NCBI GenBank assembly: GCA_002995645.1
Contig: PUHO01000017.1
Coordinates: 918-64,917 of the forward strand
Reading direction: 5' to 3'
From: SAR324 cluster bacterium
GTDB lineage: Bacteria; SAR324; XYD2-FULL-50-16; HCM1
Length of the DNA stretch: 64,000 bases
Below, one piece after another: positions 1 to 64,000 of the stretch (position 1 is the stretch's first letter; each line of letters opens with the position of its first letter). The translations under genes were made by a program, and so were the position numbers. The notes below the pieces were generated by a model. That model had not been told where the DNA came from. It did no database searches and was given only the letters and a program-made list of their open reading frames with translations.

Positions 1-1136
1 AATTGATTTTCACTTAAACTTGTTAATCCGTTTTCTTCTAGAGATTGAACGCATTTAGCAACATGGCTAGCATCAATATTAGCTTCTTTAAAACTGCAAG
101 GCATTTGTAAAGAACGAAAGAAATCTTCTAAAGCAGTAATAGCCGCTTTAGCTTGTTCTTCTTGCGTTGGTTTTTCTATTTTGAAAACGCGCGACGCTAA
201 TTGAGCTAATTTTTCTTTTTTATGTTCAAAATTGACTTTTAAATTAGCCGGTAGAAGAATAGACAAAGTGACGCCGTGATCTAATCCGCTTGAAGCAGTC
301 AATTCATGTCCTAACATATGAGTTGACCAATCTTGTAACACCCCGGTAGCGATAAAGCCGTTTAACGCCATTGTGGCGGCGTACATAATATTAGCACGAC
401 AATTATAGTTAGTAAGGTTGTCGCCTTCAAAAACGCGCGCACCTTCTTCTATTAAAACACGAAGCAATCCTTCTGACCATTCGTCTTGTACTTTTGCTTG
501 TTCGTTACGTGTTAAATATTGCTCTATAACATGGATAAAAGCGTCAACAATACCGTTTGCTACTTGTTTCTTAGGTAAAGTATAGGTTAGCGTTGGATCT
601 AGTATAGAGAATTGAGGATATATTAAAGACAAATTCCCATCTCGTTTTTTTTGTATAGATCGTCTTGAAATAACAAAATTAGCGTTCATTTCCGATCCGG
701 TTGCTGGTAAAGTCATAATACTGGCTAAAGGCATTGCTGTTTTGCATAAATGATATTTCCCTTCTTCAAGCAATTCTTGCCATGCATCAGTTATATTATT
801 TTCTTTTGCCGCCATAAGTGCGGTGAACTTGGTAGCATCTAGAACCGATCCCCCACCAACGGCAAGAAGGAAGGTAACCTTTTCTTTATGGATTTTTTCT
901 GTAGCGGCAACGCAAGAATCATAATCTGGATTCGCAACTATACCGCCAAACTCAACGATATCATGCTTATGTAATGCTTTTCTTACTTGTTCCATTATGC
1001 CGTTTTTAGACAATACAAAATCACCGCCGTATAAAATCATTACTTTTTCTGATGCTGGAATGAGGTTAGCAAGTTGTTGAATTTGGTTTTCGCCAAAAAG
1101 TAATTTAGTTGGATTATAAAATTCAAAATTATTCAT
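1..1136 (-). CDS. iron-containing (group III) alcohol dehydrogenase, YqhD/butanol-dehydrogenase-like; C-terminus cut by the window edge
   Basis: Not in the ORF track because it is open at the window edge. My translation of the minus strand from ATG 1136..1134 gives MNNFEFYNPTKLLFGENQIQQLANLIP...KVTFLLAVGGGSVLDATKF...TLPATGSEMN. This shows the GGGS dinucleotide-binding motif and the general Fe-ADH family pattern. Confidence 0.75.
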   Translation of the reverse strand, partial: MNNFEFYNPTKLLFGENQIQQLANLIPASEKVMILYGGDFVLSKNGIMEQVRKALHKHDIVEFGGIVANPDYDSCVAATEKIHKEKVTFLLAVGGGSVLDATKFTALMAAKENNITDAWQELLEEGKYHLCKTAMPLASIMTLPATGSEMNANFVISRRSIQKKRDGNLSLIYPQFSILDPTLTYTLPKKQVANGIVDAFIHVIEQYLTRNEQAKVQDEWSEGLLRVLIEEGARVFEGDNLTNYNCRANIMYAATMALNGFIATGVLQDWSTHMLGHELTASSGLDHGVTLSILLPANLKVNFEHKKEKLAQLASRVFKIEKPTQEEQAKAAITALEDFFRSLQMPCSFKEANIDASHVAKCVQSLEENGLTSLSENQ

Positions 1137-1258
1137 AAAAGACCTCTAAATAAATTTATATTAGTTAGTTTAAGTATGATTTACAAACAAACGCAGTCAT
1201 GTTTATAGTAATAAAGGTTTATACTTTTGTCAATTAAAAAATAATAACTATTGTAAGA

Positions 1259-1960
1259 TTACCAATATAATTGACGTTCTTCCCAATTATCTTTTTCCGG
1301 ACATTCTTGTATTGCTTTTTTGAGTATAGTAATAAAACTAAATTTATCTATTTCTTTTGCGCCCATACTTGCTAAATGGGAGGTGTACATTTGACAATCT
1401 ATAATGCGATATTGCTTTTGTGTTAGCATTTTTCCAAGTAAGGCTAAACAAACTTTAGAGGCGTTAGATACATGGGAAAACATAGACTCGCCAAAGAAAC
1501 AACGGTGTAAACATACGCCGTATAAACCGCCGACTAATTTACCGCCCTGCCATGCTTCTATAGAATGAGCATAACCTTGCTTGTGTAGCTCTATATACGC
1601 TTTTTGCATTTCCGGAAGAATCCAAGTGTCTTCTTGCCCTTTTCTTGGCGTGTTAGCACAATGTTGTAAAACTTCTTGAAAATTTTTGTTTATTGTAATT
1701 TCAAAACTATGATTTTTAAGAATACGGAGCAAGCTTTTAGAAATATGAATTGTATCAGGATAAAAGCACATACGAAGCGGCGGCGACCACCATAAAATAG
1801 GCGTATCTTTACTATACCAAGGGAAAATGCCTTGTTTATAGGCTGTAAGTATACGTTCTATTGCTAAGTCTCCGCCAATAGCGAGTAATCCGTCTTTATT
1901 TGCCATCTCGACAGGTGGAAAATCATAGCTAGTTTCAGAAAGAAAAAACGGCAATAACAT
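1259..1960 (-). CDS. aat: leucyl/phenylalanyl-tRNA--protein transferase
   Basis: ORF 1259..2035 shows the Aat pattern (GLLAIGGDL, GIFPWY, PILWWSP, GESMFS, NASK). I moved the start to the internal ATG at 1960 (MLLPFF...). The upstream 25 codons lie in decayed repeat sequence, and E. coli-type Aat is about 234 aa. Confidence 0.85.
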   Translation of the reverse strand: MLLPFFLSETSYDFPPVEMANKDGLLAIGGDLAIERILTAYKQGIFPWYSKDTPILWWSPPLRMCFYPDTIHISKSLLRILKNHSFEITINKNFQEVLQHCANTPRKGQEDTWILPEMQKAYIELHKQGYAHSIEAWQGGKLVGGLYGVCLHRCFFGESMFSHVSNASKVCLALLGKMLTQKQYRIIDCQMYTSHLASMGAKEIDKFSFITILKKAIQECPEKDNWEERQLYW

Positions 1961-2610
1961 AAGAAGAGAAAAATAATATTGATTTATGTTTATTTTTAAG
2001 ATAAAATGAAGAAAAACTTTATTTGCTTTACACAAAGTAATTGAGTTTTAAGCTATCTTATTCTATACTTAATATCTACTTTATACAATGTTGTATGATA
2101 TAAGTATACGCTTTATTGCTAAGTCTCTGCTAATAGCAAGCCGTCTTTAATTGTCTTTACAACTAATTAAGAATTCATAATCCATATTAGAAAGCAAACG
2201 ACAATTAAAACAAGAAAAAATAATATTGATTTATATTTATTTTTAAGATAGAATGAAGAAAAACTTTATTTGCTTTACACAAAGTAATTGAGTTTTAAGC
2301 TATCTTATTCTATACTTAATATCTACTTTATACAATGTCGTATGATATAAGTATACGCTTTATTGCTAAGTCTCTGCTAATAGCAAGCCGTCTTTAATTG
2401 TCTTTATCCATTGGTTAGAAAACCATTATTTACTTCAAAAAGAAAAAGACAATAACACAGAAAAAAAGAAGATAAATAATAATATTGATTTATTTTTGTT
2501 TTTAAGATACGATAATACTCAAACTCTATTTGCTTTTGATAAAGTAATTAATTTTTAAACTATCTAACTTTATACTTGATATCTATCTTTTATACAAAAG
2601 AATATATTTT
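1849..2610. repeat. tandem triplication (about 250-bp period) of the aat 5' end plus its upstream region
   Basis: Units start at 1849, 2104 and 2351 (motif GTATACG(T/C)T(C/T)TATTGCTAAGTCTC...). Unit 1 is the real aat 5' end. Units 2 and 3 are progressively decayed, and their aat N-terminal coding part is frameshifted. Confidence 0.85.
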
Positions 2611-2708
2611 TAAATTAAAAAAATTAAATGTAATTAATACAAATTAGCTAAAACAATCATAAGTATAAATATGTTATAGTAATTATAATTAAAATAAGGA
2701 GAATTTTT

Positions 2709-3998
2709 ATGAATGGAAAATTAACGTTTGGAGATAAAAGTATTGATTTGCCTATTATTGAAGGAACGGAAAAAGAAAAAGCAATTGATATAGGAAAATT
2801 GCGTTCTACTACGGGATTAATTACTTTAGACAGCGGGTATTCTAACACAGGCTCTGCAAAAAGTAAAATTACCTATTTAAATGGAGAAGAAGGTATCTTG
2901 CGACATCGTGGATATCGTATTGAAGATTTAGCGTTAAATTGTACTTTTCTAGAAGTGGCTTACCTTGTGATTTTTGGAGATTTACCATCAAAAGAAAAAC
3001 TAGACAATTTTTCTGAACGCGTTATGCGTCACGCTTTAATTGACGAGCGTATTAAAGACGTGTTTAAAGCGTTCCCTTTAGCAACGCACCCTATGGCTCT
3101 TTTAGAAGCAACAACAGTGGCTTTATCTGCTTTTTATTCGTCAAGTGAAGTATACGGCAAAGATACAAAAGACGATTTAGAAAGAAATATTTTTCGTCTT
3201 CTTGGAAAGTTGCCGAGCTTAGTAGCCTATAGTTATAAGAAAAAAAGAGGTTTGCCTTATGCGTATCCTAATACGGATTTGAATTATGTTGAGAACTTTT
3301 TGCAAATGGTTTTCAATGTTCCTACTAGGAAGTATAATTCTAATCCATTATTCAGAGAAGCAATTGAAAAATTACTTATTTTACATGTTGATCATGAATT
3401 AAATTGCTCTACGTCAACAGTACGTATGATTGGTAGCAGTGAAGCTAATTTATATTCTTCTATTTCCGGCGGTATTAGTGCTTTATCCGGTGCTCTGCAC
3501 GGTGGCGCAAACCAAGCCGTACTAGAAATGTTAGAACAAATCTACCAACAAGGCGGTAATATTAAAATGTTTATCGAACGTGCTAAAGATAAAAATGATT
3601 CGTTTAAACTAATGGGATTTGGTCATCGTGTATATAAAAACTTTGATCCACGAGCGGTTATTGTAAAAGATCTTTGTCGTACTATTTTGAAAGAACAAGC
3701 TGAGAATAATCCTTTATTTGATCTAGCTTTAGAGTTAGAAGAACAAGCCTTGCAAGATAGCTATTTTCAAGAAAGAAAATTATATCCAAACATTGACTTT
3801 TATTCCGGTCTTATTTATAAGGCAATGGGCTTTTCAAATGATATGTTTACGGCGTTGTTTGTTGTAGGTAGGCTTCCGGGCTGGATTGCTCATTGGGTTG
3901 AAATGCGTAACGATCCACACAGTCGTATTGATAGACCAAGGCAAGTTTACACAGGCGCTACAGAAAGGAAGTTTACTCCTATTAAGGAGCGAAGTTAG
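2709..3998 (+). CDS. gltA: citrate synthase
   Basis: 429-aa ORF with AAGGAG 8 nt upstream of the ATG. Contains the citrate synthase signature GFGHRVYKNFDPRA and the HVDHELNCSTSTVR block. Confidence 0.95.
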   Translation: MNGKLTFGDKSIDLPIIEGTEKEKAIDIGKLRSTTGLITLDSGYSNTGSAKSKITYLNGEEGILRHRGYRIEDLALNCTFLEVAYLVIFGDLPSKEKLDNFSERVMRHALIDERIKDVFKAFPLATHPMALLEATTVALSAFYSSSEVYGKDTKDDLERNIFRLLGKLPSLVAYSYKKKRGLPYAYPNTDLNYVENFLQMVFNVPTRKYNSNPLFREAIEKLLILHVDHELNCSTSTVRMIGSSEANLYSSISGGISALSGALHGGANQAVLEMLEQIYQQGGNIKMFIERAKDKNDSFKLMGFGHRVYKNFDPRAVIVKDLCRTILKEQAENNPLFDLALELEEQALQDSYFQERKLYPNIDFYSGLIYKAMGFSNDMFTALFVVGRLPGWIAHWVEMRNDPHSRIDRPRQVYTGATERKFTPIKERS

Positions 3999-4021
3999 TT
4001 TTTTTCCTGTTATGTGATAAG

Positions 4022-4052
4022 AAGGCTTACAATAAAAAGTAAGCCTTTTTTA
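4022..4052 (+). terminator. rho-independent terminator after gltA
   Basis: AAGGCTTAC-aataaaaa-GTAAGCCTT followed by TTTTATT, about 24 nt after the gltA stop. Confidence 0.8.
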
Positions 4053-4073
4053 TTATGTAAATTTATTTATGTT

Positions 4074-4268
4074 TTATAAAACAACACCTTCAAGGGCAAG
4101 CAACGTAGCTTTAATATTTAGGGCTTTTAGATTCCTACCTTGTATAAATCCGCCAAGTGATTTATTAGCTTGTATCACTCTGTGACAAGGAATAAAAATA
4201 GGTAATTGATTATGTCCGTTTGCATTGCCTATAGCTCTTGCCGCATTCTTTTTATATCCTATAGACAA
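4074..4268 (-). pseudogene. 3' fragment of ogt (tandem duplicate of the C-terminal about 64-75 codons)
   Basis: The 64-aa ORF MSIGYKKNAARAIGNANGHNQLPIFIPCHRVIQANKSLGGFIQGRNLKALNIKATLLALEGVVL differs at only 3-4 residues from the C-terminus of the full-length neighbour at 4341..4865. The N-terminal domain is absent. The DNA of 4072..4303 repeats 4339..4570. Confidence 0.8.
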
Positions 4269-4340
4269 GGCAACTTCACCGTAAGTCTGTATTGAAATAG
4301 GCTTCCTTCTTATATAAATCCGCCAAGTGATTTACCTGTT

Positions 4341-4865
4341 TTATAAAACAACACCTTCAAGGGCAAGCAACGTAGCTTTAATATTTAGGGCTGTTTTGTT
4401 CCTACCTTGTATAAATCCGCCAAGTGATTTATTAGCTTGTATCACTCTGTGACAAGGAATAAAAATAGGTAAGTTATTATGTCCGTTTGCATTGCCTATA
4501 GCTCTTGCCGCATTCTTTTTATATCCTATAGACAAGGCAACTTCACCGTAAGTCTGTATTGTTCCATAGGGAATAGTAGTTAATGCTTGAAAAACTTTCT
4601 GTTGAAATACGCTTCCTTGTATTTTTAAATTTAAAGAAAACTGTTTTCTTTTACAGTCAAAATATTCTTGTAACTGTTGCTTAGCTTTTATTAGTAATGT
4701 TGTTTCTTTTTTTTCTAAGTTGAAAGGAATCGATTCTATTTTTGTAACTGCTAAGAAAAATAGATTTGTAATTTGTGCTTCTTTTTCTAAGATAGCTAGT
4801 TGACCAACAGGGGAGTCTAACGTTTGATATAGGTAGGTTGGTGCTGCCTTAGACTTGAGCGACAT
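4341..4865 (-). CDS. ogt: methylated-DNA--protein-cysteine methyltransferase
   Basis: 174-aa ORF with the PCHRV active-site motif (IPCHRVI) and the MGMT DNA-binding domain pattern (YGEVA...GNANGHN). Confidence 0.9.
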   Translation of the reverse strand: MSLKSKAAPTYLYQTLDSPVGQLAILEKEAQITNLFFLAVTKIESIPFNLEKKETTLLIKAKQQLQEYFDCKRKQFSLNLKIQGSVFQQKVFQALTTIPYGTIQTYGEVALSIGYKKNAARAIGNANGHNNLPIFIPCHRVIQANKSLGGFIQGRNKTALNIKATLLALEGVVL

Positions 4866-6603
4866 GCGTTTGATGTAATAAAAGGGTACGGTTGTATTCT
4901 TTGATTACTTCTTTATGGTGAACTAATCCAATAACCCGCTTGTTTTCTATTGAATCGACAACAGGAATAACGGCAAACTCTTTTAATTGAAAAACTTGCA
5001 CCGCTTTTTTTAGTGATACGTTAGGGAGAAAATAAACTAAGTCTGGGCTAACGATCTCTTTAAGAATACATAAATCACCAAGATACTTTTCATGAAAAAG
5101 AATTTGACGTACATGCCGAAACGACAACATACCTGTTAATTCTTGGTTATGGTCAACACAAGGATAATATTCATATTGAGAGTTACTTAGAATAGAGATA
5201 AATTCTCGTAAAGTTGTATTTTCCGGCATGACGTGAAAGTCATCATGAATCAAACTAGTAATAGTTTTATCTGCAAGTAAATGCTCTATTTTTTCACCGT
5301 GAAGGTGAATGCCTTGTTTAGCTAATCCGTACGTATCAAGCGATTCAGGGCAAAAATGAGAGGCAATAATTAAACCGATAACCGAACTAAACATAATTGG
5401 CAAAATAACGACGTAATTATTAGTAATCTCAAATAATAAGAATATAGCCGTCATAGGGGCATGTGTGGCAGCAGCTAGAAAGGATCCCATTCCAACAAGG
5501 GCATAGGATTCAGGCGTAATATGCCAAGCCGGGAAGAACATATTAATAGAAGCCCCAAAAGCGGCACCAATCGTTGCGCCAATAACAAGAGACGGAGCAA
5601 ACATACCTCCCACCCCGCCAGATCCTAGCGTTATGCTTGTTGCGATAATTTTCAAGATAATGAGCAAAAAGAAAACAGAGGCAGTAAATTTCATTGGTGA
5701 ACTTAAAGCGGCATGGATAACATCGTACCCTTCGCCAATCGCACTATGATGTATTAAACCAATACAACCAACGCATAAACCACCGATAACTGGTTTAAGA
5801 TGTTTATTAATCGGTAGTTTAGTAAAAAAGCCTTCTGTAAAATAGTAAAAGCGAATAAAAATAAAAGCTATTATACCAATAATAATACCGAGAATACTAT
5901 ATAAAGCAAGTTCGTAATAGGAATGAAAAGAATAGGTTACTGAACCGAATAAAGGTGCCGATGAGTAGTATATACGGGAAATAGCCGTTCCTATACCGGA
6001 AGAAATAACAATCATGGCAAACGTATTCATTTGCAACGGTTGGATAATAACGATTTCTTGAGCAAAAAGAACGCCGGCAATAGGTGCGTTAAATTGAGCG
6101 CCAATACTAGCGGCAACCCCGCAAGCAATTAACATTTTAACACGGTTTGTTCCGGCTTTGAAAAAACTACCTGTAACAGAACCAACAGTCCCGCCAATTT
6201 GAGCAATAGGACCTTCTACCCCTGCCGATCCGCCTGTGGCAATGGTTAAGATAGAAGTTATAATTTTAATAGGAATATTTCTTATTTTTAACGTAGCACC
6301 GCGAAAGTGAATATTCATTAAAAATCTAGGCATTCCAAAACCGTGAATTTCCGAAGGATAGCGAAGCGCAAAAGGAAGTAGACACAAACCGCCAAGAGCG
6401 GGAACAAGAACAAGAAGAAAAGGCGAATAGTGTGCAAGCCAGGTTTCAATAGTATGGTGTACGAAATGAGAAGCAGAATGTAAGGCAAAATGAAAGAAGA
6501 CAGAAATAAAACCGGCGGTAATTCCAATAAATGAGGCGATAATAACGTCGCCTAGCATTTTATTAAAGTATAATTTTTTAAGAAGAATTTTAATAATGAA
6601 CAT
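4849..6603 (-). CDS. ClC-family voltage-gated chloride channel with C-terminal CBS pair
   Basis: 584-aa polytopic ORF with ClC selectivity-filter-like motifs (GGSAGVEGP, GGMFAPSL). The C-terminal about 150 aa look like tandem CBS domains. It overlaps the ogt start by 17 nt. Confidence 0.85.
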   Translation of the reverse strand: MFIIKILLKKLYFNKMLGDVIIASFIGITAGFISVFFHFALHSASHFVHHTIETWLAHYSPFLLVLVPALGGLCLLPFALRYPSEIHGFGMPRFLMNIHFRGATLKIRNIPIKIITSILTIATGGSAGVEGPIAQIGGTVGSVTGSFFKAGTNRVKMLIACGVAASIGAQFNAPIAGVLFAQEIVIIQPLQMNTFAMIVISSGIGTAISRIYYSSAPLFGSVTYSFHSYYELALYSILGIIIGIIAFIFIRFYYFTEGFFTKLPINKHLKPVIGGLCVGCIGLIHHSAIGEGYDVIHAALSSPMKFTASVFFLLIILKIIATSITLGSGGVGGMFAPSLVIGATIGAAFGASINMFFPAWHITPESYALVGMGSFLAAATHAPMTAIFLLFEITNNYVVILPIMFSSVIGLIIASHFCPESLDTYGLAKQGIHLHGEKIEHLLADKTITSLIHDDFHVMPENTTLREFISILSNSQYEYYPCVDHNQELTGMLSFRHVRQILFHEKYLGDLCILKEIVSPDLVYFLPNVSLKKAVQVFQLKEFAVIPVVDSIENKRVIGLVHHKEVIKEYNRTLLLHQTHVAQV

Positions 6604-6613
6604 AGTTTCTCGC

Positions 6614-7456
6614 TTATGCTGTCAGCCTTCCTTGAAATACTTCGGTAGCTGATCCTTCTTTTGAAATTGAATCTTTGCCGTTCCAAGTGATTGTTAAATC
6701 TCCGCCGGTTAAAGAAACGCGTACTGGAGAAATTAATTTTTTTGTACGTATGCCAACGGCAACTGCTGCGCAAGCAGCACTCCCGCAAGCCCAAGTTTCG
6801 CCGCTGCCTCGTTCCCACGTCCTTTGTTTAATATGTTGTTCGTTTATTATTTCAATAAACGCTACGTTTGTTTTTTTAATAAAAATGGGATCCTTTTCAA
6901 TAATAGGACCGTACGTAGTAACAGGATAGGATTGTAGGTCTTTAACAAACGTAATAGTATGTGGATTCCCCATAGACGCAAAAGAAACTTGTAAAGGTGA
7001 ATCAATACCTTGAAAAGAAATTGGTTGTTCTATTGTTTCTTGCTGTTGGTTATTTGCTACAGACGAAGCAAGAAAAGAAGGGATTCCCATTTGTACTTTA
7101 ATCTTGTTTACAGGTAAAGTTGTGTCTGTTGTTTCCATGGTGATAATGCCGGCAAGTGTAGCAACGGAAATAGGTGCTAAAGGTGCTAATTTTCTATCCC
7201 ACAAATATTTGCCAACACAACGAAGCGCGTTGCCGCAAGTTTCGGCAATACTGCCGTCTGCGTTATAGATTTGCATTTCCCATTTGGCTAGCTTTGTTTG
7301 GATAGGATTAATAAGCACAATGCCGTCTGCTCCTACGCCGTATCTTCTATGGCTAATTTTTTTTGCTAAAGAAGATACGTTTTCTTTACTTTGATGATAA
7401 TCGTATATATAAATATAATCGTTACCAAGACCGTGCATTTTTGTAAATGAAATCAT
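6614..7456 (-). CDS. dapF: diaminopimelate epimerase
   Basis: 280 aa. Contains HGLGNDYIY, the catalytic Cys motifs CGNALRC and ACGSAACA, and SMGNPH. Confidence 0.9.
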   Translation of the reverse strand: MISFTKMHGLGNDYIYIYDYHQSKENVSSLAKKISHRRYGVGADGIVLINPIQTKLAKWEMQIYNADGSIAETCGNALRCVGKYLWDRKLAPLAPISVATLAGIITMETTDTTLPVNKIKVQMGIPSFLASSVANNQQQETIEQPISFQGIDSPLQVSFASMGNPHTITFVKDLQSYPVTTYGPIIEKDPIFIKKTNVAFIEIINEQHIKQRTWERGSGETWACGSAACAAVAVGIRTKKLISPVRVSLTGGDLTITWNGKDSISKEGSATEVFQGRLTA

Positions 7457-7540
7457 ATAATCTATAACTTGCGAAAAGAAATTAATTTAGTAGTTGTAGT
7501 ATACATGGTGTTGATATTTAAATCTACAATTATTTTATAT

Positions 7541-7578
7541 TAAAAAAAAGCTTACTCATAATGTGTTAAGAGTAAGCT
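7541..7578 (-). terminator. rho-independent terminator after gap
   Basis: The minus strand reads AGCTTACTC-ttaacacattat-GAGTAAGCT followed by TTTTTTTT, about 25 nt downstream of the gap stop. Confidence 0.8.
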
Positions 7579-7602
7579 TATAAAGGGTATTTCAATTAAT
7601 AA

Positions 7603-8724
<1,122 letters not shown>

Positions 8725-8776
8725 TTATGCAAAGCTTAAAATTAGGTATTTTTTATTGTGTATTCTCGTTGTAAAA

Positions 8777-9868
8777 TTACGATGCCGTTGTGTAGGTTGT
8801 GTACCCTTTTGCAGTGCCACCAAAAAAAGTTGAGTCATCTGCTTGTGATAGTGGAATATCGTTTTCTAAACGGTAAGGTAAATCTGGATTTGCAATATAA
8901 GCACGTCCAAAACCAATTAAATCAGCATAGCCTTTTGCAAGAATCTGCGTTGCTTTTGCTTTGTCATATACGCCGGCAACAATAATAGGGTGCTTAAAAT
9001 TAGCTCGTGCTTGTTGGCGAAATGATTCAGGAATAACAGGCGCTTCGTCCCAATCGGCTTCGGCAATATGAAGGTAAGCAATGCCTTTATTATCAGAAAA
9101 CTTGATTACTTCTTGTATGGTATCTAAAATATCAGGTGAATTCATGCCTTGCCCTTTGAAAAACGGTGCAACACGTAGCCCAATGCGATCAAATCCAATA
9201 GCTTCGCCGATCGCGGTGATGATTTCTTTCACAAAACGCGTCTTGTTTTCTATACTGCCGCCGTATTCGTCTGTTCGTTGATTAGAAATATCACGCATAA
9301 ATTGATCGACTAAATAGCCGTTTGCTCCGTGTATTTCAATACCGTCAAAGCCGGCTTTTATTGCATTTATTGCCGCTTGTTTGAAATCGTTAACAATATT
9401 CTTAATATCTTGTTTTGTTGCTTCTCGTGGCGTTACACAAGGAAGCATAGCGCCTTCTTGCTTTGCTTCGTCATAATGCCAAATAGCGCCTTGAAAAGGA
9501 ATAGCAGAAGGAGCTAACGGCGCGTTGCCGTTATGAAAAACAGGGTGCGAAACACGACCGGTATGCCATATTTGTAAGAAAATAGGTGTGTCTTTACTGT
9601 GTACCGCAGAGGTTACTTTTTTCCAGCCTTCAATTTGTTCGTTAGTATAGATGCCCGGTGAAAAAGAATAGCCTTTGCCGTCTTGTGTAATATCACACGC
9701 TTCGGCAATAATAAGCCCGGCTGTGGTTCTTTGCGTATAATATTCTGCCATTAAGCTATTAGGGACGTCGCCAGGTTGCGAAGTACGGCAGCGAGTCATA
9801 GGGGGAAGGACAATACGATTGGAAAGCGTTTTGTTTCCTAAGTTTACAGTATCAAATAAAGTAGCCAT
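8777..9868 (-). CDS. NADH:flavin oxidoreductase, Old Yellow Enzyme family (NemA-like)
   Basis: OYE pattern (LPPMTRCR, HGANGYLVDQF, RTDEYGGS). The start is set at ATG 9868, 8 nt after GGAG, rather than the TTG at 9874 used by the ORF track. Confidence 0.85.
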   Translation of the reverse strand: MATLFDTVNLGNKTLSNRIVLPPMTRCRTSQPGDVPNSLMAEYYTQRTTAGLIIAEACDITQDGKGYSFSPGIYTNEQIEGWKKVTSAVHSKDTPIFLQIWHTGRVSHPVFHNGNAPLAPSAIPFQGAIWHYDEAKQEGAMLPCVTPREATKQDIKNIVNDFKQAAINAIKAGFDGIEIHGANGYLVDQFMRDISNQRTDEYGGSIENKTRFVKEIITAIGEAIGFDRIGLRVAPFFKGQGMNSPDILDTIQEVIKFSDNKGIAYLHIAEADWDEAPVIPESFRQQARANFKHPIIVAGVYDKAKATQILAKGYADLIGFGRAYIANPDLPYRLENDIPLSQADDSTFFGGTAKGYTTYTTAS

Positions 9869-9982
9869 TTGCAAATCTCCAAAATTATGCGTTTAATCAA
9901 GTTGCAGTAGCTTATCTATTACGAATGATGTAAGCCACTAGTATTATATTAGCATAAAAATAAGAAAAAACAAATAGCAAAA

Positions 9983-12874
9983 TTATTGTATATTAAAGAA
10001 ACTGTTTCTTGGCGAATCAGAAGACACAGAAACGTATTTTTTTAAGCTGCCGTTTGCTTGAATGTAGTAATGATTATTCGGTACAAATAAAATTTTGAAT
10101 TTACTTGTGTCTGTATTATATGTTTGCCACGTTTTCTTTTGCGGTTTTATTTTGAATAGGATCGTATTATTTTGCTTATCCCATTGGCGAATCTTAGAAA
10201 AATCTAGTTGTAAAATTGTATCGTTAAGGTAACGCCATCGTATGAAAGAGGCGGCAAAGTCTTGTTGTGTAATTAGTTTTTTCTTGTTTGCTATAAGTTC
10301 ATTTAAGATATAAATATATTTTCTAAATGCTTCAAAGTTAGTTTTTTTTGTAAACGTAGTAAAATCAACTTGTGTTTCGCCTTGTGTAATAGCAAGTTTC
10401 GTTTCATTTGGAATATCAAGAAAAATATATTCTTCCGGAATAGCGGAAAGAATAACCGTGTCGTTACAAGTGCGTAACTCAATGTTTTCTAATCCAATAG
10501 CAAAGCGAGAAGTATGATCAAAAAGGAATTTATCCCAAACAAGGAAATAAAGATCTAAGTCCCATTCACTCATAAAATTATATATATCAGTGTCAAAATA
10601 AGCGTTAGATCCTAGCTTACTAAAAAGCAAAATAGGCATAGTGTTTCGTTCTTGCAAGCTAGTAAGAATCAAAGCGTAATACGCCGCTTTATCAGTGGAA
10701 TCTTCTTTTAAGATATTTAAAGCTAGTTTTTTAATATACTCTTTATCTTTACAAAAATCAGGGTTGTCTAAGAAATTATTTAAAGCTTTTTTTGCTTGTA
10801 ATAGTTTTTTATTTACTTTTGTTTTTTTCCATATGAAAAAGTTTTTTGAGCTAATAGAAGCTAAGCCGTATCGTCTTTGTTTTTGCCTTTTTAATAACTT
10901 CTGTAATAGTTCTGCTTCTTTAATACGAGCGGCTTTTTCTTCAATAATCGTTTCTTCCGGAAGGAAATCTGTAATTGTACTTTTTAAAAGAGGATCTAAA
11001 GATTGATTTTGTTGTTTTTTAATAAATAGCTTTTTCGATAAGTCGAGAAGATAAATTTTATTTGAATCACCGGATAAAACGGCTAGATGCTTTGATTCGA
11101 CAATACGTAGCTCTGAAATATGAATAGGCAAAGCTTTTAAGGTAGAGACAAGAAAGAATTTTTTATTTTGTAAAAACCATAAACGTACTGTTTTATCATT
11201 CCCTGCTGAAAGAAGATATTGATTATTAGGTAAAAAATAGATTCGCGCAACACTAGCTTCATGCCCGTTAAGGCGATAGAGCTCTTCTTTAGTATTAAGA
11301 TCCCACACAAGCGAAGTAAGATCGGCGCTAGCTGTGGCGAGTTGTTTATCATCATAAGAAAAATCGGCATTATTTACGATTCCTTTATGTTTTGTAAATG
11401 TATCTTTTATAGAAAAGTCATCTGTGTTTAGGACGATTGTCGTTTTATCCGTTCCGGTTACGGCAAGTAAGTCACCGTTTTTTGAAAAGCTGACGTACGT
11501 CATCGGTCCTTTATGTATTTTTTTATGTAAAACTAAGGCTTTTGTTTTATAGTTCCAAATAAATAATTCCGGTTCTTCTCCTACTGCTGCTATAAGTGGT
11601 TTTGTTGGATGAAAGGCAATAGAAAGAATACGAGCTTTATATCCAAGAAAAGAGCGAATTTGTTTCTTTGTGTTTGTGTCCCATAAACTAAGGTGCCCGT
11701 TTTCTCCACCAAGAGCAAAAAATTTGCTATCCGGTGAAAAACGAATGGCAAAAATGGGATCTTTAGGCGCTGGAATTTGACCTATAGGAATCTTTCTTTT
11801 TAAATCCCATAATTTGAATTGGTTACTTATGTCGTTACTTAAAATAAACCGCCCGTCTTTAGAAGCGTCAAACGTACGAATACGGGTTTTATGGCTTTGT
11901 AAAGACAAAATATGTTGTAAAGCCGTTTTTTTGAAAATACGTACTTTTGTTTTTAAAAAACCAACTTGCAGCAAATCTTCTGTTGACGAAACGGCGCAGG
12001 TGTTAATTGTGCCGTCAATTTTTTGTAAAGACTGCACTAGTTTTTTAGTGTTAATATTCCATATATATACTTTATTAGCTTCAGTACATACCATTATTTC
12101 CGTAGAATCAGCAGTAAAACCAAAATTAATAATTGGCTTTTTATGTTTAATTACAGTTGTAATTTTGTGTTGCTTCCAATTCCAAATAGAGACGTTCTTA
12201 TCATAACCGCCAAAAGCAATAAATCTTCCGCTAGGATCAAAGCTAATATGCGTAATACGTTGGGAAGTGATTTTAGCACGTATAAGAAGGCGTTGTCTTA
12301 ATAAACTCCAAAGGTTAATATTTCCTTTTATATCTGTCCAAGCAATAATATTGCCTGAAGGATGTACGGCTAAAGCGGTGATTTTTGACGTAGTAGGAAT
12401 ATAGTAGTGCGTGCCGATAAATTGATTTAATTTCCAATAGATAATTTTGTTTTCTTCTCCGCTAGCAATAAAGAAAGATCCGTTTTTGCTTGTTTGTAGG
12501 TGTTTGATTAAACCAAGGTTAACTGAAAAATTTTGTATAATCCCGCCACTTGCAATGCTGTGTAATTTTATGACTCCGTCCATGCCGCCGGTGAGAATAA
12601 AATTAGAAAAAGGTAGTATTTTAAGAATAGTTGCTTTATGTGCGTACGTAGGAATAACTTTAAGAGATTGCCCGGTTTTTGTATTCCATACGCGAATCGT
12701 ATGTGTGTAATCAATTACAGCAGAGGTTCTTGAGTCCGGTGCAAGAGACGAATCAAAAATAGTTCCAACAGGAGCAAAAAAACTACGCTCAAAAACATAT
12801 TTATTACTTACTTGTGCTAAAGCGCAATGGCAAGCTAGTAAAGTGAATAAAACGTACAGAAATAAAGATTTCAT
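9983..12874 (-). CDS. exported WD40-repeat protein with a C-terminal domain I do not recognise
   Basis: 963 aa. It has an N-terminal signal-peptide-like MKSLFLYVLFTLLACHCALAQ. About 600 aa carry WD40-like repeats (recurrent ...D.T..LW.. / IW.. blocks). I could not assign the C-terminal about 350 aa. Confidence 0.7.
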   Translation of the reverse strand: MKSLFLYVLFTLLACHCALAQVSNKYVFERSFFAPVGTIFDSSLAPDSRTSAVIDYTHTIRVWNTKTGQSLKVIPTYAHKATILKILPFSNFILTGGMDGVIKLHSIASGGIIQNFSVNLGLIKHLQTSKNGSFFIASGEENKIIYWKLNQFIGTHYYIPTTSKITALAVHPSGNIIAWTDIKGNINLWSLLRQRLLIRAKITSQRITHISFDPSGRFIAFGGYDKNVSIWNWKQHKITTVIKHKKPIINFGFTADSTEIMVCTEANKVYIWNINTKKLVQSLQKIDGTINTCAVSSTEDLLQVGFLKTKVRIFKKTALQHILSLQSHKTRIRTFDASKDGRFILSNDISNQFKLWDLKRKIPIGQIPAPKDPIFAIRFSPDSKFFALGGENGHLSLWDTNTKKQIRSFLGYKARILSIAFHPTKPLIAAVGEEPELFIWNYKTKALVLHKKIHKGPMTYVSFSKNGDLLAVTGTDKTTIVLNTDDFSIKDTFTKHKGIVNNADFSYDDKQLATASADLTSLVWDLNTKEELYRLNGHEASVARIYFLPNNQYLLSAGNDKTVRLWFLQNKKFFLVSTLKALPIHISELRIVESKHLAVLSGDSNKIYLLDLSKKLFIKKQQNQSLDPLLKSTITDFLPEETIIEEKAARIKEAELLQKLLKRQKQRRYGLASISSKNFFIWKKTKVNKKLLQAKKALNNFLDNPDFCKDKEYIKKLALNILKEDSTDKAAYYALILTSLQERNTMPILLFSKLGSNAYFDTDIYNFMSEWDLDLYFLVWDKFLFDHTSRFAIGLENIELRTCNDTVILSAIPEEYIFLDIPNETKLAITQGETQVDFTTFTKKTNFEAFRKYIYILNELIANKKKLITQQDFAASFIRWRYLNDTILQLDFSKIRQWDKQNNTILFKIKPQKKTWQTYNTDTSKFKILFVPNNHYYIQANGSLKKYVSVSSDSPRNSFFNIQ

Positions 12875-13049
12875 TAATGTGTATAAAAAAGTAAAATATT
12901 AATTTTTTAAATAGTAGTAATAATACTATAGACGAGAGTTAGATTTTATTATATAGTAAAACTCTCTAAATAAGAATACCCTTTTATTAAAGAGCAGGCA
13001 AGTAGTATACTAACAAATCATATTATATACAAAGATTTATATTTAATTT

Positions 13050-14891
13050 ATGCAAAATTCACAAACAACTACAGGAAATAAAAAAAGATCTCTTCGCAGC
13101 CACGTTGCGACAGATGGAAGAAGTATGGCTGGCGCAAGAGCTTTGTGGCGCGCTAACGGCATGAAAGACGGCGATTTTGGAAAACCAATTATAGCCGTTG
13201 TTAATTCGTTTACGCAATTTGTTCCGGGACACGGACATTTGCATAAAGTAGGACAATATATTAAAAAAATTATTGATGCTAACGGTGGCTTTGCCGCAGA
13301 AATGAATACAATAGCTATAGACGACGGTATTGCAATGGGACATTCTGGTATGTTGTATTCTCTACCAAGTAGGGAATTGATTTCCGATTCTATTGAATAC
13401 GTTGCTAATGCACATTGTGTTGACGCTATGATTTGTATTACAAACTGTGATAAAATTACACCTGGTATGTTAATGGCGGCAATGCGCCTTAATATTCCAA
13501 CGATTGTCGTATCTGGCGGACCAATGGAAGCGGGTAAAGTAGACGATAAAAAACTAGATTTAATAGACGTAATGGTTGCTGCCGGTAATGATTCGGTTTC
13601 TGATGACAAGCTTGCTACGTTGGAGCGAAGCGGTTGCCCTACTTGCGGTTCTTGTTCCGGCATGTTTACCGCAAACAGCATGAATTGTTTAACTGAAGCT
13701 TTAGGGCTTGGGCTTCCTGGTAACGGTACCTTGTTAGCAACCCATAGCTTACGTAAAGACTTGTTTGAAAGAGCGGCAAAGCGTATTGTGGAAGCGGCAA
13801 AAGAATATTACTTTGAAGGTAATGATTCAGTGTTGCCACGTTCGATTGCTACTATAGATGCTTTTAAAAATGCAATGAGCGTAGATATTGCCATGGGCGG
13901 CAGTACTAATACTGTACTACATTTGTTAGCCATAGCAAACGAGGCAAACGTTTCTTTTACTATGCAAGATATAGATTGGCTTTCTAAAAACGTACCAACT
14001 TTGTGTAAAGTGTCTCCTTCTTCGTCTTATCATATTGAGGACGTTCATCGCGCCGGTGGCATTAATTCTATTATGGAGATTCTCGCGCAAGAAGGGAAGA
14101 TAAACACAGACGTACCAGTTATTGCCGGTGGTACGTTGCAAGAGCAAATTGACGCCTATTCTATCCTAAAAAACAAAAAAGAGGATTTTTATAAGGCAAA
14201 AGCTGCTGGAATCCGCACAACAGAAGGCTTTTCACAAAGTAAATACAATGACACTTTAGACACAGACCGAGTAAGCGGTTGTATTCGTGATAAAGAAAAC
14301 GCCTATTCACAAGACGGCGGTTTATGCGTTTTGTTTGGTAATATAGCGCAAGAAGGTTGTATTTTGAAAACAGCGGGAGTTGATCCTTCTATTTGGCAAT
14401 TCAAAGGAAGTGCGCGCGTTTTTCATTCGCAAGAAACGGCGTGCGATGCTATCTTGCGTAATGAAATTAAAGACGGCGACGTTGTTATTATTTTATATGA
14501 AGGTCCTAAAGGCGGACCGGGTATGCAAGAAATGTTATACCCTACTAGTTTCTTAAAATCAAAAAATCTAGGCAAAACGGTAGCCTTGTTAACAGACGGT
14601 CGCTTTAGTGGCGGGACTGCCGGGCTTTCTATTGGACATGCTTCGCCTGAAGCGGCGTCTGGTGGGGATATTGCTTTAATTGAAGAAGGTGATATAATTG
14701 AAATTGATATTACAAAAAGAAGTTTGCATTTAGATATTACGCAAGAAGAAATGGACAAAAGACGTCAAGCCATGAAAGATAAAAAAGAACTTGCCTACGT
14801 TCCAAAAAGAGACAGGCAAGTTTCAAAATCTTTACAACTATATGCCGCTCATGTGGAAACCGCTTCTAAAGGCGCTATTAGAACAGTGTAA
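13050..14891 (+). CDS. ilvD: dihydroxy-acid dehydratase
   Basis: 613 aa with typical IlvD blocks ([45 protein letters not shown]). Confidence 0.95.
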
Positions 14892-14928
14892 AGAATAATT
14901 TTTTAGAAAGTACCTTTAAGGAGATAGT

Positions 14929-16278
14929 TTGCAAGTTATTTTATCCGGAGTGGAAGAAATAGGAGCTTATGCAATTGAAAAACTATTGCAAGAGCAGTTT
15001 AACCTTAAAATTGTAGGTGTAGAATACGATTCTTATTTTATTCGTGAACATGAGAATTTAAAATCAGAAGACGCGGCTATATTACAAAGTAATACGCTAC
15101 GTACGATTTCATCTGAAGACTACCTTTTTGCACTTACAAATGATTACGCTACTAATTTGCTTACCTGTAAAGTTGCAAAAGAGCAAAATGCAAAAATAAC
15201 GGTTGCCACAGTTAAACGAGGTCACCTTGATTCGGAACAAGATAAAAAACTACAATCTATTTTTGGGGTTGACGTTCTTTTGAATACGGCTTCTTTAGTC
15301 GCAAACTTGCTTGTTAATTTATTAAATTATCCTTTAGCAGTGGACGTTTATAAACTGGCAAACGATGAGCTTATCATGCTCGGTTTTCCAGTGCAACGCG
15401 TTCTTGCTCTTGCCAATTTGTCAGTAGAAGAAATAGAAGACTATTTTTTAAAACATGACTTGCCAATCCAAGTTAGCTTTGTATATAGCAACTATATTTT
15501 TCAGCAAGCAACAAAACAAATACGCTTACAACCAACTGATACGGTGTACTTTTTATTACATGAAGAATATTGTTCTGCTTTATATCATTTTTTAGAAGTG
15601 GAGAGAGTAGAAAAAAATAAAAAACAAAAAATAGTAATTAACGGAGGCGGTCAAATCGGCGTTGCCATTGCAGAATTGTTGCCAAAAGATAAGTATAGTA
15701 TTAGCATTATTGAAATAGACGAAGCACGTAGCGTTCATATTGCAAAAAAGTTAGCTTATGCAAGAGTGCTAAATTTTGACGGATTGGATAAAGAAATAAT
15801 GCAAATGGAAAACTTAGAAAATGCCGATTATTTTCTTTCAGTAACACAAAAAGAAGCCGTTAACATTACAAGTTGCCTTAATGCTTTTGGCTTAGGTATT
15901 TCTAAATGTATTCCTTTATTAAGTCAACCGTCTTTCTTTGATATTTTAAGGACAAAAAAGTATATATATACAAGTTTGTCACCACGTAATATATTAATTC
16001 GATTTTTACTTAACCTACTTCGAAAACCTGATTTTTTAACTTACATTCCTTTGTTTAATTCTACGCTTGTAATTTGCGAAGTGAAAATTAAAAGTGATTC
16101 AACGTCTATAGGTAAAACATTGGGTTCTTTAGGGTTGTGTAAAGAAATTAAAACCTTACTTGTGTTGCGAAATCATAAATATATCACGGCAAATATGGAT
16201 TTAATCATAGAAGGTGAAGATCGTTTGATTTTAACAGGGAATACCTTAGAACTTCAAGAACGTATTTCTTTTTTATAA
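14929..16278 (+). CDS. trkA: Trk potassium uptake system NAD-binding subunit TrkA
   Basis: 449 aa with a TTG start 7 nt after AAGGAG. Two RCK halves: the second has GGGQIG, and the first Rossmann glycine motif is degenerate. It lies directly upstream of trkH. Confidence 0.75.
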   Translation: MQVILSGVEEIGAYAIEKLLQEQFNLKIVGVEYDSYFIREHENLKSEDAAILQSNTLRTISSEDYLFALTNDYATNLLTCKVAKEQNAKITVATVKRGHLDSEQDKKLQSIFGVDVLLNTASLVANLLVNLLNYPLAVDVYKLANDELIMLGFPVQRVLALANLSVEEIEDYFLKHDLPIQVSFVYSNYIFQQATKQIRLQPTDTVYFLLHEEYCSALYHFLEVERVEKNKKQKIVINGGGQIGVAIAELLPKDKYSISIIEIDEARSVHIAKKLAYARVLNFDGLDKEIMQMENLENADYFLSVTQKEAVNITSCLNAFGLGISKCIPLLSQPSFFDILRTKKYIYTSLSPRNILIRFLLNLLRKPDFLTYIPLFNSTLVICEVKIKSDSTSIGKTLGSLGLCKEIKTLLVLRNHKYITANMDLIIEGEDRLILTGNTLELQERISFL

Positions 16279-16285
16279 AGTTTTT

Positions 16286-17731
16286 ATGCATTATTCTGCT
16301 ATTTTTAAAGTTTTAGGCTCTATTATCGTATTGTTATCTTTAACGTTACTAGTGCCTTTAATCTATGCCCTTGTGTTAGATAGTCCCGATTGGAAATCGT
16401 TTCTATACTCATTCCTTATTACTTTCATTCTTGGCACTTGTTTAGCTTTGTTGCCAACAAAATATAAAGCCTTAAAAAATAAAGATGCTTTTGCTATTGT
16501 ATCCCTTAGTTGGCTAGGTCTTGGCGTGCTTGGCGGCTTGCCTTATTACTTGTCTGGCGTTGCTAGTTTTACAGATACGTATTTTGAAACAGTAAGCGGG
16601 TTTACAACAACCGGCGCTTCTATTTTTACGAAAATTGAATCTTTGAGTCATCCAATATTACTTTGGCGTAGTATGACTCAGTGGATTGGTGGCATGGGTA
16701 TTATTGTTTTGTCTTTAGCTATTTTGCCTTACCTTGATCTTGGCGGTATGGGGCTATTTCAAGCTGAAGTTCCGGGACCAACGGCGGATAAGTTAACACC
16801 TCGTATTGCGGACACGGCAAAGGTTCTTTGGTTTGTTTACGTAATTGTTACTATAGTACTGATTTTTATTCTACGTATTGCCGGCATGTCTTGGTTTGAC
16901 GCTATTGCACAAGCTTTTGCAACTACGTCTACCGGTGGATTTAGTACAAAAAATGCTAGTATTAGTGGCTTTCATTCACCTGTGATTGAAGCTATATTAA
17001 TTATTTTCATGTTCCTTGCCGGAGCGAACTTCGCTTTACACTATCGTTTACTATATAGAAAAATGAAGATACGCGACTATTTGCTAGACGCTGAGTTTCG
17101 TTTTTATTTATGTTTAACTACTTTGGCCATTGTCTCTATTACGTTAGTGAATTTTTTCAAGCTAGGCGGTAATATTATTTCTATTTTTAGAGGTGTTGCC
17201 TTTAGTGTGGTCTCTGTATTAACTACAACAGGATACGGAACGGTGGACTACGTTCTTTGGCCTATTTTTGGGCAAATCGTCCTTTTACTTTTAATGTTTA
17301 TTGGCGCTTGCGCCGGAAGTACCGCTGGTGGGATAAAAGTGGCTCGTATTCAACTTATTGTTCAATATGCTAAAGCGGAAATGTATAAACTGTTACATCC
17401 TAATTTAGTTAAACCACTGGAAAAAGATAATCAATTAATAGACAGGAACGTTATTTCCGGCGTATTAAGCTTTATCTTTATTTACCTTGGCGTTATAGGC
17501 ATATCTTTATTGCTTGTTTCTTTGAATGCTCCTGATTTAATGACGGCGATCGGTGCTGTCGTGTCTGCAGTTGGCGACGTTGGTCCCGGTTTTAGTACAG
17601 TTGGTCCGGCTTCTAATTTTGGACATCTTAGCTCTATGAGTAAATGGGTGCTAAGTTTTGATATGGTGCTAGGACGTTTAGAAATTTTAGCTATTGTTGT
17701 CTTCTTTTTACCGAGTACATGGAAAGAATAA
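16286..17731 (+). CDS. trkH: Trk potassium uptake system membrane subunit TrkH
   Basis: 481-aa polytopic protein with TrkH/KtrB-type repeats (SGFTTTGAS, TSTGGFST, TTTGYGT, STAGGIKV). Confidence 0.9.
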   Translation: MHYSAIFKVLGSIIVLLSLTLLVPLIYALVLDSPDWKSFLYSFLITFILGTCLALLPTKYKALKNKDAFAIVSLSWLGLGVLGGLPYYLSGVASFTDTYFETVSGFTTTGASIFTKIESLSHPILLWRSMTQWIGGMGIIVLSLAILPYLDLGGMGLFQAEVPGPTADKLTPRIADTAKVLWFVYVIVTIVLIFILRIAGMSWFDAIAQAFATTSTGGFSTKNASISGFHSPVIEAILIIFMFLAGANFALHYRLLYRKMKIRDYLLDAEFRFYLCLTTLAIVSITLVNFFKLGGNIISIFRGVAFSVVSVLTTTGYGTVDYVLWPIFGQIVLLLLMFIGACAGSTAGGIKVARIQLIVQYAKAEMYKLLHPNLVKPLEKDNQLIDRNVISGVLSFIFIYLGVIGISLLLVSLNAPDLMTAIGAVVSAVGDVGPGFSTVGPASNFGHLSSMSKWVLSFDMVLGRLEILAIVVFFLPSTWKE

Positions 17732-17757
17732 AAAATATATTTTAATGGTCTTTAAAT

Positions 17758-19143
17758 ATGAAAAAATATCAATATGACGTTATCATTATTGGTGCAGGTC
17801 CCGGTGGCTATGAAGCGGCTATTTATGCCGGTAAGAAAGGACTTTGTACGGCAATTATAGATAAACGTAGTTTAGCCGGCGGCACTTGTTTGCATGTTGG
17901 TTGTATCCCCTCAAAAACCTTGCTAGAAGCTACTCATTTATATCAACAAGCAACGCAAGCAAAACATCGTGGTATTGAGTCGAATACGACTCTTTCTTTA
18001 GCAACCTTACAAGCATATAAAGATAAAGTTGTTAACGTGAATGCACAAGGCATAGCCCGTTCTTTTGAAAAATACGGCGTTACACAATATGAAGGAACAG
18101 CTAGCTTTATAGATCCGCATAAAGTGACAGTACAAATAAAAGAAGGAAACGAAGAACTTACGGCAAAGTATATTATTATAGCAACCGGTTCTAAACCAAC
18201 AGAACTACCTATCTTGCAAGTTGATCATAGCCGTATATTTAATTCCGATTCTATTTTGTCATTACAAAAAATACCGGAAAAACTAGCTATTATAGGCGGC
18301 GGTGTTATAGGTCTAGAAATAGGCACTGTTTTCAAAAGGCTAGGCAGTGAAATAGAGATTATTGAAAGAAACGATTCTATTTTATGCGAAGCTGATGCGA
18401 GTATAAAGCAAGAAGTAACAAGGCTTATGCGAAAACAAAAGATTAAGGTACACACAAGCACGACCTTAACCGGTTGCCAAGTGAATGAGGCAAACTTAGT
18501 TCTAGCAATGCAGAATAAACAAGGGCAAGAAAAAACAATAGAAGTAACGGACTGTTTAGTTGCCGTTGGAAGGGTGCCGGAAACAGATAGTTTGAATTTA
18601 GATACAATAGGGATAGAACGTAATAATAACGGTACGATTCATACAGATGAAAATAAACGAACGAATATAGAAACTATCTATGCTATAGGCGACGTAACAA
18701 AAGGGGCTATGTTAGCTCATAAAGCAAGTAATGAAGGTACGTTTGTCATTGATCTACTGTGTAATGAAACAAGAAGCGCAGTTAAAGAAGAAATGATCCC
18801 GTCCGTTGTGTATATAGAACCGGAAATAGCTTGGATCGGTAAAACGCAGGAACAGCTAACGCAACAAGGTATAGAGTATAAGAAAGGGAGTTGTTTATTT
18901 CGTGCTCTAGGAAGAAGTCACGCAAGTGATACGCTAGACGGGGCATTGCATATTCTTGTTGAAAAAGAAACGGATATTGTTGTTGGTATGCATATTATAG
19001 GGGAAAGGGCAGCCGATTTAGTCGCCATTGGTATGGTTGCCATTGGAGCTAAGGTAACGGCAAAAGAATTAGCTAATTTAGCATTTCCACACCCTACATT
19101 TAGCGAAGCTATCAAAGAGGCAGCGCTAGGAATCGAGAGGTAA
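17758..19143 (+). CDS. lpdA: dihydrolipoyl dehydrogenase
   Basis: 461 aa. Contains FAD-binding GAGPGGY, the redox-active disulfide GGTCLHVGCIPSK and a C-terminal HPTFSE motif. Confidence 0.9.
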   Translation: MKKYQYDVIIIGAGPGGYEAAIYAGKKGLCTAIIDKRSLAGGTCLHVGCIPSKTLLEATHLYQQATQAKHRGIESNTTLSLATLQAYKDKVVNVNAQGIARSFEKYGVTQYEGTASFIDPHKVTVQIKEGNEELTAKYIIIATGSKPTELPILQVDHSRIFNSDSILSLQKIPEKLAIIGGGVIGLEIGTVFKRLGSEIEIIERNDSILCEADASIKQEVTRLMRKQKIKVHTSTTLTGCQVNEANLVLAMQNKQGQEKTIEVTDCLVAVGRVPETDSLNLDTIGIERNNNGTIHTDENKRTNIETIYAIGDVTKGAMLAHKASNEGTFVIDLLCNETRSAVKEEMIPSVVYIEPEIAWIGKTQEQLTQQGIEYKKGSCLFRALGRSHASDTLDGALHILVEKETDIVVGMHIIGERAADLVAIGMVAIGAKVTAKELANLAFPHPTFSEAIKEAALGIER

Positions 19144-19149
19144 AATATA

Positions 19150-20376
19150 ATGAATAAAAACGAACTACAATACCAGCCGCCAAGAACGATTCCTTTGAGT
19201 CATATTCTTCCACAAGAACCGTTGTTATTAATGGGAGCAGGACCGGTGCCTATTCCAACGTCAGTAGCACAAGCAAATTCTATTGTGATTAATCATATTG
19301 GTGAAACTATGTCAAAAGTAATTCACCGTTTAAGAGTAATGGCACAATATGTTTTTCAGACAGATAGCGAAAAAATAATTGGTATTAGCGGACCGTCGTC
19401 GGCAGCAATGGAAATGGCAATAGCAAATTTAACACAAAAAGGCGATCGCATTTTAATTGTAGACAACGGTATTTTTAGTCATCGTTTTGGCGAGATGGCG
19501 GAAAGGTGCGGTGCTAATGTGGACTATCTCACTTTGCCGGAAGCAACGGCGGCAACGTACGAGGTGATAAAACAGAAATTAGAAGAGAATGAATATCATG
19601 CCGTTACCATGGCACAAGGTGAAACTTCATGTGGGATATATAATGACGATGTTCCCAAGATTGGTCAATTATGCCATGAAAAAGGTTGTTTGTTTATAGT
19701 AGATACAGTTTGTACGCTATCAGCTATGCCTTGCCAAATGGATCAATGGCATATTGATTGTCTTCTTACAGGAGGACAAAAAGGATTGGCAGCTGTGTCA
19801 GGATTCTCTTTAATTGCCTTCTCAAAAAAGGCTTGGAAGTATATTGAAAACAGGACGGAAGTACCGGCGCAATGGTGTCTTGATGCTAAGAAGGCGGATT
19901 CTTTTTGGTCGCAAGGAGGGTATCATTATACTGCCGCCGTGTCTGCTGTTTTAGCTATGCACGAAGCGTTACGTTTAATTTGTGAGGAAACTTTAGAGCG
20001 CCGTTTTGCAAGACATAGTTTATGTTCAAGAGCTTTACAAAAAGGTATAGAAGGAATGGGGCTAGAGCTATTTATTCGTAAAGAAGAAGAAAGACTTGCA
20101 ACAGTGCTTGCTATTGCGTTGCCGGAGAAAGTGGATAGTAAAGAAATACGTAAGACTATGCGCGAATCGTTTAATATAGAGATTTCCGGTTCTTTTGGCT
20201 TGCCTATTATTCGTATAGGTCAAATGGGCGAGCAATGTCGTAACTATAACCTTTTTCGTACTTTATACGCTATGGGAATGAGCTTTCGTTTGCAAAATTA
20301 TAAAATTAATTTAAGTCAAGGTTTTACTGAAATGGAAAAAGCGCTCTCAAGCGATCCTTTGCATTACCTTGCATAA
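19150..20376 (+). CDS. class V pyridoxal-phosphate aminotransferase (serine-pyruvate/alanine-glyoxylate aminotransferase-like)
   Basis: 408 aa with aminotransferase class V architecture and a putative PLP lysine in LLTGGQKGLAAVSG. Substrate not determinable. Confidence 0.7.
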   Translation: MNKNELQYQPPRTIPLSHILPQEPLLLMGAGPVPIPTSVAQANSIVINHIGETMSKVIHRLRVMAQYVFQTDSEKIIGISGPSSAAMEMAIANLTQKGDRILIVDNGIFSHRFGEMAERCGANVDYLTLPEATAATYEVIKQKLEENEYHAVTMAQGETSCGIYNDDVPKIGQLCHEKGCLFIVDTVCTLSAMPCQMDQWHIDCLLTGGQKGLAAVSGFSLIAFSKKAWKYIENRTEVPAQWCLDAKKADSFWSQGGYHYTAAVSAVLAMHEALRLICEETLERRFARHSLCSRALQKGIEGMGLELFIRKEEERLATVLAIALPEKVDSKEIRKTMRESFNIEISGSFGLPIIRIGQMGEQCRNYNLFRTLYAMGMSFRLQNYKINLSQGFTEMEKALSSDPLHYLA

Positions 20377-20540
20377 AGTTGAAAACGTTATTTTAATGTT
20401 CTTACTTGCATTCATACTTAAAAAGTGATATTACTATTAGAAAGTGTTTAAATAACGCTTAAATCAAGCGATGGAAGTATTGAAAAAATCATCATAATTT
20501 TAAGAAAAAAAATAAAATTTCTATAATTACTAAAAAACTA

Positions 20541-20568
20541 TTGACAAGATATAGAAAAAAGTAATATT
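20541..20568 (+). promoter_or_regulatory. candidate sigma70-type promoter for rplC
   Basis: Perfect -35 TTGACA at 20541-20546, followed 15-17 nt later by the overlapping TAATAT/AATATT/ATATTG. It lies about 45 nt upstream of the rplC ATG. The A+T-rich context makes chance matches likely. Confidence 0.4.
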
Positions 20569-20611
20569 GTAAAAAAATAAGTAATTATTAAGAGATATTC
20601 TAGGAAATACT

Positions 20612-21241
20612 ATGTTACAAGGACTTATTGGTACTAAATTGGGAATGACCCAAGTTTTTACAGAAGAAGGAACCCGTATTCCGGTTACCGTTATCCAAGC
20701 CGGACCTGTTACGGTTATTCAAAAGAAAACTGTTGAAACAGACGGCTATAATGCGTTACAAGTTGGTTTTAAACCGTATAATGAAGCAAAAGTTAGAAAG
20801 CAAACTAAGGCTAGAAAAGGTCATTTTGCTGAACAAACGCCTACACAGTTTTTACGTGAATTTAGATGTGAAACAGTGGAAGATATTGAAGTAGGACAAA
20901 CTTTTGATACAAGCATTTTTGAAGTAGGCTCAAAAGTAGATGTTATGGGCACTTCAAAAGGACGCGGTTTTTCCGGTGTGGTAAAACGATATAATTTTGC
21001 TGGCGGTCCTGCTAGTCACGGACATAGATTAGGTCGTAAAAGCGGTAGTATTGGACAAGCTGATCCAGCGCGCGTTTTTAAGAATAAAAAAATGGCAGGA
21101 CAATACGGTAACGTACGAGTTACAACTATGTCGCTTGAAGTGATTGATATTAAACCGGAACTTAACGCTATTTTAGTGAAAGGTGCCATTCCGGGCGCAA
21201 CAGGTGGTATGGTTACCATTTCTAAAGCAGCTAAAGGTTAG
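20612..21241 (+). CDS. rplC: 50S ribosomal protein L3 (not embedded in an S10 operon)
   Basis: 209 aa with L3 blocks (GTKLGMTQVF, GTSKGRGFSGVVKRYNF, GSIGQ, KMAGQYGN, LVKGAIPG). No rpsJ upstream and no rplD downstream. Confidence 0.9.
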   Translation: MLQGLIGTKLGMTQVFTEEGTRIPVTVIQAGPVTVIQKKTVETDGYNALQVGFKPYNEAKVRKQTKARKGHFAEQTPTQFLREFRCETVEDIEVGQTFDTSIFEVGSKVDVMGTSKGRGFSGVVKRYNFAGGPASHGHRLGRKSGSIGQADPARVFKNKKMAGQYGNVRVTTMSLEVIDIKPELNAILVKGAIPGATGGMVTISKAAKG

Positions 21242-21272
21242 TAAGCAACTCTTTAATTAAAAGCTTTTCTTT

Positions 21273-21306
21273 AGGCTATCTTATGTATATAAGATAGCCT
21301 TTTTTA
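21273..21306 (+). terminator. rho-independent terminator after rplC
   Basis: AGGCTATCTTA-tgtata-TAAGATAGCCT (11-bp stem) followed by TTTTTTATTTT. Confidence 0.85.
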
Positions 21307-23738
21307 TTTTGTAGAAACGAGTATAAAAGATTGTTGTTATTACTTTACTAAACAAGCTTTTTTCAAGCCGATAAAATTTTATTGATTGATCTTTTTTTAT
21401 TGATTGATCTTTAAGATTATCTTTAGCAAGTTTGTAGATTCAAGGTGATATTGATAAAAACGAAATGATATAAAGGTAGTATTTTTTTATATCCTGTTAT
21501 GTATTATCCATTGTAAAAAACTTCGCCAAGCAAAGAAAGTTCTATCATTATAAAAGCAAGCTTTTTCAAGCAAAGAAAGTTCTATTTATTACCCTTTAAG
21601 AATATCTTTAGTAAGTTTGTAGATTTAAGATAGTATTGAAAAAACGAGATGATATACAGGTAGTGGTTTTTAATATCATGTTATATATTGCTTTTGCTAA
21701 GCAAACTTTTTTCAAGCAAAGAAAGTTCTATTGATAACTCTTTAAGATTATCTTTAGTAAATTTGTAGATTCAAGGTGATATTGATAAAAACGAGATGAT
21801 ATAAAGGCAATGTTTTTTAATGGACTGTTATGTATTGCTTTTTATAAAGCAAGCTTCTATTTATCACCCATTGTAAAAGCAAGCTTCGTCAAGCAAAGGA
21901 AGTTTTATTGATTACCCATTATAAAAGCAAGCTTCGTCAAGCAAAGAAAATTTTATTGATAACTCTTTAAGACTATCTTTAGTAAGTTTGTAGATTTAAG
22001 GTGATATAAAGGCAGTATTTTTTTATATCCTGTTATGTATTATCCATTGTAAAAAACTTCGTCAAGCAAAGGAAATTCTATTGATAACTCTTTAAGATTA
22101 TCTTTAGTAAGTTTGTAGATTCAAGATAGTATTGAAAAAACGAGATGATATAAAGGAAGTGTTTTTTAATACCTTGTTATGTATTACTTTTTAGAAAACA
22201 AGTTTTTTCAAGCCGAGAAAATACTATTGATAACTCTTTAAGATTATCTTTAGTAAGTTTGTAAGCTAAAGTAATGGTTCAGAGCGATAATAATGCCGAT
22301 ATTAGCCTTTAGTAAGCTTGTAGATTTAAGATAGTATTGAGAAAAGCGAGATGATATAAAGGCAGTATTTTTTTATATCCTGTTATGTATTACTTTTTAG
22401 CAAACAAGCTTTTTCAAGCAAAGGAAGTTCTATTTATCACCCATTGTATGGCAAGCTTCGTCAAGCCGAGAAAATTTTATTGATTGCTCTTTAAGAATAT
22501 TTTTAGTAAGCTTGTAGATTCAATCTAGTATTGAGAAAAACGAGATGATATAAAGCCTATAGTTTATAATAGCTTATTACATATCACTTTTTATACAGCA
22601 AACTTCTATTTATAAAAGCAAGCTTCGTCAGTCAAGAAAATTCTATTGATAACTCTTTAAGACTATCTTTAGTAAGTTTGTAGATTTAAGGTGATATAAA
22701 GGCAGTATTTTTTTATATCCTGTTATGTATTATCCATTGTAAAAAACTTCGTCAAGCAAAGAAAATACTATTGATAACGCTTTAAAATTATCTTTAGTAA
22801 ATTTGCAGATTCAAGATAGTATTGAAAAAAACGAGATGATATAAAGGCAGTATTTTTTTATATCATGTTATGTACTGCTTTTTAGTAAGCAAGCTTCTAT
22901 TTTTCACCCATTATAAAAGCAAGTTTTTTCAAGCCGAGAAAACTCTTTAGAATTATCTTTAGTAATTTTGTAGATTCAAGGTGATATTGATAAAAACGAG
23001 ATGATATAAAGGCAGTATTTTTTTATATCCTGTTATGTATTATCCATTGTAAAAAACTTCGTCAAGCAAAGAAAATACTATTGATAACGCTTTAAAATTA
23101 TCTTTAGCAAGTTTGCAGATTCAAGATGATATAAAGGCAGTGTTTTTTTATATCCTGTTATGTATTATCCATTGTAAAAAACTTCGTCAAGCAAAGGAAG
23201 TTCTAATTATTACCCATTGTAAAAGCAAGCTTCGTCAAGCAAAGAAAATTCTATTGATTATTTTTAGTAAGTTTGTAGATTCAAGATAGCATTGAAAAAA
23301 AGATATTTTATAAAGGCATTGATTTTTAATATCCTGTTATGTATTGCTTTTTACTAAATAAGTTTTTTTCAAGCAAAGGAAGTTCTATTTATCACCTATT
23401 GTAAAAGCAAACTTTTTTCAAGCCGAGAAAATTTTATTGATTGCCCTTTAAGATTATTTTTAGTAAGTTTGTAGATTCAAGATAGTATTGAGAAAAGCGA
23501 GATGATATAAAGACAGTATTTTTTAATATCATGTTATGTATTACTTTTTATAAAACAAGCTTCTAATTATCACCCATTATACAAGCAATTTTTTTCAAGC
23601 AAAGAAAATTTTATTGATAACTCTTTAGGATTATCTTTAGTAAGTTTGTAGATTCAAGATAGTATTAAAAAACGATATAATATAAAGCTTGTAGTTTATA
23701 ACAGCTTATTACATATCACTTTTTATAAAGCAAAACTT
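21307..23738. repeat. 2.4-kb array of about 15 decayed tandem copies (125-250 bp each) of the rplC/ubiD convergent intergenic region
   Basis: The motif (A/T)TCTTTAG(T/C)AA(G/A)TTTG(T/C)AGATT recurs near 21420, 21604, 21751, 21975, 22100, 22247, 22305, 22500, 22665, 22790, 22955, 23100, 23260, 23457 and 23634. Each unit also has a GATATAAA...TTTATATC hairpin. Each carries one or two decayed copies of the last about 45 nt of ubiD (CTTCTATTTATCACCCATTGTAAAAGCAAGCTT... versus the real CTTCTATTTAGTACCCATTGTACGGCAAGCTT at 23735-23770). Confidence 0.9.
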
Positions 23739-25526
23739 CTATTTAGTACCCATTGTACGGCAAGCTTTTTCAATTAATGGCAACCATTCTTCATTTACTT
23801 TTTTTTCTGTGGCTTCATCTTCAATTAAAGGCGGGGCGTACCAAGTTTTTCTTCTAGAGTCAATAATTAAAGTGCCAGTAATACCAATATGCAAACCGGC
23901 TTGTTTTTGCTTGCCATATAAATCAAGTGCCGGATCAAAGTTAGTGAAAACGTTCCATAAGAAGGCATTCTTGTTTTTAATCGTTTCTTTAGCGTCATCA
24001 CATAAAATAACTAAACGGAATGCTTGTATATCCTCTTCTAAAACAAGCTTTTCAGCTAAGTTGGGACTAAGGTCATACTTAACTTTAGCACTAACGCAAA
24101 GAACACCTTTACAAAAAACATAGGCGTCGCCAAAATTAGTATTATAGAAACTTCCTTGCCAATGTGTTGCTAATGTATATTTAGGATCCCCAATCCCCAT
24201 AAAAATAGCTTTCCCGCCATGATTAAGCTTTTTCCCATTATAATCTAACGTATCTTGCGAAGCATGAGTTAATAAGAATAAATCAGTTTCCCAGTTTGCT
24301 CTAGCAAGAAGTGTTTCTAGTAATAAAGTAAAGTTTTTAATAGCAATAGGTTGATCCGTTACAAACAGGACTTTAGTTAAAGAAAGCTGTCCTTCGCCAA
24401 GTATACGAAGTGCGGCGGTTAACGCTTCTCTAGGGTAGGTATTTTGTACGACTGCGCCGGCAAGGGTATGTACGCCTGATTCTTCAAAAGCCCAAATAGA
24501 TTTTACATGAGGCATCACTAAAGGATAGAGTGGCGAAAGCATATCTTGCAGAAATTCAGTAATATAGTGATCTTCTTGAATAGGCTTGCCTACGACGGTT
24601 GCTGGATAAATAGCATTTTTTTTATGTAATACCGACTCTACGTTCATAAACGGGTATAAATGCGCTAAAGAATAGTACCCGTAATGATCGCCAAACGGAC
24701 CTTCTACTTTTCTTTCTTTTGGTGGCAATTCCCCTGTAATAATAAAATCAGTATTGGCAAAAATAGGCAGCTCTTGTTTATTTTTTTGAAAATAAGGTAT
24801 TTTTTCTCCCATTAAAAACGAAGCTAAAAGCCATTCTGGAATATTTTGCGGTAACGGTGCAATAGTTGCCAATGTTAAAGCAGGAGCGCCACCTATAAAG
24901 ATACGTGCCGGTAAAGGTTGGTTTTGATTTTCAGCTTCATAGTAATGCAGGTTGCCGCCTCTTTGTATTTGCATGTGTATGCCGACTTGGTTTTTCCCAA
25001 AAAGCTGTATACGATACATACCAAGGTTCTCAGCTTGATTTAGTAAGCTTTTAGTATAAACGAGTGGCAAGGTGATAAACGCGCCGCCATCGTCCTTCCA
25101 GGCATGAATTTGAGGTAGTTTTGCAATAGCGTCGCCAGACAAGGCGGTGTAGTTAAATCCTTTAGTGATACGCTTCCTTCCAACATGAAGAAATTGTTTA
25201 GCTTCTTTCAAAAGAGAAATAACAGACGGCTTTTTTTGTTCTTGTAAGTGTAAAGCAAGATGTGCCAACTGAGGAATGGCTTGCATTCGTTTTTCTGAAA
25301 AAGCTAATAAAATACGATCGGCCGCGCCGTATAAATTCGTAGCAACAGGAAATGAGCTTCCTTTTACGTTAGTAAATAAAAGCGCAGGACCTTTTCTTTT
25401 ACAGACTTCTCTGTGTACTTTCGCAAGTTCAAGGTAAGGATCAACCGGTTTGTCTATAATCCATAGTTGATTATTTTTTTTTAAAACACTAAGAAACTCG
25501 CTTGTTGTGCGGATAGGATAGGACAT
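23739..25526 (-). CDS. UbiD-family (prenylated-FMN-dependent) decarboxylase
   Basis: 595 aa. N-terminal pattern typical of UbiD-like enzymes (...IDKPVDPYLELA...GPALLF.NVKGS.FPV.TNLYG) with GPFGDHYGYY further in. It is longer than E. coli UbiD. Confidence 0.8.
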   Translation of the reverse strand: MSYPIRTTSEFLSVLKKNNQLWIIDKPVDPYLELAKVHREVCKRKGPALLFTNVKGSSFPVATNLYGAADRILLAFSEKRMQAIPQLAHLALHLQEQKKPSVISLLKEAKQFLHVGRKRITKGFNYTALSGDAIAKLPQIHAWKDDGGAFITLPLVYTKSLLNQAENLGMYRIQLFGKNQVGIHMQIQRGGNLHYYEAENQNQPLPARIFIGGAPALTLATIAPLPQNIPEWLLASFLMGEKIPYFQKNKQELPIFANTDFIITGELPPKERKVEGPFGDHYGYYSLAHLYPFMNVESVLHKKNAIYPATVVGKPIQEDHYITEFLQDMLSPLYPLVMPHVKSIWAFEESGVHTLAGAVVQNTYPREALTAALRILGEGQLSLTKVLFVTDQPIAIKNFTLLLETLLARANWETDLFLLTHASQDTLDYNGKKLNHGGKAIFMGIGDPKYTLATHWQGSFYNTNFGDAYVFCKGVLCVSAKVKYDLSPNLAEKLVLEEDIQAFRLVILCDDAKETIKNKNAFLWNVFTNFDPALDLYGKQKQAGLHIGITGTLIIDSRRKTWYAPPLIEDEATEKKVNEEWLPLIEKACRTMGTK

Positions 25527-25528
25527 AT

Positions 25529-25999
25529 TTAGCTTTTTTTGTTAAAGAATTGATTATATACAATGAAAACAAGACCTATAGAAATAAAATCGTCAGCTAA
25601 GTTATTAATAAACAAAGGCGTAGTGAAAATGTGAAAAGCAACGTAATCTACAACGTATTTATGTACTGCACGATCGTATAAATTACCAAGAGCACCGCTT
25701 AAAATTAAAACTAGCCCTATACGCTCTAGCAAAGGAAGAGAAGCTTGTTTTTTCCAAAGAAAAATATAAATGGCAATAGAAGCAAGCGTACTTGCGCCAA
25801 TGAGAATAATATTACGCCAAAGATCAGGTAAATTAGCAAGAAAACCAAAAGAAACGCCTTTATTATAAGCTAAAGAAAGGCTAATGAAATGCGGGATAAT
25901 CGGAATGGTTTCGTACATGTTAAGGTAGTGTACTGCCATGTATTTTAAAAGTTGATCTAAAGCGACTAAGATAAGCGTATAAAGTGTAATTTGTTTCAT
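25529..25999 (-). CDS. lspA: lipoprotein signal peptidase (signal peptidase II)
   Basis: 156 aa, four TM segments, motifs NKGVSFGF and VVDYVAF. Confidence 0.85.
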   Translation of the reverse strand: MKQITLYTLILVALDQLLKYMAVHYLNMYETIPIIPHFISLSLAYNKGVSFGFLANLPDLWRNIILIGASTLASIAIYIFLWKKQASLPLLERIGLVLILSGALGNLYDRAVHKYVVDYVAFHIFTTPLFINNLADDFISIGLVFIVYNQFFNKKS

Positions 26000-26008
26000 A
26001 ACAAAAAA

Positions 26009-27823
26009 TTAGAGTGTAGAATATAATAAGGATTTATTGTATTGTGCTAAAAGCCGTTGGCTTTTTTGCGTTTGATGTAACCGTTTAAGGTACAGAGCTT
26101 GTTTAAACACAATTTCATTTTGAATTGTTGTTTTTTGTAAAGTTTGCAGCTTCCCAAGCACTTGGATAGCTTTTTGATATTGTTTAGTCCATTCGTAATA
26201 GTTGATTAGTTGTAATGATATAATGGGGTTATACGGTTGCGTTTGCCAAGCTTTAGCTAAAATTTGAATAGCCGAAGCAAATTGATTCTTTTCTGTGTAA
26301 ATCATAGCAAGCACAATCATAGCTTGTAGCGAATTAACGTCACTACGTACCAAAGGTTGTAGAATGCTTGTTGCTTGTTTTTTGTTGTTTTGAAGATACA
26401 GTAACTTAGCGTTGAGTATTTTCGTTTTTATACTTGAATCACCAAGCTTGTTTAGTAAATTTAGTTTGTTTTTTGCTAGTTGCAGGTTTCCGTTTAACAT
26501 AGCAACGGCAACTGCTTCCCTTTCTTGCGCTAATGAAAAACCTATTTTAGAAGCTTGTTGCAAGAACGTATTCGCTTGTTGGTAATTTTTTTCTTTTTTA
26601 GCTAGTTGCGCTTGTAATAAGAAAAAAGTAGACGACGTTTTTTCTATAGCTAAGGCATTTAAATAATTTTTTGCTTTTATTAATTGATTATGGTGTAAGT
26701 ATTGTTCAATTAAAAATAGATGATAATGTAAATTATTTGGGTTTACTTTTAATGCTTCTTGTATGTGAAAAATAGCATTACTTACTTTTTCTTGTCTGTT
26801 ATATGCTTTCGCTAAAAGGAAGTGCGCTTCTGCTATTTTAGCATTGTTTAACAAAATAGAATTAAAAATTTGAATCGCTTCTTTTGTTTTGTTTTGTAAT
26901 AAATAGATTTTGCCTTTTAATAATAAAGGATTATAATCTTTAGGGTAGGTTTGAATCAGCTTATCGACTAAAGTTAGCGCATTATCGTCCGGATGTTGGG
27001 AAACGGTAAATTCTAAAGCTAATGTGGCAACTTCTGCAGATTGATGTTGTATAGATTGGATATATTGTACGGCTTTTTGGGATTCGCCTTGTTGAAAATG
27101 TATATTAGCTAACTTGAGATATAGTTGATCTTTGTCTGTAGTCGGAACTTTATCTATGCCTGTGTGTAGTATGTGCATAGCAGAGGGCGTATTGCCATAA
27201 GCTTGGTATATGTCGGCAAGAAGAACGTATCCGCGAACGTCAGTTGGTAATAGTTTAATTGCTTTGTCCATACTTTGAATCCAAGTCAGGTACTCTTTTT
27301 CTGTTGCAAGGTTAGTAGAAGAATAGCTGTGAAAAGCAATGTATACTTGTAGGTACACAAAAGGAAAGTAATGCGGTTCTATCTCTAAAGCTTGTTGGAG
27401 CGTGCTTTTTGCTTGTTGCACCTTCCCAATATTAAAGTAGCTTTTACCAAGATAATAATAGCTTTCTAGATTAGAATAGTTCATACGAACAGAGCTTTGC
27501 AGTTGCGTAATGGCAAGGAAATAATCTTTACGATAATAATTAATTTTACCACGAAGGAAAAGATACTTAGAGTTTAACGGTTGGATTACTAAAGCTGATT
27601 TAATAGCTTGCTCTGCAAGGTCAAATTGTTTTATTAATAAATAAACTTGGGCTAGGTTATAGTAGGCAGTATGATTTAATTTATTGTTCGTAATTTTTAA
27701 TTTATAATTTGCAATCGCTTGATCATAATTTTGATTAATAACTAACAATTGATTTTTCTGATTTTCTGTAGCCGAACAACTAACAAGAAGCACTGTAAGT
27801 ATAAGGAAAAATACAAATTTCAT
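26009..27823 (-). CDS. TPR-repeat lipoprotein
   Basis: 604 aa. Lipobox LLVSC at the N-terminus and many 34-residue TPR-like repeats (A..Y..lg..Y....A...). Confidence 0.7.
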   Translation of the reverse strand: MKFVFFLILTVLLVSCSATENQKNQLLVINQNYDQAIANYKLKITNNKLNHTAYYNLAQVYLLIKQFDLAEQAIKSALVIQPLNSKYLFLRGKINYYRKDYFLAITQLQSSVRMNYSNLESYYYLGKSYFNIGKVQQAKSTLQQALEIEPHYFPFVYLQVYIAFHSYSSTNLATEKEYLTWIQSMDKAIKLLPTDVRGYVLLADIYQAYGNTPSAMHILHTGIDKVPTTDKDQLYLKLANIHFQQGESQKAVQYIQSIQHQSAEVATLALEFTVSQHPDDNALTLVDKLIQTYPKDYNPLLLKGKIYLLQNKTKEAIQIFNSILLNNAKIAEAHFLLAKAYNRQEKVSNAIFHIQEALKVNPNNLHYHLFLIEQYLHHNQLIKAKNYLNALAIEKTSSTFFLLQAQLAKKEKNYQQANTFLQQASKIGFSLAQEREAVAVAMLNGNLQLAKNKLNLLNKLGDSSIKTKILNAKLLYLQNNKKQATSILQPLVRSDVNSLQAMIVLAMIYTEKNQFASAIQILAKAWQTQPYNPIISLQLINYYEWTKQYQKAIQVLGKLQTLQKTTIQNEIVFKQALYLKRLHQTQKSQRLLAQYNKSLLYSTL

Positions 27824-27825
27824 TA

Positions 27826-28707
27826 TTATTTAGAAAAGATAACGGTTGTTGCTTTAGATTCATTATTAAACCTATCGCTAAAGCGTATACGTAAAGGTTG
27901 CGACATATATTTGAGTTTCACAAAATGGGCTAAAGCAGGAGCGCGTTTAATTAAACGTTCTGTATTTGTTTTAGTGTCAACAAAGTAAATGTTAACAAAA
28001 TAATTTGTGTCGCCAATTATGTTAGGGTTTAGCTTGTTGTTAATGTTGTGTTTGTCAAGAAAACTCGTCCACTTTATAATCATATACGCTTTCAAAGGGC
28101 AAGCATTATGCGTTTGTTTTCGTAAGGAATGAATAGGATTCATAATATTTACACAATGCGGATCGCGTTCTTTAGTGCGAATAGCCTTTGCGCTTGTAAT
28201 CGGCAATAAAGACGGTTGATCATGAAATAAAGTAAGGTTTGTTGTTTCTGTGTCTCCGTTGGAAAGTAAATAGCTAGTTTCTATAATTTCTTTTTGGTTT
28301 GTTGCCTTAAAAAGGGACTGAGAGAAAATTAACGTAAACGTATCTTTATTAATATACGCTTTCCATTTGTTTGAGTCAATTTGTTGATTGTCAGCTACAA
28401 GTTTAGCTTGCGGGTGTAAGGTTAGTGTAAATTTTGGTTTAAACGAGTTAGTACAAGAAGAACATTTTGAATCTAAAGGATAGATATAGATTGTAAATTT
28501 AGTAATATAGGCTTTATTTGGATTTGTATCAGCTTGCTTTTTACTTAAAGGGTGGTTTGTATGCCAGGTAAAAACAAAGGAACTACCTTTGTAATAGGTA
28601 GCAAGCACAGCTTGCGTTTTTTTTGCAGGAATAGGCACAGGCATAGTTTCTTTTCCGCAACCTAATAAAGTGGTAACTAAAAAAAAGAAAAATATAGATT
28701 GTAACAT
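27826..28707 (-). CDS. hypothetical lipoprotein
   Basis: ORF 27826..28758. I placed the start at ATG 28707 (MLQSIFFFFLVTTLLGCGKE, lipobox LLGC), which removes the overlap with the upstream gene. No recognisable domain. Confidence 0.55.
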   Translation of the reverse strand: MLQSIFFFFLVTTLLGCGKETMPVPIPAKKTQAVLATYYKGSSFVFTWHTNHPLSKKQADTNPNKAYITKFTIYIYPLDSKCSSCTNSFKPKFTLTLHPQAKLVADNQQIDSNKWKAYINKDTFTLIFSQSLFKATNQKEIIETSYLLSNGDTETTNLTLFHDQPSLLPITSAKAIRTKERDPHCVNIMNPIHSLRKQTHNACPLKAYMIIKWTSFLDKHNINNKLNPNIIGDTNYFVNIYFVDTKTNTERLIKRAPALAHFVKLKYMSQPLRIRFSDRFNNESKATTVIFSK

Positions 28708-28718
28708 AATAGACGTAT

Positions 28719-29426
28719 TTATAAAGGTATAAATAGAGAAATGCCAATGTTTACCCATTCTAGTTTATCTTTGAAAAGTGTTTGTGAGTATCCGTATTGT
28801 AGTAATAAATGATGATTTGTGTAAAGTCTCAATCCTACTTTAATCGCTGCTTGTGAAAGAGAATAGCTTGATGATGATTTAAGACCTGTCAGTTGTCTTG
28901 TAGAATGAAGATAGGAAATACCGTTATAAAAACTCAATCGATTTTGTATAATCGTCCATAATTTGGTAATGCTAAGATTAGTAAGTGAAAGAGACAAGGA
29001 TTTATATATTTGATTATTAAACGTATAATTTGCGTTTAACGGTACGTTTATTGTTCCGTTTGCAAAAGCAAGATCCCATGTTTTAAAGCGATATCCTATA
29101 GAGACAATAGGCGGATTTTTCTTTGGAAAGTGGGGAAGGAATAAAATATTGCTAGACGAGATTTTTTTATTATGAAAACGTAGTTTAACGTTCAGAATAG
29201 AATAACCTATACGTACGGCAGAGGAAGAAAAAAAATATACTTTACTTGCGTCTAAAGGCTTTATGACGTTTGTCTTTTCTTCTTTGAGTAAAGGCATCTC
29301 TTTGCTTGTGTGAGAAAGCTTGCTTTGTTGTTTTGTAAGAGGTTCTTTTACTTCTTTTGCTAGCAACGTCGGTTTTAGTAATAACAAACAATAGCCTAAA
29401 GAGAGTATAAAAATAAAAATTTTCAT
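28719..29426 (-). CDS. hypothetical exported protein, possibly a small outer-membrane beta-barrel
   Basis: 235 aa with a signal peptide (MKIFIFILSLGYCLLLLKPTLLA) and an alternating hydrophobic pattern in the C-terminal half. Function unknown. Confidence 0.5.
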   Translation of the reverse strand: MKIFIFILSLGYCLLLLKPTLLAKEVKEPLTKQQSKLSHTSKEMPLLKEEKTNVIKPLDASKVYFFSSSAVRIGYSILNVKLRFHNKKISSSNILFLPHFPKKNPPIVSIGYRFKTWDLAFANGTINVPLNANYTFNNQIYKSLSLSLTNLSITKLWTIIQNRLSFYNGISYLHSTRQLTGLKSSSSYSLSQAAIKVGLRLYTNHHLLLQYGYSQTLFKDKLEWVNIGISLFIPL

Positions 29427-29437
29427 TCTATAGTTAG

Positions 29438-31789
29438 TTAAAACAGGTTATTCACTACTGGTGAAGAGAGAAATTGCGCAGATGTTACAGACATGGAAAA
29501 CTTAGTATCTATATACTCTTGTTTATCGCCACCTTGCGTATGTTCTTGTATTTTGTTAGCTACATTAAAGTTAAGTACGTAACAAGAACCAATCCAATGT
29601 AAAGCAAAAGTAAATGCAGTTAATTGTCTGTGTAGTCTTTTATGAGATGGATCGCTATCAAAGAAAGCTTGCGTTCTATTTGTGTCCCATGTTGCTGATA
29701 TATCGGAAGATAATTTGTCTAAAAATAGTACGTTGTTTTCCAGTGTATACGTATTTTCTTTTTTACGTAAATCCCCATTTAGAAGTTGGTACTCTTTTTT
29801 GTTATTATGATAAGTTAAACCGAAGGAAACACGATCTATTGGCGTAGAAGAAAAGTTTGCTTCTGTTTCTAGAATCGAATGAGTTTGGTAATTATAGCGA
29901 TAACTTAATAAAGCTTGGTAATTAGACTCAGTAGAAAAATTAAAAAGAACGTTTAACGGAAGCGCATGAGAATGAGGCGATATTTGTCTGTTTTCCAGCG
30001 GTATACGCGGTCCTTTGTAGCGTTCAGAAAGGAAAGGGCTATCTGATTCGTTCATTAAATCAAATTGTTGTATTAAGGAAATACCAACAAGTGGGAAAAT
30101 ATAGTTTTCTTTTTGATTTTTTTTCAAGTAAGTAAAATCTAATCTTGCAGTAAGGTTATTCTCTCCATAGGTTAACGGTGAAAACATAGGATCAAATTTC
30201 GCATAATCTGCCGGGGTATGCGTTATATGTTCGTTCGGTGCGCTTGTTTTATCTAATAAATCCCTTTGATTCCTATCAGTTACGCGGCGATAGATTAATC
30301 TCGGTGTAATTTGTATTTTTGACGTAGCTTGTTGGTCAGTATAAAAGAAATGATATAAAGTAAAATTCGTTTCTACTTCAGCGGTATCAATGAAAAAATT
30401 AGCATGCAAGTCTTTTATTTCCGTCTGTGTAGGATCCGGTTTATAGCCTATACCATTAAAAGAAAACTGCCTTGTTATTTTAGGGTAAAAATGTAAAAAA
30501 GACAAGTTAAAAGCATAACTGAAAGAAGTGTCTATTGTAATCGTGCTAGTATTCCAACCATATTTACGATTATAATAAGTATAGCCAAGTTTAGTGCCAA
30601 GTAAAAATGAATTACTATAAAATGGAAAAACAGAATGGTATAATTCTACGTAGGGAAGGCGATTCAAATGCGTATCGCTATCAGTTGTTTTATTTAATAC
30701 TGATTCGTTTGTAAATATACTTTGTTTATGCATTCCTGTAACAATCCCACCGGAAACCCAGTTATAGGCGTAATCTATGTAGTGGTGATATTTTTCTATT
30801 AGTTTATTATCTTCGTCAAAATATTCGTATAGTATTTGGTTGTCACTATTGGCTACCGAGTCAATATATAGTTGCCCGCCGCCTAGCTCTCTTGTATCTT
30901 GCCAATGATATAAATACCGTCTAGCATGTTGTTTTGTGTTAGATCCTTGCAAAACCGACGCTATGTTTTCTTCTTGTGTCGAACGAATAAAACGAGACTC
31001 GTAAAGTAAGAAAGTATTAAATTCTCCAAACGTATTTTTGCGAAAATGATAGCGGTATTTACTAGCTAAGCCTTCCCCTCTTTTTTGAACTGAATGTAGC
31101 GTTAAAGTTAAATCTTGATCTTGAGATAGTGCGAGATAATAAGGAATTTGAACGTGAAGACCTGAGTTTAATAAATTATTACTATTTCTATGTACCTTCA
31201 TTTTAGGAGTTAAGAAGCCGGATTTTTTCTTTATCTGCGTTGACCAAACGAAAAAAGGAACATAGAAAACGGGAATTTTAAAAAGACGAATAACGGCGCC
31301 TTTTTCTTTTGCAAAATCGTTAGTGTGATAATAAAGTTCTTTTGCTTGTATATCCCAAAGTTCATCGCCAATTTTGCAATAACTTAAAGTAACGTTTGAA
31401 ATAATAAAACTACCGTCTTTCCGTCTTTCTACTTGATCGGCATATATACGTAAATTGGTTTTTAAGTCAATACCGGAAACCTGGTATAATGATAAATGAT
31501 GCGTGTTTTCGTCTAGAAAACCACTATCAGCAAAGAGTATAAACTTCTTGCTATCTATAACTGTGTCTTTTCCAAATTTGAGGAAGTTTTTTTCTTTGTT
31601 ATAAAAAATAACGCTACTAGAAATAGTATATTCTTTCAAAGAAACAGACGTGTTTTGATACTTTAATTCTTTTGTTTTTGAATTATAAGTATAGCTAGAG
31701 CTGTCAAAGTGCATGTTGCTAGCGCTAGCTACAAAAGGAAGCAAAAAGAGGCAACATAAGATATACGTGATACTACGTAAGGAACTCAA
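29438..31789 (-). CDS. lptD: LPS-assembly outer-membrane protein LptD
   Basis: 783 aa with a signal peptide. Contains the OstA/LptD block GAVIRLFKIPVFYVPFFVW....KKSGFLTPK, a long beta-rich body and a C-terminal aromatic residue (..NNLF). Confidence 0.85.
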   Translation of the reverse strand: MSSLRSITYILCCLFLLPFVASASNMHFDSSSYTYNSKTKELKYQNTSVSLKEYTISSSVIFYNKEKNFLKFGKDTVIDSKKFILFADSGFLDENTHHLSLYQVSGIDLKTNLRIYADQVERRKDGSFIISNVTLSYCKIGDELWDIQAKELYYHTNDFAKEKGAVIRLFKIPVFYVPFFVWSTQIKKKSGFLTPKMKVHRNSNNLLNSGLHVQIPYYLALSQDQDLTLTLHSVQKRGEGLASKYRYHFRKNTFGEFNTFLLYESRFIRSTQEENIASVLQGSNTKQHARRYLYHWQDTRELGGGQLYIDSVANSDNQILYEYFDEDNKLIEKYHHYIDYAYNWVSGGIVTGMHKQSIFTNESVLNKTTDSDTHLNRLPYVELYHSVFPFYSNSFLLGTKLGYTYYNRKYGWNTSTITIDTSFSYAFNLSFLHFYPKITRQFSFNGIGYKPDPTQTEIKDLHANFFIDTAEVETNFTLYHFFYTDQQATSKIQITPRLIYRRVTDRNQRDLLDKTSAPNEHITHTPADYAKFDPMFSPLTYGENNLTARLDFTYLKKNQKENYIFPLVGISLIQQFDLMNESDSPFLSERYKGPRIPLENRQISPHSHALPLNVLFNFSTESNYQALLSYRYNYQTHSILETEANFSSTPIDRVSFGLTYHNNKKEYQLLNGDLRKKENTYTLENNVLFLDKLSSDISATWDTNRTQAFFDSDPSHKRLHRQLTAFTFALHWIGSCYVLNFNVANKIQEHTQGGDKQEYIDTKFSMSVTSAQFLSSPVVNNLF

Positions 31790-31815
31790 AATAGCCTCTT
31801 TTCTAGAAAAGAAAA

Positions 31816-33681
31816 TTACGAATTGCGTAATTTATCGTGTGATGCAATAGCTTGTTCAATAAATTGAACGTTACGGTGTAAGAAAGCAGACGGGTCTTCT
31901 AAAATACCGTTTTGCATACAAGCTCCTTCAAATAGTTGATTAATCGTATCTTTTAAGATCGCTTCTTGTGGAGAATTCTTTTGAATTTGCGCTAGATTTT
32001 GAATTAACGCGTTTTCCATATTAATCTCAAAAATAGGTTTAGGTGCTTGGAAGTTGGCGTCCATAGTTTTCATTAACCTTTCCATTTGTGGAGTCATGTT
32101 TTCTTCAGATCGAACAACAGTGCAAGGACTATTAATTAATCTTTTAGAAGTAATAACGTCACTAACGCGATCGCCAAGTATATCTTTGAAATATTGTAAT
32201 AGCTTGTTGTCTGTATCAGTGTCTTCTTTTTTGTCTTCTTTTTCATCAAGTTTAAGGTTAGCTTTATCAATACCAACAATGTTTTTATCTTTATATTTAC
32301 CAATAGAAGGCATAATAAAATCGTCTATTTCTTCGTATAAATAGAGTACTTCAAAATTATTTTTTTGAAAGTATTCTAGATTAGGCGAAAAAGCAAGAGC
32401 TTCTTTATTTTGTCCGTAAATATAATAGATCTCCGTTTGATTTTCCGGCATACGGTCTACGTATTCTTGCAATGAAATTAACTTATCCGGATGCAAAGAA
32501 GAAGAACAGCGATAAAGCTCAATTAATTGTTCTCGTTGCGCATAATCAGTATGTAAACCTTCTTTAATAAAGTTACCAAATTCTTTCCAAAAAACTTCGT
32601 ATTGTTCTACTTTCTTAGTTGCCCATGATTTGAAAAGCTTTAATATACGTTTTGTTAAGTATTGATTAATTTTAAGTAATACGTCTGTTTGTTGTACTTG
32701 TTCGCGTGAAACGTTAAGCTGAATATCTTCCGAATCAACAACGCCTTGCATAAAACGAAGCCAAGCCGGTAATAGCTCTTTACACTCGCTTTGTATGAAA
32801 ACACGTTTTGCATAAAGTTGCAAAGACGTTTCCCTTTGTTCTTGCCAAAGCGATCGCGAGTTATGTTTAGGAATGAATAAAATAGAAGAAAATTGAACCG
32901 GTGCTTCTGCTTTAAGGTGTAGCCATTCAAAAGGTTCTTCTTCAGTATGGCTTAGGTGTTTATAAAAAGAAAGGTATTCTTCTTTTTTTGTTTCTTGCGG
33001 TGTTTTTGCCCAAATAGCTATTTCTTTATTTGTTTCTTTCTCGTTAAGTAAGATAGGAAAGGAAACAAAATTAGAATATTGCTGGATAATTTGTTCAACA
33101 CGATATTCTTCGGCAAATTCACTAGCATCTTCTTTTAAGATAAAAGAAATAGTAGTTCCTCTTGTTGTGTCGCTTTCTTCAATAGTAAAGCCGGATTCCC
33201 CTGATGATTTCCAAATATAACCCGGTTCGTCTTTATATGATTTTGTTTCTACTGTAACTTCGCTAGTAACCATAAAAACAGAATAAAAACCAACGCCAAA
33301 ACGACCGATTAATTCAATATCACTTTCTTTGTTTCCTGTTAATTTTTCAAGAAAACTAGAAGTCCCGGATTTAGCAATCGTTCCAATATTGTCTATTAAT
33401 TCTTGCTTTGTCATGCCTATCCCATTATCGCTAATGGAAAGCGTACGGCTATCTTTATCGATTTTGATTTTGATTTGTAGCGTATCGTTTGAGTCGATTA
33501 AGCTTGTATTCGTAAGGGATTCAAAATGTAATTTCCCAAGCGCATCAGACGCGTTAGAAATTAATTCTCTAAGAAAAACCTCTCTTTTTGAATATAAAGA
33601 ATGAGTAAGTAGGTTTAGAATTTGAGACATTTCAGCTTGAAATGTAAAATTTGTTTGCGATTTTGTTTGTGTCATAATCAA
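31816..33681 (-). CDS. htpG: molecular chaperone HtpG (Hsp90)
   Basis: 621 aa with the Hsp90 N-terminal signature REVFLRELISNASDALGKL and GRFGVGFYS. Confidence 0.95.
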   Translation of the reverse strand: MIMTQTKSQTNFTFQAEMSQILNLLTHSLYSKREVFLRELISNASDALGKLHFESLTNTSLIDSNDTLQIKIKIDKDSRTLSISDNGIGMTKQELIDNIGTIAKSGTSSFLEKLTGNKESDIELIGRFGVGFYSVFMVTSEVTVETKSYKDEPGYIWKSSGESGFTIEESDTTRGTTISFILKEDASEFAEEYRVEQIIQQYSNFVSFPILLNEKETNKEIAIWAKTPQETKKEEYLSFYKHLSHTEEEPFEWLHLKAEAPVQFSSILFIPKHNSRSLWQEQRETSLQLYAKRVFIQSECKELLPAWLRFMQGVVDSEDIQLNVSREQVQQTDVLLKINQYLTKRILKLFKSWATKKVEQYEVFWKEFGNFIKEGLHTDYAQREQLIELYRCSSSLHPDKLISLQEYVDRMPENQTEIYYIYGQNKEALAFSPNLEYFQKNNFEVLYLYEEIDDFIMPSIGKYKDKNIVGIDKANLKLDEKEDKKEDTDTDNKLLQYFKDILGDRVSDVITSKRLINSPCTVVRSEENMTPQMERLMKTMDANFQAPKPIFEINMENALIQNLAQIQKNSPQEAILKDTINQLFEGACMQNGILEDPSAFLHRNVQFIEQAIASHDKLRNS

Positions 33682-33828
33682 AAATGAATATATGCTAAAG
33701 TTAATGAACGTATTTTAATTAAATATATTGAAAGTATACTTAATTAATAAAAAAAAGTCAAAAATAAACGAGGTAAGAAAGAAGCGAAACGGCGAAAAAG
33801 TAAAAAGAGCAAGCCTTATCTAGGGTAA

Positions 33829-34953
33829 CTAAGCAATGGTGGCAACGTATTTTTGCCACGTTTGCCAAAGTAAATCTAGAGAAACGTTGTGTAGTAAGCT
33901 AGCTTTGCCTAGTTGATTTAGCACAATAAAGGTAAGCCCGGACGCCGTATTTTTTTTATCTTTTTCTAGTAAATGAGCAAAAGTTTCTTTATTATTCATT
34001 TGCGCTGTATATTCTTTGATTGGATTAGCACTTAAAAACGGTTGTAAATAAGAGTGTAAAAGCTGGTAATCCGCCTCGTTAAGATATTTTTGCGTATAAG
34101 AGAAAAATAAAGCAAAGTCCATTCCCCAAAGAACAGATAAGCCGTGAGCAATAGCATAATCGCTGTGTTCTTCAAGTAAATGTCCTAGTGTATGCCCAAA
34201 ATTGAGTAAAGCACGTACAGAAGATTCCTTTTCATCTTGCATGACAATCGTTGCTTTTACACTACATGACTCATATAATGCGTCAAGAAGCGTGTCTTCG
34301 TCTTTTTGTAATGTTGCAAGAGAGAAGTTTTGTAAAAGATGAAATAAAGAAGGTTTCGCAATAAAAGCGTGTTTAAGTAGTTCGCTATAGCCGTATAACC
34401 ATTGTTTTGCGTCAAGTGATTGTAAAAAAGTAGTAGCAATAAACGTGGCAATAGGCTGTTTGAAAGCGCCTATATTGTTTTTGCCATTAGCAAAATTAAA
34501 GCCTGTTTTCCCGCCAATACTGCTATCTACTTGAGAAAGTAAAGTTGTTGGTATTTGAAGATAGTCAATCCCGCGCATATACGTAGCCGCCGCAAATCCG
34601 GTTAAATCACCAATCACCCCGCCACCAAAAGCGATTAATAAGCTTTTTCTATGTGCTTTATGTTCTGCTAAAAATTGGTATATAGAAAGAATAGAGTCTA
34701 TAGTTTTGTATTCTTCCATAGAAACAAGGTCTTGTTTTGTTTCGTTATATGGTAAAGAGTGCCATTGTACTTGGTAATCTTTTAAGTACGAAGTGAGTTT
34801 GTCTTTATATAAAGAAGCAACCTTATTATCGGTTACAATAAAAATTGTACTAGATTGATAAGGTTTAAGATAAGATTGTAACGTTGTTTTATCTAAATCT
34901 TTAGCAAGATATAGTGTGTAGGGAGAACTTGTTTGAAGACGGATTTCTTTCAT
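33829..34953 (-). CDS. aroB: 3-dehydroquinate synthase
   Basis: 374 aa. Contains GGGVIGDLTGFAAATYMRGIDYLQIPTTLLSQVDSSIGGKTGFN and the HTLGH metal-binding block. Confidence 0.9.
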   Translation of the reverse strand: MKEIRLQTSSPYTLYLAKDLDKTTLQSYLKPYQSSTIFIVTDNKVASLYKDKLTSYLKDYQVQWHSLPYNETKQDLVSMEEYKTIDSILSIYQFLAEHKAHRKSLLIAFGGGVIGDLTGFAAATYMRGIDYLQIPTTLLSQVDSSIGGKTGFNFANGKNNIGAFKQPIATFIATTFLQSLDAKQWLYGYSELLKHAFIAKPSLFHLLQNFSLATLQKDEDTLLDALYESCSVKATIVMQDEKESSVRALLNFGHTLGHLLEEHSDYAIAHGLSVLWGMDFALFFSYTQKYLNEADYQLLHSYLQPFLSANPIKEYTAQMNNKETFAHLLEKDKKNTASGLTFIVLNQLGKASLLHNVSLDLLWQTWQKYVATIA

Positions 34954-35156
34954 AAATTAAACCGTACGTAAAGGTAGAATAAACGTAAAAACAATTACGT
35001 AAAAGTAATACAAACTCTACCATAATAAATGAGAAAAATTAAAAATGCAATAGGTAAAATAAAAATAAAAAAAGCTAGACAAATACAAATCTATGTGTTA
35101 AGCTATTGTTTCATATACTCTAAATTTATTTATTAACTATATTCAAAGGTAGAATA

Positions 35157-36434
35157 ATGGTAGAAAATTTAAAATATAATAAAGAAACTCAATCTTTACA
35201 CAGTGGCGTTAATCAATCTATTGATTCGCTACAATATCCGGTAGTGGGATCAACTGCATTTAAATTTGCTGATTCCAAAACGGCAGCTGACTTGTTTGCG
35301 CTGCAAGCAGTGGGAAATATTTATTCTCGCTTAACTAATCCAACAGTAGACGCCTTGTCTGGGAAATTAGCCGGCTTGCATAATGCAGTTGGCGCGTTTT
35401 GCACCTCGTCTGGTCATGCCGCTCAATTCCTTGCATTTGCTAATTTATTGACTCCAGGCGATCATATAGTTGCTTCAAAGTATTTATACGGTGGTTCTAT
35501 AACGCAACTTACTTATACGTTTCCGTTACAATTTAATTGGCAATCTACACTTGTTGATATTACTAATTTACAAGAAATAGAGCAGGCAATTACTCCAAAA
35601 ACAAAAGCGATTTTTCTTGAATCCCAATCTAATCCTCACGGGGTCGTCGCTGATATCAAAGCCATTTCAACTTTAGCTAATCAATATGGCATTCCCGTCA
35701 TTGTAGACAATACCTTCCCAACTCCTTACTTTTTAAATCCAATTGAACACGGCGCTACTATTGTTACTTACTCGTTAAGTAAATATATTACAGGAAATAG
35801 TACGATTATAGGCGGTGCCGTTGTAGATAGCGGGGCTTTTGATTGGGGACAAAACGATAAGTTTAAGTTATTAACACAAGTAGAAACTTCTTACGAACTA
35901 AGCTTTTTTGAAACCTTTAAAAACATGGCGTTCACTTTACGCGGTATTGCCGTTGGTTTACGCGATTTTGGTACTACACTTTCTCCGTTTGCTGCGGTAG
36001 AGGCATTAAAAGGTCTTGATACTTTACATGTACGCATGCAACGACATTATGAAAATGCGATAAAAGTAGCACGGTACTTAGAAACTAATCCGGCTATTGG
36101 AAAAGTAAACTATTCCTTTTTAGACAATCATATAACAAACAAACAAGCAAAAAATATCTTGCCGAACGGTGGTAGTAGCGTGTTTACTGTTGCCTTAAAA
36201 CAAGGCTATGAAGCTGCAAAAAGTTTAGTAGATAACGTTAATATTTTCTTACATTCCGCTCAAGTAGGAGATGCGCATAGTTTGATTATTCATCCGGCAA
36301 GTACGACTCATTCTCAGTTAACAGATGATCAAAAGACAAAAGCCGGTATAGCGAATAACGTTGTACGTCTATCTATAGGATTAGAAAATGCTGATGATTT
36401 AATTGCTGATCTAGATCAAGCTTTAGCAAAATAA
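35157..36434 (+). CDS. O-acetylhomoserine/O-acetylserine sulfhydrylase-family PLP enzyme (Cys/Met metabolism)
   Basis: 425 aa with the Cys/Met-metabolism PLP family pattern (NPT...L...LE, DNTF.TPY, SLSKY with the PLP lysine, RLSIGLE). Confidence 0.85.
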   Translation: MVENLKYNKETQSLHSGVNQSIDSLQYPVVGSTAFKFADSKTAADLFALQAVGNIYSRLTNPTVDALSGKLAGLHNAVGAFCTSSGHAAQFLAFANLLTPGDHIVASKYLYGGSITQLTYTFPLQFNWQSTLVDITNLQEIEQAITPKTKAIFLESQSNPHGVVADIKAISTLANQYGIPVIVDNTFPTPYFLNPIEHGATIVTYSLSKYITGNSTIIGGAVVDSGAFDWGQNDKFKLLTQVETSYELSFFETFKNMAFTLRGIAVGLRDFGTTLSPFAAVEALKGLDTLHVRMQRHYENAIKVARYLETNPAIGKVNYSFLDNHITNKQAKNILPNGGSSVFTVALKQGYEAAKSLVDNVNIFLHSAQVGDAHSLIIHPASTTHSQLTDDQKTKAGIANNVVRLSIGLENADDLIADLDQALAK

Positions 36435-36477
36435 ATTAGACGTACTTTTAATAAGAAATAAGGATTTTTTATAACAT

Positions 36478-36949
36478 CGCCACTTGTCTATTCATATTAG
36501 TACTAACTACTATGCCAATAGTAGGGATAGGCAAAGTTATTTCCTTTATTTTAGTACTATATTTACGTTACTAGTTTCGTAAAAGAAGTTTTAGTATAAA
36601 CTTACGAGTTGTCTATTTAAATCAGTGCTGATCACTATGCCAATAGTAGAGGGGAAAACTAAAGGCATAGGAATAGGCAACCTTACGTTACTAGTTTCGT
36701 AAAAGAAGTTTTAGTATAAACTTACGAGTTGTCTATTTAAATCAGTGTTGATCGCTATGCCAATAGTAGAGGGGAAAACTAAAGGCATAGGAATAGGCAA
36801 CCTTACGTTACTAGTTTCGTGAAAGAAATTTTAGTATAAAGTTGTCAGTTGCCTATTTAAATCAGTGCTGATCACTATGCCAATAGTAGAGGGGAAAACT
36901 AAAGGCATAGGAATAGGCAACCTTACGTTACTAGTTTCATAAAAGAATG
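36478..36949. repeat. about 4 tandem units (120-bp period) derived from an internal panB segment, directly downstream of the panB stop
   Basis: TTACGTTACTAGTTTCG recurs at 36563, 36683, 36803 and 36923. The unit core CTATGCCAATAGTAGAGG..GGAATAGGCAACCTTACGTTACT resembles panB 37115-37170 (CTATACCAATAGTAGGAATAGGTAGTTCTTGCGTTACT). Confidence 0.85.
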
Positions 36950-37726
36950 TTATTTAGAAAGAATCTCTTTTGCCTTAACTTTTTCTTGATAAGATTGAAG
37001 AGCTTCTTGCATAGCCTCACCAAGATGAGCTTGCACTGTAGCGTGTCTAGGTAAGAAATCAGGATTAAGATGAAACAAATCGTGAAAGACTTGCACTTGT
37101 CCGTCCGTATCGGCACCGGCACCTATACCAATAGTAGGAATAGGTAGTTCTTGCGTTACTTGTTTTGCAAAATCATGAGGTATGTTTTCCAATATAAGAA
37201 AACATATACCAGCATTAACAAGCGCTTTTGCGTCTTCCATTAAAGTTGTTTGTTGCTCCTGTGTTTTTGCTTGTTTTTGCCATCCGCCAAGTTGATGCAA
37301 TGATTGTGGCGTTAAACCAAGATGCCCAAATACGGGGATACCTGCTTGCGTAAGTGCTTTAACTTCCGGGCAAATAGATTTCCCGCCTTCAAGTTTAACT
37401 GCTTGAGCACAGGTCTCTTTCATAATGCGAGCGGCATTAAGCATAGTTTGCTCTATACTAATATGATAAGTCATAAAAGGCATATCGACAACAAGAAAAG
37501 CCGATTGATTTGCACGAGAAACTAATTTGCCATGATAAATAATTTCATCTAATGTAACAGGCAAAGTTGAATCATTACCTTGTACAACCATGCCAAGCGA
37601 ATCACCGACTAATATAATATCAACGTAACGATCTACTAAGCCGGCAGACCAAGCGTCATAGGCAGTAATCATAGCTATTTGTTGCTTACCTTTATATGCC
37701 ATTAATTCATGTTTTTGTTTTCGCAT
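36950..37726 (-). CDS. panB: 3-methyl-2-oxobutanoate hydroxymethyltransferase
   Basis: 258 aa with PanB blocks (MITAYD, ILVGDSLGMV.QG, VKLEGG, GHLGLTPQS). Confidence 0.95.
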   Translation of the reverse strand: MRKQKHELMAYKGKQQIAMITAYDAWSAGLVDRYVDIILVGDSLGMVVQGNDSTLPVTLDEIIYHGKLVSRANQSAFLVVDMPFMTYHISIEQTMLNAARIMKETCAQAVKLEGGKSICPEVKALTQAGIPVFGHLGLTPQSLHQLGGWQKQAKTQEQQTTLMEDAKALVNAGICFLILENIPHDFAKQVTQELPIPTIGIGAGADTDGQVQVFHDLFHLNPDFLPRHATVQAHLGEAMQEALQSYQEKVKAKEILSK

Positions 37727-37753
37727 ATTGTTTTAGTAAGAGAATAATTTATA

Positions 37754-39142
37754 TTACGAATTTTTCATAGCCTTAAGATTTTGACTCAATAAGAAAGCAA
37801 GTTCCACACTTTGACGCGCATTTAAACGAGGATCGCAATTAGTATCATAGTGTGCAGATAAGCTTTCTTCTGTAATCGAATCAGCGCCGCCAACACATTC
37901 AGTTACGTTTTTTCCTGTCATTTCACAATGTAACCCGCCAAGAGCCGAGTTTTCAGCTTGGTGAATATGTAAACTAGTAATTAATTCTTTTGCTATATAG
38001 TCAAAGTTTCTTGTTTTATATCCATTTTTCGTAACGTATGTATTAGCATGCATAGGATCGCAACTCCATAATACAGGATAGCCTTCTTTTGCAACAGCAC
38101 GAATTAACGACGGAAGAACGGCTTCCACTTTGTCATATCCTATTCTTGGAATTAAAACAATACGCCCGGTTTCTCTATCTGGATTTAAAGCTTCTAAAAG
38201 AGCAAGTGTATCGTCTACAGAAGCGCTTGCACTTAATTTAATACCAATAGGATTACGAATTGATTTCATAAAAGCAACGTGAGCTCCGTCAAGGTTCCTT
38301 GTCCTTTCTCCAATCCAAAGCATATGCGCACTACAGTTATACCAATGGTGATTTACTGAATCTTGTCTTGTTAACGCACTTTCGTAAGGAAGTAAAAGCG
38401 CTTCATGAGAAGTATAAAAATCAATTTCACGTAAACTACGTTCCCTTTTGTCTGATATACCGATTGTATCAAGAAAGGTTAATGCTTTGCTTAGTTCTTC
38501 CAACATAGTTTTATATTGGTTTTCTTGTGCCGAGCTAGCAAGAAATTCTTGATTCCAAAGGTGAATCCGAGATAAAGAAGAAAAACCGCCTGAACTGAAA
38601 GCACGAAGTAAATTTAACGTAGCCGTTGCATATTGATAAGCGTCAAGCATACGTTGCGGATCGGGCTCTCTTGCTTCTAGTGTTGCCGCAATATCGTTAA
38701 TAATATCACCGCGATAACTTGGGAATTCTTGGTTATTAATCGTTTCAAAATCACTTGATCTTGGTTTTGCATATTGTCCTGCAATACGTCCCATTTTAAT
38801 AACCGGTTTCTCTCCGGCATAGGTAATAATTAAAGCCATTTGAAGGATAATTTTCAAAGTCCCTTTAATTTCATTTGCCGTACAGTTTTTAAATTCTTCT
38901 GCACAATCGCCGGCTTGTAGTAAAAAAGCTTTGCCATTAGCAGCTAAGGCAATTTTGTCTCGTAACGCTTCTATTTCACCGGAAAAGACTAACGGCGGCA
39001 GACGTTGAATTTTATCTTCTACTTTGTTAACCTGCGCTTGGTTCTTCCATTTTGGTTGCTGTTTTGCCGGAAGTGTTCGCCATTGATTTTCGTTATATTT
39101 TGGACTAGTAAAGGAATTGGATTGTTCGTTGTCTGTATGCAT
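37754..39142 (-). CDS. class II (plant/actinobacterial-type) 3-deoxy-7-phosphoheptulonate (DAHP) synthase
   Basis: 462 aa. Its length and the blocks RIAGQYAKPRS, HMLWIGERTR and WSCDPMHANT are typical of class II DAHP synthases. Confidence 0.9.
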   Translation of the reverse strand: MHTDNEQSNSFTSPKYNENQWRTLPAKQQPKWKNQAQVNKVEDKIQRLPPLVFSGEIEALRDKIALAANGKAFLLQAGDCAEEFKNCTANEIKGTLKIILQMALIITYAGEKPVIKMGRIAGQYAKPRSSDFETINNQEFPSYRGDIINDIAATLEAREPDPQRMLDAYQYATATLNLLRAFSSGGFSSLSRIHLWNQEFLASSAQENQYKTMLEELSKALTFLDTIGISDKRERSLREIDFYTSHEALLLPYESALTRQDSVNHHWYNCSAHMLWIGERTRNLDGAHVAFMKSIRNPIGIKLSASASVDDTLALLEALNPDRETGRIVLIPRIGYDKVEAVLPSLIRAVAKEGYPVLWSCDPMHANTYVTKNGYKTRNFDYIAKELITSLHIHQAENSALGGLHCEMTGKNVTECVGGADSITEESLSAHYDTNCDPRLNARQSVELAFLLSQNLKAMKNS

Positions 39143-39326
39143 AAGAATAGATAGAGTAGGTAATAATAATTATATTTTTACATTATATGTTTTTATTCTG
39201 TTTTAATCAATACTATTTATAAATATATACTTGCTATATTGTATATCTATAGTATATTCTTAAATAGTAATATACGTTTTTAATAGTGTATCTATTTGAT
39301 TTTTATAGTAACAGAGAATAAGATAT

Positions 39327-39953
39327 ATGTCTAAAGTTTTTTCCGTTCCTTTTCAATCTAATGAGGACAAACGAGAAGCTAGTTTGTTAATGAAAAGCGA
39401 AGGCAGTTGTTTTGTTTATCCAACGGAAACAACGTATGCTATTGGTTGTTTAGCAACTGATGCCGTTGCCGTAGAGCGTATATACCAGCTTAAACAAAGA
39501 AAAGAAGATTTGCCTTTACTTGTTTTAGTGTCTTCTTTTGCTATGTTTGAAAACTATAGCTATCCACTTTTAGAATCGCAAAGACAGTGGCTAATATCAC
39601 GCTGGCCGGCGCCTTTAACTGTTGTAACTCTTTCGCAAGCTAAATTAGCCGCTAATTTACATAAAAATAACCTGTTACTTGGCTTTCGTCATACGCTAAG
39701 TGAAATTGCCGTTAATTTAGTGCAACAAGTGCAAGTTCCTTTAGTTGGTACTAGTTGCAATATACACGGTAAACCGGCTGCTATGAATATAAAAGAAGCT
39801 ACGTCGTTTTTTGGTGATGCTGTGGATATATATTTTGATGCGGGAACTTTACAAGCTAGCCAACCTTCTAGTGTGGTAAAAATAACGGCAGGTAGTGATA
39901 TTGCTGTTTTACGAGAAGGTGCCTTTCCTTTTGACTTTACTGACTTAGTATAA
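39327..39953 (+). CDS. tsaC: L-threonylcarbamoyladenylate synthase (YrdC/TsaC family)
   Basis: 208 aa with the YrdC-domain pattern (YPTETTYAIGC, LK.RKE..PL.VLV, GTSCN..G.P). Confidence 0.8.
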   Translation: MSKVFSVPFQSNEDKREASLLMKSEGSCFVYPTETTYAIGCLATDAVAVERIYQLKQRKEDLPLLVLVSSFAMFENYSYPLLESQRQWLISRWPAPLTVVTLSQAKLAANLHKNNLLLGFRHTLSEIAVNLVQQVQVPLVGTSCNIHGKPAAMNIKEATSFFGDAVDIYFDAGTLQASQPSSVVKITAGSDIAVLREGAFPFDFTDLV

Positions 39954-39970
39954 TTTGCCTTTTATTTCAT

Positions 39971-41560
39971 ATGATAACAAAGTACGTTAATCAATCCTTT
40001 TTGCAATCTGATCTATTTTATTTTTTACTTTGCCTTATTTCTGCTTGCTTACTTGGCTTGCCTTTTTATGTTCCTAGTCTATTTTTTACTGTATGGATTG
40101 GTTGGATCCCTTTTTTATATGTTATAGAAAAACTGCCTTTGAAAAAAGTGTACTATTTTTCTTTGTTAATGAGTTTTTCTTTTATTGCTTTTATAGGATA
40201 TTGGATATATAACTTTTCTGAGATTTCGCTTAACTTAGCTTGGTATCTTTCTTTACTCATTGCCGTTCTTGCTTGGTTTTATACGGCACATAGTATTATT
40301 GTTCCTGTGTTGTTACATCAATGGCTTAAGCCCTATTTTTCGCGCTTTGTTTCGCTTTGTTGCTTTGCGTCTATGCTTACGTTAAGCCTTAGCTTATTCC
40401 CTGCCGTTTTTCCTTATACGTTTAGTTCAACGCAACTTAGCTTCCTTACTGTTTTGCAACCGATTGATATTACCGGCGAACTAGGGATTGATTTTTTAAT
40501 ACTACTTGTTAATATTACGTTATTTGATTTTTTCTTTTTATCACAAAGAAAAACAAAAAACTATCATTTCCTTGTTGGCACTTTCTTAGTGATTTGGCTA
40601 GCTATAGGCGCAGGAAAACAATATTATTGGAATACTAAAATAGAGTCGTGGCATAACATAAAAACAATTGGACTAGTACAACCAAACCACCCTATTCAAT
40701 ATGATGATACTCCTCATAGATTAGGTAATAATAAATGGGATATGCCGTTAGAAATGGAAATGAGTCAACAAGCTACGGCAAAGCAAAAGTTTGATTTTTT
40801 AGTTTGGCCGGAAGGTTTTTTCTATCGTACTTTTTATAATATACCGATAAGAAATGCGTTTGGAAGTTATGTTCGAGAGATGCAAACACCTATTATTTAT
40901 GTAGATATAGATCACAAAGTAAGTATAGATAAATTCAAAGAAAATCATTATCTTGCGTCTGTGTATATGAATAAACAAGGAGTCATTCAAAATAAATACT
41001 ATAAAATGAAACTAGTGCCGTTTGGTGAAAAATCGCCTTTTATTTTGGAGATTCCTTTTATAAGAGATTGGTTTGCTGATTTTATTGAAGATGGCTTGAC
41101 TGCTGGAAAAGAAGCGCAAATTTTCCCTATTGAAAACGTAAACCTTGCACCTGTTCTTTGTTATGAGTCGCTATTTCCTTTTTTTGTTGTTAAAGCAATT
41201 CGCAAAGGCACGACACACGGTAAAATGTTACTAGTACAATCGCAAGACGTTTGGTACGGTCACACAATCGCAGCTTGGTCGCATATGAAAATGTCCGCAA
41301 TACGAGCTATTGAAAATAGAGTTCCTTTGATTCATGTAATTAATAACGGACCTAGCAATGCATTTTTACCTAATGGAAAGCTAATAGCGCATGCCCCTAT
41401 GTTTAAACAGGTTGTGCAAACTATTGCTATGCCGTTTGACGAAACAAGCGGCGGTAGTTTCTTTACACAATATCCATATACGTTTATTTCTATTTTAGTG
41501 CTTTTTACTTTGTTTTATATTATACAAGGATTAGTTGCAAAGTATGTTAAGAAGCAATAG
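39971..41560 (+). CDS. lnt: apolipoprotein N-acyltransferase
   Basis: 529 aa. Multi-TM N-terminal half plus a CN-hydrolase domain with VWPE, the K in YYKMKLVPFGE and the catalytic Cys in LCYES. Confidence 0.85.
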   Translation: MITKYVNQSFLQSDLFYFLLCLISACLLGLPFYVPSLFFTVWIGWIPFLYVIEKLPLKKVYYFSLLMSFSFIAFIGYWIYNFSEISLNLAWYLSLLIAVLAWFYTAHSIIVPVLLHQWLKPYFSRFVSLCCFASMLTLSLSLFPAVFPYTFSSTQLSFLTVLQPIDITGELGIDFLILLVNITLFDFFFLSQRKTKNYHFLVGTFLVIWLAIGAGKQYYWNTKIESWHNIKTIGLVQPNHPIQYDDTPHRLGNNKWDMPLEMEMSQQATAKQKFDFLVWPEGFFYRTFYNIPIRNAFGSYVREMQTPIIYVDIDHKVSIDKFKENHYLASVYMNKQGVIQNKYYKMKLVPFGEKSPFILEIPFIRDWFADFIEDGLTAGKEAQIFPIENVNLAPVLCYESLFPFFVVKAIRKGTTHGKMLLVQSQDVWYGHTIAAWSHMKMSAIRAIENRVPLIHVINNGPSNAFLPNGKLIAHAPMFKQVVQTIAMPFDETSGGSFFTQYPYTFISILVLFTLFYIIQGLVAKYVKKQ

Positions 41561-42173
41561 GCTTACGATCTAAAAGTGAGCAGAAGAGCGCTTAAGTAGT
41601 CGATAAGTTGCATTAAGAGGCAAATCTACCTGGCAAGTAAAAGCGGGGCAAATTGCTTGCTTTATTCGCTAATTAGAAGTAATAAGCAAAGCAATAAATT
41701 TAGTGCTTTTTACTTTGTTTTATATTATACAAGGATTAGTTGCAAAGTATGTTAAAAAGAAGCAATAGGCTTACGAGCTAAAAGTAAGAAGAGCGCTTAA
41801 GTAGCCGATAAGTTGCATTAAGGGGTAAATCTACCTGGCAAGTAAAAGCGGGGCAAATTGCTTGCTTTGTTCACTAATTAGAAGTAATAAGCAAGACGAC
41901 AAATGTAATGCTTTTTATTTTATACTCTACAAGAATTAGTTGCAAAGTATGTTAAAAGCAATAGGCTTACGAACTAAAAGTAAGAAGAAGAGCGCTTAAG
42001 TAGCCGATAAGTTGCATTAAGAGGTAAATCGCACCGGCAAGTAAAAGCGGGGCAAATTGCTTGCTTTGTTCACTTTTCAAGATAACGTAAAAAGGCTTTA
42101 CAAAAGGATAAAGTAACCCGTCCATTACACGAATAAAGTGATTTCCAAAATTAGAAGTAATAAGCAAAGCAAC
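41496..42173. repeat. three tandem units (205-bp period) made of the lnt 3' end plus the 3' end and an internal piece of the convergent yggT-like gene
   Basis: TA(G/A)TGCTTTTTA(C/T)TTT starts units at 41496, 41701 and 41906. Each carries ...GTTGCAAAGTATGTTAA..AGCAATAGGCTTACG(A/C)..., which is the lnt stop region. Each also carries ...GCGCTTAAGTAG(T/C)CGATAAGTTGCATTAAG...AAAAGCGGGGCAAATTGCTTGCTTT, which is the yggT-like 3' end. Confidence 0.85.
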
Positions 42174-42572
42174 AAAATAAACAAGGCTAAGAATTAAGAA
42201 TAATTGTAAAACTGTTTGTATGACCCTAGTTAATCCAAGGATAAACAGCAAAGTAACTTGTTTAGTAACAAATATGGCAGGTAATTGATGAGCAACTGCC
42301 GCAGTGATAGATTGAATCGTTCCAACAAGAAAGATTTGCAGGAAAATAATAAATAATAGCGATACGTAAGGGGCAATGCTATGACGTACCGGAAGATGAT
42401 CGCCAATCCAACGCCATACTGGTAAAGTTAGTTTTTCTATAATTTGAACGAAAGGACGACGTGGATCCGGTTGAAACCAAGAAAGTAAAAAGGCAATTAA
42501 ATGTATCCATAAGTAAACTTCTAGAGAAACAGATACTACCGTTTTTAAAATAGAAAGGCTAGAAAGAAGCAT
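41967..42572 (-). CDS. YggT-family integral membrane protein
   Basis: 201 aa and four or more TM segments. Two YGGT-like repeats (LLSWFQPDPRRPFVQIIEKLTLPVWRWI ; ...FIRVMDGLLYPFVKPF). Confidence 0.6.
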   Translation of the reverse strand: MLLSSLSILKTVVSVSLEVYLWIHLIAFLLSWFQPDPRRPFVQIIEKLTLPVWRWIGDHLPVRHSIAPYVSLLFIIFLQIFLVGTIQSITAAVAHQLPAIFVTKQVTLLFILGLTRVIQTVLQLFLILSLVYFVALLITSNFGNHFIRVMDGLLYPFVKPFYVILKSEQSKQFAPLLLAGAIYLLMQLIGYLSALLLTFSS

Positions 42573-42575
42573 AGT

Positions 42576-43325
42576 TTATAATCTTAAAAGTTCTAAAGCT
42601 TGCAGTAAAGGCGAGGTTTTATTTAGCGGCGTAGTAAATTCACAACCAAATAAATATTGATTGTTTTTTCGTGTAATATGTTTAATTCGCAATGGGAATT
42701 CTACTTTTGTAGACCCGCCTTCTTCCTGAAAAATAGCTTGTAGTTCGCTGTCTATGGTAAAAAGTTTTGAACTAAGAAAACTTAACCCGGTTGCAGAATA
42801 ATCTTGCAATCTATATTCTTCTTGGCTTCCGCGTATTTTGATAGTTCCAATAATATTATATCTATTGTGTTGCCTTACTAAGATGGCAGAATCATCAATT
42901 TCATCTGAAAAGTCGGAGTTTTCTAAAAAGTCGTCTAGCTCTGAATCAATCAAAGCGTGGTCTAATTCATCGTCTTCTATGTTTAATTCTTGCTGTTCAA
43001 AGTTTAAACTATGTGTTAAATCTTTTTCTAACGACGCAAAATCAACGGACGGAACAAGAGTAATATCCGGATATTGCGTTTCTAACGAAGGCTCGTTTTG
43101 TTTTGTTTCATCTAGCTCAAAATCAACCGGAGTAAGGTCAAATTCTTTTTTTTCTTCCATTTCATATAGCAATTTTGAAGCAATTTCAAGATCTTTTTTG
43201 CTAATAGTTTTTGTTTTAGCAATAGGCGTAACAACGACTTTAGCATTTTTTGTTAAGTATAACGGTTCTTGTAAATGTATGGTATTATTTGCAAAAATAC
43301 CTTTAATAGAGAACATAGATAACAC
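42576..43325 (-). CDS. PilZ-domain protein (putative c-di-GMP receptor) with an acidic linker
   Basis: 249 aa. The C-terminal domain carries RQHNRY (RxxxR) and DYSATGLSF (D/NxSxxG), the two PilZ signature motifs. Confidence 0.6.
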   Translation of the reverse strand: MLSMFSIKGIFANNTIHLQEPLYLTKNAKVVVTPIAKTKTISKKDLEIASKLLYEMEEKKEFDLTPVDFELDETKQNEPSLETQYPDITLVPSVDFASLEKDLTHSLNFEQQELNIEDDELDHALIDSELDDFLENSDFSDEIDDSAILVRQHNRYNIIGTIKIRGSQEEYRLQDYSATGLSFLSSKLFTIDSELQAIFQEEGGSTKVEFPLRIKHITRKNNQYLFGCEFTTPLNKTSPLLQALELLRL

Positions 43326-43394
43326 CTAAGATAAGTAAATAATTTATAAGATAACCTATTCTATTCTACTTTGGCAAGCAAAACAAAAAGAAAA

Positions 43395-44516
43395 TTATAG
43401 ATGAGTTAAAGTATAGTTTTGTCCGGCTAAAGCTTGAATATATCCTTTTAACTCTAACACAGTTAAAGCCTGCATTATTTCTTGATACGGTTTGTTAAGA
43501 TTGGCAACAATAGTATCAATTTGCGTTGGCGTTGCTTCTAGCATGGAAAGGATATCTTTTTCTATAGGCAATAAAGTTTCTTTTGTTGCTGCCGTTGCTG
43601 TAGCTGGCGTTTGCATCTGTGTTTGTAAAAAAGTATATTCTTCAAGGATATCTTCCGGATCTAAGACAAGCTTAGCGTTGCCTTTTTGTATGAGTCGATT
43701 AGACCCTCTTGTAAAATGAGAATTAGGTGCGCCTGGAAAAGCAAATACTTCTTTGCCTTGTTCTAATGCAAAATTGGAAGTAATACGAGATCCGCTTTTT
43801 TCACCGGCTTCTACAACAACGACTCCTTGCGAGATACCGCTAATAATACGGTTTCGTAAAGGAAAATTAGAAGGGATAGGTGATTGTAACATAGGAAATT
43901 CAGAAATCACGGCGCCGCCTTGCTCAATAATTTGCCTTGCTAGATTAGTGTGTTGCTCCGGATAGACAAAGCAAAGACCGTTGCCCAGTACGGCAATAGT
44001 AGGTAATTTCGCCTCTAGCGCCGCTTGGTGCGCAATAGAATCAATGCCATAAGCTAACCCGCTAACAATGACCGTTTTAGAATGTATTCTAGCTAGCTTT
44101 ATAATAGTTTCGCGACAAGTTGTTTTAGCAATATACGAAGCTTTTCTTGCTCCAATAAAAGCAAGCGTTAGGTATTCAGCTAGGTTAATAGAATTCCCTT
44201 TTTGATATAATACAACAGGTGGAGACGCAATATTTTTTAGCAAAGCCGGGTAATTGTCATCGTCAAAGCATATAAGCGTTACTTGCTCTTTTTCAATTAA
44301 TTCTTCTTCTTTAGCAAGTAGAGGCGAAGATAATGCCTCTAAGATAGCGTTTTTAGTTTCGGCAGTAATAAAAGGAAGCGGTTCTAGTTGTTGCCTTGAA
44401 GCAGTAAGCACCGCGTTAATAGAGCCAAATTGTGAAACAAGTTTAAGTATTTTTACCGGACCTAGTTTAGGAATAAGCCACAAAGCAAGCCATTGTTTTT
44501 GTGTAGTTGAAAGCAT
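43395..44516 (-). CDS. dprA: DNA-processing protein DprA (Smf)
   Basis: 373 aa with DprA Rossmann-like blocks (VSGLAYGIDSIAHQAAL, GAVISEFP, RNRIISG, VVVVEAGEKSGS). Confidence 0.9.
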   Translation of the reverse strand: MLSTTQKQWLALWLIPKLGPVKILKLVSQFGSINAVLTASRQQLEPLPFITAETKNAILEALSSPLLAKEEELIEKEQVTLICFDDDNYPALLKNIASPPVVLYQKGNSINLAEYLTLAFIGARKASYIAKTTCRETIIKLARIHSKTVIVSGLAYGIDSIAHQAALEAKLPTIAVLGNGLCFVYPEQHTNLARQIIEQGGAVISEFPMLQSPIPSNFPLRNRIISGISQGVVVVEAGEKSGSRITSNFALEQGKEVFAFPGAPNSHFTRGSNRLIQKGNAKLVLDPEDILEEYTFLQTQMQTPATATAATKETLLPIEKDILSMLEATPTQIDTIVANLNKPYQEIMQALTVLELKGYIQALAGQNYTLTHL

Positions 44517-44524
44517 AAGTATAA

Positions 44525-45781
44525 TTATAAATTATTTAACGTAATTTGCGCTTTATTAGAAGAAACGCTATTTGGGAAATAGGCGGTGGTTTGTTGAAAA
44601 TAATATTTTGCTTTTGCTAGGTTGTTTAGTTTTAAGTAGCTTTTTCCTAGCATAAGGATTGCATCAGGCGTTTTATATCCGTCTATGGTCTTGCCGTGTT
44701 TATAGTTTTGTAAGACTGCTCTAAATGCGGCAATAGCTTTATGATAGTTTTTTAAATGATACTGTGCGCAGCCAATCCAAAATTGACTATTGTCAGCATC
44801 TTGCGAGTTAGGGTATTGTTTTAAAAACTTAGTAAAAAGAATAATAGATTTTTTATATTTACCAAGAGAATAGCTTTTGAATGCTTGATTATAGCTAGTT
44901 TGCGCCTCTGGCATAACCCACAAAGAAATAGGCGCCGGACTTTCTTCTAGTAAAGGATCTATAAACTTAGGAACAGTCGCTACTTTTTTATTAAATGCCG
45001 GTACAGGAAGAATAGGCTGCTTTTTTTTAATAGGTACCGTATTGGTTGTTACGGCGCTAGGTAGTGGCGTGTTTGCCGTATTAGGATATAGAGGCGGTAA
45101 ACTAGCTTGCGTTGTTGTCGGTTTTGCCGTTGCTTTAGCTTGCTTTGTTGGTTGTTTCTGTGTTTTGCTAGCTACTTTTGTTGGTGTTGCTACTTTTTTT
45201 TGTTTTGCTGCTAATGCTTGTTGCTTTTTATGTGCTTTTTGTTTTTCTGAAGGCAATAAGAACACTGTTTCAATTGGTTCTTTTGCCGGTACGTTCGTAG
45301 CTAATTTATTTTGTTTCTTAGGCGTTTCTACTTTTTTCTTGCTTGTTGTGTTTGGTGCTTTTTTTGCCGGTATAGTAGGTTTTCCTTTTTTAGAAAGCAA
45401 TGAATTAAAAGCTTGTTTTTGTTGTGCTTTTGGTAAAGAATGCGTTCCTTGTTCTACAAGGTTTAATTCGCCGTTTTGTAAAGGAATTTCGCCAATAGTA
45501 TCTTTTTTTTGAATTTGCGGCGTTTTTTCAATTTGATCTTGTCTTTGTAGATTTTTTTCCATTAGTTGTAACGTGATTTCCATACGTCGCAACTGTTGTT
45601 TATATTGTTTCTTATTTTTTTCTTCTATTGTATGTAATTCTTTAATTTTTTGATTCAGTCGATCTATTTCTTTTCTATGTTGTACGTCGCTTTGCGTCGT
45701 TTGACGCGGTGCAAAACCAGCGCAACTAGTAAGAAAAAGTAAACAACAAAAGAAAAAAACAATGTTTTTATTGCGTGACAT
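44525..45781 (-). CDS. lipoprotein with a coiled coil, a Lys/Pro/Thr/Ala-rich linker and a C-terminal YbgF/CpoB-like TPR domain
   Basis: 418 aa with lipobox LFLTSCAG. The C-terminal about 120 aa match the CpoB pattern (Y..A.......Y..(S/A)I..F..F(I/L)..YP.S..A..(S/A).(Y/F)W(I/L)G...). Confidence 0.65.
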   Translation of the reverse strand: MSRNKNIVFFFCCLLFLTSCAGFAPRQTTQSDVQHRKEIDRLNQKIKELHTIEEKNKKQYKQQLRRMEITLQLMEKNLQRQDQIEKTPQIQKKDTIGEIPLQNGELNLVEQGTHSLPKAQQKQAFNSLLSKKGKPTIPAKKAPNTTSKKKVETPKKQNKLATNVPAKEPIETVFLLPSEKQKAHKKQQALAAKQKKVATPTKVASKTQKQPTKQAKATAKPTTTQASLPPLYPNTANTPLPSAVTTNTVPIKKKQPILPVPAFNKKVATVPKFIDPLLEESPAPISLWVMPEAQTSYNQAFKSYSLGKYKKSIILFTKFLKQYPNSQDADNSQFWIGCAQYHLKNYHKAIAAFRAVLQNYKHGKTIDGYKTPDAILMLGKSYLKLNNLAKAKYYFQQTTAYFPNSVSSNKAQITLNNL

Positions 45782-46544
45782 TATGATTTAAAGAAGCATA
45801 TTGGTTTAAAATTGCTTGCCATTTTTCAGCTTGTTTAGGTTGCTTGATTTTTTTATAAGCAAGGATTATTTTTTTTAATACTAAATTTTTATCTTTATAT
45901 CCAGGATAGTACTTTAATAAATATAAATAACGAGCAATAGCAGATGCGTATAGTTCTTGATCATAGTACCAATTACCTATATTATCTTCATGTTCGGATA
46001 AGTATTGTTTTGAAAGAGTAAGGTACTTTTGCGAATCTTGTAAATAAAGATTATGTGGATACATTAAATAAAAACGTTCGTATGCGTTGATGATATTTTT
46101 AAATGGTTCGCTACTTCGTTTAGCAGCGTACGAATCCCCAAAAAGAATACTTTTTGTTTTATCAAAGTTAAGTTCAATAAGCTTCGCAAGTGCATAAGGA
46201 ACAAGATGACTAGAAGCGTTTTGCCGTAAAAAAATCTTATAATTCTCTTCTGCCGTTTTAATGTCGTCTGCGGAACTTCCTTCGCGCATAGCAATATCAC
46301 CAAGTTTTAAATAAGCATAATTTGCATATTTTGTTTCAGGATAGTTTTCCGTAATATCAGAAAGTAAGGTTTTAGCCTGGGTATAGTTTTCAATATCAAT
46401 ATAATATAAAGCTAAGTTATAGTTAGCTACAATAGTTTTTGCCCCTACTTGCGTTTCAGCGCAACTATTTAGCAATAAAAAAGAAAATATTACTAATAAA
46501 CAAAAAATAGGTCTTATACGTATAGGCATCATTTTAACAAGCAT
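45768..46544 (-). CDS. bamD: outer-membrane protein assembly factor BamD
   Basis: 258 aa with lipobox LLLNSCAE and TPR-like repeats in a BamD/YfiO arrangement. It lies upstream of and overlaps the cpoB-like gene. The start may be a few codons downstream. Confidence 0.7.
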   Translation of the reverse strand: MLVKMMPIRIRPIFCLLVIFSFLLLNSCAETQVGAKTIVANYNLALYYIDIENYTQAKTLLSDITENYPETKYANYAYLKLGDIAMREGSSADDIKTAEENYKIFLRQNASSHLVPYALAKLIELNFDKTKSILFGDSYAAKRSSEPFKNIINAYERFYLMYPHNLYLQDSQKYLTLSKQYLSEHEDNIGNWYYDQELYASAIARYLYLLKYYPGYKDKNLVLKKIILAYKKIKQPKQAEKWQAILNQYASLNHNVTQ

Positions 46545-46711
46545 AAAAAAAGAAAGTTAGTTAACTAGACTATGATATATAAAAGAGTTTAAATTTATAT
46601 ATATACATAAACATATTATATCATGTATACTACAAAAATACTTTTATGTATAGTTAAATTCTGTTATATATGTTAAAAACCATTGTAGATTAATTAAATT
46701 TTTGCACGCTA

Positions 46712-48076
46712 ATGTTATTTTCTTATTTCCTTTCTTTTTTATATTTTATCATTCCTATTGCCATAATGTTATTTATTCCCTATTTAACTTTACTCCATAT
46801 TTCGAAAAATGAAAAAAAGAGAGAATGGGTTAAACGACAATTTTGGCTACAACCTAATTTTTTAAGTGCTTCACGTTATCCTATGGGATTCGTATCTATT
46901 TTAATATACTTTTTTGGAGAAATGAGCGGGCATGTATGGATAAAATATTTTGCTATTTATTGGTTTTCTTTTTGGTTAGTAACTGATTTACTAGACGGCG
47001 TAATTGCTCGTAAATTTGAATTGATTTCAGAGAAGGGAAAAATTTTAGATCCCTTTTCTGATAAATTAATGTTGTTTCCAGCGTTGTTTTATTTTGCTTG
47101 GTACGACGATATTAGTATGTCTTGGTTATTAGTATTTTTTGTTATTGATATTATCGGGCAATCGTCACGTTATTTTATTAAAAATAAATCGGCTAATTTA
47201 TTTGGTAAAGCAAAAACACCCATGGCGGCTTTTGTTTTGTTCCTTGTTATTGTTAATGATCTAGATATTATCCAAATTACTAAGTTAAGTCCGGATTTGA
47301 TTTCCGTTTGTTTATATGCAACGATTGTTCTAGCTTTATGTAGTTTGATTTTTAAGGTTATTCCTACTTATTGGTATGCTAATATACTGAGTTTGTTAAA
47401 TATGACTTGTGGTATTATTGGTATTTACCTTATTCTTTTTTACAATAAAACAGAACTTGCCTTTGCCGCTTGTTTTATTGGTCAATTTTTAGATTTGTTT
47501 GACGGTCGCGCCGCCATGAAATGGGGAAGTACGCCTAAAGGCGCTTGGTTTGACACTGTCGGCGATGCCGTTAATTTTGGCGGTACCGGTAGTTTGCTTA
47601 TTTATTACTCGTTTCAAAATAAAACAATCGCTCTTATCCTTGCTTTAATTTACTTATTTGCTACTCTTTTTAGATTAATTCGTTATACTGTGAATAAGTC
47701 TACTACAACGTATCGTACTGAAGAAGAAAAACAAAATGCCGCGTTAAGCTTTTCAGGCTTGCCTGCGCCGGCAGGTATGCTTTTTATTGGAAGCACTGCT
47801 CTACTTGCTTTAAGTACGTACACAAAAATAGGCTTGCTTATTGTTGCTTCTTTTTTAATGATTTCTAAAATACCTTTTGCTCATTTTGGGCGACTTGTTC
47901 TTCCTAATCTTTCACCGATTCAGACTGTTGTCGGCTTATTACTTTGCTTTTTTATTACGGCACTTAGCTTGCTAACTAAAAATACGCAGTGGTTATATAG
48001 TTTCCTTTTGTTTGCTTTATTAATCTATTTTGTCTATGGTTTTGTCTTTTTACATAAATATAAAAAATCTAATTAA
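46712..48076 (+). CDS. membrane protein with two CDP-alcohol phosphatidyltransferase domains (PgsA-like + PssA-like fusion)
   Basis: 454 aa. The first motif, DGVIARKFELISEKGKILDPFSD, is a perfect DG(x)2AR(x)8G(x)3D(x)3D. The second, DGRAAMKWGSTPKGAWFDTVGD, has the same spacing with R replaced by M. Confidence 0.7.
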   Translation: MLFSYFLSFLYFIIPIAIMLFIPYLTLLHISKNEKKREWVKRQFWLQPNFLSASRYPMGFVSILIYFFGEMSGHVWIKYFAIYWFSFWLVTDLLDGVIARKFELISEKGKILDPFSDKLMLFPALFYFAWYDDISMSWLLVFFVIDIIGQSSRYFIKNKSANLFGKAKTPMAAFVLFLVIVNDLDIIQITKLSPDLISVCLYATIVLALCSLIFKVIPTYWYANILSLLNMTCGIIGIYLILFYNKTELAFAACFIGQFLDLFDGRAAMKWGSTPKGAWFDTVGDAVNFGGTGSLLIYYSFQNKTIALILALIYLFATLFRLIRYTVNKSTTTYRTEEEKQNAALSFSGLPAPAGMLFIGSTALLALSTYTKIGLLIVASFLMISKIPFAHFGRLVLPNLSPIQTVVGLLLCFFITALSLLTKNTQWLYSFLLFALLIYFVYGFVFLHKYKKSN

Positions 48077-48087
48077 TACGTAAGCCT

Positions 48088-49059
48088 ATGTCTGTTATAA
48101 AGCAAATTCAAGACGTCCTTGCTTTAGAAGAAAAAACTTTGCAAGACGTTCGCCTTCAAGTTAATTCTTCTTTTGAAAAAGCAGTTAACTTATTATATAA
48201 TACAACAAATATAGTTTGTTTTTTTGGCGTTGGAAAATCCTATCATATTGCGGCAAAAATAGCTTCAACGTTAGCTTCAACAGGAACAAGGGCAGTTTGC
48301 CTTCATCCTTCGGAAGCGCAACACGGTGATCTTGGCGTTGTTCGTGAAAAAGACACTGTTGTTTTATTAAGTAAATCAGGGGAAACAGAGGAAATGCTTC
48401 AGCTGCTTCCGGCATTACGTTTATTACAATGTTCTATTATCTCTATAGTTAGCTCTAAAGAATCAAAGATTGCTAAACTAGCGGATATTGTGTTATACGT
48501 CCCTGTTAAAGAAGAAGCTTGCGCCTTAAAGTTAGCGCCTACTTGTTCCACTACGGCAATGTTAGCCGTTGGCGATGCCCTTGCGGTTGTGTTAATGCGG
48601 AAAAAGAACTTTACAAAAGAAGAATTTGCTTTACGCCACCCTGCCGGTTCTCTTGGTAAGCAGCTTTTATACACTGTTAAAGACGTTATGAGTAAAGACG
48701 AAATGAATCCTACCGTTTTATTATCCGCTTCGTTTGAAACGGTGCTTGATCTTATTATGCAATATAAAATGAACGCCCTTTCTGTTGTGAACGAAGCAAA
48801 CGAATTTCAAGGCATGATTACAAGTTATGATATTCGTAAAACGTTAAAACAATATTTACATACAAAAACAAATCTAGAAGAGCAAACTGCCGCCACTATT
48901 ATGAATAAGCAAGCTACTACCATTGACGTTACTATGCTTGCGCTACGTTGTTTTGAAGCAATGAAACGAAAACAGCTACCTAAAATAGTACCGGTTTTAC
49001 AAGAGGGCAAAACAGTAGGCATGCTTAGTATAGATCAACTTTTATTAGTCGGCTTTTAA
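48088..49059 (+). CDS. kdsD: arabinose-5-phosphate isomerase (KdsD/KpsF/GutQ family; SIS + CBS pair)
   Basis: 323 aa with a SIS-domain pattern (GVGKS..IA.KIASTLASTG, SKSGETEE) and C-terminal tandem CBS. Adjacent to a lipid A acyltransferase gene. Confidence 0.85.
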   Translation: MSVIKQIQDVLALEEKTLQDVRLQVNSSFEKAVNLLYNTTNIVCFFGVGKSYHIAAKIASTLASTGTRAVCLHPSEAQHGDLGVVREKDTVVLLSKSGETEEMLQLLPALRLLQCSIISIVSSKESKIAKLADIVLYVPVKEEACALKLAPTCSTTAMLAVGDALAVVLMRKKNFTKEEFALRHPAGSLGKQLLYTVKDVMSKDEMNPTVLLSASFETVLDLIMQYKMNALSVVNEANEFQGMITSYDIRKTLKQYLHTKTNLEEQTAATIMNKQATTIDVTMLALRCFEAMKRKQLPKIVPVLQEGKTVGMLSIDQLLLVGF

Positions 49060-49061
49060 CA

Positions 49062-49994
49062 ATGAAACGTATATTTTATATTCTCATAGGACATATTTTA
49101 GCATTTCCTTTTTATATGCTAACAATTATACTTCCCTATAAAGCGCATATTACTATAGGAAAGTTACTAGGTCTTACTTTGTATAAATGTAAATTAAGAC
49201 GCTCTATAGTTGAAAAAAATCTCCAAATCGCATTTGAAAAAGAGAAAACAAAAGCAGAGCTGAAAGAAATTTGTAAACAAAATTATATAGTTAACGGTAT
49301 TCAAATATGGATATATGCTATACATGCTTTACGTTTTACAAATAAATACCTTGCCGCTATTTTAGATCTAGAAAAAGCGTGGGAACTGGTAAGAGAAACC
49401 ACAAAAGATGATCCCGGATTTGTTGGTTTAAATATGCACACTACTAGCTTGATTTCAAGTTGGCTTACGTTAACACTACCAAAAACAAAGACACAAGAGC
49501 TGTATTATTTATATGCTTCACGTAATGTTTTTATAGAGTATAAATATTCTAAGTCAGCATATAAAAGAGGAAAGAAACCAATTAATCGCTATAATAAAAA
49601 GCAAATGATGGATTTAATACGGAACTTTAGAAATGATAATACGGTGATTTATACGGCGTTAGACACGAACGTGCCGAATAAAGATTTGTTTGTTACGTTT
49701 TTTTCAAAGCAAGTTTCTATTGGTAAACCTATGTTTGAATTGATTATAAAGCATAAAAAACCGGTTTACCTGATGCATGCTGAATACCAAGGGAAAAATC
49801 AGCCTTCACCTTATATTATACAAATGCAGAAACTTAATTATACTATTACAGGTGATAAAGAGAAAGACGTACAAAATCTTGCATCTTTATATACTAGTAA
49901 AATAGAAGAGTATGTAAAAACCTGTCCGGAGCAGTATTATTGGGTTCATAGACGTTTCAAAACAAGACCGGACGGCGAAGCCCCAAGGTATTAA
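49062..49994 (+). CDS. lipid A biosynthesis (Kdo)2-lipid IVA acyltransferase, LpxL/HtrB family
   Basis: 310 aa with an N-terminal TM anchor and the C-terminal family motif PEQYYWVHRRFKTRP. Confidence 0.7.
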   Translation: MKRIFYILIGHILAFPFYMLTIILPYKAHITIGKLLGLTLYKCKLRRSIVEKNLQIAFEKEKTKAELKEICKQNYIVNGIQIWIYAIHALRFTNKYLAAILDLEKAWELVRETTKDDPGFVGLNMHTTSLISSWLTLTLPKTKTQELYYLYASRNVFIEYKYSKSAYKRGKKPINRYNKKQMMDLIRNFRNDNTVIYTALDTNVPNKDLFVTFFSKQVSIGKPMFELIIKHKKPVYLMHAEYQGKNQPSPYIIQMQKLNYTITGDKEKDVQNLASLYTSKIEEYVKTCPEQYYWVHRRFKTRPDGEAPRY

Positions 49995-50092
49995 GTAAGT
50001 TTATAAAAACTACGACAACATATGCAAACAATTTTTTAACGTGCCTTTTTTTATGTAAAATCATTTTGTTCCTGTTATTTATTAAATATCTG

Positions 50093-50121
50093 TTTACAAA
50101 ATGTTAATATATTGTTATATA
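50093..50121 (+). promoter_or_regulatory. candidate sigma70-type promoter upstream of cas9
   Basis: TTTACA (50093-50098), a 17-nt spacer, then TATATA (50116-50121). GGAGG at 50142-50146 precedes the cas9 ATG. The A+T-rich context means this may be a chance match. Confidence 0.3.
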
Positions 50122-50149
50122 AAGATAAAGTTATTATATATGGAGGAAA

Positions 50150-53100
50150 ATGGAATATATTCTTGGCATAGACATAGGAACGGCATCAGTAGGCATTGCC
50201 GCTTATGAACTAGATAATGATAAAGATAATAAGACAACAAAAAAATTATTACATTTAGATAGCTATATCTTTAAAGAACCAACAGAGCACGGACAATCTG
50301 GCTATGCTCTTAAAAATCAAACAAGACGGGAAAGAAGAATGGCGCGCCGTCAAACCCAGCGAACACAAAAGCGATATAAAAAAATATATTTATTTTGTAA
50401 ACAACATGGATTTTATGGCAAAGACGGCACAGATGATTGCCAACAAGACGTTATTACCTTACGTGCTAAAGCAGTCAGTGAAAAAATTCCTCTAGACGGA
50501 TTAGCAAAAGTTTTGCTTCATATGGCTAAAAATCGCGGGTATTACGGTGATTTTAAACGTGCTACAGACGGAACAGTCGCTAAGTCAATCCAAAAAGTAG
50601 AAGCAGAGATTCAAAACAAAGGCGTAAAGACGTTAGGGCAGTTATGGTATAAGCGCAGAGAAGACGCTAAGCAAGAACGTAAAGCATGGCGTAATATTGA
50701 GAAAACCGGAACTTATACAAGTCGTAAGATGACAGAAGAAGAGTTCAACTTAATTTTGCAAGAACAACAAAAACACCACCCTATTCTTAACGATAATATT
50801 AAGATTGTTAACCCTTGTATTTTTCACGACCTTTATAAAGCCGGCGAGTCTGTTCCTATGGCAGACGTGTTAGCGCATATTTTACTATACCAACGTCCTT
50901 TAAAATGGGATACAGAAACAATAGGTAAATGTCCTTTTCATGAAGATGAGCTACGCGTTTCACGTGCTTCGCCAATTTTCCAAGCGTTTCGTTTAGAACA
51001 AACGTTAGCTAATTTACGTTATAAAGAACTTAATTCTAAAAATGAAGATAAACAAAAAGCGTCTTCTTGGCAGCACTTTTCAGCAGAACAGTTACATGCA
51101 TTGCGACTTTTATTAAATCAGCAAAAAGAAGCTTCATGGAGTAAAGTATATGCTACGCTTAAACTAGATGACAAAGAAGTTAAAATTAATTTTGATCGTC
51201 GTCCTTCAGAAGATAAACCTTTATCAGGAAACGTAACGAATTACAATATGAAAACTTTAAAGCTTACTGATAAATGGGAAGCTTTAAACGAACAAGATAA
51301 AGAACTTGCAATGGCAATTGTTGCTAATATAAGCGATCCGGAAGCGTTAATATTGCCTGAAATGGTAGATTGTGAAAATCTAGAAGAGCTTGTACTTGAA
51401 GGTAGCGAGAAATACAGCTTGCCAATAGCTAACCTAGAACAGGTTATGACTTTTATACAAGCTATAGCTAATCATAAGAAATTAGGGACAGTTACGCAAA
51501 TGGGCTTTACTGCTGGACGTGCATCGTATGGTCATACAACATTGAAAGAACTTATTGCTCTTATGCAAGACGGTTTAGCTCCTGATGAAGCGACCGAGGC
51601 ATTACGTAAAAAATATAATAAAAGTGTTAAACAAGACGCCCATTTAGAATTATTAGACCCGCTTGCTCAATACTTACAAGGCGATGATTTACGCAATCCT
51701 GTTGTCAAAAAATCATTAGAAGAGTTTCGTGTTAGCTTTAATCATGCTATTCGCAAATGTAACAAACAAGGAGGCAAATTAACGCGTGTAGTTATAGAAA
51801 TGAGTCGTGATATGAAGCAATCTATTAGCGATCGTAGCGAAGATGAAAGGGAAATGGGTAAACGTCGCGCTATGAATCAAAGGATTTTGAAAGAGCTAGA
51901 AAAACACGGGCGAGCACTAGTAGGGAAGACTGATATTTTACGATATAGATTATATACAGAGCAATGGCATCAGTGTGCGTATTGTGGGAAAAAATTCGGT
52001 TTAAATGAAATCTTTGGTTATAATGCAGAAATAGATCACATTATCCCCCGTTCTAAAGGCGGAACAAATAGACAATTTAACTTAGCTTTAGTTTGTCGTG
52101 AATGTAATCAGAAAAAAACGAATCTTACACCTTTTCAAGCTTATGAATCGCATATTTTTTCTGATTCTCAGTGGGCTAGTATTATGAGTCTAGCTAAATC
52201 TTGGATTCCAGACGATAAACATACGCAACTAGAAGAAGATAAGTATAAAGCTAAGAAAGGAAAAAATTACGATAATCAAATGCGCGCTATTTTATTAGTG
52301 AGTAAAAAAATACCGGAAGAACGAACTAATACGTTTAATGATTCGCAAAATCAAGAAACTGCATGGGTAGGTCGTATAGTACGTGATTGGGTAGGAACGG
52401 TATGTGAAGACGTTCGTGTAACAAGAGGAAGTATTACAGCTCATTTGCGGCAAATATGGGGTGTAGATCAAATTTTGCCTGAGTTACGTAGACAAGAAGG
52501 AAAACCGCTTTTGAATGAAGATAAAGGATTAATTACAGAACAAGAATATAAAGCGTTTATATCTAAACGAGATGAGGTAACAAAACAAGAATTAGAAACA
52601 CGTCATTATTTACATAAGTTTGATAAACGGTGCGATCAACGTCATCATGCTATTGATGCGGCTGTCATTGCACAATCTACTACTTCTATTTTGCAACGAG
52701 CCACCGATCATCGTAAAAAATATGATTCGCTTTGGAAAACGACTCTTTATTTTCCAGCTAGTTATTATAATGCTCATAAAGATGAATATAAAGCTTATCG
52801 CGAAGATTATTTTACAAGTAAAGCCGGTAAGCAATGGGTAAAGATAAAAGTGGAAAAATTTAATCCCGGGAAGCCTCATAATAATTTTGTACTCAATTTG
52901 AAACAGGCTTTACTTCATTATACAGTATGGTCAAAGCCGGATCGCTTTGCGTCAGGTAGCTTTTTTCAAGAAAATCCATCAGGTTACCGTACGTTTAATG
53001 ATGAGCCGGCATTAACGCAGCGTATTACATTACGTGATCTATATGATAAATGTTGTAAAATGAAAGCTAAACAAAAAGATATAGAATCAGATCAAGATAT

Positions 53101-53866
53101 TACTGAAAATCATTTGAAAGTTTTCTTTCATTATATTATTGGTGATAATTTACGTACTTACTTAATCGGTAAAGTTAAAGAACGATTAAACGAAGGTATG
53201 AGTTTTCAAGAAGCTTTACTAGGTAAAGGCGTCTCATTAGAAGAAAATACAGACGGAACAGATGAAGATAAAATAGAATCCTTTCTTCCAGACGGTAGGC
53301 AAGACGGAATTTATTTTCCAGAAAATACGCAAAATCGTTTACATAAACTATATTATTGGCAAGGTAATTATAATCCTATACAGCATAAAAGCGTTATATA
53401 TGGTGAGAAAGAAAAACAACGAGCTATATGGGTTGCTAATAATTATGCAGCATTAAAAGCTAACGTAGAAACAAAATCATGGAAGTTTATTTCCCAAGCT
53501 GATTTTGAACAAGAAGTATATCAATATGAATCACCAAATAAAGATAGTAAACAAAAACGTGTTTATAAAGGAGGTACGTTTAAGCAAAACGAAATTATTT
53601 TTTTCAAAAGTCAAATGATTTTTCATACTGAAAGTAAACAATTTTATATTATTACAGGGTTAAATAGAGCGCATAATTATATAGAAGCTATTCTTACTAA
53701 TGAAGATTATTCTGCCTTTAGTAAAGCAATAGCACAAACAGGCTATGTACATACAAAAAATAAGCGTGCTGGTGTTACTTTTACTAAGTCAGTTATTCCA
53801 ATTCTTATCCCTGTTCACTCAAGGGAAGATATGGTTCGTATAAAAAAAGAATACGGTATAGCATAA
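50150..53866 (+). CDS. cas9: CRISPR-associated endonuclease Cas9 (type II; II-C-like gene content)
   Basis: 1238 aa. Contains RuvC-I ILGIDIGTASVGIA, the arginine-rich bridge helix RRERRMARRQTQRTQKR and RuvC-II VVIEMSRD. Also HNH EIDHIIPRSKGGTNRQFNLALVCRECNQKK and RuvC-III RHHAIDAAVIA. Followed by cas1 and cas2 only. Confidence 0.95.
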   Translation: MEYILGIDIGTASVGIAAYELDNDKDNKTTKKLLHLDSYIFKEPTEHGQSGYALKNQTRRERRMARRQTQRTQKRYKKIYLFCKQHGFYGKDGTDDCQQDVITLRAKAVSEKIPLDGLAKVLLHMAKNRGYYGDFKRATDGTVAKSIQKVEAEIQNKGVKTLGQLWYKRREDAKQERKAWRNIEKTGTYTSRKMTEEEFNLILQEQQKHHPILNDNIKIVNPCIFHDLYKAGESVPMADVLAHILLYQRPLKWDTETIGKCPFHEDELRVSRASPIFQAFRLEQTLANLRYKELNSKNEDKQKASSWQHFSAEQLHALRLLLNQQKEASWSKVYATLKLDDKEVKINFDRRPSEDKPLSGNVTNYNMKTLKLTDKWEALNEQDKELAMAIVANISDPEALILPEMVDCENLEELVLEGSEKYSLPIANLEQVMTFIQAIANHKKLGTVTQMGFTAGRASYGHTTLKELIALMQDGLAPDEATEALRKKYNKSVKQDAHLELLDPLAQYLQGDDLRNPVVKKSLEEFRVSFNHAIRKCNKQGGKLTRVVIEMSRDMKQSISDRSEDEREMGKRRAMNQRILKELEKHGRALVGKTDILRYRLYTEQWHQCAYCGKKFGLNEIFGYNAEIDHIIPRSKGGTNRQFNLALVCRECNQKKTNLTPFQAYESHIFSDSQWASIMSLAKSWIPDDKHTQLEEDKYKAKKGKNYDNQMRAILLVSKKIPEERTNTFNDSQNQETAWVGRIVRDWVGTVCEDVRVTRGSITAHLRQIWGVDQILPELRRQEGKPLLNEDKGLITEQEYKAFISKRDEVTKQELETRHYLHKFDKRCDQRHHAIDAAVIAQSTTSILQRATDHRKKYDSLWKTTLYFPASYYNAHKDEYKAYREDYFTSKAGKQWVKIKVEKFNPGKPHNNFVLNLKQALLHYTVWSKPDRFASGSFFQENPSGYRTFNDEPALTQRITLRDLYDKCCKMKAKQKDIESDQDITENHLKVFFHYIIGDNLRTYLIGKVKERLNEGMSFQEALLGKGVSLEENTDGTDEDKIESFLPDGRQDGIYFPENTQNRLHKLYYWQGNYNPIQHKSVIYGEKEKQRAIWVANNYAALKANVETKSWKFISQADFEQEVYQYESPNKDSKQKRVYKGGTFKQNEIIFFKSQMIFHTESKQFYIITGLNRAHNYIEAILTNEDYSAFSKAIAQTGYVHTKNKRAGVTFTKSVIPILIPVHSREDMVRIKKEYGIA

Positions 53867-53954
53867 TAAAATTATGGCAAACAATCATATTATTACTTTA
53901 TCTTCTCCAGCTTATATACATGTTGATTTAAAACCTGTTGTTATTGAAAATAAA
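53722..53954. repeat. left 233-bp direct repeat (cas9 3' end + 7-nt spacer + first 27 codons of cas1)
   Basis: Aligns colinearly, without indels, to 56307..56539 (offset 2585 bp). I counted about 20 mismatches by hand. Confidence 0.9.
53874..53954 (+). pseudogene. orphan 5' fragment of cas1 (27 codons)
   Basis: MANNHIITLSSPAYIHVDLKPVVIENK compared with the genuine Cas1 N-terminus MANDHIITLSSPAYIHVDSKRVVIENK (56459..). Beyond this it runs into unrelated cassette sequence and stops after 46 codons. Confidence 0.85.
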
Positions 53955-54003
53955 AATAATTATAAGACTACTTATAACGAAAGAATGGAAAAAGGAATGT
54001 TCT

Positions 54004-55506
54004 ATGAAGATTAATGTAAATAATACAAAAAAAATAGTTTTTTCAGAAAAAGAGGCTATCGATATATTTCAAATGTTAAATCCCTATTTTGAAGACAATG
54101 AGAAATTTTTATTAGAATCTTTAAGTGGACCAAAAAAAGATTGTAAAAGTTCTATAATAGGGCTTTCTCCTATTTTAAACCTTAGAGTTTCAAATAAGAA
54201 AATATATATTTCTTCTACATATCTGTTAGATAGTATAAAAAAACAATTAGAAGAAAAGGTTGAAATCAAAGAAAAAGGAGAAGAACTACAAATAGCAATA
54301 CAAAATATTCAAGAACTTTACTTTACAATGAAAGAAATAGAGAATATTTTTATTCAAAAAAAACAAATAAAAGGTTTAGAGTCATTAGGTTGGTTTGGTT
54401 ATTTTGGTTATGATACTATTTTTTATATAGAAAATATCAAACAAAGTATTCCAAGAGATTGTGAGATCCCAGAAATAGAACTTTCAATTTATAGTACGAT
54501 TCTCAATTTTGATATAAAAACTAAAAAAGTAGAACTTTATCATAGTTCAATTAAGGAAGTAAATAATGATAAAAATATTAATTTAATTGAAAAAATATTG
54601 GTAGATGAAAAAAAGGAAATTGTTGATACAATTTCAAATGAAAAATTCAAATTTAATGTCACGCCAACAGTAAATAAAGAAAAATACAAAGAATGGTTTA
54701 AGAAAGTTAAACATCATATAGATATTGGGGATATCTATCAAATCCAAATAGGTCATGCACTAAAGATAAAAAGCAATAAACCGCCTTATCTTACCTATTT
54801 AGATATGAGAGAAAAAAATCCTTCTCCTTATATGTATTTCTTTACAACAAACACAGGTTTAACTTTAATAGGAGCTAGTCCTGAAGTTTTTATTAATATT
54901 GATAATGACAAAAAACTAGTTATGAGACCTATTGCAGGGACTATAAAAAAAGGAAATTCTCAAATTGAAACTGAAAATAATAGAAAAACATTATTAAGTG
55001 ATGAAAAAGAAAAAGCTGAACATTTAATGCTTGTAGATTTATGTAGAAACGATATTGCAAGATGTTGCATTCCTCAAACGCTAAACGTTGATGAGCTTAT
55101 GATTTTAGAAGAATATTCTCACGTCATTCATATTGTTTCTGATATTCATGGAACAGTAGAAACAAATTTAACTAAATATGATGTTATTTCAAATACTTTT
55201 CCAGCAGGAACGATGACAGGAACGCCTAAAGTAAGAGCTATTGAGTTAATAGAAGAAACTGAAAACTTAGAAAGAGGCACTTATGCAGGAACAATCGGAT
55301 TTTTTGGATTTAATGATTTTGTAATTTCAGCCCTTTGTATAAGAACTGCTAGTTATAGAGATAAAGAGTATTCTATCAGAGCATCTGGAGGAATTGTAGA
55401 AGACTCTACGGCTCTTGGAGAATGGCAAGAAACGATTAGTAAACTAAGTTCACCGTATTTAGCTATAACAGGGAGGGAGTTAAGAAATGAAGATTTTATT
55501 AATTGA
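54004..55506 (+). CDS. anthranilate synthase component I-like chorismate-utilising enzyme (TrpE family; a PabB role not excluded)
   Basis: ORF 53938..55506. I prefer ATG 54004 (MKINVNN..., AAAGGAA upstream), giving 500 aa. TrpE-type motifs: FLLESLSG, NPSPYMYFF..GASPE, RPIAGT (Ala, not the Lys of E. coli-type PabB), LMLVDLCRND, PAGTMTGTPKVRA and GGIVEDS. Confidence 0.85.
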   Translation: MKINVNNTKKIVFSEKEAIDIFQMLNPYFEDNEKFLLESLSGPKKDCKSSIIGLSPILNLRVSNKKIYISSTYLLDSIKKQLEEKVEIKEKGEELQIAIQNIQELYFTMKEIENIFIQKKQIKGLESLGWFGYFGYDTIFYIENIKQSIPRDCEIPEIELSIYSTILNFDIKTKKVELYHSSIKEVNNDKNINLIEKILVDEKKEIVDTISNEKFKFNVTPTVNKEKYKEWFKKVKHHIDIGDIYQIQIGHALKIKSNKPPYLTYLDMREKNPSPYMYFFTTNTGLTLIGASPEVFINIDNDKKLVMRPIAGTIKKGNSQIETENNRKTLLSDEKEKAEHLMLVDLCRNDIARCCIPQTLNVDELMILEEYSHVIHIVSDIHGTVETNLTKYDVISNTFPAGTMTGTPKVRAIELIEETENLERGTYAGTIGFFGFNDFVISALCIRTASYRDKEYSIRASGGIVEDSTALGEWQETISKLSSPYLAITGRELRNEDFIN

Positions 55507-56065
55507 TTCATATGATAGTTTTGTTTATATCATAAAAAATTATATAGAACGTTTAGGTCACGAAACTCATATTGTAAGGAATGATAAAGTTAAATTAGAA
55601 ACGTTACATCAATATAATTTAATTATATTAGGTCCGGGTCCGGGGCATCCTCTTGAATGTGGCTATCTTGAAATTATAAAAAAAGTTGAAGGGGAAATTC
55701 CTATTTTAGGTGTTTGCTTAGGTCTACAAGCTATTGGTTGTTATTATGGTTCTAAAGTTGTTAGAGCCGAAAAAAGACTCCACGGAAAAACTAGTTTAAT
55801 AAAAAATGATCAAAAAGGATGTTTTAAAAACTTGCCTTCTATTTATGAAGTGGCAAGATATCATTCTTTAATTATTGAAAAAATAGAACCTAATCAAGAA
55901 ATTATATGTAGTGCTACCTCTGTAAATGATAATTATATTATGGGGGTAAGGCATAAAACACATAGCATCGAAGGTGTTCAGTTCCATCCGGAAAGTATAA
56001 AAAGTAATTATGGATTACAACTTATAGAGAATTTTATAGAAAATTCAAAAAAAGGGAGTCTTTAA
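55487..56065 (+). CDS. class I glutamine amidotransferase, TrpG/PabA type (anthranilate synthase component II-like)
   Basis: 192 aa that overlaps the upstream gene by 20 nt. Contains LLIDSYDSF, the nucleophile block GVCLGLQAI and the HPES histidine block (GVQFHPESI). Confidence 0.9.
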   Translation: MKILLIDSYDSFVYIIKNYIERLGHETHIVRNDKVKLETLHQYNLIILGPGPGHPLECGYLEIIKKVEGEIPILGVCLGLQAIGCYYGSKVVRAEKRLHGKTSLIKNDQKGCFKNLPSIYEVARYHSLIIEKIEPNQEIICSATSVNDNYIMGVRHKTHSIEGVQFHPESIKSNYGLQLIENFIENSKKGSL

Positions 56066-56094
56066 TAATTATTATTAAAAATAAGAACTATAGA

Positions 56095-56451
56095 ATGTTA
56101 CTTGGATTTTTAGCATGTTTATTATGGTCAACAGGATTTGTTGGTGTTAAGTTTAGATTAAAATACATAGATTCTCCTTTACTTTTTGCAGGAGAAAGAT
56201 TTTTTCTAGCAGGTCTTTTTATTGCTCCCTTTTGTTGGGGAAAAGATTTTAAAATTATTATGTATATGACTATATTTAATACAATTTTAGGTTATTTTGC
56301 TTATGCTAAAGCAACAGCACAAACAGGCTATATACATACAAAAAATAAACGTGCCGGTACTACATTTAAACAATCAATCATTCCAGTTCTTATCCCTGTT
56401 CACGCAAGGGAAGATATGGTTCGTATAAAAAAAGAATACAGTATAGCATAA
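56095..56451 (+). pseudogene. chimeric remnant: internally deleted EamA/DMT-transporter fragment fused in frame to a duplicated Cas9 C-terminal tail
   Basis: The first about 70 aa (MLLGFLACLLWSTGFVGVKF...RFFLAGLFIAPF...IFNTILGYFAYAKA) look like pieces of an EamA transporter that would normally be about 290 aa. The last 44 aa (AQTGYIHTKNKRAGTTFKQSIIPVLIPVHAREDMVRIKKEYSIA) parallel the Cas9 C-terminus. Confidence 0.75.
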
Positions 56452-56539
56452 TAAAATTATGGCAAACGATCATATTATTACTTTATCTTCTCCAGCTTAT
56501 ATACATGTTGATTCAAAACGTGTTGTTATTGAAAATAAA
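56307..56539. repeat. right 233-bp direct repeat (duplicated cas9 3' end + 7-nt spacer + genuine cas1 start)
   Basis: Partner of 53722..53954; see that feature. Confidence 0.9.
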
Positions 56540-57427
56540 GGTAAAGACCCCATGTTTTTTGCACCTCATGATATTGCCGTGCTTATTCTCGATCATCCGG
56601 CTCTTGTGTTAACACATGAAGTTTTTCGTGTATTAGCAGAAAGTAATGCTATTGTTCTATCTTGTACACGTGAACATTTGCCTGATACTATGACTATTCC
56701 CTTGTTTAAGAATAAGCAGGGAGCACGTAATGCATTTTATCAAATTAAAGCAATGAAAAACGGCGTTTATAAAAAAGCGTGGCAACAAATAATCCAATCT
56801 AAATTATACGGACAGGTTTATTGTGCAGAAAAGCTTGCGTTACCTAATTTATATTATTTGTATGATCGTGCCAAAAAAGTTACGCTTGATAATGCTTATG
56901 AACAAGAGGCATTTGCCGCAAAACTGTATTGGCAAGCTATATTTAAACAAATTGAAGGAGCTGATCGCCGTTATAAACAAGGAGCAGAAGATATTATTAA
57001 TACAAGCTTGAATTATGGTTATGCTGTTGTTCGTGCTATGGTTGCAAGAAGCCTTTGTGCGCACGGTTTAGTGTTAAACTATGGTGTCGGTCATATACGT
57101 AAAGATAATCCTTTTAATTTAGTAGAAGATTTTATTGAACCCTATCGCTTTCTTGTTGATTCAATTGTGCTTCCTGGTATTATACAAGGTAAGATAGTCG
57201 GCGATGAGCTTTCTCCTATAACGAAAAGATATATTTTATCTCAAATTGTAGAGTTTCAGCCTGTTTTAGGAAAGGCAACTTATCGCCTTTTACATGGGAT
57301 AGATAAAACTATTACTAGCTTTTGTAAGCTATTAGAAGTAGGTCGCGGTCAAATTGAATTGCCAAACAAACCGCAAAAAGGAAGACCAAGTAAAACCTTT
57401 CCTACTTTGAAGCATACAGTTGTATGA
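56459..57427 (+). CDS. cas1: CRISPR-associated endonuclease Cas1 (type II)
   Basis: 322 aa. Cas1 blocks SLNYGYAVVRA, GVGHI and LVEDFIEPYR (metal-binding His/Glu/Asp) are intact. Its stop overlaps the cas2 start (ATGA). Confidence 0.9.
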   Translation: MANDHIITLSSPAYIHVDSKRVVIENKGKDPMFFAPHDIAVLILDHPALVLTHEVFRVLAESNAIVLSCTREHLPDTMTIPLFKNKQGARNAFYQIKAMKNGVYKKAWQQIIQSKLYGQVYCAEKLALPNLYYLYDRAKKVTLDNAYEQEAFAAKLYWQAIFKQIEGADRRYKQGAEDIINTSLNYGYAVVRAMVARSLCAHGLVLNYGVGHIRKDNPFNLVEDFIEPYRFLVDSIVLPGIIQGKIVGDELSPITKRYILSQIVEFQPVLGKATYRLLHGIDKTITSFCKLLEVGRGQIELPNKPQKGRPSKTFPTLKHTVV

Positions 57428-58011
57428 AAACAAGTTTCAAAATTATGTGGGTTCTTGCAACTTTTGATTTACCTGTAAAAACGAAACTAGAACGTAAACG
57501 TTATATGCGTTTTCGTAAACAACTTCTTGCAGAGAACTATTTACACTTACAGTTTTCTGTATACTTAAAGCACTTTCCTACGTTTCATGCTGCTCAATCT
57601 AATGTTACTAGATTAAAACATAGTATCCCACCAAATGGAAAAGTATGCTTTTTTTATCTTACAGATAAGCAATATAGCATGACGGCAAATTACTACGGAC
57701 CTTATATACAAAGGGAAGCTTTGCCTCAAAAGTTAACGCAAGCTCTTTTCTTTGATAATGAACAAATAACAATGGACGGAGCATTAGAAGAGGACGTAAC
57801 GAAAGTTACTAATGAAATGGAGCAAAAGTTTTCTATAGAGCAAGTAATTGGAGAAAGTGAAGAAGAAAGTAATATAGAGCAACAAGTAACGTTAACTGAA
57901 TTATGGGATCAAAACGAGGTAGAGCCTGTTACTATACAAAGTACGCAAAAGAAAAAGAGAAACAAAAAGCGATTGTCTCATCAAAGCACAAATCAGCAAA
58001 TAAAATTTTAG
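57424..58011 (+). CDS. cas2: CRISPR-associated endoribonuclease Cas2 with an about 95-aa C-terminal extension
   Basis: The N-terminal about 100 aa are type II Cas2-like (MWVLATFDLPVKTKLERKRYMRFRKQLLAENYLHLQFSVYLKH...GKVCFFYLTDKQY). The tail is acidic and ends with a basic KKKRNKKR patch. Confidence 0.85.
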   Translation: MKTSFKIMWVLATFDLPVKTKLERKRYMRFRKQLLAENYLHLQFSVYLKHFPTFHAAQSNVTRLKHSIPPNGKVCFFYLTDKQYSMTANYYGPYIQREALPQKLTQALFFDNEQITMDGALEEDVTKVTNEMEQKFSIEQVIGESEEESNIEQQVTLTELWDQNEVEPVTIQSTQKKKRNKKRLSHQSTNQQIKF

Positions 58012-58030
58012 TATATGACTAAAGGTAGTA

Positions 58031-58170
58031 TATAAAATAAAAGACTCCATTTACAGAAGCCTTTTATTTTTAGATTGTAATGATATGAAATATCTTATCT
58101 ACAGAGTAAGCTTACGCTATCTCCTTATTACCGAAGGCGTGTTTTCTTAAATAGTATATAAGTATAGTAC
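58031..58170 (-). ncRNA. tracrRNA-like unit, copy 1 (cas2-proximal)
   Basis: The minus strand reads ...ACUAUUUAAGAAAACACGCCUUCGGUAAUAAGGAGAUAGCGUAAGCUUACUCUGUAGAUAAGAUAUUUCAUAUCAUUACAAUCUAAAAAUAAAAGGCUUC-UGUAAAU-GGAGUCUUUUAUUUUAUA. Its 5' part is complementary to the minus-sense repeat GUUCCGAUUGUGCUUUCUUAAAUAGU, with an internal loop. AAUAAGG follows the anti-repeat, as in known tracrRNAs. The terminal hairpin works with G-U pairs only on the minus strand. Ends are approximate. Confidence 0.5.
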
Positions 58171-58215
58171 TATATTTATCAAATAAAAGATAATTTTATA
58201 GTAGGAAATATTTTA

Positions 58216-58355
58216 TTACTAAAATAGAAGACCCCATTTTGTAGAAGTCTTCTATTTTTAGATTGTAATGATATGAAATATCTTATCTACGGAGTAAGCT
58301 TACGCTATCTCCTTATTACCGAAGGTGTTTTCTTAAATATAGTATACTAGTATTA
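58216..58355 (-). ncRNA. tracrRNA-like unit, copy 2 (array-proximal; better full-length anti-repeat)
   Basis: The minus strand reads ...UACUAGUAUACUAUAUUUAAGAAAACACCUUCGGUAAUAAGGAGAUAGCG...AUAGAAGAC-UUCUACAAAAUGGG-GUCUUCUAUUUUAGUAAU. By hand it pairs with about 29 of 36 positions of the minus-sense repeat, including G-U pairs, with a 2-nt bulge. The 69-nt core matches copy 1 with one mismatch. It has a perfect 9-bp terminator stem. Ends are approximate. Confidence 0.55.
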
Positions 58356-58470
58356 TATTATATATGTCAAATAAAAAATTATTTATTAAATTTAACTTTA
58401 ATTTTCAGTGTTTTTGTTATATAAAAACAGATTATTTAATAAATAAATTCAACATGCTACATATTTAGCT

Positions 58471-61400
58471 AGTCTAGCACACTATTTAAGAAAGCACAAT
58501 CGGAACGTATTTGTCCAGGTCTCCAGCCTGATTTTGAGTCTAGCACACTATTTAAGAAAGCACAATCGGAACTCATTTTTTGCGAATAATTCGCCGTTAT
58601 CAAGTCTAGCACACTATTTAAGAAAGCACAATCGGAACCAGCAAGGGAAACAGTACCTAATAATGTTAAGTCTAGCACACTATTTAAGAAAGCACAATCG
58701 GAACTATGATTTCCTTGGTAGGTTTTATAAATATAGTCTAGCACACTATTTAAGAAAGCACAATCGGAACTTTATATGAAGAAAGAGACCTACAACTTTT
58801 AGTCTAGCACACTATTTAAGAAAGCACAATCGGAACAAAGCCTTGATAACAAGCTCGGCATTGGCAAGTCTAGCACACTATTTAAGAAAGCACAATCGGA
58901 ACTCGATAAACAAAACAAATCGAGAAAGCATTAGTCTAGCACACTATTTAAGAAAGCACAATCGGAACTCAATTAACAAAACAAACCGAGAAAGTATTAG
59001 TCTAGCACACTATTTAAGAAAGCACAATCGGAACAGCCTACCTCATATCGCCCACCTTGCATTTAGTCTAGCACACTATTTAAGAAAGCACAATCGGAAC
59101 GCTTAAGTCGTGATGTTCAGAATTAATGCCAGTCTAGCACACTATTTAAGAAAGCACAATCGGAACATCGCATTGCCGATCGGTACGTACAATAAGAGTC
59201 TAGCACACTATTTAAGAAAGCACAATCGGAACTAAAATTCTTTTGTAGTTGGATTGTGTCTTAGTCTAGCACACTATTTAAGAAAGCACAATCGGAACAT
59301 AAAGTTGCGTCAAATTTAATTTTATGGAAGTCTAGCACACTATTTAAGAAAGCACAATCGGAACCTAAATATGTTACTATGAAACAACGTGCTAAGTCTA
59401 GCACACTATTTAAGAAAGCACAATCGGAACTTGTGTCCTTCTTACATTCGAAATAATTAAAGTCTAGCACACTATTTAAGAAAGCACAATCGGAACCGCC
59501 AAATAAAAAAGGATTGATTTTATAAGAGTCTAGCACACTATTTAAGAAAGCACAATCGGAACCCGCTGGTTCTCTTGCTGATTATTTCGGTCAGTCTAGC
59601 ACACTATTTAAGAAAGCACAATCGGAACAGTTACGTCTTGTTGGTGCTATTGACGACTAGTCTAGCACACTATTTAAGAAAGCACAATCGGAACGACGGT
59701 GCTGTTCATTACTTTGGTCAATTAAGTCTAGCACACTATTTAAGAAAGCACAATCGGAACGATGTACTCTATTTAGAAAGTCTTTTTCCGAGTCTAGCAC
59801 ACTATTTAAGAAAGCACAATCGGAACCGTTAACAGGTGTTAACCTGTTTAATTTAAAGTCTAGCACACTATTTAAGAAAGCACAATCGGAACTAACTAAG
59901 TATGCAAAGTTTGATTGGGACGAGTCTAGCACACTATTTAAGAAAGCACAATCGGAACTAAATAATGTTTTCATTTTTAGTCTCTTTTAGTCTAGCACAC
60001 TATTTAAGAAAGCACAATCGGAACCTACAATTTTAATTTTTGAATAAGGTTTTTAGTCTAGCACACTATTTAAGAAAGCACAATCGGAACTCTTTTCTTT
60101 TATTAAACCAGTCCTGTGTTAGTCTAGCACACTATTTAAGAAAGCACAATCGGAACAGCAAGCGGAGGTAGCTTAATTAAAGCAGTAGTCTAGCACACTA
60201 TTTAAGAAAGCACAATCGGAACATGGGATTTGAACCCATAATACCGGATTGAAGTCTAGCACACTATTTAAGAAAGCACAATCGGAACCAAGAAGGAAAA
60301 TGGAAAAAACAACTAAAAAGTCTAGCACACTATTTAAGAAAGCACAATCGGAACAAGATTACAGAGATATAGCACCGCTTGCGAAGTCTAGCACACTATT
60401 TAAGAAAGCACAATCGGAACAAGATTATAGAGACGTCGCACCGCTTGCGAAGTCTAGCACACTATTTAAGAAAGCACAATCGGAACATATCTTGTAAAAT
60501 AGCTTCAATTTCTTTGAGTCTAGCACACTATTTAAGAAAGCACAATCGGAACATAGTAGTATCAATTTCAGCTCCGCTATTTAGTCTAGCACACTATTTA
60601 AGAAAGCACAATCGGAACCCCGTACTTCTTTTATATTTTTTTCATTTAAGTCTAGCACACTATTTAAGAAAGCACAATCGGAACTTGTGGAAAACAAGGC
60701 GATGTAATAAATTTAGTCTAGCACACTATTTAAGAAAGCACAATCGGAACACTTTAATAGATCTTACATTCCCCTTACGAAGTCTAGCACACTATTTAAG
60801 AAAGCACAATCGGAACAAAGAAACGCCCATTGTTTTGGACGCAACGAGTCTAGCACACTATTTAAGAAAGCACAATCGGAACAGAGTTCATATATAGTTC
60901 AGCAAATGCTATAGTCTAGCACACTATTTAAGAAAGCACAATCGGAACAAATTATCGTTAAGACTTGCCGCAACTCCAAGTCTAGCACACTATTTAAGAA
61001 AGCACAATCGGAACTGGGGTACTTAGATAGTATATATTAAAATTAGTCTAGCACACTATTTAAGAAAGCACAATCGGAACCTTTACGAACGTCACTATTA
61101 TTTATTGTTGAGTCTAGCACACTATTTAAGAAAGCACAATCGGAACAATGCGGTGTCAAGTGTGTAGGTGTTACCTAGTCTAGCACACTATTTAAGAAAG
61201 CACAATCGGAACATAGTAGTATCAATTTCAGCTCCGCTATTTAGTCTAGCACACTATTTAAGAAAGCACAATCGGAACTTGTTTCACAAATCGCCAGTAT
61301 AGTATAAAAGTCTAGCACACTATTTAAGAAAGCACAATCGGAACAATTTTCACACCAAACAACGCGATCCCGCGAGTCTAGCACACTATTTAAGAAAGCA

Positions 61401-64000
61401 CAATCGGAACACAACAGATAGCACATGTATATAAAAAGTGAGTCTAGCACACTATTTAAGAAAGCACAATCGGAACTGTAAATTTACCTGTACGATTTAC
61501 TATTGAAGTCTAGCACACTATTTAAGAAAGCACAATCGGAACAAGATAGAAAGAAGCCCGTCTAACGACACGAGTCTAGCACACTATTTAAGAAAGCACA
61601 ATCGGAACGACTGTTCTTAAGCTTAAACTAAAGCGGCTAGTCTAGCACACTATTTAAGAAAGCACAATCGGAACCATCAGCGCTAAATGTTTCGATAAAA
61701 TAAGAGTCTAGCACACTATTTAAGAAAGCACAATCGGAACATTCCTTGTTTAATAACGCCGCCTTCTTCTAGTCTAGCACACTATTTAAGAAAGCACAAT
61801 CGGAACATGCGCCTGAAATAACGAATGCAAGCATAGAGTCTAGCACACTATTTAAGAAAGCACAATCGGAACAAGTGTGTCTTAATTTTAACTATAATTT
61901 ATAGTCTAGCACACTATTTAAGAAAGCACAATCGGAACATATTATAATGTCGTTAAGGTAGCTTAATTAGTCTAGCACACTATTTAAGAAAGCACAATCG
62001 GAACGATTGTCTTTCGCTTTTTAATCCTATTTTTAGTCTAGCACACTATTTAAGAAAGCACAATCGGAACTCTTTTAATAGCATTTTGAATGGAACCAGA
62101 AGTCTAGCACACTATTTAAGAAAGCACAATCGGAACAAATTATCATAATGAAAAGCAACCGGATCAAGTCTAGCACACTATTTAAGAAAGCACAATCGGA
62201 ACAAGGTATTTTAGCGGTCACATCTATAGCATAGTCTAGCACACTATTTAAGAAAGCACAATCGGAACTAAACCACTCATGATTATTCTTAGCTACCTAG
62301 TCTAGCACACTATTTAAGAAAGCACAATCGGAACCTGTCCACCACGTTAAAGAATAGTCATAGCAGTCTAGCACACTATTTAAGAAAGCACAATCGGAAC
62401 ATAAACTAATACCCAAAGAAGCAACGTTAAAGTCTAGCACACTATTTAAGAAAGCACAATCGGAACGCAGTAGGAGAAATTGTTGCTAGCAATGGAAGTC
62501 TAGCACACTATTTAAGAAAGCACAATCGGAACATATAAAGGAGCTCAAGAAGCTAACGCTACAGTCTAGCACACTATTTAAGAAAGCACAATCGGAACTT
62601 TGCCTGTTGGCGTTGTTCCTGATGGCATAGTCTAGCACACTATTTAAGAAAGCACAATCGGAACAAAATTCGTTTCATGATGTGTGCAGAGTATAGTCTA
62701 GCACACTATTTAAGAAAGCACAATCGGAACTCGAATTGAGATCAAAACCATTATTTTTTAAGTCTAGCACACTATTTAAGAAAGCACAATCGGAACAATC
62801 TAAATTAACAACCGGCATGCGCCATAAGTCTAGCACACTATTTAAGAAAGCACAATCGGAACGTGGTATTTTTAGCGGTGTAGGCAATGCTTAGTCTAGC
62901 ACACTATTTAAGAAAGCACAATCGGAACCGCGTGTCGGTGTCTAGCTCGTAGCACTGGAGTCTAGCACACTATTTAAGAAAGCACAATCGGAACCGATTG
63001 GAACATATAATAAATATTCAAAACAGTCTAGCACACTATTTAAGAAAGCACAATCGGAACACCTATCGGATACTGTTGTAGTCTACCTGAAGTCTAGCAC
63101 ACTATTTAAGAAAGCACAATCGGAACATATGTGCCCGCGCTTCGGGCGATAGGTGTAGTCTAGCACACTATTTAAGAAAGCACAATCGGAACATGGCTAT
63201 TGAAGCAAACACTTAACCCAAGAGTCTAGCACACTATTTAAGAAAGCACAATCGGAACAAAGCTTATAGTTTAGATAAACAAAAGAAAAGTCTAGCACAC
63301 TATTTAAGAAAGCACAATCGGAACCTTTGTTTTGATTGTGCAAATCGTAGTACAAGTCTAGCACACTATTTAAGAAAGCACAATCGGAACTCAACGCATT
63401 TTCAACGCGCTCAGTTTGTAAGTCTAGCACACTATTTAAGAAAGCACAATCGGAACTAAATAAAGGGAATGCAAGCGGCTTGTATTAGTCTAGCACACTA
63501 TTTAAGAAAGCACAATCGGAACACCTAACTATTTATTGTCTAAATATGCTGAAGTCTAGCACACTATTTAAGAAAGCACAATCGGAACTTGCGCTAGATA
63601 AATGTTGACTTGATTTTTAGTCTAGCACACTATTTAAGAAAGCACAATCGGAACAGCGCAAGCATTTGCGCTTCTTTTTTTAAAAGTCTAGCACACTATT
63701 TAAGAAAGCACAATCGGAACCTCATTATATTTTTTCGAACGGAAATTTTAAGTCTAGCACACTATTTAAGAAAGCACAATCGGAACCAAAATCAAGTACG
63801 CTATTAATCGGCAACAAGTCTAGCACACTATTTAAGAAAGCACAATCGGAACAGTTACATGATGTCGGTCAGTTGTCTGTTGAGTCTAGCACACTATTTA
63901 AGAAAGCACAATCGGAACTTGTTTTTATTTAATATTACACGTAACATTAGTCTAGCACACTATTTAAGAAAGCACAATCGGAACAAGACTCAAATAGAGA
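58471..64000. CRISPR. CRISPR array: 36-nt repeat AGTCTAGCACACTATTTAAGAAAGCACAATCGGAAC (plus sense), 30-nt spacers, 66-bp period; 84 repeats in the window and continuing past the edge
   Basis: The first repeat is 58471-58506 and the 84th is 63949-63984, so (63949-58471)/66 = 83 exactly. I noticed no variant repeat. There are 83 complete spacers plus a partial one. I infer minus-strand transcription because the repeat then reads GTTCCGATTGTGC...TGCTAGACT and pairs with the minus-strand tracr candidates. Confidence 0.97.

Follow-up and report, generated by a model that had tools for sequence, protein, structure and literature searches.

Between cas9 and cas1 of a type II-C CRISPR locus lies a 2.35-kb fragment of a metabolic operon that is foreign and richer in A+T, flanked by two copies of the cas9-cas1 junction

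The window, i.e., the whole 64,000-nucleotide stretch of DNA analysed here, contains a type II-C CRISPR locus that is intact apart from a segment of non-cas DNA between cas9 and cas1. The cas9 gene (50150..53866, + strand) encodes an intact, type II-C-like protein of 1238 aa with the Pfam domains RuvC_III, Cas9_a and HNH; it scores 369 bits against NCBIfam cas_Csn1 (cut-off 100), and its nearest relatives are just 30% identical. On the same strand follow an intact cas1 (56459..57427; 322 aa; Pfam Cas_Cas1; NCBIfam cas1_NMENI, 183 bits with a cut-off of 120) and cas2 (57424..58011), whose product matches NCBIfam cas2 and carries Pfam CRISPR_Cas2 at residues 8-86. With a long C-terminal extension, this Cas2 measures 195 aa, while the proteins of its relatives have 102-114 aa. 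The - strand holds two tandem tracrRNA-like genes (58040..58415) in 188-nt units that are 89% identical, each with an anti-repeat and its own promoter-like site. The CRISPR array (58471..63984), which reaches the window end, consists of 84 identical 36-nt repeats and 83 spacers. In the nearest Cas9 relatives, cas9, cas1 and cas2 abut or overlap and have no such insert.

The foreign insert itself (53955..56306, + strand; 2352 bp) comes from the interior of a donor operon, as recognised by its outlying composition, its gene content, and a truncated gene at each end. It carries two intact genes, namely, one for a TrpE-like chorismate-utilising aminase subunit (54004..55506, + strand; 500 aa; Pfam Chorismate_bind and Anth_synt_I_N) and one for a TrpG-like glutamine amidotransferase subunit (55487..56065, + strand; 192 aa; Pfam GATase), which overlap by 20 nt, the same overlap as in 7 of 7 loci. 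The best homolog of the TrpE-like protein is 54% identical, and the protein agrees with its own family at 122 of 125 conserved columns; its translation contains a PIAGT motif that is invariant in the family alignment. The preliminary description had called the pair trpE/trpG-like, which is right for the fold families but not for a TrpE identity, since the protein falls below all NCBIfam TrpE and PabB equivalog cut-offs. It belongs to an unclassified clade whose genes usually share an operon with that of an Fe-S flavoprotein; some database members are named 2-amino-4-deoxychorismate synthase. The TrpG-like protein reaches 182 bits against the NCBIfam trpG_papA subfamily (cut-off 121) and is 54-59% identical to the partner genes of TrpE-like homologs. 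Under 4% neutral drift, the reading frame of the TrpE-like gene would stay open 1.6% of the time and that of the TrpG-like gene 16% of the time, and both genes appear to be maintained. Most likely, the pair encodes a glutamine-dependent chorismate aminase, predicted to be ADIC or anthranilate synthase-like.

The composition of the insert differs from that of its surroundings. The GC contents of its two genes are 27.1% and 28.7%, against 34.8% for cas9, so the higher A+T content noticed earlier stands in direction, while the hand counts behind it (15-25% G+C in the insert and 47% in cas9) do not. At third codon positions, the GC contents of 14.8% and 15.1% lie about 4 sd below the other 38 ORFs of the window (mean 26.0%, sd 2.6, minimum 20.5%). 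Arginine is encoded as AGR in 19 of 20 codons of the insert, compared to 13 of 72 in cas9 and 3 of 15 in cas1, in agreement with the bias described before. By the marker HtpG, the host falls in with Proteobacteria, Deltaproteobacteria and SAR324 MAGs, at no more than 58% identity; the TrpE-like protein finds its matches in Photobacterium, Mixta, Serratia, Bifidobacterium, Neisseriaceae, Francisellaceae and unnamed metagenome contigs. Also in other hosts, the TrpE-like/TrpG-like module is more AT-rich than its surroundings. Domain and repeat searches at the insert revealed no integrase domain, no transposase domain and no terminal inverted repeats, as had been noted by eye. Neither a sister genome nor a donor genome was present in the databases searched, nor was an allele with an empty site.

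The preliminary description had presented the insert as a discrete cassette with defined ends, an idea that has to be abandoned because a gene is cut at each end, and the insert is fused in frame to cas sequence on both sides. At the left, a hybrid ORF of 46 codons (53874..54014, + strand) joins cas1 codons 1-27 to 19 donor codons, and its stop overlaps the ATG of the TrpE-like gene by 11 nt. BLASTP of the 19-codon stub gave no significant match. The stub shares an NER motif with the FMN_red family, and its relative frame and overlap are those of the FMN_red genes at loci L001, L083, L087 and L089, with the 11-nt overlap also present in L083. By this three-residue motif and the frame and overlap geometry, it probably represents the 3' end of a gene for an Fe-S flavoprotein (FMN_red). 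At the right, a second hybrid ORF (56095..56451, + strand; 118 codons) consists of about 71 donor codons of an EamA (DMT) gene, i.e., a 5' fragment covering positions 5-87 of the 135 in the Pfam EamA profile, and of the dead last 47 codons of cas9; its stop lies 7 nt upstream of the cas1 ATG. The nearest homologs of the insert genes sit in operons of the order EamA-FMN_red-TrpE-like-TrpG-like, in which the FMN_red protein carries a compact Cys cluster and its gene lies directly upstream of the TrpE-like gene, overlapping its start in one constant relative frame. The EamA fragment of the insert is not orthologous to the EamA found upstream in these operons. The insert is an internal chunk of a donor operon, probably with the gene order [Fe-S flavoprotein]-[TrpE-like]-[TrpG-like]-[EamA transporter].

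The foreign DNA is located, as first described, exactly between two complete copies of the cas9-cas1 junction. The left copy (53722..53954, + strand) holds the live cas9 tail, a 7-nt gap and a dead cas1 head of 27 codons; the right copy (56307..56539, + strand) holds a dead cas9 tail, the 7-nt gap and the live start of cas1. Because the junction is duplicated, cas9 and cas1 are both whole. Each copy comprises 145 nt of the cas9 3' end (stop at 53864-53866 in the left copy), the gap, and cas1 codons 1-27. Pairwise alignment of this direct repeat over 233 columns gave 0 gaps and 19 mismatches (91.8% identity), close to the hand count of about 20 mismatches, about 90% identity and no indels. The mismatches are unevenly distributed: 15 fall within the first 98 nt, compared to 4 within the remaining 135 nt (Fisher p = 0.001), and the longest exact run common to both copies, counted from the mismatch positions, is about 45 nt at most. 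The right edge of the repeat is sharp (between positions 53954 and 53955). The left edge is soft, as 53695-53721 and 56280-56306, upstream of the two copies, still match at 17 of 27 positions, a level reached by 0 of 2250 control windows within the insert. This microhomology sits where the truncated EamA gene meets the cas9 tail, and pairs donor EamA sequence with the start of the duplicated unit.

Pooled over the repeat, about 5.5 differences are synonymous and 13.5 non-synonymous, counts that are more in keeping with one live and one dead copy than with two functional alleles. The dead cas9 tail is stop-free, and its replacements are mostly conservative (V/I three times, S/A, G/S; dN/dS 0.54). 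In the cas1 head, all three differences between the copies are non-synonymous and radical: the dead head carries N4, L19 and P21, and the live Cas1 D4, S19 and R21, siding with its relatives (D, S/T and R at these positions). These three changes have the appearance of decay in the dead copy, and not of allelic variation.

As a consequence of the insert, cas1 and cas2 now lie 2.6 kb away from cas9. The ORFs from cas9 to cas2 form a single same-strand string, in the order cas9, hybrid leader ORF, TrpE-like, TrpG-like, EamA'-cas9-tail hybrid ORF, cas1 and cas2, in which consecutive genes overlap or are separated by gaps of at most 29 nt. There is no terminator-like site on the + strand between 49900 and 58500. 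This tight string and the lack of a terminator-like site make read-through plausible, and cas1-cas2 are probably expressed by transcription through the insert, the only way in which they could be co-transcribed with cas9, as had been proposed. The in-frame fusions appear to preserve translational coupling at both junctions.

For the mechanism and timing of this arrangement, we favour, with about even confidence, a single duplicative illegitimate-recombination event that inserted the fragment and duplicated the junction while the CRISPR system survived. A linear piece of DNA from an AT-richer donor, excised from the middle of an operon, would have been captured between cas9 and cas1 and joined by illegitimate, microhomology-level recombination, and the same event may have duplicated 233-260 bp of the resident cas9-cas1 junction. 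Candidate mechanisms include a replication template switch, unequal joining of sister chromosomes, or a circle made with resident DNA. The CRISPR system would have survived because the left copy supplies cas9 with its end, and the right copy supplies cas1 with its start. Later, the two copies would have diverged to 92% identity; radical substitutions would have accumulated in the dead cas1 head, and over part of the repeat, similarity was probably maintained or restored. The insert is now a passenger, and would have lost its usual flavoprotein partner in the cut. Simple drift after duplication does not predict the clustering of mismatches, so an added assumption is needed here, either partial gene conversion or unequal constraint. 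That duplication may arise locally, a route already suggested in the preliminary description, gains support from at least five other tandem duplications in the 64-kb window (units of 120-270 bp, 89-96% identity), several of which cover gene ends and are similarly uneven in identity along the unit.

Such duplications also occur without inserts, in the same size class and at gene termini (1836-2453, 4040-4573, 41494-42120 and 58040-58415), and could indicate that the junction was first duplicated on its own, so that about 230 nt within the operon became dispensable, and that the foreign fragment was inserted later. Nowhere in this tight operon but in the dead segment would an insertion be neutral. 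We nevertheless consider two separate steps unlikely, as the insert lies within a few bases of the joint between the complete units, where a random landing in about 230 nt would rarely fall (a chance of only a few in 233), and the microhomology at this joint ties the duplication boundary to the foreign DNA. A separate insertion after duplication, one of the routes first put forward, thus has to strike the joint almost to the base, which makes one combined event more likely. Somewhat more weight, although still that of a minority possibility, is given to one repeat copy being a diverged allele that was imported with the insert from a relative about 8-15% diverged. In the donor DNA, the foreign fragment would already have been linked to a cas9 tail, a cas1 head or both, and this DNA would have entered either in circular form through Campbell-type single crossover, or in linear form by homology-facilitated illegitimate recombination. 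In this case, the event may date from recent times and the repeats would never have been identical, in line with the limited identity of the copies and the clustering of their mismatches in the cas9-tail part; the intact ORFs and un-ameliorated composition of the insert would require no selection, and the exact full-length flanking copies would be the product of a single crossover. The stop-free, mostly conservative dead cas9 tail likewise fits a once-functional foreign allele. Such a donor molecule is less parsimonious, as it needs two earlier illegitimate joints. The three radical changes lie in the dead cas1 head while the live copy matches its relatives, which resembles pseudogene decay; the synonymous fraction (5.5 of 19) is below the expectation for two functional alleles under typical constraint, and 5.8 billion proteins include no further Cas9 or Cas1 of this type as a second, diverged version. 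Campbell integration of a circle with a homeologous junction, as raised before, is possible, but the cas1-head decay and the pooled substitution counts do not favour it.

The sequence comes from one contig of 65.7 kb that was encountered a single time, and a metagenome-derived contig could join two strains or loci chimerically during assembly or amplification. We regard this as very improbable: at 92% identity and with exact runs of about 45 nt at most, the copies are unlikely to cause repeat-induced misjoining, each of the two new junctions is a specific sequence for which there must be reads, and the fusions are in frame at both junctions within a coherent same-strand operon. Recruitment of the TrpE-like/TrpG-like pair as a CRISPR accessory or defence module, instead of a passenger, could be suspected from its apparently maintained genes and its position within, and probable co-transcription with, the cas operon. 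There is hardly any likelihood of this, as no cas genes are nearby in any examined locus with the nearest homologs, PADLOC gives no match, the nearest Cas9 relatives have no such insert, and the fragment ends cut through unrelated genes.

Compared with known systems, the arrangement is a one-off horizontal gene capture and not a new kind of system. It shares with Campbell-type integration the two full-length direct copies of homology that flank the insert, without loss of a target gene. It differs in that there is no integrase, att site or replicon, the insert ends in truncated genes, and the copies differ by 8%, with cas1-head differences that look like later decay. Homology-facilitated illegitimate recombination (HFIR) occurs in natural transformation of Acinetobacter, Pseudomonas stutzeri and Streptococcus, and usually replaces or deletes recipient DNA beside a homologous anchor. 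The term is discussed in PMC6382021. As in HFIR, non-homologous foreign DNA appears to be fixed here via a microhomology joint (17 of 27 positions where EamA meets the cas9 tail), but recipient DNA is duplicated, and any anchor from another strain is putative. In template-switch models of the FoSTeS/MMBIR type, a tandem duplication arises with additional DNA placed at its joint. The duplicated target flanking templated foreign sequence, the microhomology at the joint and the many small tandem duplications in this window are in keeping with such models, whereas the template here is exogenous and 2.35 kb long, and the case is known from one sequence.

For the enzyme pair, both TrpE/TrpG and PabB/PabA have the same Chorismate_bind and class-I GATase folds and two-subunit arrangement, and the PIAGT motif is that of TrpE-type enzymes; it lacks the Lys that E. 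coli PabB has in its PIKGT motif. Unlike in TrpE/PabB systems, the protein scores below every curated equivalog cut-off, and no trpD/C/B/A or pabC accompanies the pair. SgcD and SgcG are described for C-1027 biosynthesis and related benzoxazolinate gene sets (PMC10098953). By gene arrangement, the homolog operons appear similar to SgcG/SgcD (ADIC dehydrogenase/synthase) in pairing FMN_red with an overlapping TrpE-like gene; they differ in that the loci seen contain no acyl-AMP ligase. As the window probably keeps just 19 codons of the flavoprotein gene, no more than the first step would remain. Lastly, type II-C loci, e.g., of Neisseria and Campylobacter, comprise cas9-cas1-cas2, tracrRNA and an array. 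The present locus likewise has cas9, cas1, cas2, tracrRNA-like genes and an array of 36-nt repeats, with no csn2 or cas4, and is set apart by a Cas2 that is about 90 residues longer, a tandemly duplicated tracrRNA gene, and the 2.6-kb non-cas segment between cas9 and cas1.

Seven ORFs run from cas9 to cas2 on one strand, separated by gaps of 29 nt or less or overlapping one another. According to the ORF map and domain searches, these are, all on the plus strand, cas9 (50150-53866; 1238 aa, with RuvC_III, HNH, and Cas9_a domains), a 46-codon ORF (53874-54014) that starts after a 7-nt gap (53867-53873), a 500-aa TrpE-like ORF (54004-55506; Chorismate_bind and Anth_synt_I_N; extended by the ORF caller to a TTG at 53938), a 192-aa TrpG-like ORF (55487-56065; GATase), a 118-codon ORF with an EamA fragment (56095-56451), and, after a second 7-nt gap (56452-56458), cas1 (56459-57427) and cas2 (57424-58011). 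In the nearest Cas9 relatives, cas9, cas1, and cas2 abut with overlaps of 11-23 nt and nothing between them, which indicates that the interrupted arrangement is derived.

The preliminary description held that the insert (53955-56306) is bracketed by a direct repeat of the cas9|cas1 junction, and pairwise alignment bears this out: the 233 nt of 53722-53954 can be aligned gap-free to 56307-56539 and differ from it at 19 positions (91.8% identity). The left copy holds the live cas9 tail and a dead cas1 head, and the right copy a dead cas9 tail and the live cas1 start. The right boundary of the repeat is abrupt, and the 27 nt to its left are still identical at 17 positions, a level reached by none of 2250 control windows within the insert.

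The insert was compared with the contig loci that carry the nearest homologs of its TrpE-like gene. In these loci, the TrpG-like gene always lies 3' of the TrpE-like gene with an identical 20-nt overlap. An FMN_red-family gene precedes the TrpE-like gene in L001, L083/L084, L087/L088, and L089/L090, its stop overlapping the TrpE-like start by 11-44 nt in a constant relative frame, and in L001, L083/L084, and L087/L088 an EamA transporter gene lies further upstream. The complete operon (EamA, FMN_red-family, TrpE-like, TrpG-like) occupies 1294-4884 in L001, 4466-8056 in L083, 4486-8044 in L087, and 2842-6400 in L088; it was found in unrelated bacteria, is often AT-richer than the surrounding locus, and is apparently uncharacterised. 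The FMN_red proteins contain a compact Cys cluster (CX2C...C...C in the L083 and L087 operons, e.g., C47, C50, C57, and C64 in L083), and such a gene adjoins the TrpE-like gene in L001 (in a shorter form), L083, L087, L088, L089, and L090, of which the window probably keeps a 19-codon stub. In the Photobacterium-like contigs L089 and L090 (376-8062), and partly in L083 (1-8056), FMN_red, TrpE-like, and TrpG-like genes belong to a larger cluster. In L089/L090 they follow a divergent LysE gene and genes for a cupin, a TrpB paralog (scoring above the cut-off for trpB equivalogs), a UbiD-family decarboxylase, a chorismate mutase (CM_2), and a B3_4-domain protein; from its gene content, this cluster looks like a chorismate-derived specialised-metabolite pathway. 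In L083 (8149-13497), a phage-type integrase gene lies directly 3' of the TrpE-like/TrpG-like module and a TraG_N gene 4 kb further, and the module may ride there on an integrative conjugative element.

Comparison with these operons indicates that the 2352 bp of the insert are one uninterrupted piece of a donor operon, cut within a gene at each end, and not a self-contained cassette. On the left, ORF 53874-54014 consists of cas1 codons 1-27 in frame with 19 further codons, NNYKTTYNERMEKGMFYED and a stop. This stretch contains an NER motif common to FMN_red C-termini, and the ORF ends 11 nt into the TrpE-like gene, the same overlap as in L083; BLASTP gave no significant match. Taken together, these features are suggestive of the 3' stub of a donor flavoprotein gene. 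On the right, ORF 56095-56451 starts 29 nt past the TrpG-like stop, covers positions 5-87 of the EamA profile, continues in frame from about codon 71 as the dead cas9 tail (a copy of its last 47 codons), and stops 7 nt upstream of the cas1 ATG. A circular permutation of the donor operon was also considered. It was rejected because BLASTP between this downstream EamA and the upstream EamA of the homolog operons gave E-values above 1, which makes the downstream one a different DMT gene. No transposase or integrase domain of a transposon, IS, or integron cassette was detected in the insert and no inverted repeats were found to bracket it, in agreement with the preliminary description; a duplication of 233 nt and insert ends that both cut through genes also argue against a transposon-type element.

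The two insert genes differ in composition from their surroundings. Their GC contents are 27.1% and 28.7% and their GC3 values 14.8% and 15.1%, against 35.6 +/- 3.1% and 26.0 +/- 2.6% (lowest GC3 20.5%) for 38 other ORFs of the window, and arginine is encoded by AGR in 19 of 20 codons, compared with 13 of 72 in cas9 and 3 of 15 in cas1. The insert had been described as AT-richer than its flanks, which is right in direction, but the hand-counted 15-25% against 47% GC was too extreme, the computed values being 27-29% against 35%. The TrpE-like gene is likewise AT-richer than its whole locus in L001 (39.0% versus 47.6% GC), L083 (33.7% versus 39.3%), and L089 (36.5% versus 43.0%). The closest relatives of the 500-aa protein, at no more than 54% identity, come from Photobacterium, Mixta, Serratia, the Bifidobacterium asteroides group, a Neisseriaceae isolate, Francisellaceae, Paenibacillus, and many metagenome contigs, and these taxa do not overlap with those holding relatives of the host marker HtpG. 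A horizontal origin is thus supported by the non-overlapping taxa, the AT-richness of the module elsewhere, and its integrase and TraG neighbours in L083. In plasmid and phage collections, the TrpE-like protein had no relative above 37% identity, and similarity at the DNA level was limited to conserved motifs of about 70 nt. A profile search of genome contigs, for which the family alignment picked generic TrpE motifs, gave only distant TrpE genes of at most 39% identity among the matches listed.

The TrpE-like and TrpG-like genes look functional as judged from their reading frames and motifs. In simulations of 4% neutral drift, the frequency of open frames was 1.6% for the TrpE-like and 16% for the TrpG-like ORF. 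The TrpE-like protein agrees with 122 of 125 strongly conserved columns of the family alignment, within the range of other members, and its residues P309-T313 are invariant among aligned family members; the TrpG-like translation has the GVCLG and HPE motifs of a class-I amidotransferase active site. With regard to identity, the TrpE-like protein scores below the NCBIfam equivalog cut-offs for trpE_most (382.8 versus 517.7), TrpE-arch (355.6 versus 512), and trpE_proteo (200 versus 495), below those for PabB-clade2 (266 versus 408.6) and pabB (240 versus 328), and below every curated isochorismate-synthase and salicylate-synthase cut-off. It is about equidistant from solved TrpE and PabB structures, and reads PIAGT where E. 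coli PabB has PIKGT with the catalytic Lys. Some database members of its clade are named 2-amino-4-deoxychorismate synthase. SgcD-like ADIC synthases form ADIC from chorismate without pyruvate elimination, and SgcG, an FMN-dependent [Fe-S] dehydrogenase, then yields 3-enolpyruvoylanthranilate (PMC10098953). By gene pairing and description, the TrpE-like protein and its habitual Fe-S flavoprotein partner recall SgcD/SgcG, and the four-gene operon resembles the first two (SgcG/SgcD) steps of benzoxazolinate biosynthesis. Our best guess is that the pair would be a glutamine-dependent chorismate aminase making ADIC, or anthranilate, and that the window pair has been stripped of the second-step enzyme.

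Any model for the arrival of the insert needs two illegitimate joints, one linking the donor flavoprotein gene to cas1 at codon 27 and one linking donor EamA to the cas9 tail, the latter falling in the patch of 17/27 similarity. The insert is placed exactly between two complete junction units, and a separate later insertion would hit this joint in only a few of 233 cases; a single event, combining duplication and insertion, is therefore favoured. A two-step history, in which the junction was duplicated first and the insertion came later, runs against this low chance and is considered unlikely, and an artefact is considered very improbable. In the one-step local model, to which we give about an even chance, one event would have duplicated the cas9|cas1 junction and inserted the donor fragment together, after which the two junction copies would have diverged. 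Small tandem duplications are a habit of the host genome in the window. These are found at 1836-2453 (unit of about 250 nt, three copies, taking in the 5' end of ORF 1259-2035), 4040-4573 (267 nt, 96%, taking in the 3' end of ORF 4341-4865), 36456-36960 (120 nt, three to four copies), and 41494-42120 (about 205 nt, three copies, taking in the 3' end of lnt), with 2-4 copies and 70-98% identity, as well as in the tracrRNA region at 58040-58415 (188 nt, 89%). Several of them include a neighbour's 5' or 3' end and leave dead gene ends beside a live gene, as at cas9|cas1, and in several units one part is well conserved and the other strongly diverged, as in the cas junction repeat.

The main difficulty for the local model is that the mismatches between the junction copies are clustered: the first 98 nt contain 15 of them and the last 135 nt only 4 (p = 0.001), which would need partial gene conversion or unequal constraint. 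Alternatively, this clustering would point to one copy having come with the insert from a diverged relative, by Campbell-type or one-sided-homology integration; in a Campbell-type product, too, a complete direct copy of the homology segment lies on either side of the insert, as is the case here. Such an imported allele is rated as possible, at a rather low probability. At the three differences in the cas1 head, the live copy is as in relatives (R21; D4 in one relative; S19 versus T), and the residues of the dead copy are P, N, and L. The cas9 tail shows a dN/dS of 0.54 between copies, and the differences pooled over both repeat parts (about 5.5 synonymous and 13.5 non-synonymous) are what one constrained and one unconstrained copy would give, these dN/dS and codon-position counts being too small to separate local duplication from an imported allele.

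The surrounding locus is of type II-C. Cas9, with its RuvC_III, HNH, and Cas9_a domains, scores 369 bits against the NCBIfam cas_Csn1 cut-off of 100, cas1 (cas1_NMENI, 183 bits) and cas2 are present, csn2 (II-A) and cas4 (II-B) are absent, and, insert genes aside, no other ORF of at least 40 aa lies between cas9 and the array; a tracrRNA-like anti-repeat and a repeat-spacer array complete the set. Cas2 has 195 aa, its domain spanning only residues 8-86 and being followed by some 100 further residues of polar or acidic character; its nearest relatives have 102-114 aa. Two tracrRNA-like genes lie at 58040-58415 on the minus strand as tandem 188-nt units, 89% identical, each with one anti-repeat complementary to the CRISPR repeat (58313-58339 and 58139-58172). 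Each unit also has its own sigma-70-like promoter match on the same strand, these being TTGACA-18-TATACT (58370 to 58341) and TTGATA-18-TATACT (58182 to 58153), scoring 11/12 or 10/12. As no curated tracrRNA match in the window reached the Rfam gathering score, the assignment is by complementarity and position only. The arrangement would imply transcription of the crRNAs from the minus strand, in the direction opposite to that of the cas genes. The 84 repeats of the array (58471-63984), each of 36 nt, are perfectly identical. The array has 83 spacers, reaches the window end, and looks recently active; only one spacer occurs twice, ten units apart (60553 and 61213). Self-targeting was looked for among the spacers, and comparison with the rest of the window and all fetched loci gave only chance matches of 13-17 nt, none of them to the insert.

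The rest of the CRISPR locus looks functional. No terminator-like site was found on the plus strand between 49900 and 58500 and, given the same-strand packing, read-through transcription of cas1-cas2 from cas9 is plausible. Promoter-like matches are no commoner than in shuffled sequence, one of them lying at 56248-56276, just 5' of cas1. Both hybrid ORFs are in frame, which would happen by chance in one of nine cases. As with the flavoprotein gene of native operons, the end of the left hybrid overlaps the TrpE-like start, and the right hybrid terminates at the native stop of cas9, 7 nt upstream of cas1, so translational coupling may be preserved at both junctions. Nothing found indicates that the captured enzyme pair is functionally linked to CRISPR, and PADLOC models gave 0 matches to the four insert-encoded proteins.

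The host belongs to a deep, poorly sampled lineage, as indicated by HtpG (31816-33681, minus strand), with at most 58% identity to any database protein, and by Cas9, with no relative above 30% identity in the collections searched. The top HtpG matches are MAGs labelled Proteobacteria, Deltaproteobacteria, SAR324, or 'bacterium'. The window, with an overall GC of 34%, carries the housekeeping genes ilvD, htpG, lptD, lnt, and those for a class II DAHP synthase and a futalosine-type (menaquinone-related) decarboxylase; lptD, lpxL-like, and kpsF-like genes serve LPS. Rfam at gathering thresholds gave 0 matches over the whole window and hence no rRNA for taxonomy. No sister strain or empty-site allele was found in the assembly index, among protein relatives, or in metagenome contigs: exact look-up of Cas9 and Cas1 in the index returned nothing on record, the collections searched contained no related Cas1 above 30% identity and no cas9|cas1 junction match, and a search of the metagenome contigs with a degenerate DNA pattern covering the cas9 C-terminus and stop yielded 0 matches. 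Elsewhere in the window, between ORFs 20612-21241 and 23739-25526, lies a 2.4-kb field (21344-23734) of degenerate repeats, both interspersed and tandem, whose units measure about 50-220 nt and recur in 10-14 copies at 60-96% identity, and in which no ORF of at least 150 aa and no Rfam match was found.

The case, from one locus on one contig, shows that foreign genes can enter a tight, translationally coupled operon without destroying it. The junction duplication leaves one intact copy for each neighbour, and the in-frame hybrid ORFs may sustain ribosome traffic. It also provides a natural example of adaptation genes placed 2.6 kb from cas9 with unrelated metabolic genes between them, and since cas1-cas2 are split from cas9 while the array looks active, expression coupling in type II-C systems becomes testable. 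As a by-product, a widespread, horizontally mobile operon for an EamA transporter, an Fe-S flavoprotein, and a TrpE-like and a TrpG-like protein was uncovered. The understanding of CRISPR or of chorismate enzymes is unchanged. A broader scenario, which we regard as doubtful, is that in this deep-branching, AT-rich lineage recurrent gene-end duplications of about 120-270 bp make dispensable DNA in tight operons, or arise jointly with the capture of DNA, so that foreign genes would enter between overlapping or coupled genes and both neighbours would survive; cas9|cas1 would be the first case caught, and an ADIC/anthranilate-synthase-like pair would be co-transcribed and translationally coupled with the adaptation genes and selected. 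The event itself is of a known kind, in which a DNA fragment is captured horizontally by illegitimate recombination and the target is duplicated; unusual is the location of the insert, and instructive are the operon-internal nature of the fragment, the in-frame fusions on both sides, and the many gene-end duplications.

Follow-up and report, generated by a model that had tools for sequence, protein, structure and literature searches.

The tracrRNA is normally regarded as the single-copy partner of Cas9. Why, then, does one CRISPR-Cas9 locus of a SAR324 cluster bacterium appear to hold two tracrRNA genes, head to tail, beside one array? The locus lies in a stretch of 64,000 nucleotides of a metagenomic contig (hereafter the window), from an AT-rich genome of Gram-negative type that encodes LptD, Lnt and a futalosine-pathway decarboxylase. 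Its cas genes and array are as follows.

50150..53866, plus strand: cas9 (1238 aa; TIGR01865 (Cas9), E = 4.7e-110; Pfam RuvC_III, Cas9_a and HNH domains)
56459..57427, plus strand: cas1, type II NMENI subtype (TIGR03639, E = 5.8e-54)
57424..58011, plus strand: cas2 (195 aa; TIGR01573, E = 1.8e-11, residues 8-92 only matched)
58385..58470, no strand: gap between tracrRNA copy 2 and the array, part of which resembles the region upstream of cas9
58471..63984, minus strand (crRNA sense): CRISPR array in which 84 identical repeats (36 nt) alternate with 83 spacers (30 nt)

The array continues past the window end and so holds at least 84 repeats, of sequence GTTCCGATTGTGCTTTCTTAAATAGTGTGCTAGACT (GUUCCGAUUGUGCUUUCUUAAAUAGUGUGCUAGACU in minus sense). 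No csn2 or cas4 is present at the locus, leaving the type II-C gene set of cas9, cas1 and cas2, and the locus is a type II-C-like CRISPR-Cas9 system. Cas2 carries a C-terminal extension of ~90 aa. The window Cas9 is at most 30% identical to its closest database relatives; the nearest solved structures are of compact Cas9s (~1050-1150 aa), among them the 6jdq/6kc8 group, which we take to be Neisseria meningitidis Cas9. The N. meningitidis and Campylobacter jejuni type II-C systems share with the window cas9, cas1 and cas2 as sole adaptation and effector genes, a tracrRNA in which AAUAAGG is followed by a nexus hairpin, and 36-nt repeats ending in an extended -10-like box. In those two systems crRNAs are transcribed from promoters within the repeats. 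The window repeat ends in TGCTAGACT, for which the N. meningitidis counterpart is TGCTACAAT; among relatives of the window Cas9 the repeats end in TGATATAAT, TGCTACAAT, TGTTAGACT or TAnnnT variants, and on the strength of this motif each window repeat may contain a promoter. Arrays of N. meningitidis and C. jejuni are read toward the end at which spacers are added, an unusual polarity (PMC3737331), and the window array is probably likewise transcribed toward the end gaining new spacers. The window differs from these systems in the divergence of its Cas9 (no more than ~30% identical to anything in databases), in a 2.3-kb pabB/trpG-like insert that splits cas9 from cas1 (three ORFs: pabB/trpE-like, trpG-like and an EamA fragment), in the lack of an Rfam tracrRNA match and in having its tracrRNA gene twice in tandem.

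Degenerate repeats are cas-distal in the arrays of relatives, and for this reason 58385..58470 is probably the acquisition-side leader. A 45-nt similarity links the array leader to the region upstream of cas9. Protospacers by which the array could be oriented through a PAM gave no significant match in GenBank phages and none in IMG/VR (three spacer patterns), and the array spacers yielded no self-targets. Further tandem duplications lie in the window at 1836-2406, 4070-4561, 36456-36960 and 41494-42120 and at the cas9/cas1 junction.

The region between the end of cas2 (58011) and the start of the array (58471) had been described as two units of 188-bp period, each composed on the minus strand of an anti-repeat, AAUAAGG, a nested hairpin and a terminator with a U tail. 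Tandem Repeats Finder reports the same duplication (58033-58384; period 188 bp, 1.9 copies, 87% matches, score 551), and folding and repeat duplexes recover all four parts in both units. A repeat search pairs 58050-58196 with 58238-58384, and the duplicated unit therefore reaches ~30 bp closer to the array than the end at 58355 assigned previously and takes in a promoter for each copy. The parts, all on the minus strand, are these.

58034..58161, minus strand: tracrRNA copy 1 (cas2-proximal), largest likely transcript; nexus, hairpin 2 and terminator fold, and the RNA pairs with the repeat
58127..58161, minus strand: copy 1 anti-repeat, -26.0 kcal/mol with the repeat
58123-58129, minus strand: copy 1 AAUAAGG
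58103..58124, minus strand: copy 1 nexus stem-loop, GGAG...CUCU with a closing G-U, from folding and a junction motif common to relatives
58071..58102, minus strand: copy 1 hairpin 2 (nested), identical in copy 2
58034..58070, minus strand: copy 1 terminator hairpin and U tail, 15 bp with two G-U pairs, with a far poorer fold when read on the plus strand
58153..58182, minus strand: copy 1 promoter-like site (TTGATA, 18 nt, TATACT), a consensus match only
58169-58174, minus strand: copy 1 alternative -10, TATAGT
58222..58350, minus strand: tracrRNA copy 2 (array-proximal), largest likely transcript, fold z-score -6.8
58315..58350, minus strand: copy 2 anti-repeat, -31.6 kcal/mol with the repeat
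58311-58317, minus strand: copy 2 AAUAAGG
58291..58312, minus strand: copy 2 nexus stem-loop, GGAG...CUCC, from folding
58259..58290, minus strand: copy 2 hairpin 2 (nested), identical in copy 1
58222..58257, minus strand: copy 2 terminator hairpin and U tail, separated from those of copy 1 by four transitions that all keep pairing
58341..58370, minus strand: copy 2 promoter-like site (TTGACA, 18 nt, TATACT), 11/12 matches
58352-58362, minus strand: copy 2 alternative -10 hexamers, TATAAT

Read in this direction, the units face cas2 and run the same way as transcription of the crRNAs. On the minus strand the scaffold folds have z-scores of -6.8 and -4.6; the plus strand gives -3.4 and -1.5, and the G-U pairs of the scaffolds are possible on the minus strand only. 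The RNAs are predicted to be ~110-130 nt long in either copy. The sigma-70-like promoters score 10/12 (copy 1) and 11/12 (copy 2); a start from the best-scoring promoter, with TATACT as the -10, would fall within the anti-repeat and spare ~20 nt of it. Putative start sites by consensus are ~58146 or 58161 for copy 1 and ~58334 or 58350 for copy 2.

Judged by its sequence, the pair arose when one entire gene, ~188 bp long, was duplicated in tandem. Both anti-repeats share identical mismatches to the repeat, and the duplication therefore postdates the divergence of the anti-repeat from the repeat. The units differ at 13% of positions and by indels, and their flanks are unique. This divergence is spread unevenly: the Cas9-binding core differs in 1/65 columns and the remainder of the unit in 34/131 (Fisher p = 5e-6; p = 0.002 with substitutions only), and the identical block has the same limits as the functional scaffold. 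The 69-nt core (58069-58137 versus 58257-58325) had been said to differ at one base, and this is the case: the plus strand reads A at 58103 and G at 58291, a change from G-C to G-U that keeps the nexus paired. Within the window a 26-nt core is confined to the two units, with 0 occurrences expected.

The terminators had been taken for unrelated stems that both fold. Both do fold, and their loops distinguish the copies, but the stems are homologous: they align base for base, and the 15-bp stem carries four transitions, every one compatible with pairing (A-U to G-C, G-U to A-U and U-A to U-G, of which A-U to G-C is a full compensatory change). The view that structure has been kept while sequence changed loses its premise of unrelated terminators and gains a sounder one in these compensatory and wobble-compatible changes within homologous stems. 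Because the core is almost invariant, the stem changes all preserve pairs and a promoter and terminator are kept in both units, the comparison argues for selection on both copies as RNAs, now or recently. Short-tract gene conversion could alternatively have kept the core identical, with no selection on copy 1.

Do the units pair with the crRNAs of this array? Co-folding had been proposed as one check on the preliminary description, and its outcome favors the tracrRNA assignment, with whole-unit duplexes with the minus-sense repeat of -27.3 (unit 1) and -32.0 kcal/mol (unit 2) and weak ones of -10.8 and -10.5 kcal/mol with the opposite repeat orientation. The anti-repeats by themselves reach -26.0 and -31.6 kcal/mol, whereas 400 random 51-nt windows average -8.8 +/- 3.0 kcal/mol and go no lower than -19.3. 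Pairing of both 5' anti-repeats is imperfect and takes up the initial 20-33 nt of the crRNA repeat; in copy 2 pairing with repeat positions 14-33 is continuous save for a 2-nt bulge. The two differ, as noted at the outset, by indels, located at ~58138 and ~58338: the CACC of copy 2 is CACGCC in copy 1, 2 nt longer, and an extra UA is present in copy 2. A better anti-repeat elsewhere would have weakened the assignment. In a wobble-aware Smith-Waterman ranking of complementarity nothing in the window exceeds copy 2 (45), although one unrelated site (42) stands above copy 1, which is third (40); the ranking covers the window, and the array runs on beyond it, together with any anti-repeat past its far end. 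At 50066-50100, upstream of cas9, a further candidate for a degenerate anti-repeat was rejected, having complementarity below background and no nexus.

Comparison with relatives places these RNAs in a family. The Rfam tracrRNA models gave no relevant match at E <= 1 in 49000-59000, as expected for so divergent a Cas9 clade. About 30 distant Cas9 relatives (<= 30% identity, mostly Elusimicrobia MAGs) each have a single tracrRNA in the same location and on the same strand. They share with the window the junction motif C-UU[A/C]GG[U/A]AA[C/U]-AAGG followed by a hairpin, and this hairpin shows compensatory changes at 4/4 pairs (22 sequences). Repeat and anti-repeat also covary, the window having CCG in the repeat and CGG in the anti-repeat where most relatives have CCU and UAGG. 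A clade covariance model built from the sequences of 22 relatives with the window excluded (R1) finds copy 2 as its top match in 64 kb (21.9 bits, E = 1.7e-4, significant) and copy 1 at 13.2 bits (E = 0.057, not significant by itself), below two unstructured AT-rich matches.

The window thus resembles the Elusimicrobia/Endomicrobia-type clade of Cas9 loci (L001-L048) in the position of the tracrRNA between cas2 and array on the same strand, the junction motif, the covarying nexus hairpin and the repeat family GTTCC[T/G]ATT... It departs from this clade in its longer nexus (22 nt, with an inner stem), in a second hairpin unrelated in sequence, and in having two tracrRNAs, at 120 and 315 nt from the array, where the clade has one, usually ~55 nt off. 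Both the tracrRNA core pattern and the repeat were absent from the genome, metagenome and viral contig collections searched, the contig index has no record of the window Cas9 protein, and no close relative of the source genome was found in these collections, the closest Cas9s being 30% identical.

One further locus of the clade has a tandem pair. In a Victivallaceae MAG (L025; JAZRSP010000226.1, 10832-11000), two head-to-tail units, each with anti-repeat, nexus and U tract, again lie between cas2 and array; they were missed by Tandem Repeats Finder and found by a motif scan. As in the window, the array-proximal copy pairs better with the repeat (-27.0 versus -22.1) and the cas2-proximal copy is the weaker one. 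The nexus of the pair shows two compensatory pairs (GGGCU/AGCCC versus AGACU/AGUCU). The L025 units are shorter, at ~80 bp against 188 bp in the window, and encode minimal RNAs that lack a second hairpin. The L025 Cas9 is only ~29% identical to the window Cas9, the closest subgroup of L025 (L001, L023, L028) has single tracrRNA copies, and the L025 duplication is independent of that in the window. The nearest Cas9s to L025 are 45% identical, and their contigs lack a tracrRNA and array beside cas2 or end too early to follow the conservation of the pair.

Type II loci with an additional anti-repeat or tracrRNA candidate have precedents: two dispersed anti-repeats are described in Lactobacillus gasseri (Chylinski et al. 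2013, PMC3737331), and Dooley et al. (2020, bioRxiv 10.1101/2020.09.02.279885) list "second tracrRNA" candidates, extra elements that the authors read as duplication or second acquisition (PMC3737331; bioRxiv 10.1101/2020.09.02.279885). Those candidates occupy separate sites (e.g., upstream of cas9, or between cas9 and cas1), their scaffolds are not identical and they are read as relocation intermediates, whereas in the window the duplicated gene extends from promoter to terminator, and its head-to-tail copies are almost identical in scaffold. In the part of the tracrRNA-evolution survey literature that was consulted (including PMC3737331 and bioRxiv 10.1101/2020.09.02.279885), relocated or second anti-repeats are reported and a head-to-tail duplicated tracrRNA gene is not.

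What do the two copies do? Each has an anti-repeat in the orientation that matches the array, a place inside the CRISPR-cas locus, an AAGG-nexus, 3' hairpins and an intrinsic terminator. On sequence grounds we favor, with some confidence, two redundant tandem tracrRNA genes of the adjacent Cas9, each with its own promoter and terminator and both probably functional. Since the scaffolds are virtually identical, both copies would be expressed and load the same Cas9, and the second gene would then be a redundant or dosage copy, providing more tracrRNA to an array that is unusually long and may have a promoter in each of its repeats. Copy 2 would be the better-preserved "master", with copy 1 slightly weaker in its anti-repeat, nexus closing pair and -35 box. 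Any dosage advantage is speculation. That copy 1 falls below copy 2 in every measurable respect counts against the two-gene reading.

That same asymmetry is the main attraction of a reading in which copy 2 is the sole working tracrRNA and copy 1 a by-product of duplication, neutral or slowly decaying, with cores alike through recent duplication or gene conversion. The weaker anti-repeat (-26.0 versus -31.6), the nexus G-U in place of G-C, the poorer -35 box and the lower model score of copy 1 all fit, as do the weaker cas2-proximal copy of L025 and the several other tandem duplications in the window. A decaying copy sits poorly, however, with an identical block bounded by the scaffold (1/65 versus 34/131), with stem substitutions that are all compatible with pairing and with the promoter hexamers and folding terminator that copy 1 retains, and the ~25% divergence of the flanks is unlike a recent duplication; we regard this reading as unlikely, though worth serious consideration. 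Far less probable is that the core encodes a peptide on the plus strand or that the tandem arrangement is an assembly artefact. Two nearly identical ATG-initiated ORFs do overlap the units (58085-58150, 21 aa, MKYLIYRVSLRYLLITEGVFS; 58273-58350, 25 aa), but there is no evident ribosome-binding site upstream of either ATG, the sole difference between them is non-synonymous (R to G) and relatives conserve the RNA structure rather than the ORF. An artefact could be suspected because the contig is metagenomic and databases offer no second copy of it; the 13% difference, indels and unique flanks are nevertheless unlike assembly duplications, and the region holds every part of a tracrRNA.

Could the copies instead divide the work, one being a canonical tracrRNA and the other, with its differently bulged duplex, a regulator? 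Extra Cas9-binding small RNAs derived from repeat or tracrRNA are known as tracr-L in Streptococcus pyogenes and scaRNA in Francisella novicida (bioRxiv 10.1101/2023.03.03.530964), and the preliminary description had raised a second copy of either kind. tracr-L is a long isoform of a single tracrRNA gene, in which a repeat-like segment folds back and an 11-nt guide targets the cas9 promoter, and scaRNA contains repeat-sense sequence that pairs with the tracrRNA. Neither suggestion survives: both units are of anti-repeat sense only, no fold-back repeat-like 5' extension is present (in long transcripts the anti-repeat stays unpaired or its pairing lacks specificity), and duplexes of the units with the cas9 upstream region (-4.1 and -8.4 kcal/mol) equal background, with no guide-like match. 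A regulator of another kind might adjust the loading of crRNAs or their processing by RNase III, respond to crRNA abundance, recruit non-canonical cellular RNAs or serve as a decoy where phages interfere with tracrRNA. The differences between the copies do lie mainly in the anti-repeat, where two indels alter duplex geometry while the Cas9-binding part is identical, and tandem pairs have arisen twice independently in this Cas9 clade with structure kept each time. All 84 repeats are identical, however, leaving no second repeat variant for copy 1, and the locus shows neither self-targets nor any positive sign of a separate role, so that a division of functions appears improbable. The broader proposition that tandem tracrRNA paralogues are recurrent and selected in this clade, with non-equivalent copies and a variant anti-repeat that has a distinct job, is in our view a long shot. 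If the copies were non-equivalent, the second may tune crRNA loading or processing, sense crRNA abundance, or buffer the system, or act as its decoy, when phage RNAs titrate or hijack tracrRNA or Cas9.

Under the favored reading of two redundant genes, the tandem pair is an unusual, not a radical, variation on a well-known system. The retention of promoter, scaffold and terminator in both copies through substitutions that keep pairs, together with the independent L025 case, suggests that tracrRNA supply may be limiting, and selected, where arrays are very long and multiply promoted. The pair is also a natural experiment on the variation in anti-repeat bulges tolerated by one Cas9, and the locus defines the guide RNA of a very divergent Cas9 (<= 30% identity to known proteins).

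Two apparently complete tracrRNA genes lie head to tail between cas2 and the CRISPR array at the right end of the window. They share the strand of the crRNAs and have virtually identical putative Cas9-binding scaffolds and slightly different repeat-binding ends. They form part of a CRISPR-Cas9 locus whose Cas9 has no close relative; in a search of 5.8 billion proteins, its top matches reach 30% identity. With neither csn2 nor cas4 present, the system is type II-C-like. The features are as follows:

50150-53866, plus strand: cas9, 1238 aa (TIGR01865, E = 4.7e-110)
Between cas9 and cas1: three unrelated ORFs (pabB/trpE-like, trpG-like, EamA fragment)
56459-57427, plus strand: cas1, type II NMENI subtype (E = 5.8e-54)
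57424-58011, plus strand: cas2, 195 aa, Cas2 domain only over residues 8-92
58034-58161, minus strand: copy 1, putative tracrRNA unit nearest cas2
58222-58350, minus strand: copy 2, putative tracrRNA unit nearest the array
58471 to beyond the window end, minus-sense repeat: CRISPR array, 84 identical 36-nt repeats and 83 spacers of exactly 30 nt within the window

Cas2 is longer than the 102-114 aa proteins of relatives, and its extra C-terminal ~90 aa are rich in E, Q, and K. The junction of the cas9 3' end and cas1 5' start is duplicated (53695-53959 and 56280-56544, ~90% identical over ~235 bp), with a truncated cas1 start after cas9 and a cas9 tail ahead of the real cas1. These copies flank a 2.3-kb insert (53938-56451) carrying the three unrelated ORFs, and the metabolic genes were thus inserted into the cas operon by a duplicative event.

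The preliminary description of two 188-bp units between cas2 and the array holds up in almost all respects. Tandem Repeats Finder recovers the unit in 1.9 copies (58033-58384, 87% matches, score 551), and the duplicated unit reaches ~30 bp past the right-hand end given there. Read on the minus strand, each unit begins with an anti-repeat to the minus-sense repeat GUUCCGAUUGUGCUUUCUUAAAUAGUGUGCUAGACU, as proposed. The predicted duplex is strong in both copies, at -26.0 kcal/mol for copy 1 (58127-58161) and -31.6 kcal/mol for copy 2 (58315-58350), compared to -8.8 +/- 3.0 (minimum -19.3) for 400 random windows of the same genome and just ~-10.5 kcal/mol for the opposite repeat orientation. The indels said to separate the anti-repeats are also seen, with 2 extra nt in copy 1 near repeat positions 8-9 and a UA bulge in copy 2 near position 25. 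The order 3' of the anti-repeat is the same in both copies: AAUAAGG, a nexus stem-loop of 22 nt, a second hairpin of 32 nt, and a terminator hairpin of 15 bp with a U tail. Shuffled controls fold far less well than the minus-strand scaffolds (z = -6.8 and -4.6); on the plus strand the fold is weaker (z = -3.4 and -1.5) because several scaffold pairs are G-U, and this difference speaks independently for which strand is transcribed. A sigma-70-like minus-strand promoter (TTGATA or TTGACA, 18 nt, TATACT) is present in both units as well, so what was duplicated is a whole gene. One claim fails: the terminator stems, previously called unrelated, align position by position with four transitions in the 15-bp stem. 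One pair has changed on both sides (A-U to G-C) and two, by way of wobble pairing, on a single side (G-U to A-U; U-A to U-G). Homologous stems with pair-preserving changes argue for constraint on structure more strongly than would two unlike sequences that each fold.

Do these units encode the tracrRNA of this system? The tracrRNA core and repeat of the window are absent from all searchable DNA collections, and 48 loci of distant Cas9 relatives were examined, mostly from Elusimicrobia and Endomicrobia gut MAGs with some Alpha- and Betaproteobacteria. Where arrays are present they always lie downstream of cas2 in the same orientation as in the window, and they share its repeat family (minus sense GTTCC[T/G]ATT...). 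In most loci a single anti-repeat sits in the cas2-array interval, on the strand used in the window and typically ~55 nt from the array; in a few proteobacterial loci it lies upstream of cas9 instead. All of the relatives' tracrRNAs share a junction, C-UU[A/C]GG[U/A]AA[C/U]-AAGG, followed by a short hairpin with compensatory changes at 4/4 pairs (22 sequences). Both window units read CUUCGGUAAU-AAGG and then a hairpin. The CGG of their anti-repeats matches the CCG of their own repeat whereas most relatives have UAGG matching CCU, which is repeat/anti-repeat covariation. A covariance model built from 22 relatives' tracrRNAs, with the window excluded, places copy 2 as the top match in the 64-kb window (21.9 bits, E = 1.7e-4) and copy 1 fourth (13.2 bits, E = 0.057), these E-values being rough owing to a quick calibration. 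No other site within the window combines repeat complementarity with the scaffold. The prediction of copy 2 as a tracrRNA gene is solid, and copy 1 is assigned likewise because it is near-identical to copy 2. Copy 2 is very probably the tracrRNA of the system.

The copies have diverged unevenly.

Alignment columns differing between copy 1 and copy 2
Upstream and promoter: 19/62
Anti-repeat: 6/33
Scaffold core: 1/65
Terminator and tail: 9/36

The difference between the scaffold core and the rest of the unit is significant (Fisher p = 5e-6; substitutions only, p = 0.002). As had been noted, the cores (58069-58137 and 58257-58325) differ solely at 58103/58291, which turns the nexus closing pair from G-C to G-U, and the promoter hexamers are kept in both copies. 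Such a pattern is expected if two expressed RNAs are both under purifying selection; alternatively, short-tract gene conversion confined to the core could explain its identity. Both anti-repeats depart from full complementarity to the repeat in the same way (with an internal loop at positions 8-9 and a mismatch at C13) and have the same G-U pairs with positions 27 and 29. These shared departures therefore indicate that a tracrRNA gene which had already diverged was duplicated, rather than the repeat being recruited a second time. Copy 2 is better by every measure (duplex energy, nexus pair, -35 box, model score). The best promoter matches predict starts at ~58146 and ~58334, leaving a ~20-nt anti-repeat. 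The copy 2 anti-repeat pairs perfectly out to repeat position 33, partly via G-U pairs, which would fit transcription beginning farther upstream, near 58350, from one of the TATAAT hexamers at 58352-58362. On balance we favor a functional copy 1 as well, with the pair providing redundancy or dosage.

Other roles were considered for the units. A scaRNA-like RNA requires a repeat-sense segment and both units are anti-repeat sense. A tracr-L-like RNA requires a fold-back 5' extension and a short guide to the cas9 promoter, and neither is seen: there is no fold-back in the folded transcript from the last repeat into copy 2, nor in read-through from copy 2 into copy 1, and pairing of the anti-repeats with the region upstream of cas9 stays at background (-4.1 and -8.4 kcal/mol). 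The regulator of either kind raised in the preliminary description is thus discarded. A second repeat variant matched to copy 1 is ruled out because all 84 repeats in the window are identical. It is also very unlikely that the plus strand encodes small peptides over the tracrRNA cores. ATG-initiated ORFs do run antisense to both (58085-58150, 21 aa; 58273-58350, 25 aa; MKYLIY[R/G]VSLRYLLITEGVF...), but they have no evident ribosome-binding site and relatives conserve the RNA structure, not coding capacity; these ORFs are probably fortuitous.

Reading the cas2-array spacers of relatives revealed a further tandem pair, in locus L025 (Victivallaceae MAG JAZRSP010000226.1). Two minimal units of ~80 bp each (10832-10915 and 10916-11000, minus strand) both comprise an anti-repeat, the junction motif, a nexus hairpin, and a U tract. 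Their nexus stems, GGGCU/AGCCC and AGACU/AGUCU, enclose an identical loop and differ at two pairs, both fully compensated, and, as in the window, the array-proximal copy pairs better with the repeat (-27.0 vs. -22.1 kcal/mol). The tracrRNA subgroup nearest L025 (L001, L023, L028) is single-copy and the window and L025 Cas9 proteins are only ~29% identical; the two duplications are therefore independent. The nearest relatives of L025 (45% Cas9 identity) are on contigs without the tracrRNA region. A motif scan gave one copy in every other locus with a recognizable tracrRNA, as did two loci read by eye, so that a tandem pair is found in 2 of ~35-37 loci.

In the proposed mechanism, both tracrRNAs would be transcribed, pair with crRNA repeats, perhaps with a need for RNase III and perhaps without, as in other II-C systems, and load the same Cas9. 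The extra gene may raise or buffer tracrRNA supply for an array of at least 84 units. In N. meningitidis, promoters are embedded in the repeats. Each window repeat ends in an extended -10-like box, TGCTAGACT, resembling these promoters in motif only, and relatives' repeats end in TGATATAAT, TGCTACAAT, or TGTTAGACT. Across the clade, TAnnnT or extended -10-like boxes are found at the 3' ends of the repeats, and the arrays of L004, L007, L012, and L037 have degenerate repeats at the cas-distal end. From these two features, clade arrays appear to be transcribed towards the acquisition end from in-repeat promoters, as reported for N. meningitidis and C. jejuni (Chylinski et al., 2013; PMC3737331).

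The window holds further tandem duplications of 120-270-bp units, 91-98% identical (1836-2406, 4070-4561, 36456-36960, 41494-42120), and the genome thus frequently duplicates short segments. This tendency may have supplied the raw material for the pair, with selection then keeping the scaffold. A 2.4-kb non-coding stretch (21350-23734) contains ~10-14 diverged copies of a composite unit 125-350 bp apart, one of which gives a weak, unstructured match to the tracrRNA model that is taken as chance.

The array and its leader show other repetition. A ~45-nt similarity links the cas9 upstream region (50053-50097, plus) to the leader (58424-58466, minus) through TATGTA..TGTT..TTATTTATTAAATA(A)TCTGTTT, forming an inverted repeat around the stretch from cas9 through the tracrRNAs; this could be a shared regulatory or leader motif. 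The leader (58365-58455, minus) is able to form a long AU-rich hairpin taking in the copy 2 -35 box. Adjacent spacers 7 and 8 (58903-59002), and likewise 29 and 30 (60355-60450), are identical at 26/30 positions, and spacer 32 is identical to spacer 42 (60553 and 61213), a pattern suggesting that variant targets were sampled more than once. Searches of GenBank phages, and of IMG/VR with three spacer patterns, gave no significant protospacer match, and no spacer matches the window itself.

Lactobacillus gasseri has two dispersed, non-identical anti-repeats, read as a relocation intermediate (Chylinski et al., 2013), and Dooley et al. (2020; bioRxiv 10.1101/2020.09.02.279885) describe candidates for a second tracrRNA in type II loci, whereas tracrRNA duplication is not mentioned by Faure et al. 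(2018/19; PMC6546382). The searchable literature, whose coverage is incomplete, yielded no account of a tracrRNA gene duplicated head to tail. The tandem pair is a new way of organizing a well-known component and not a new type of system. It would be useful for testing tracrRNA dosage and how far anti-repeat variation is tolerated, and the guide RNA of a very divergent Cas9 can be defined directly from the locus.
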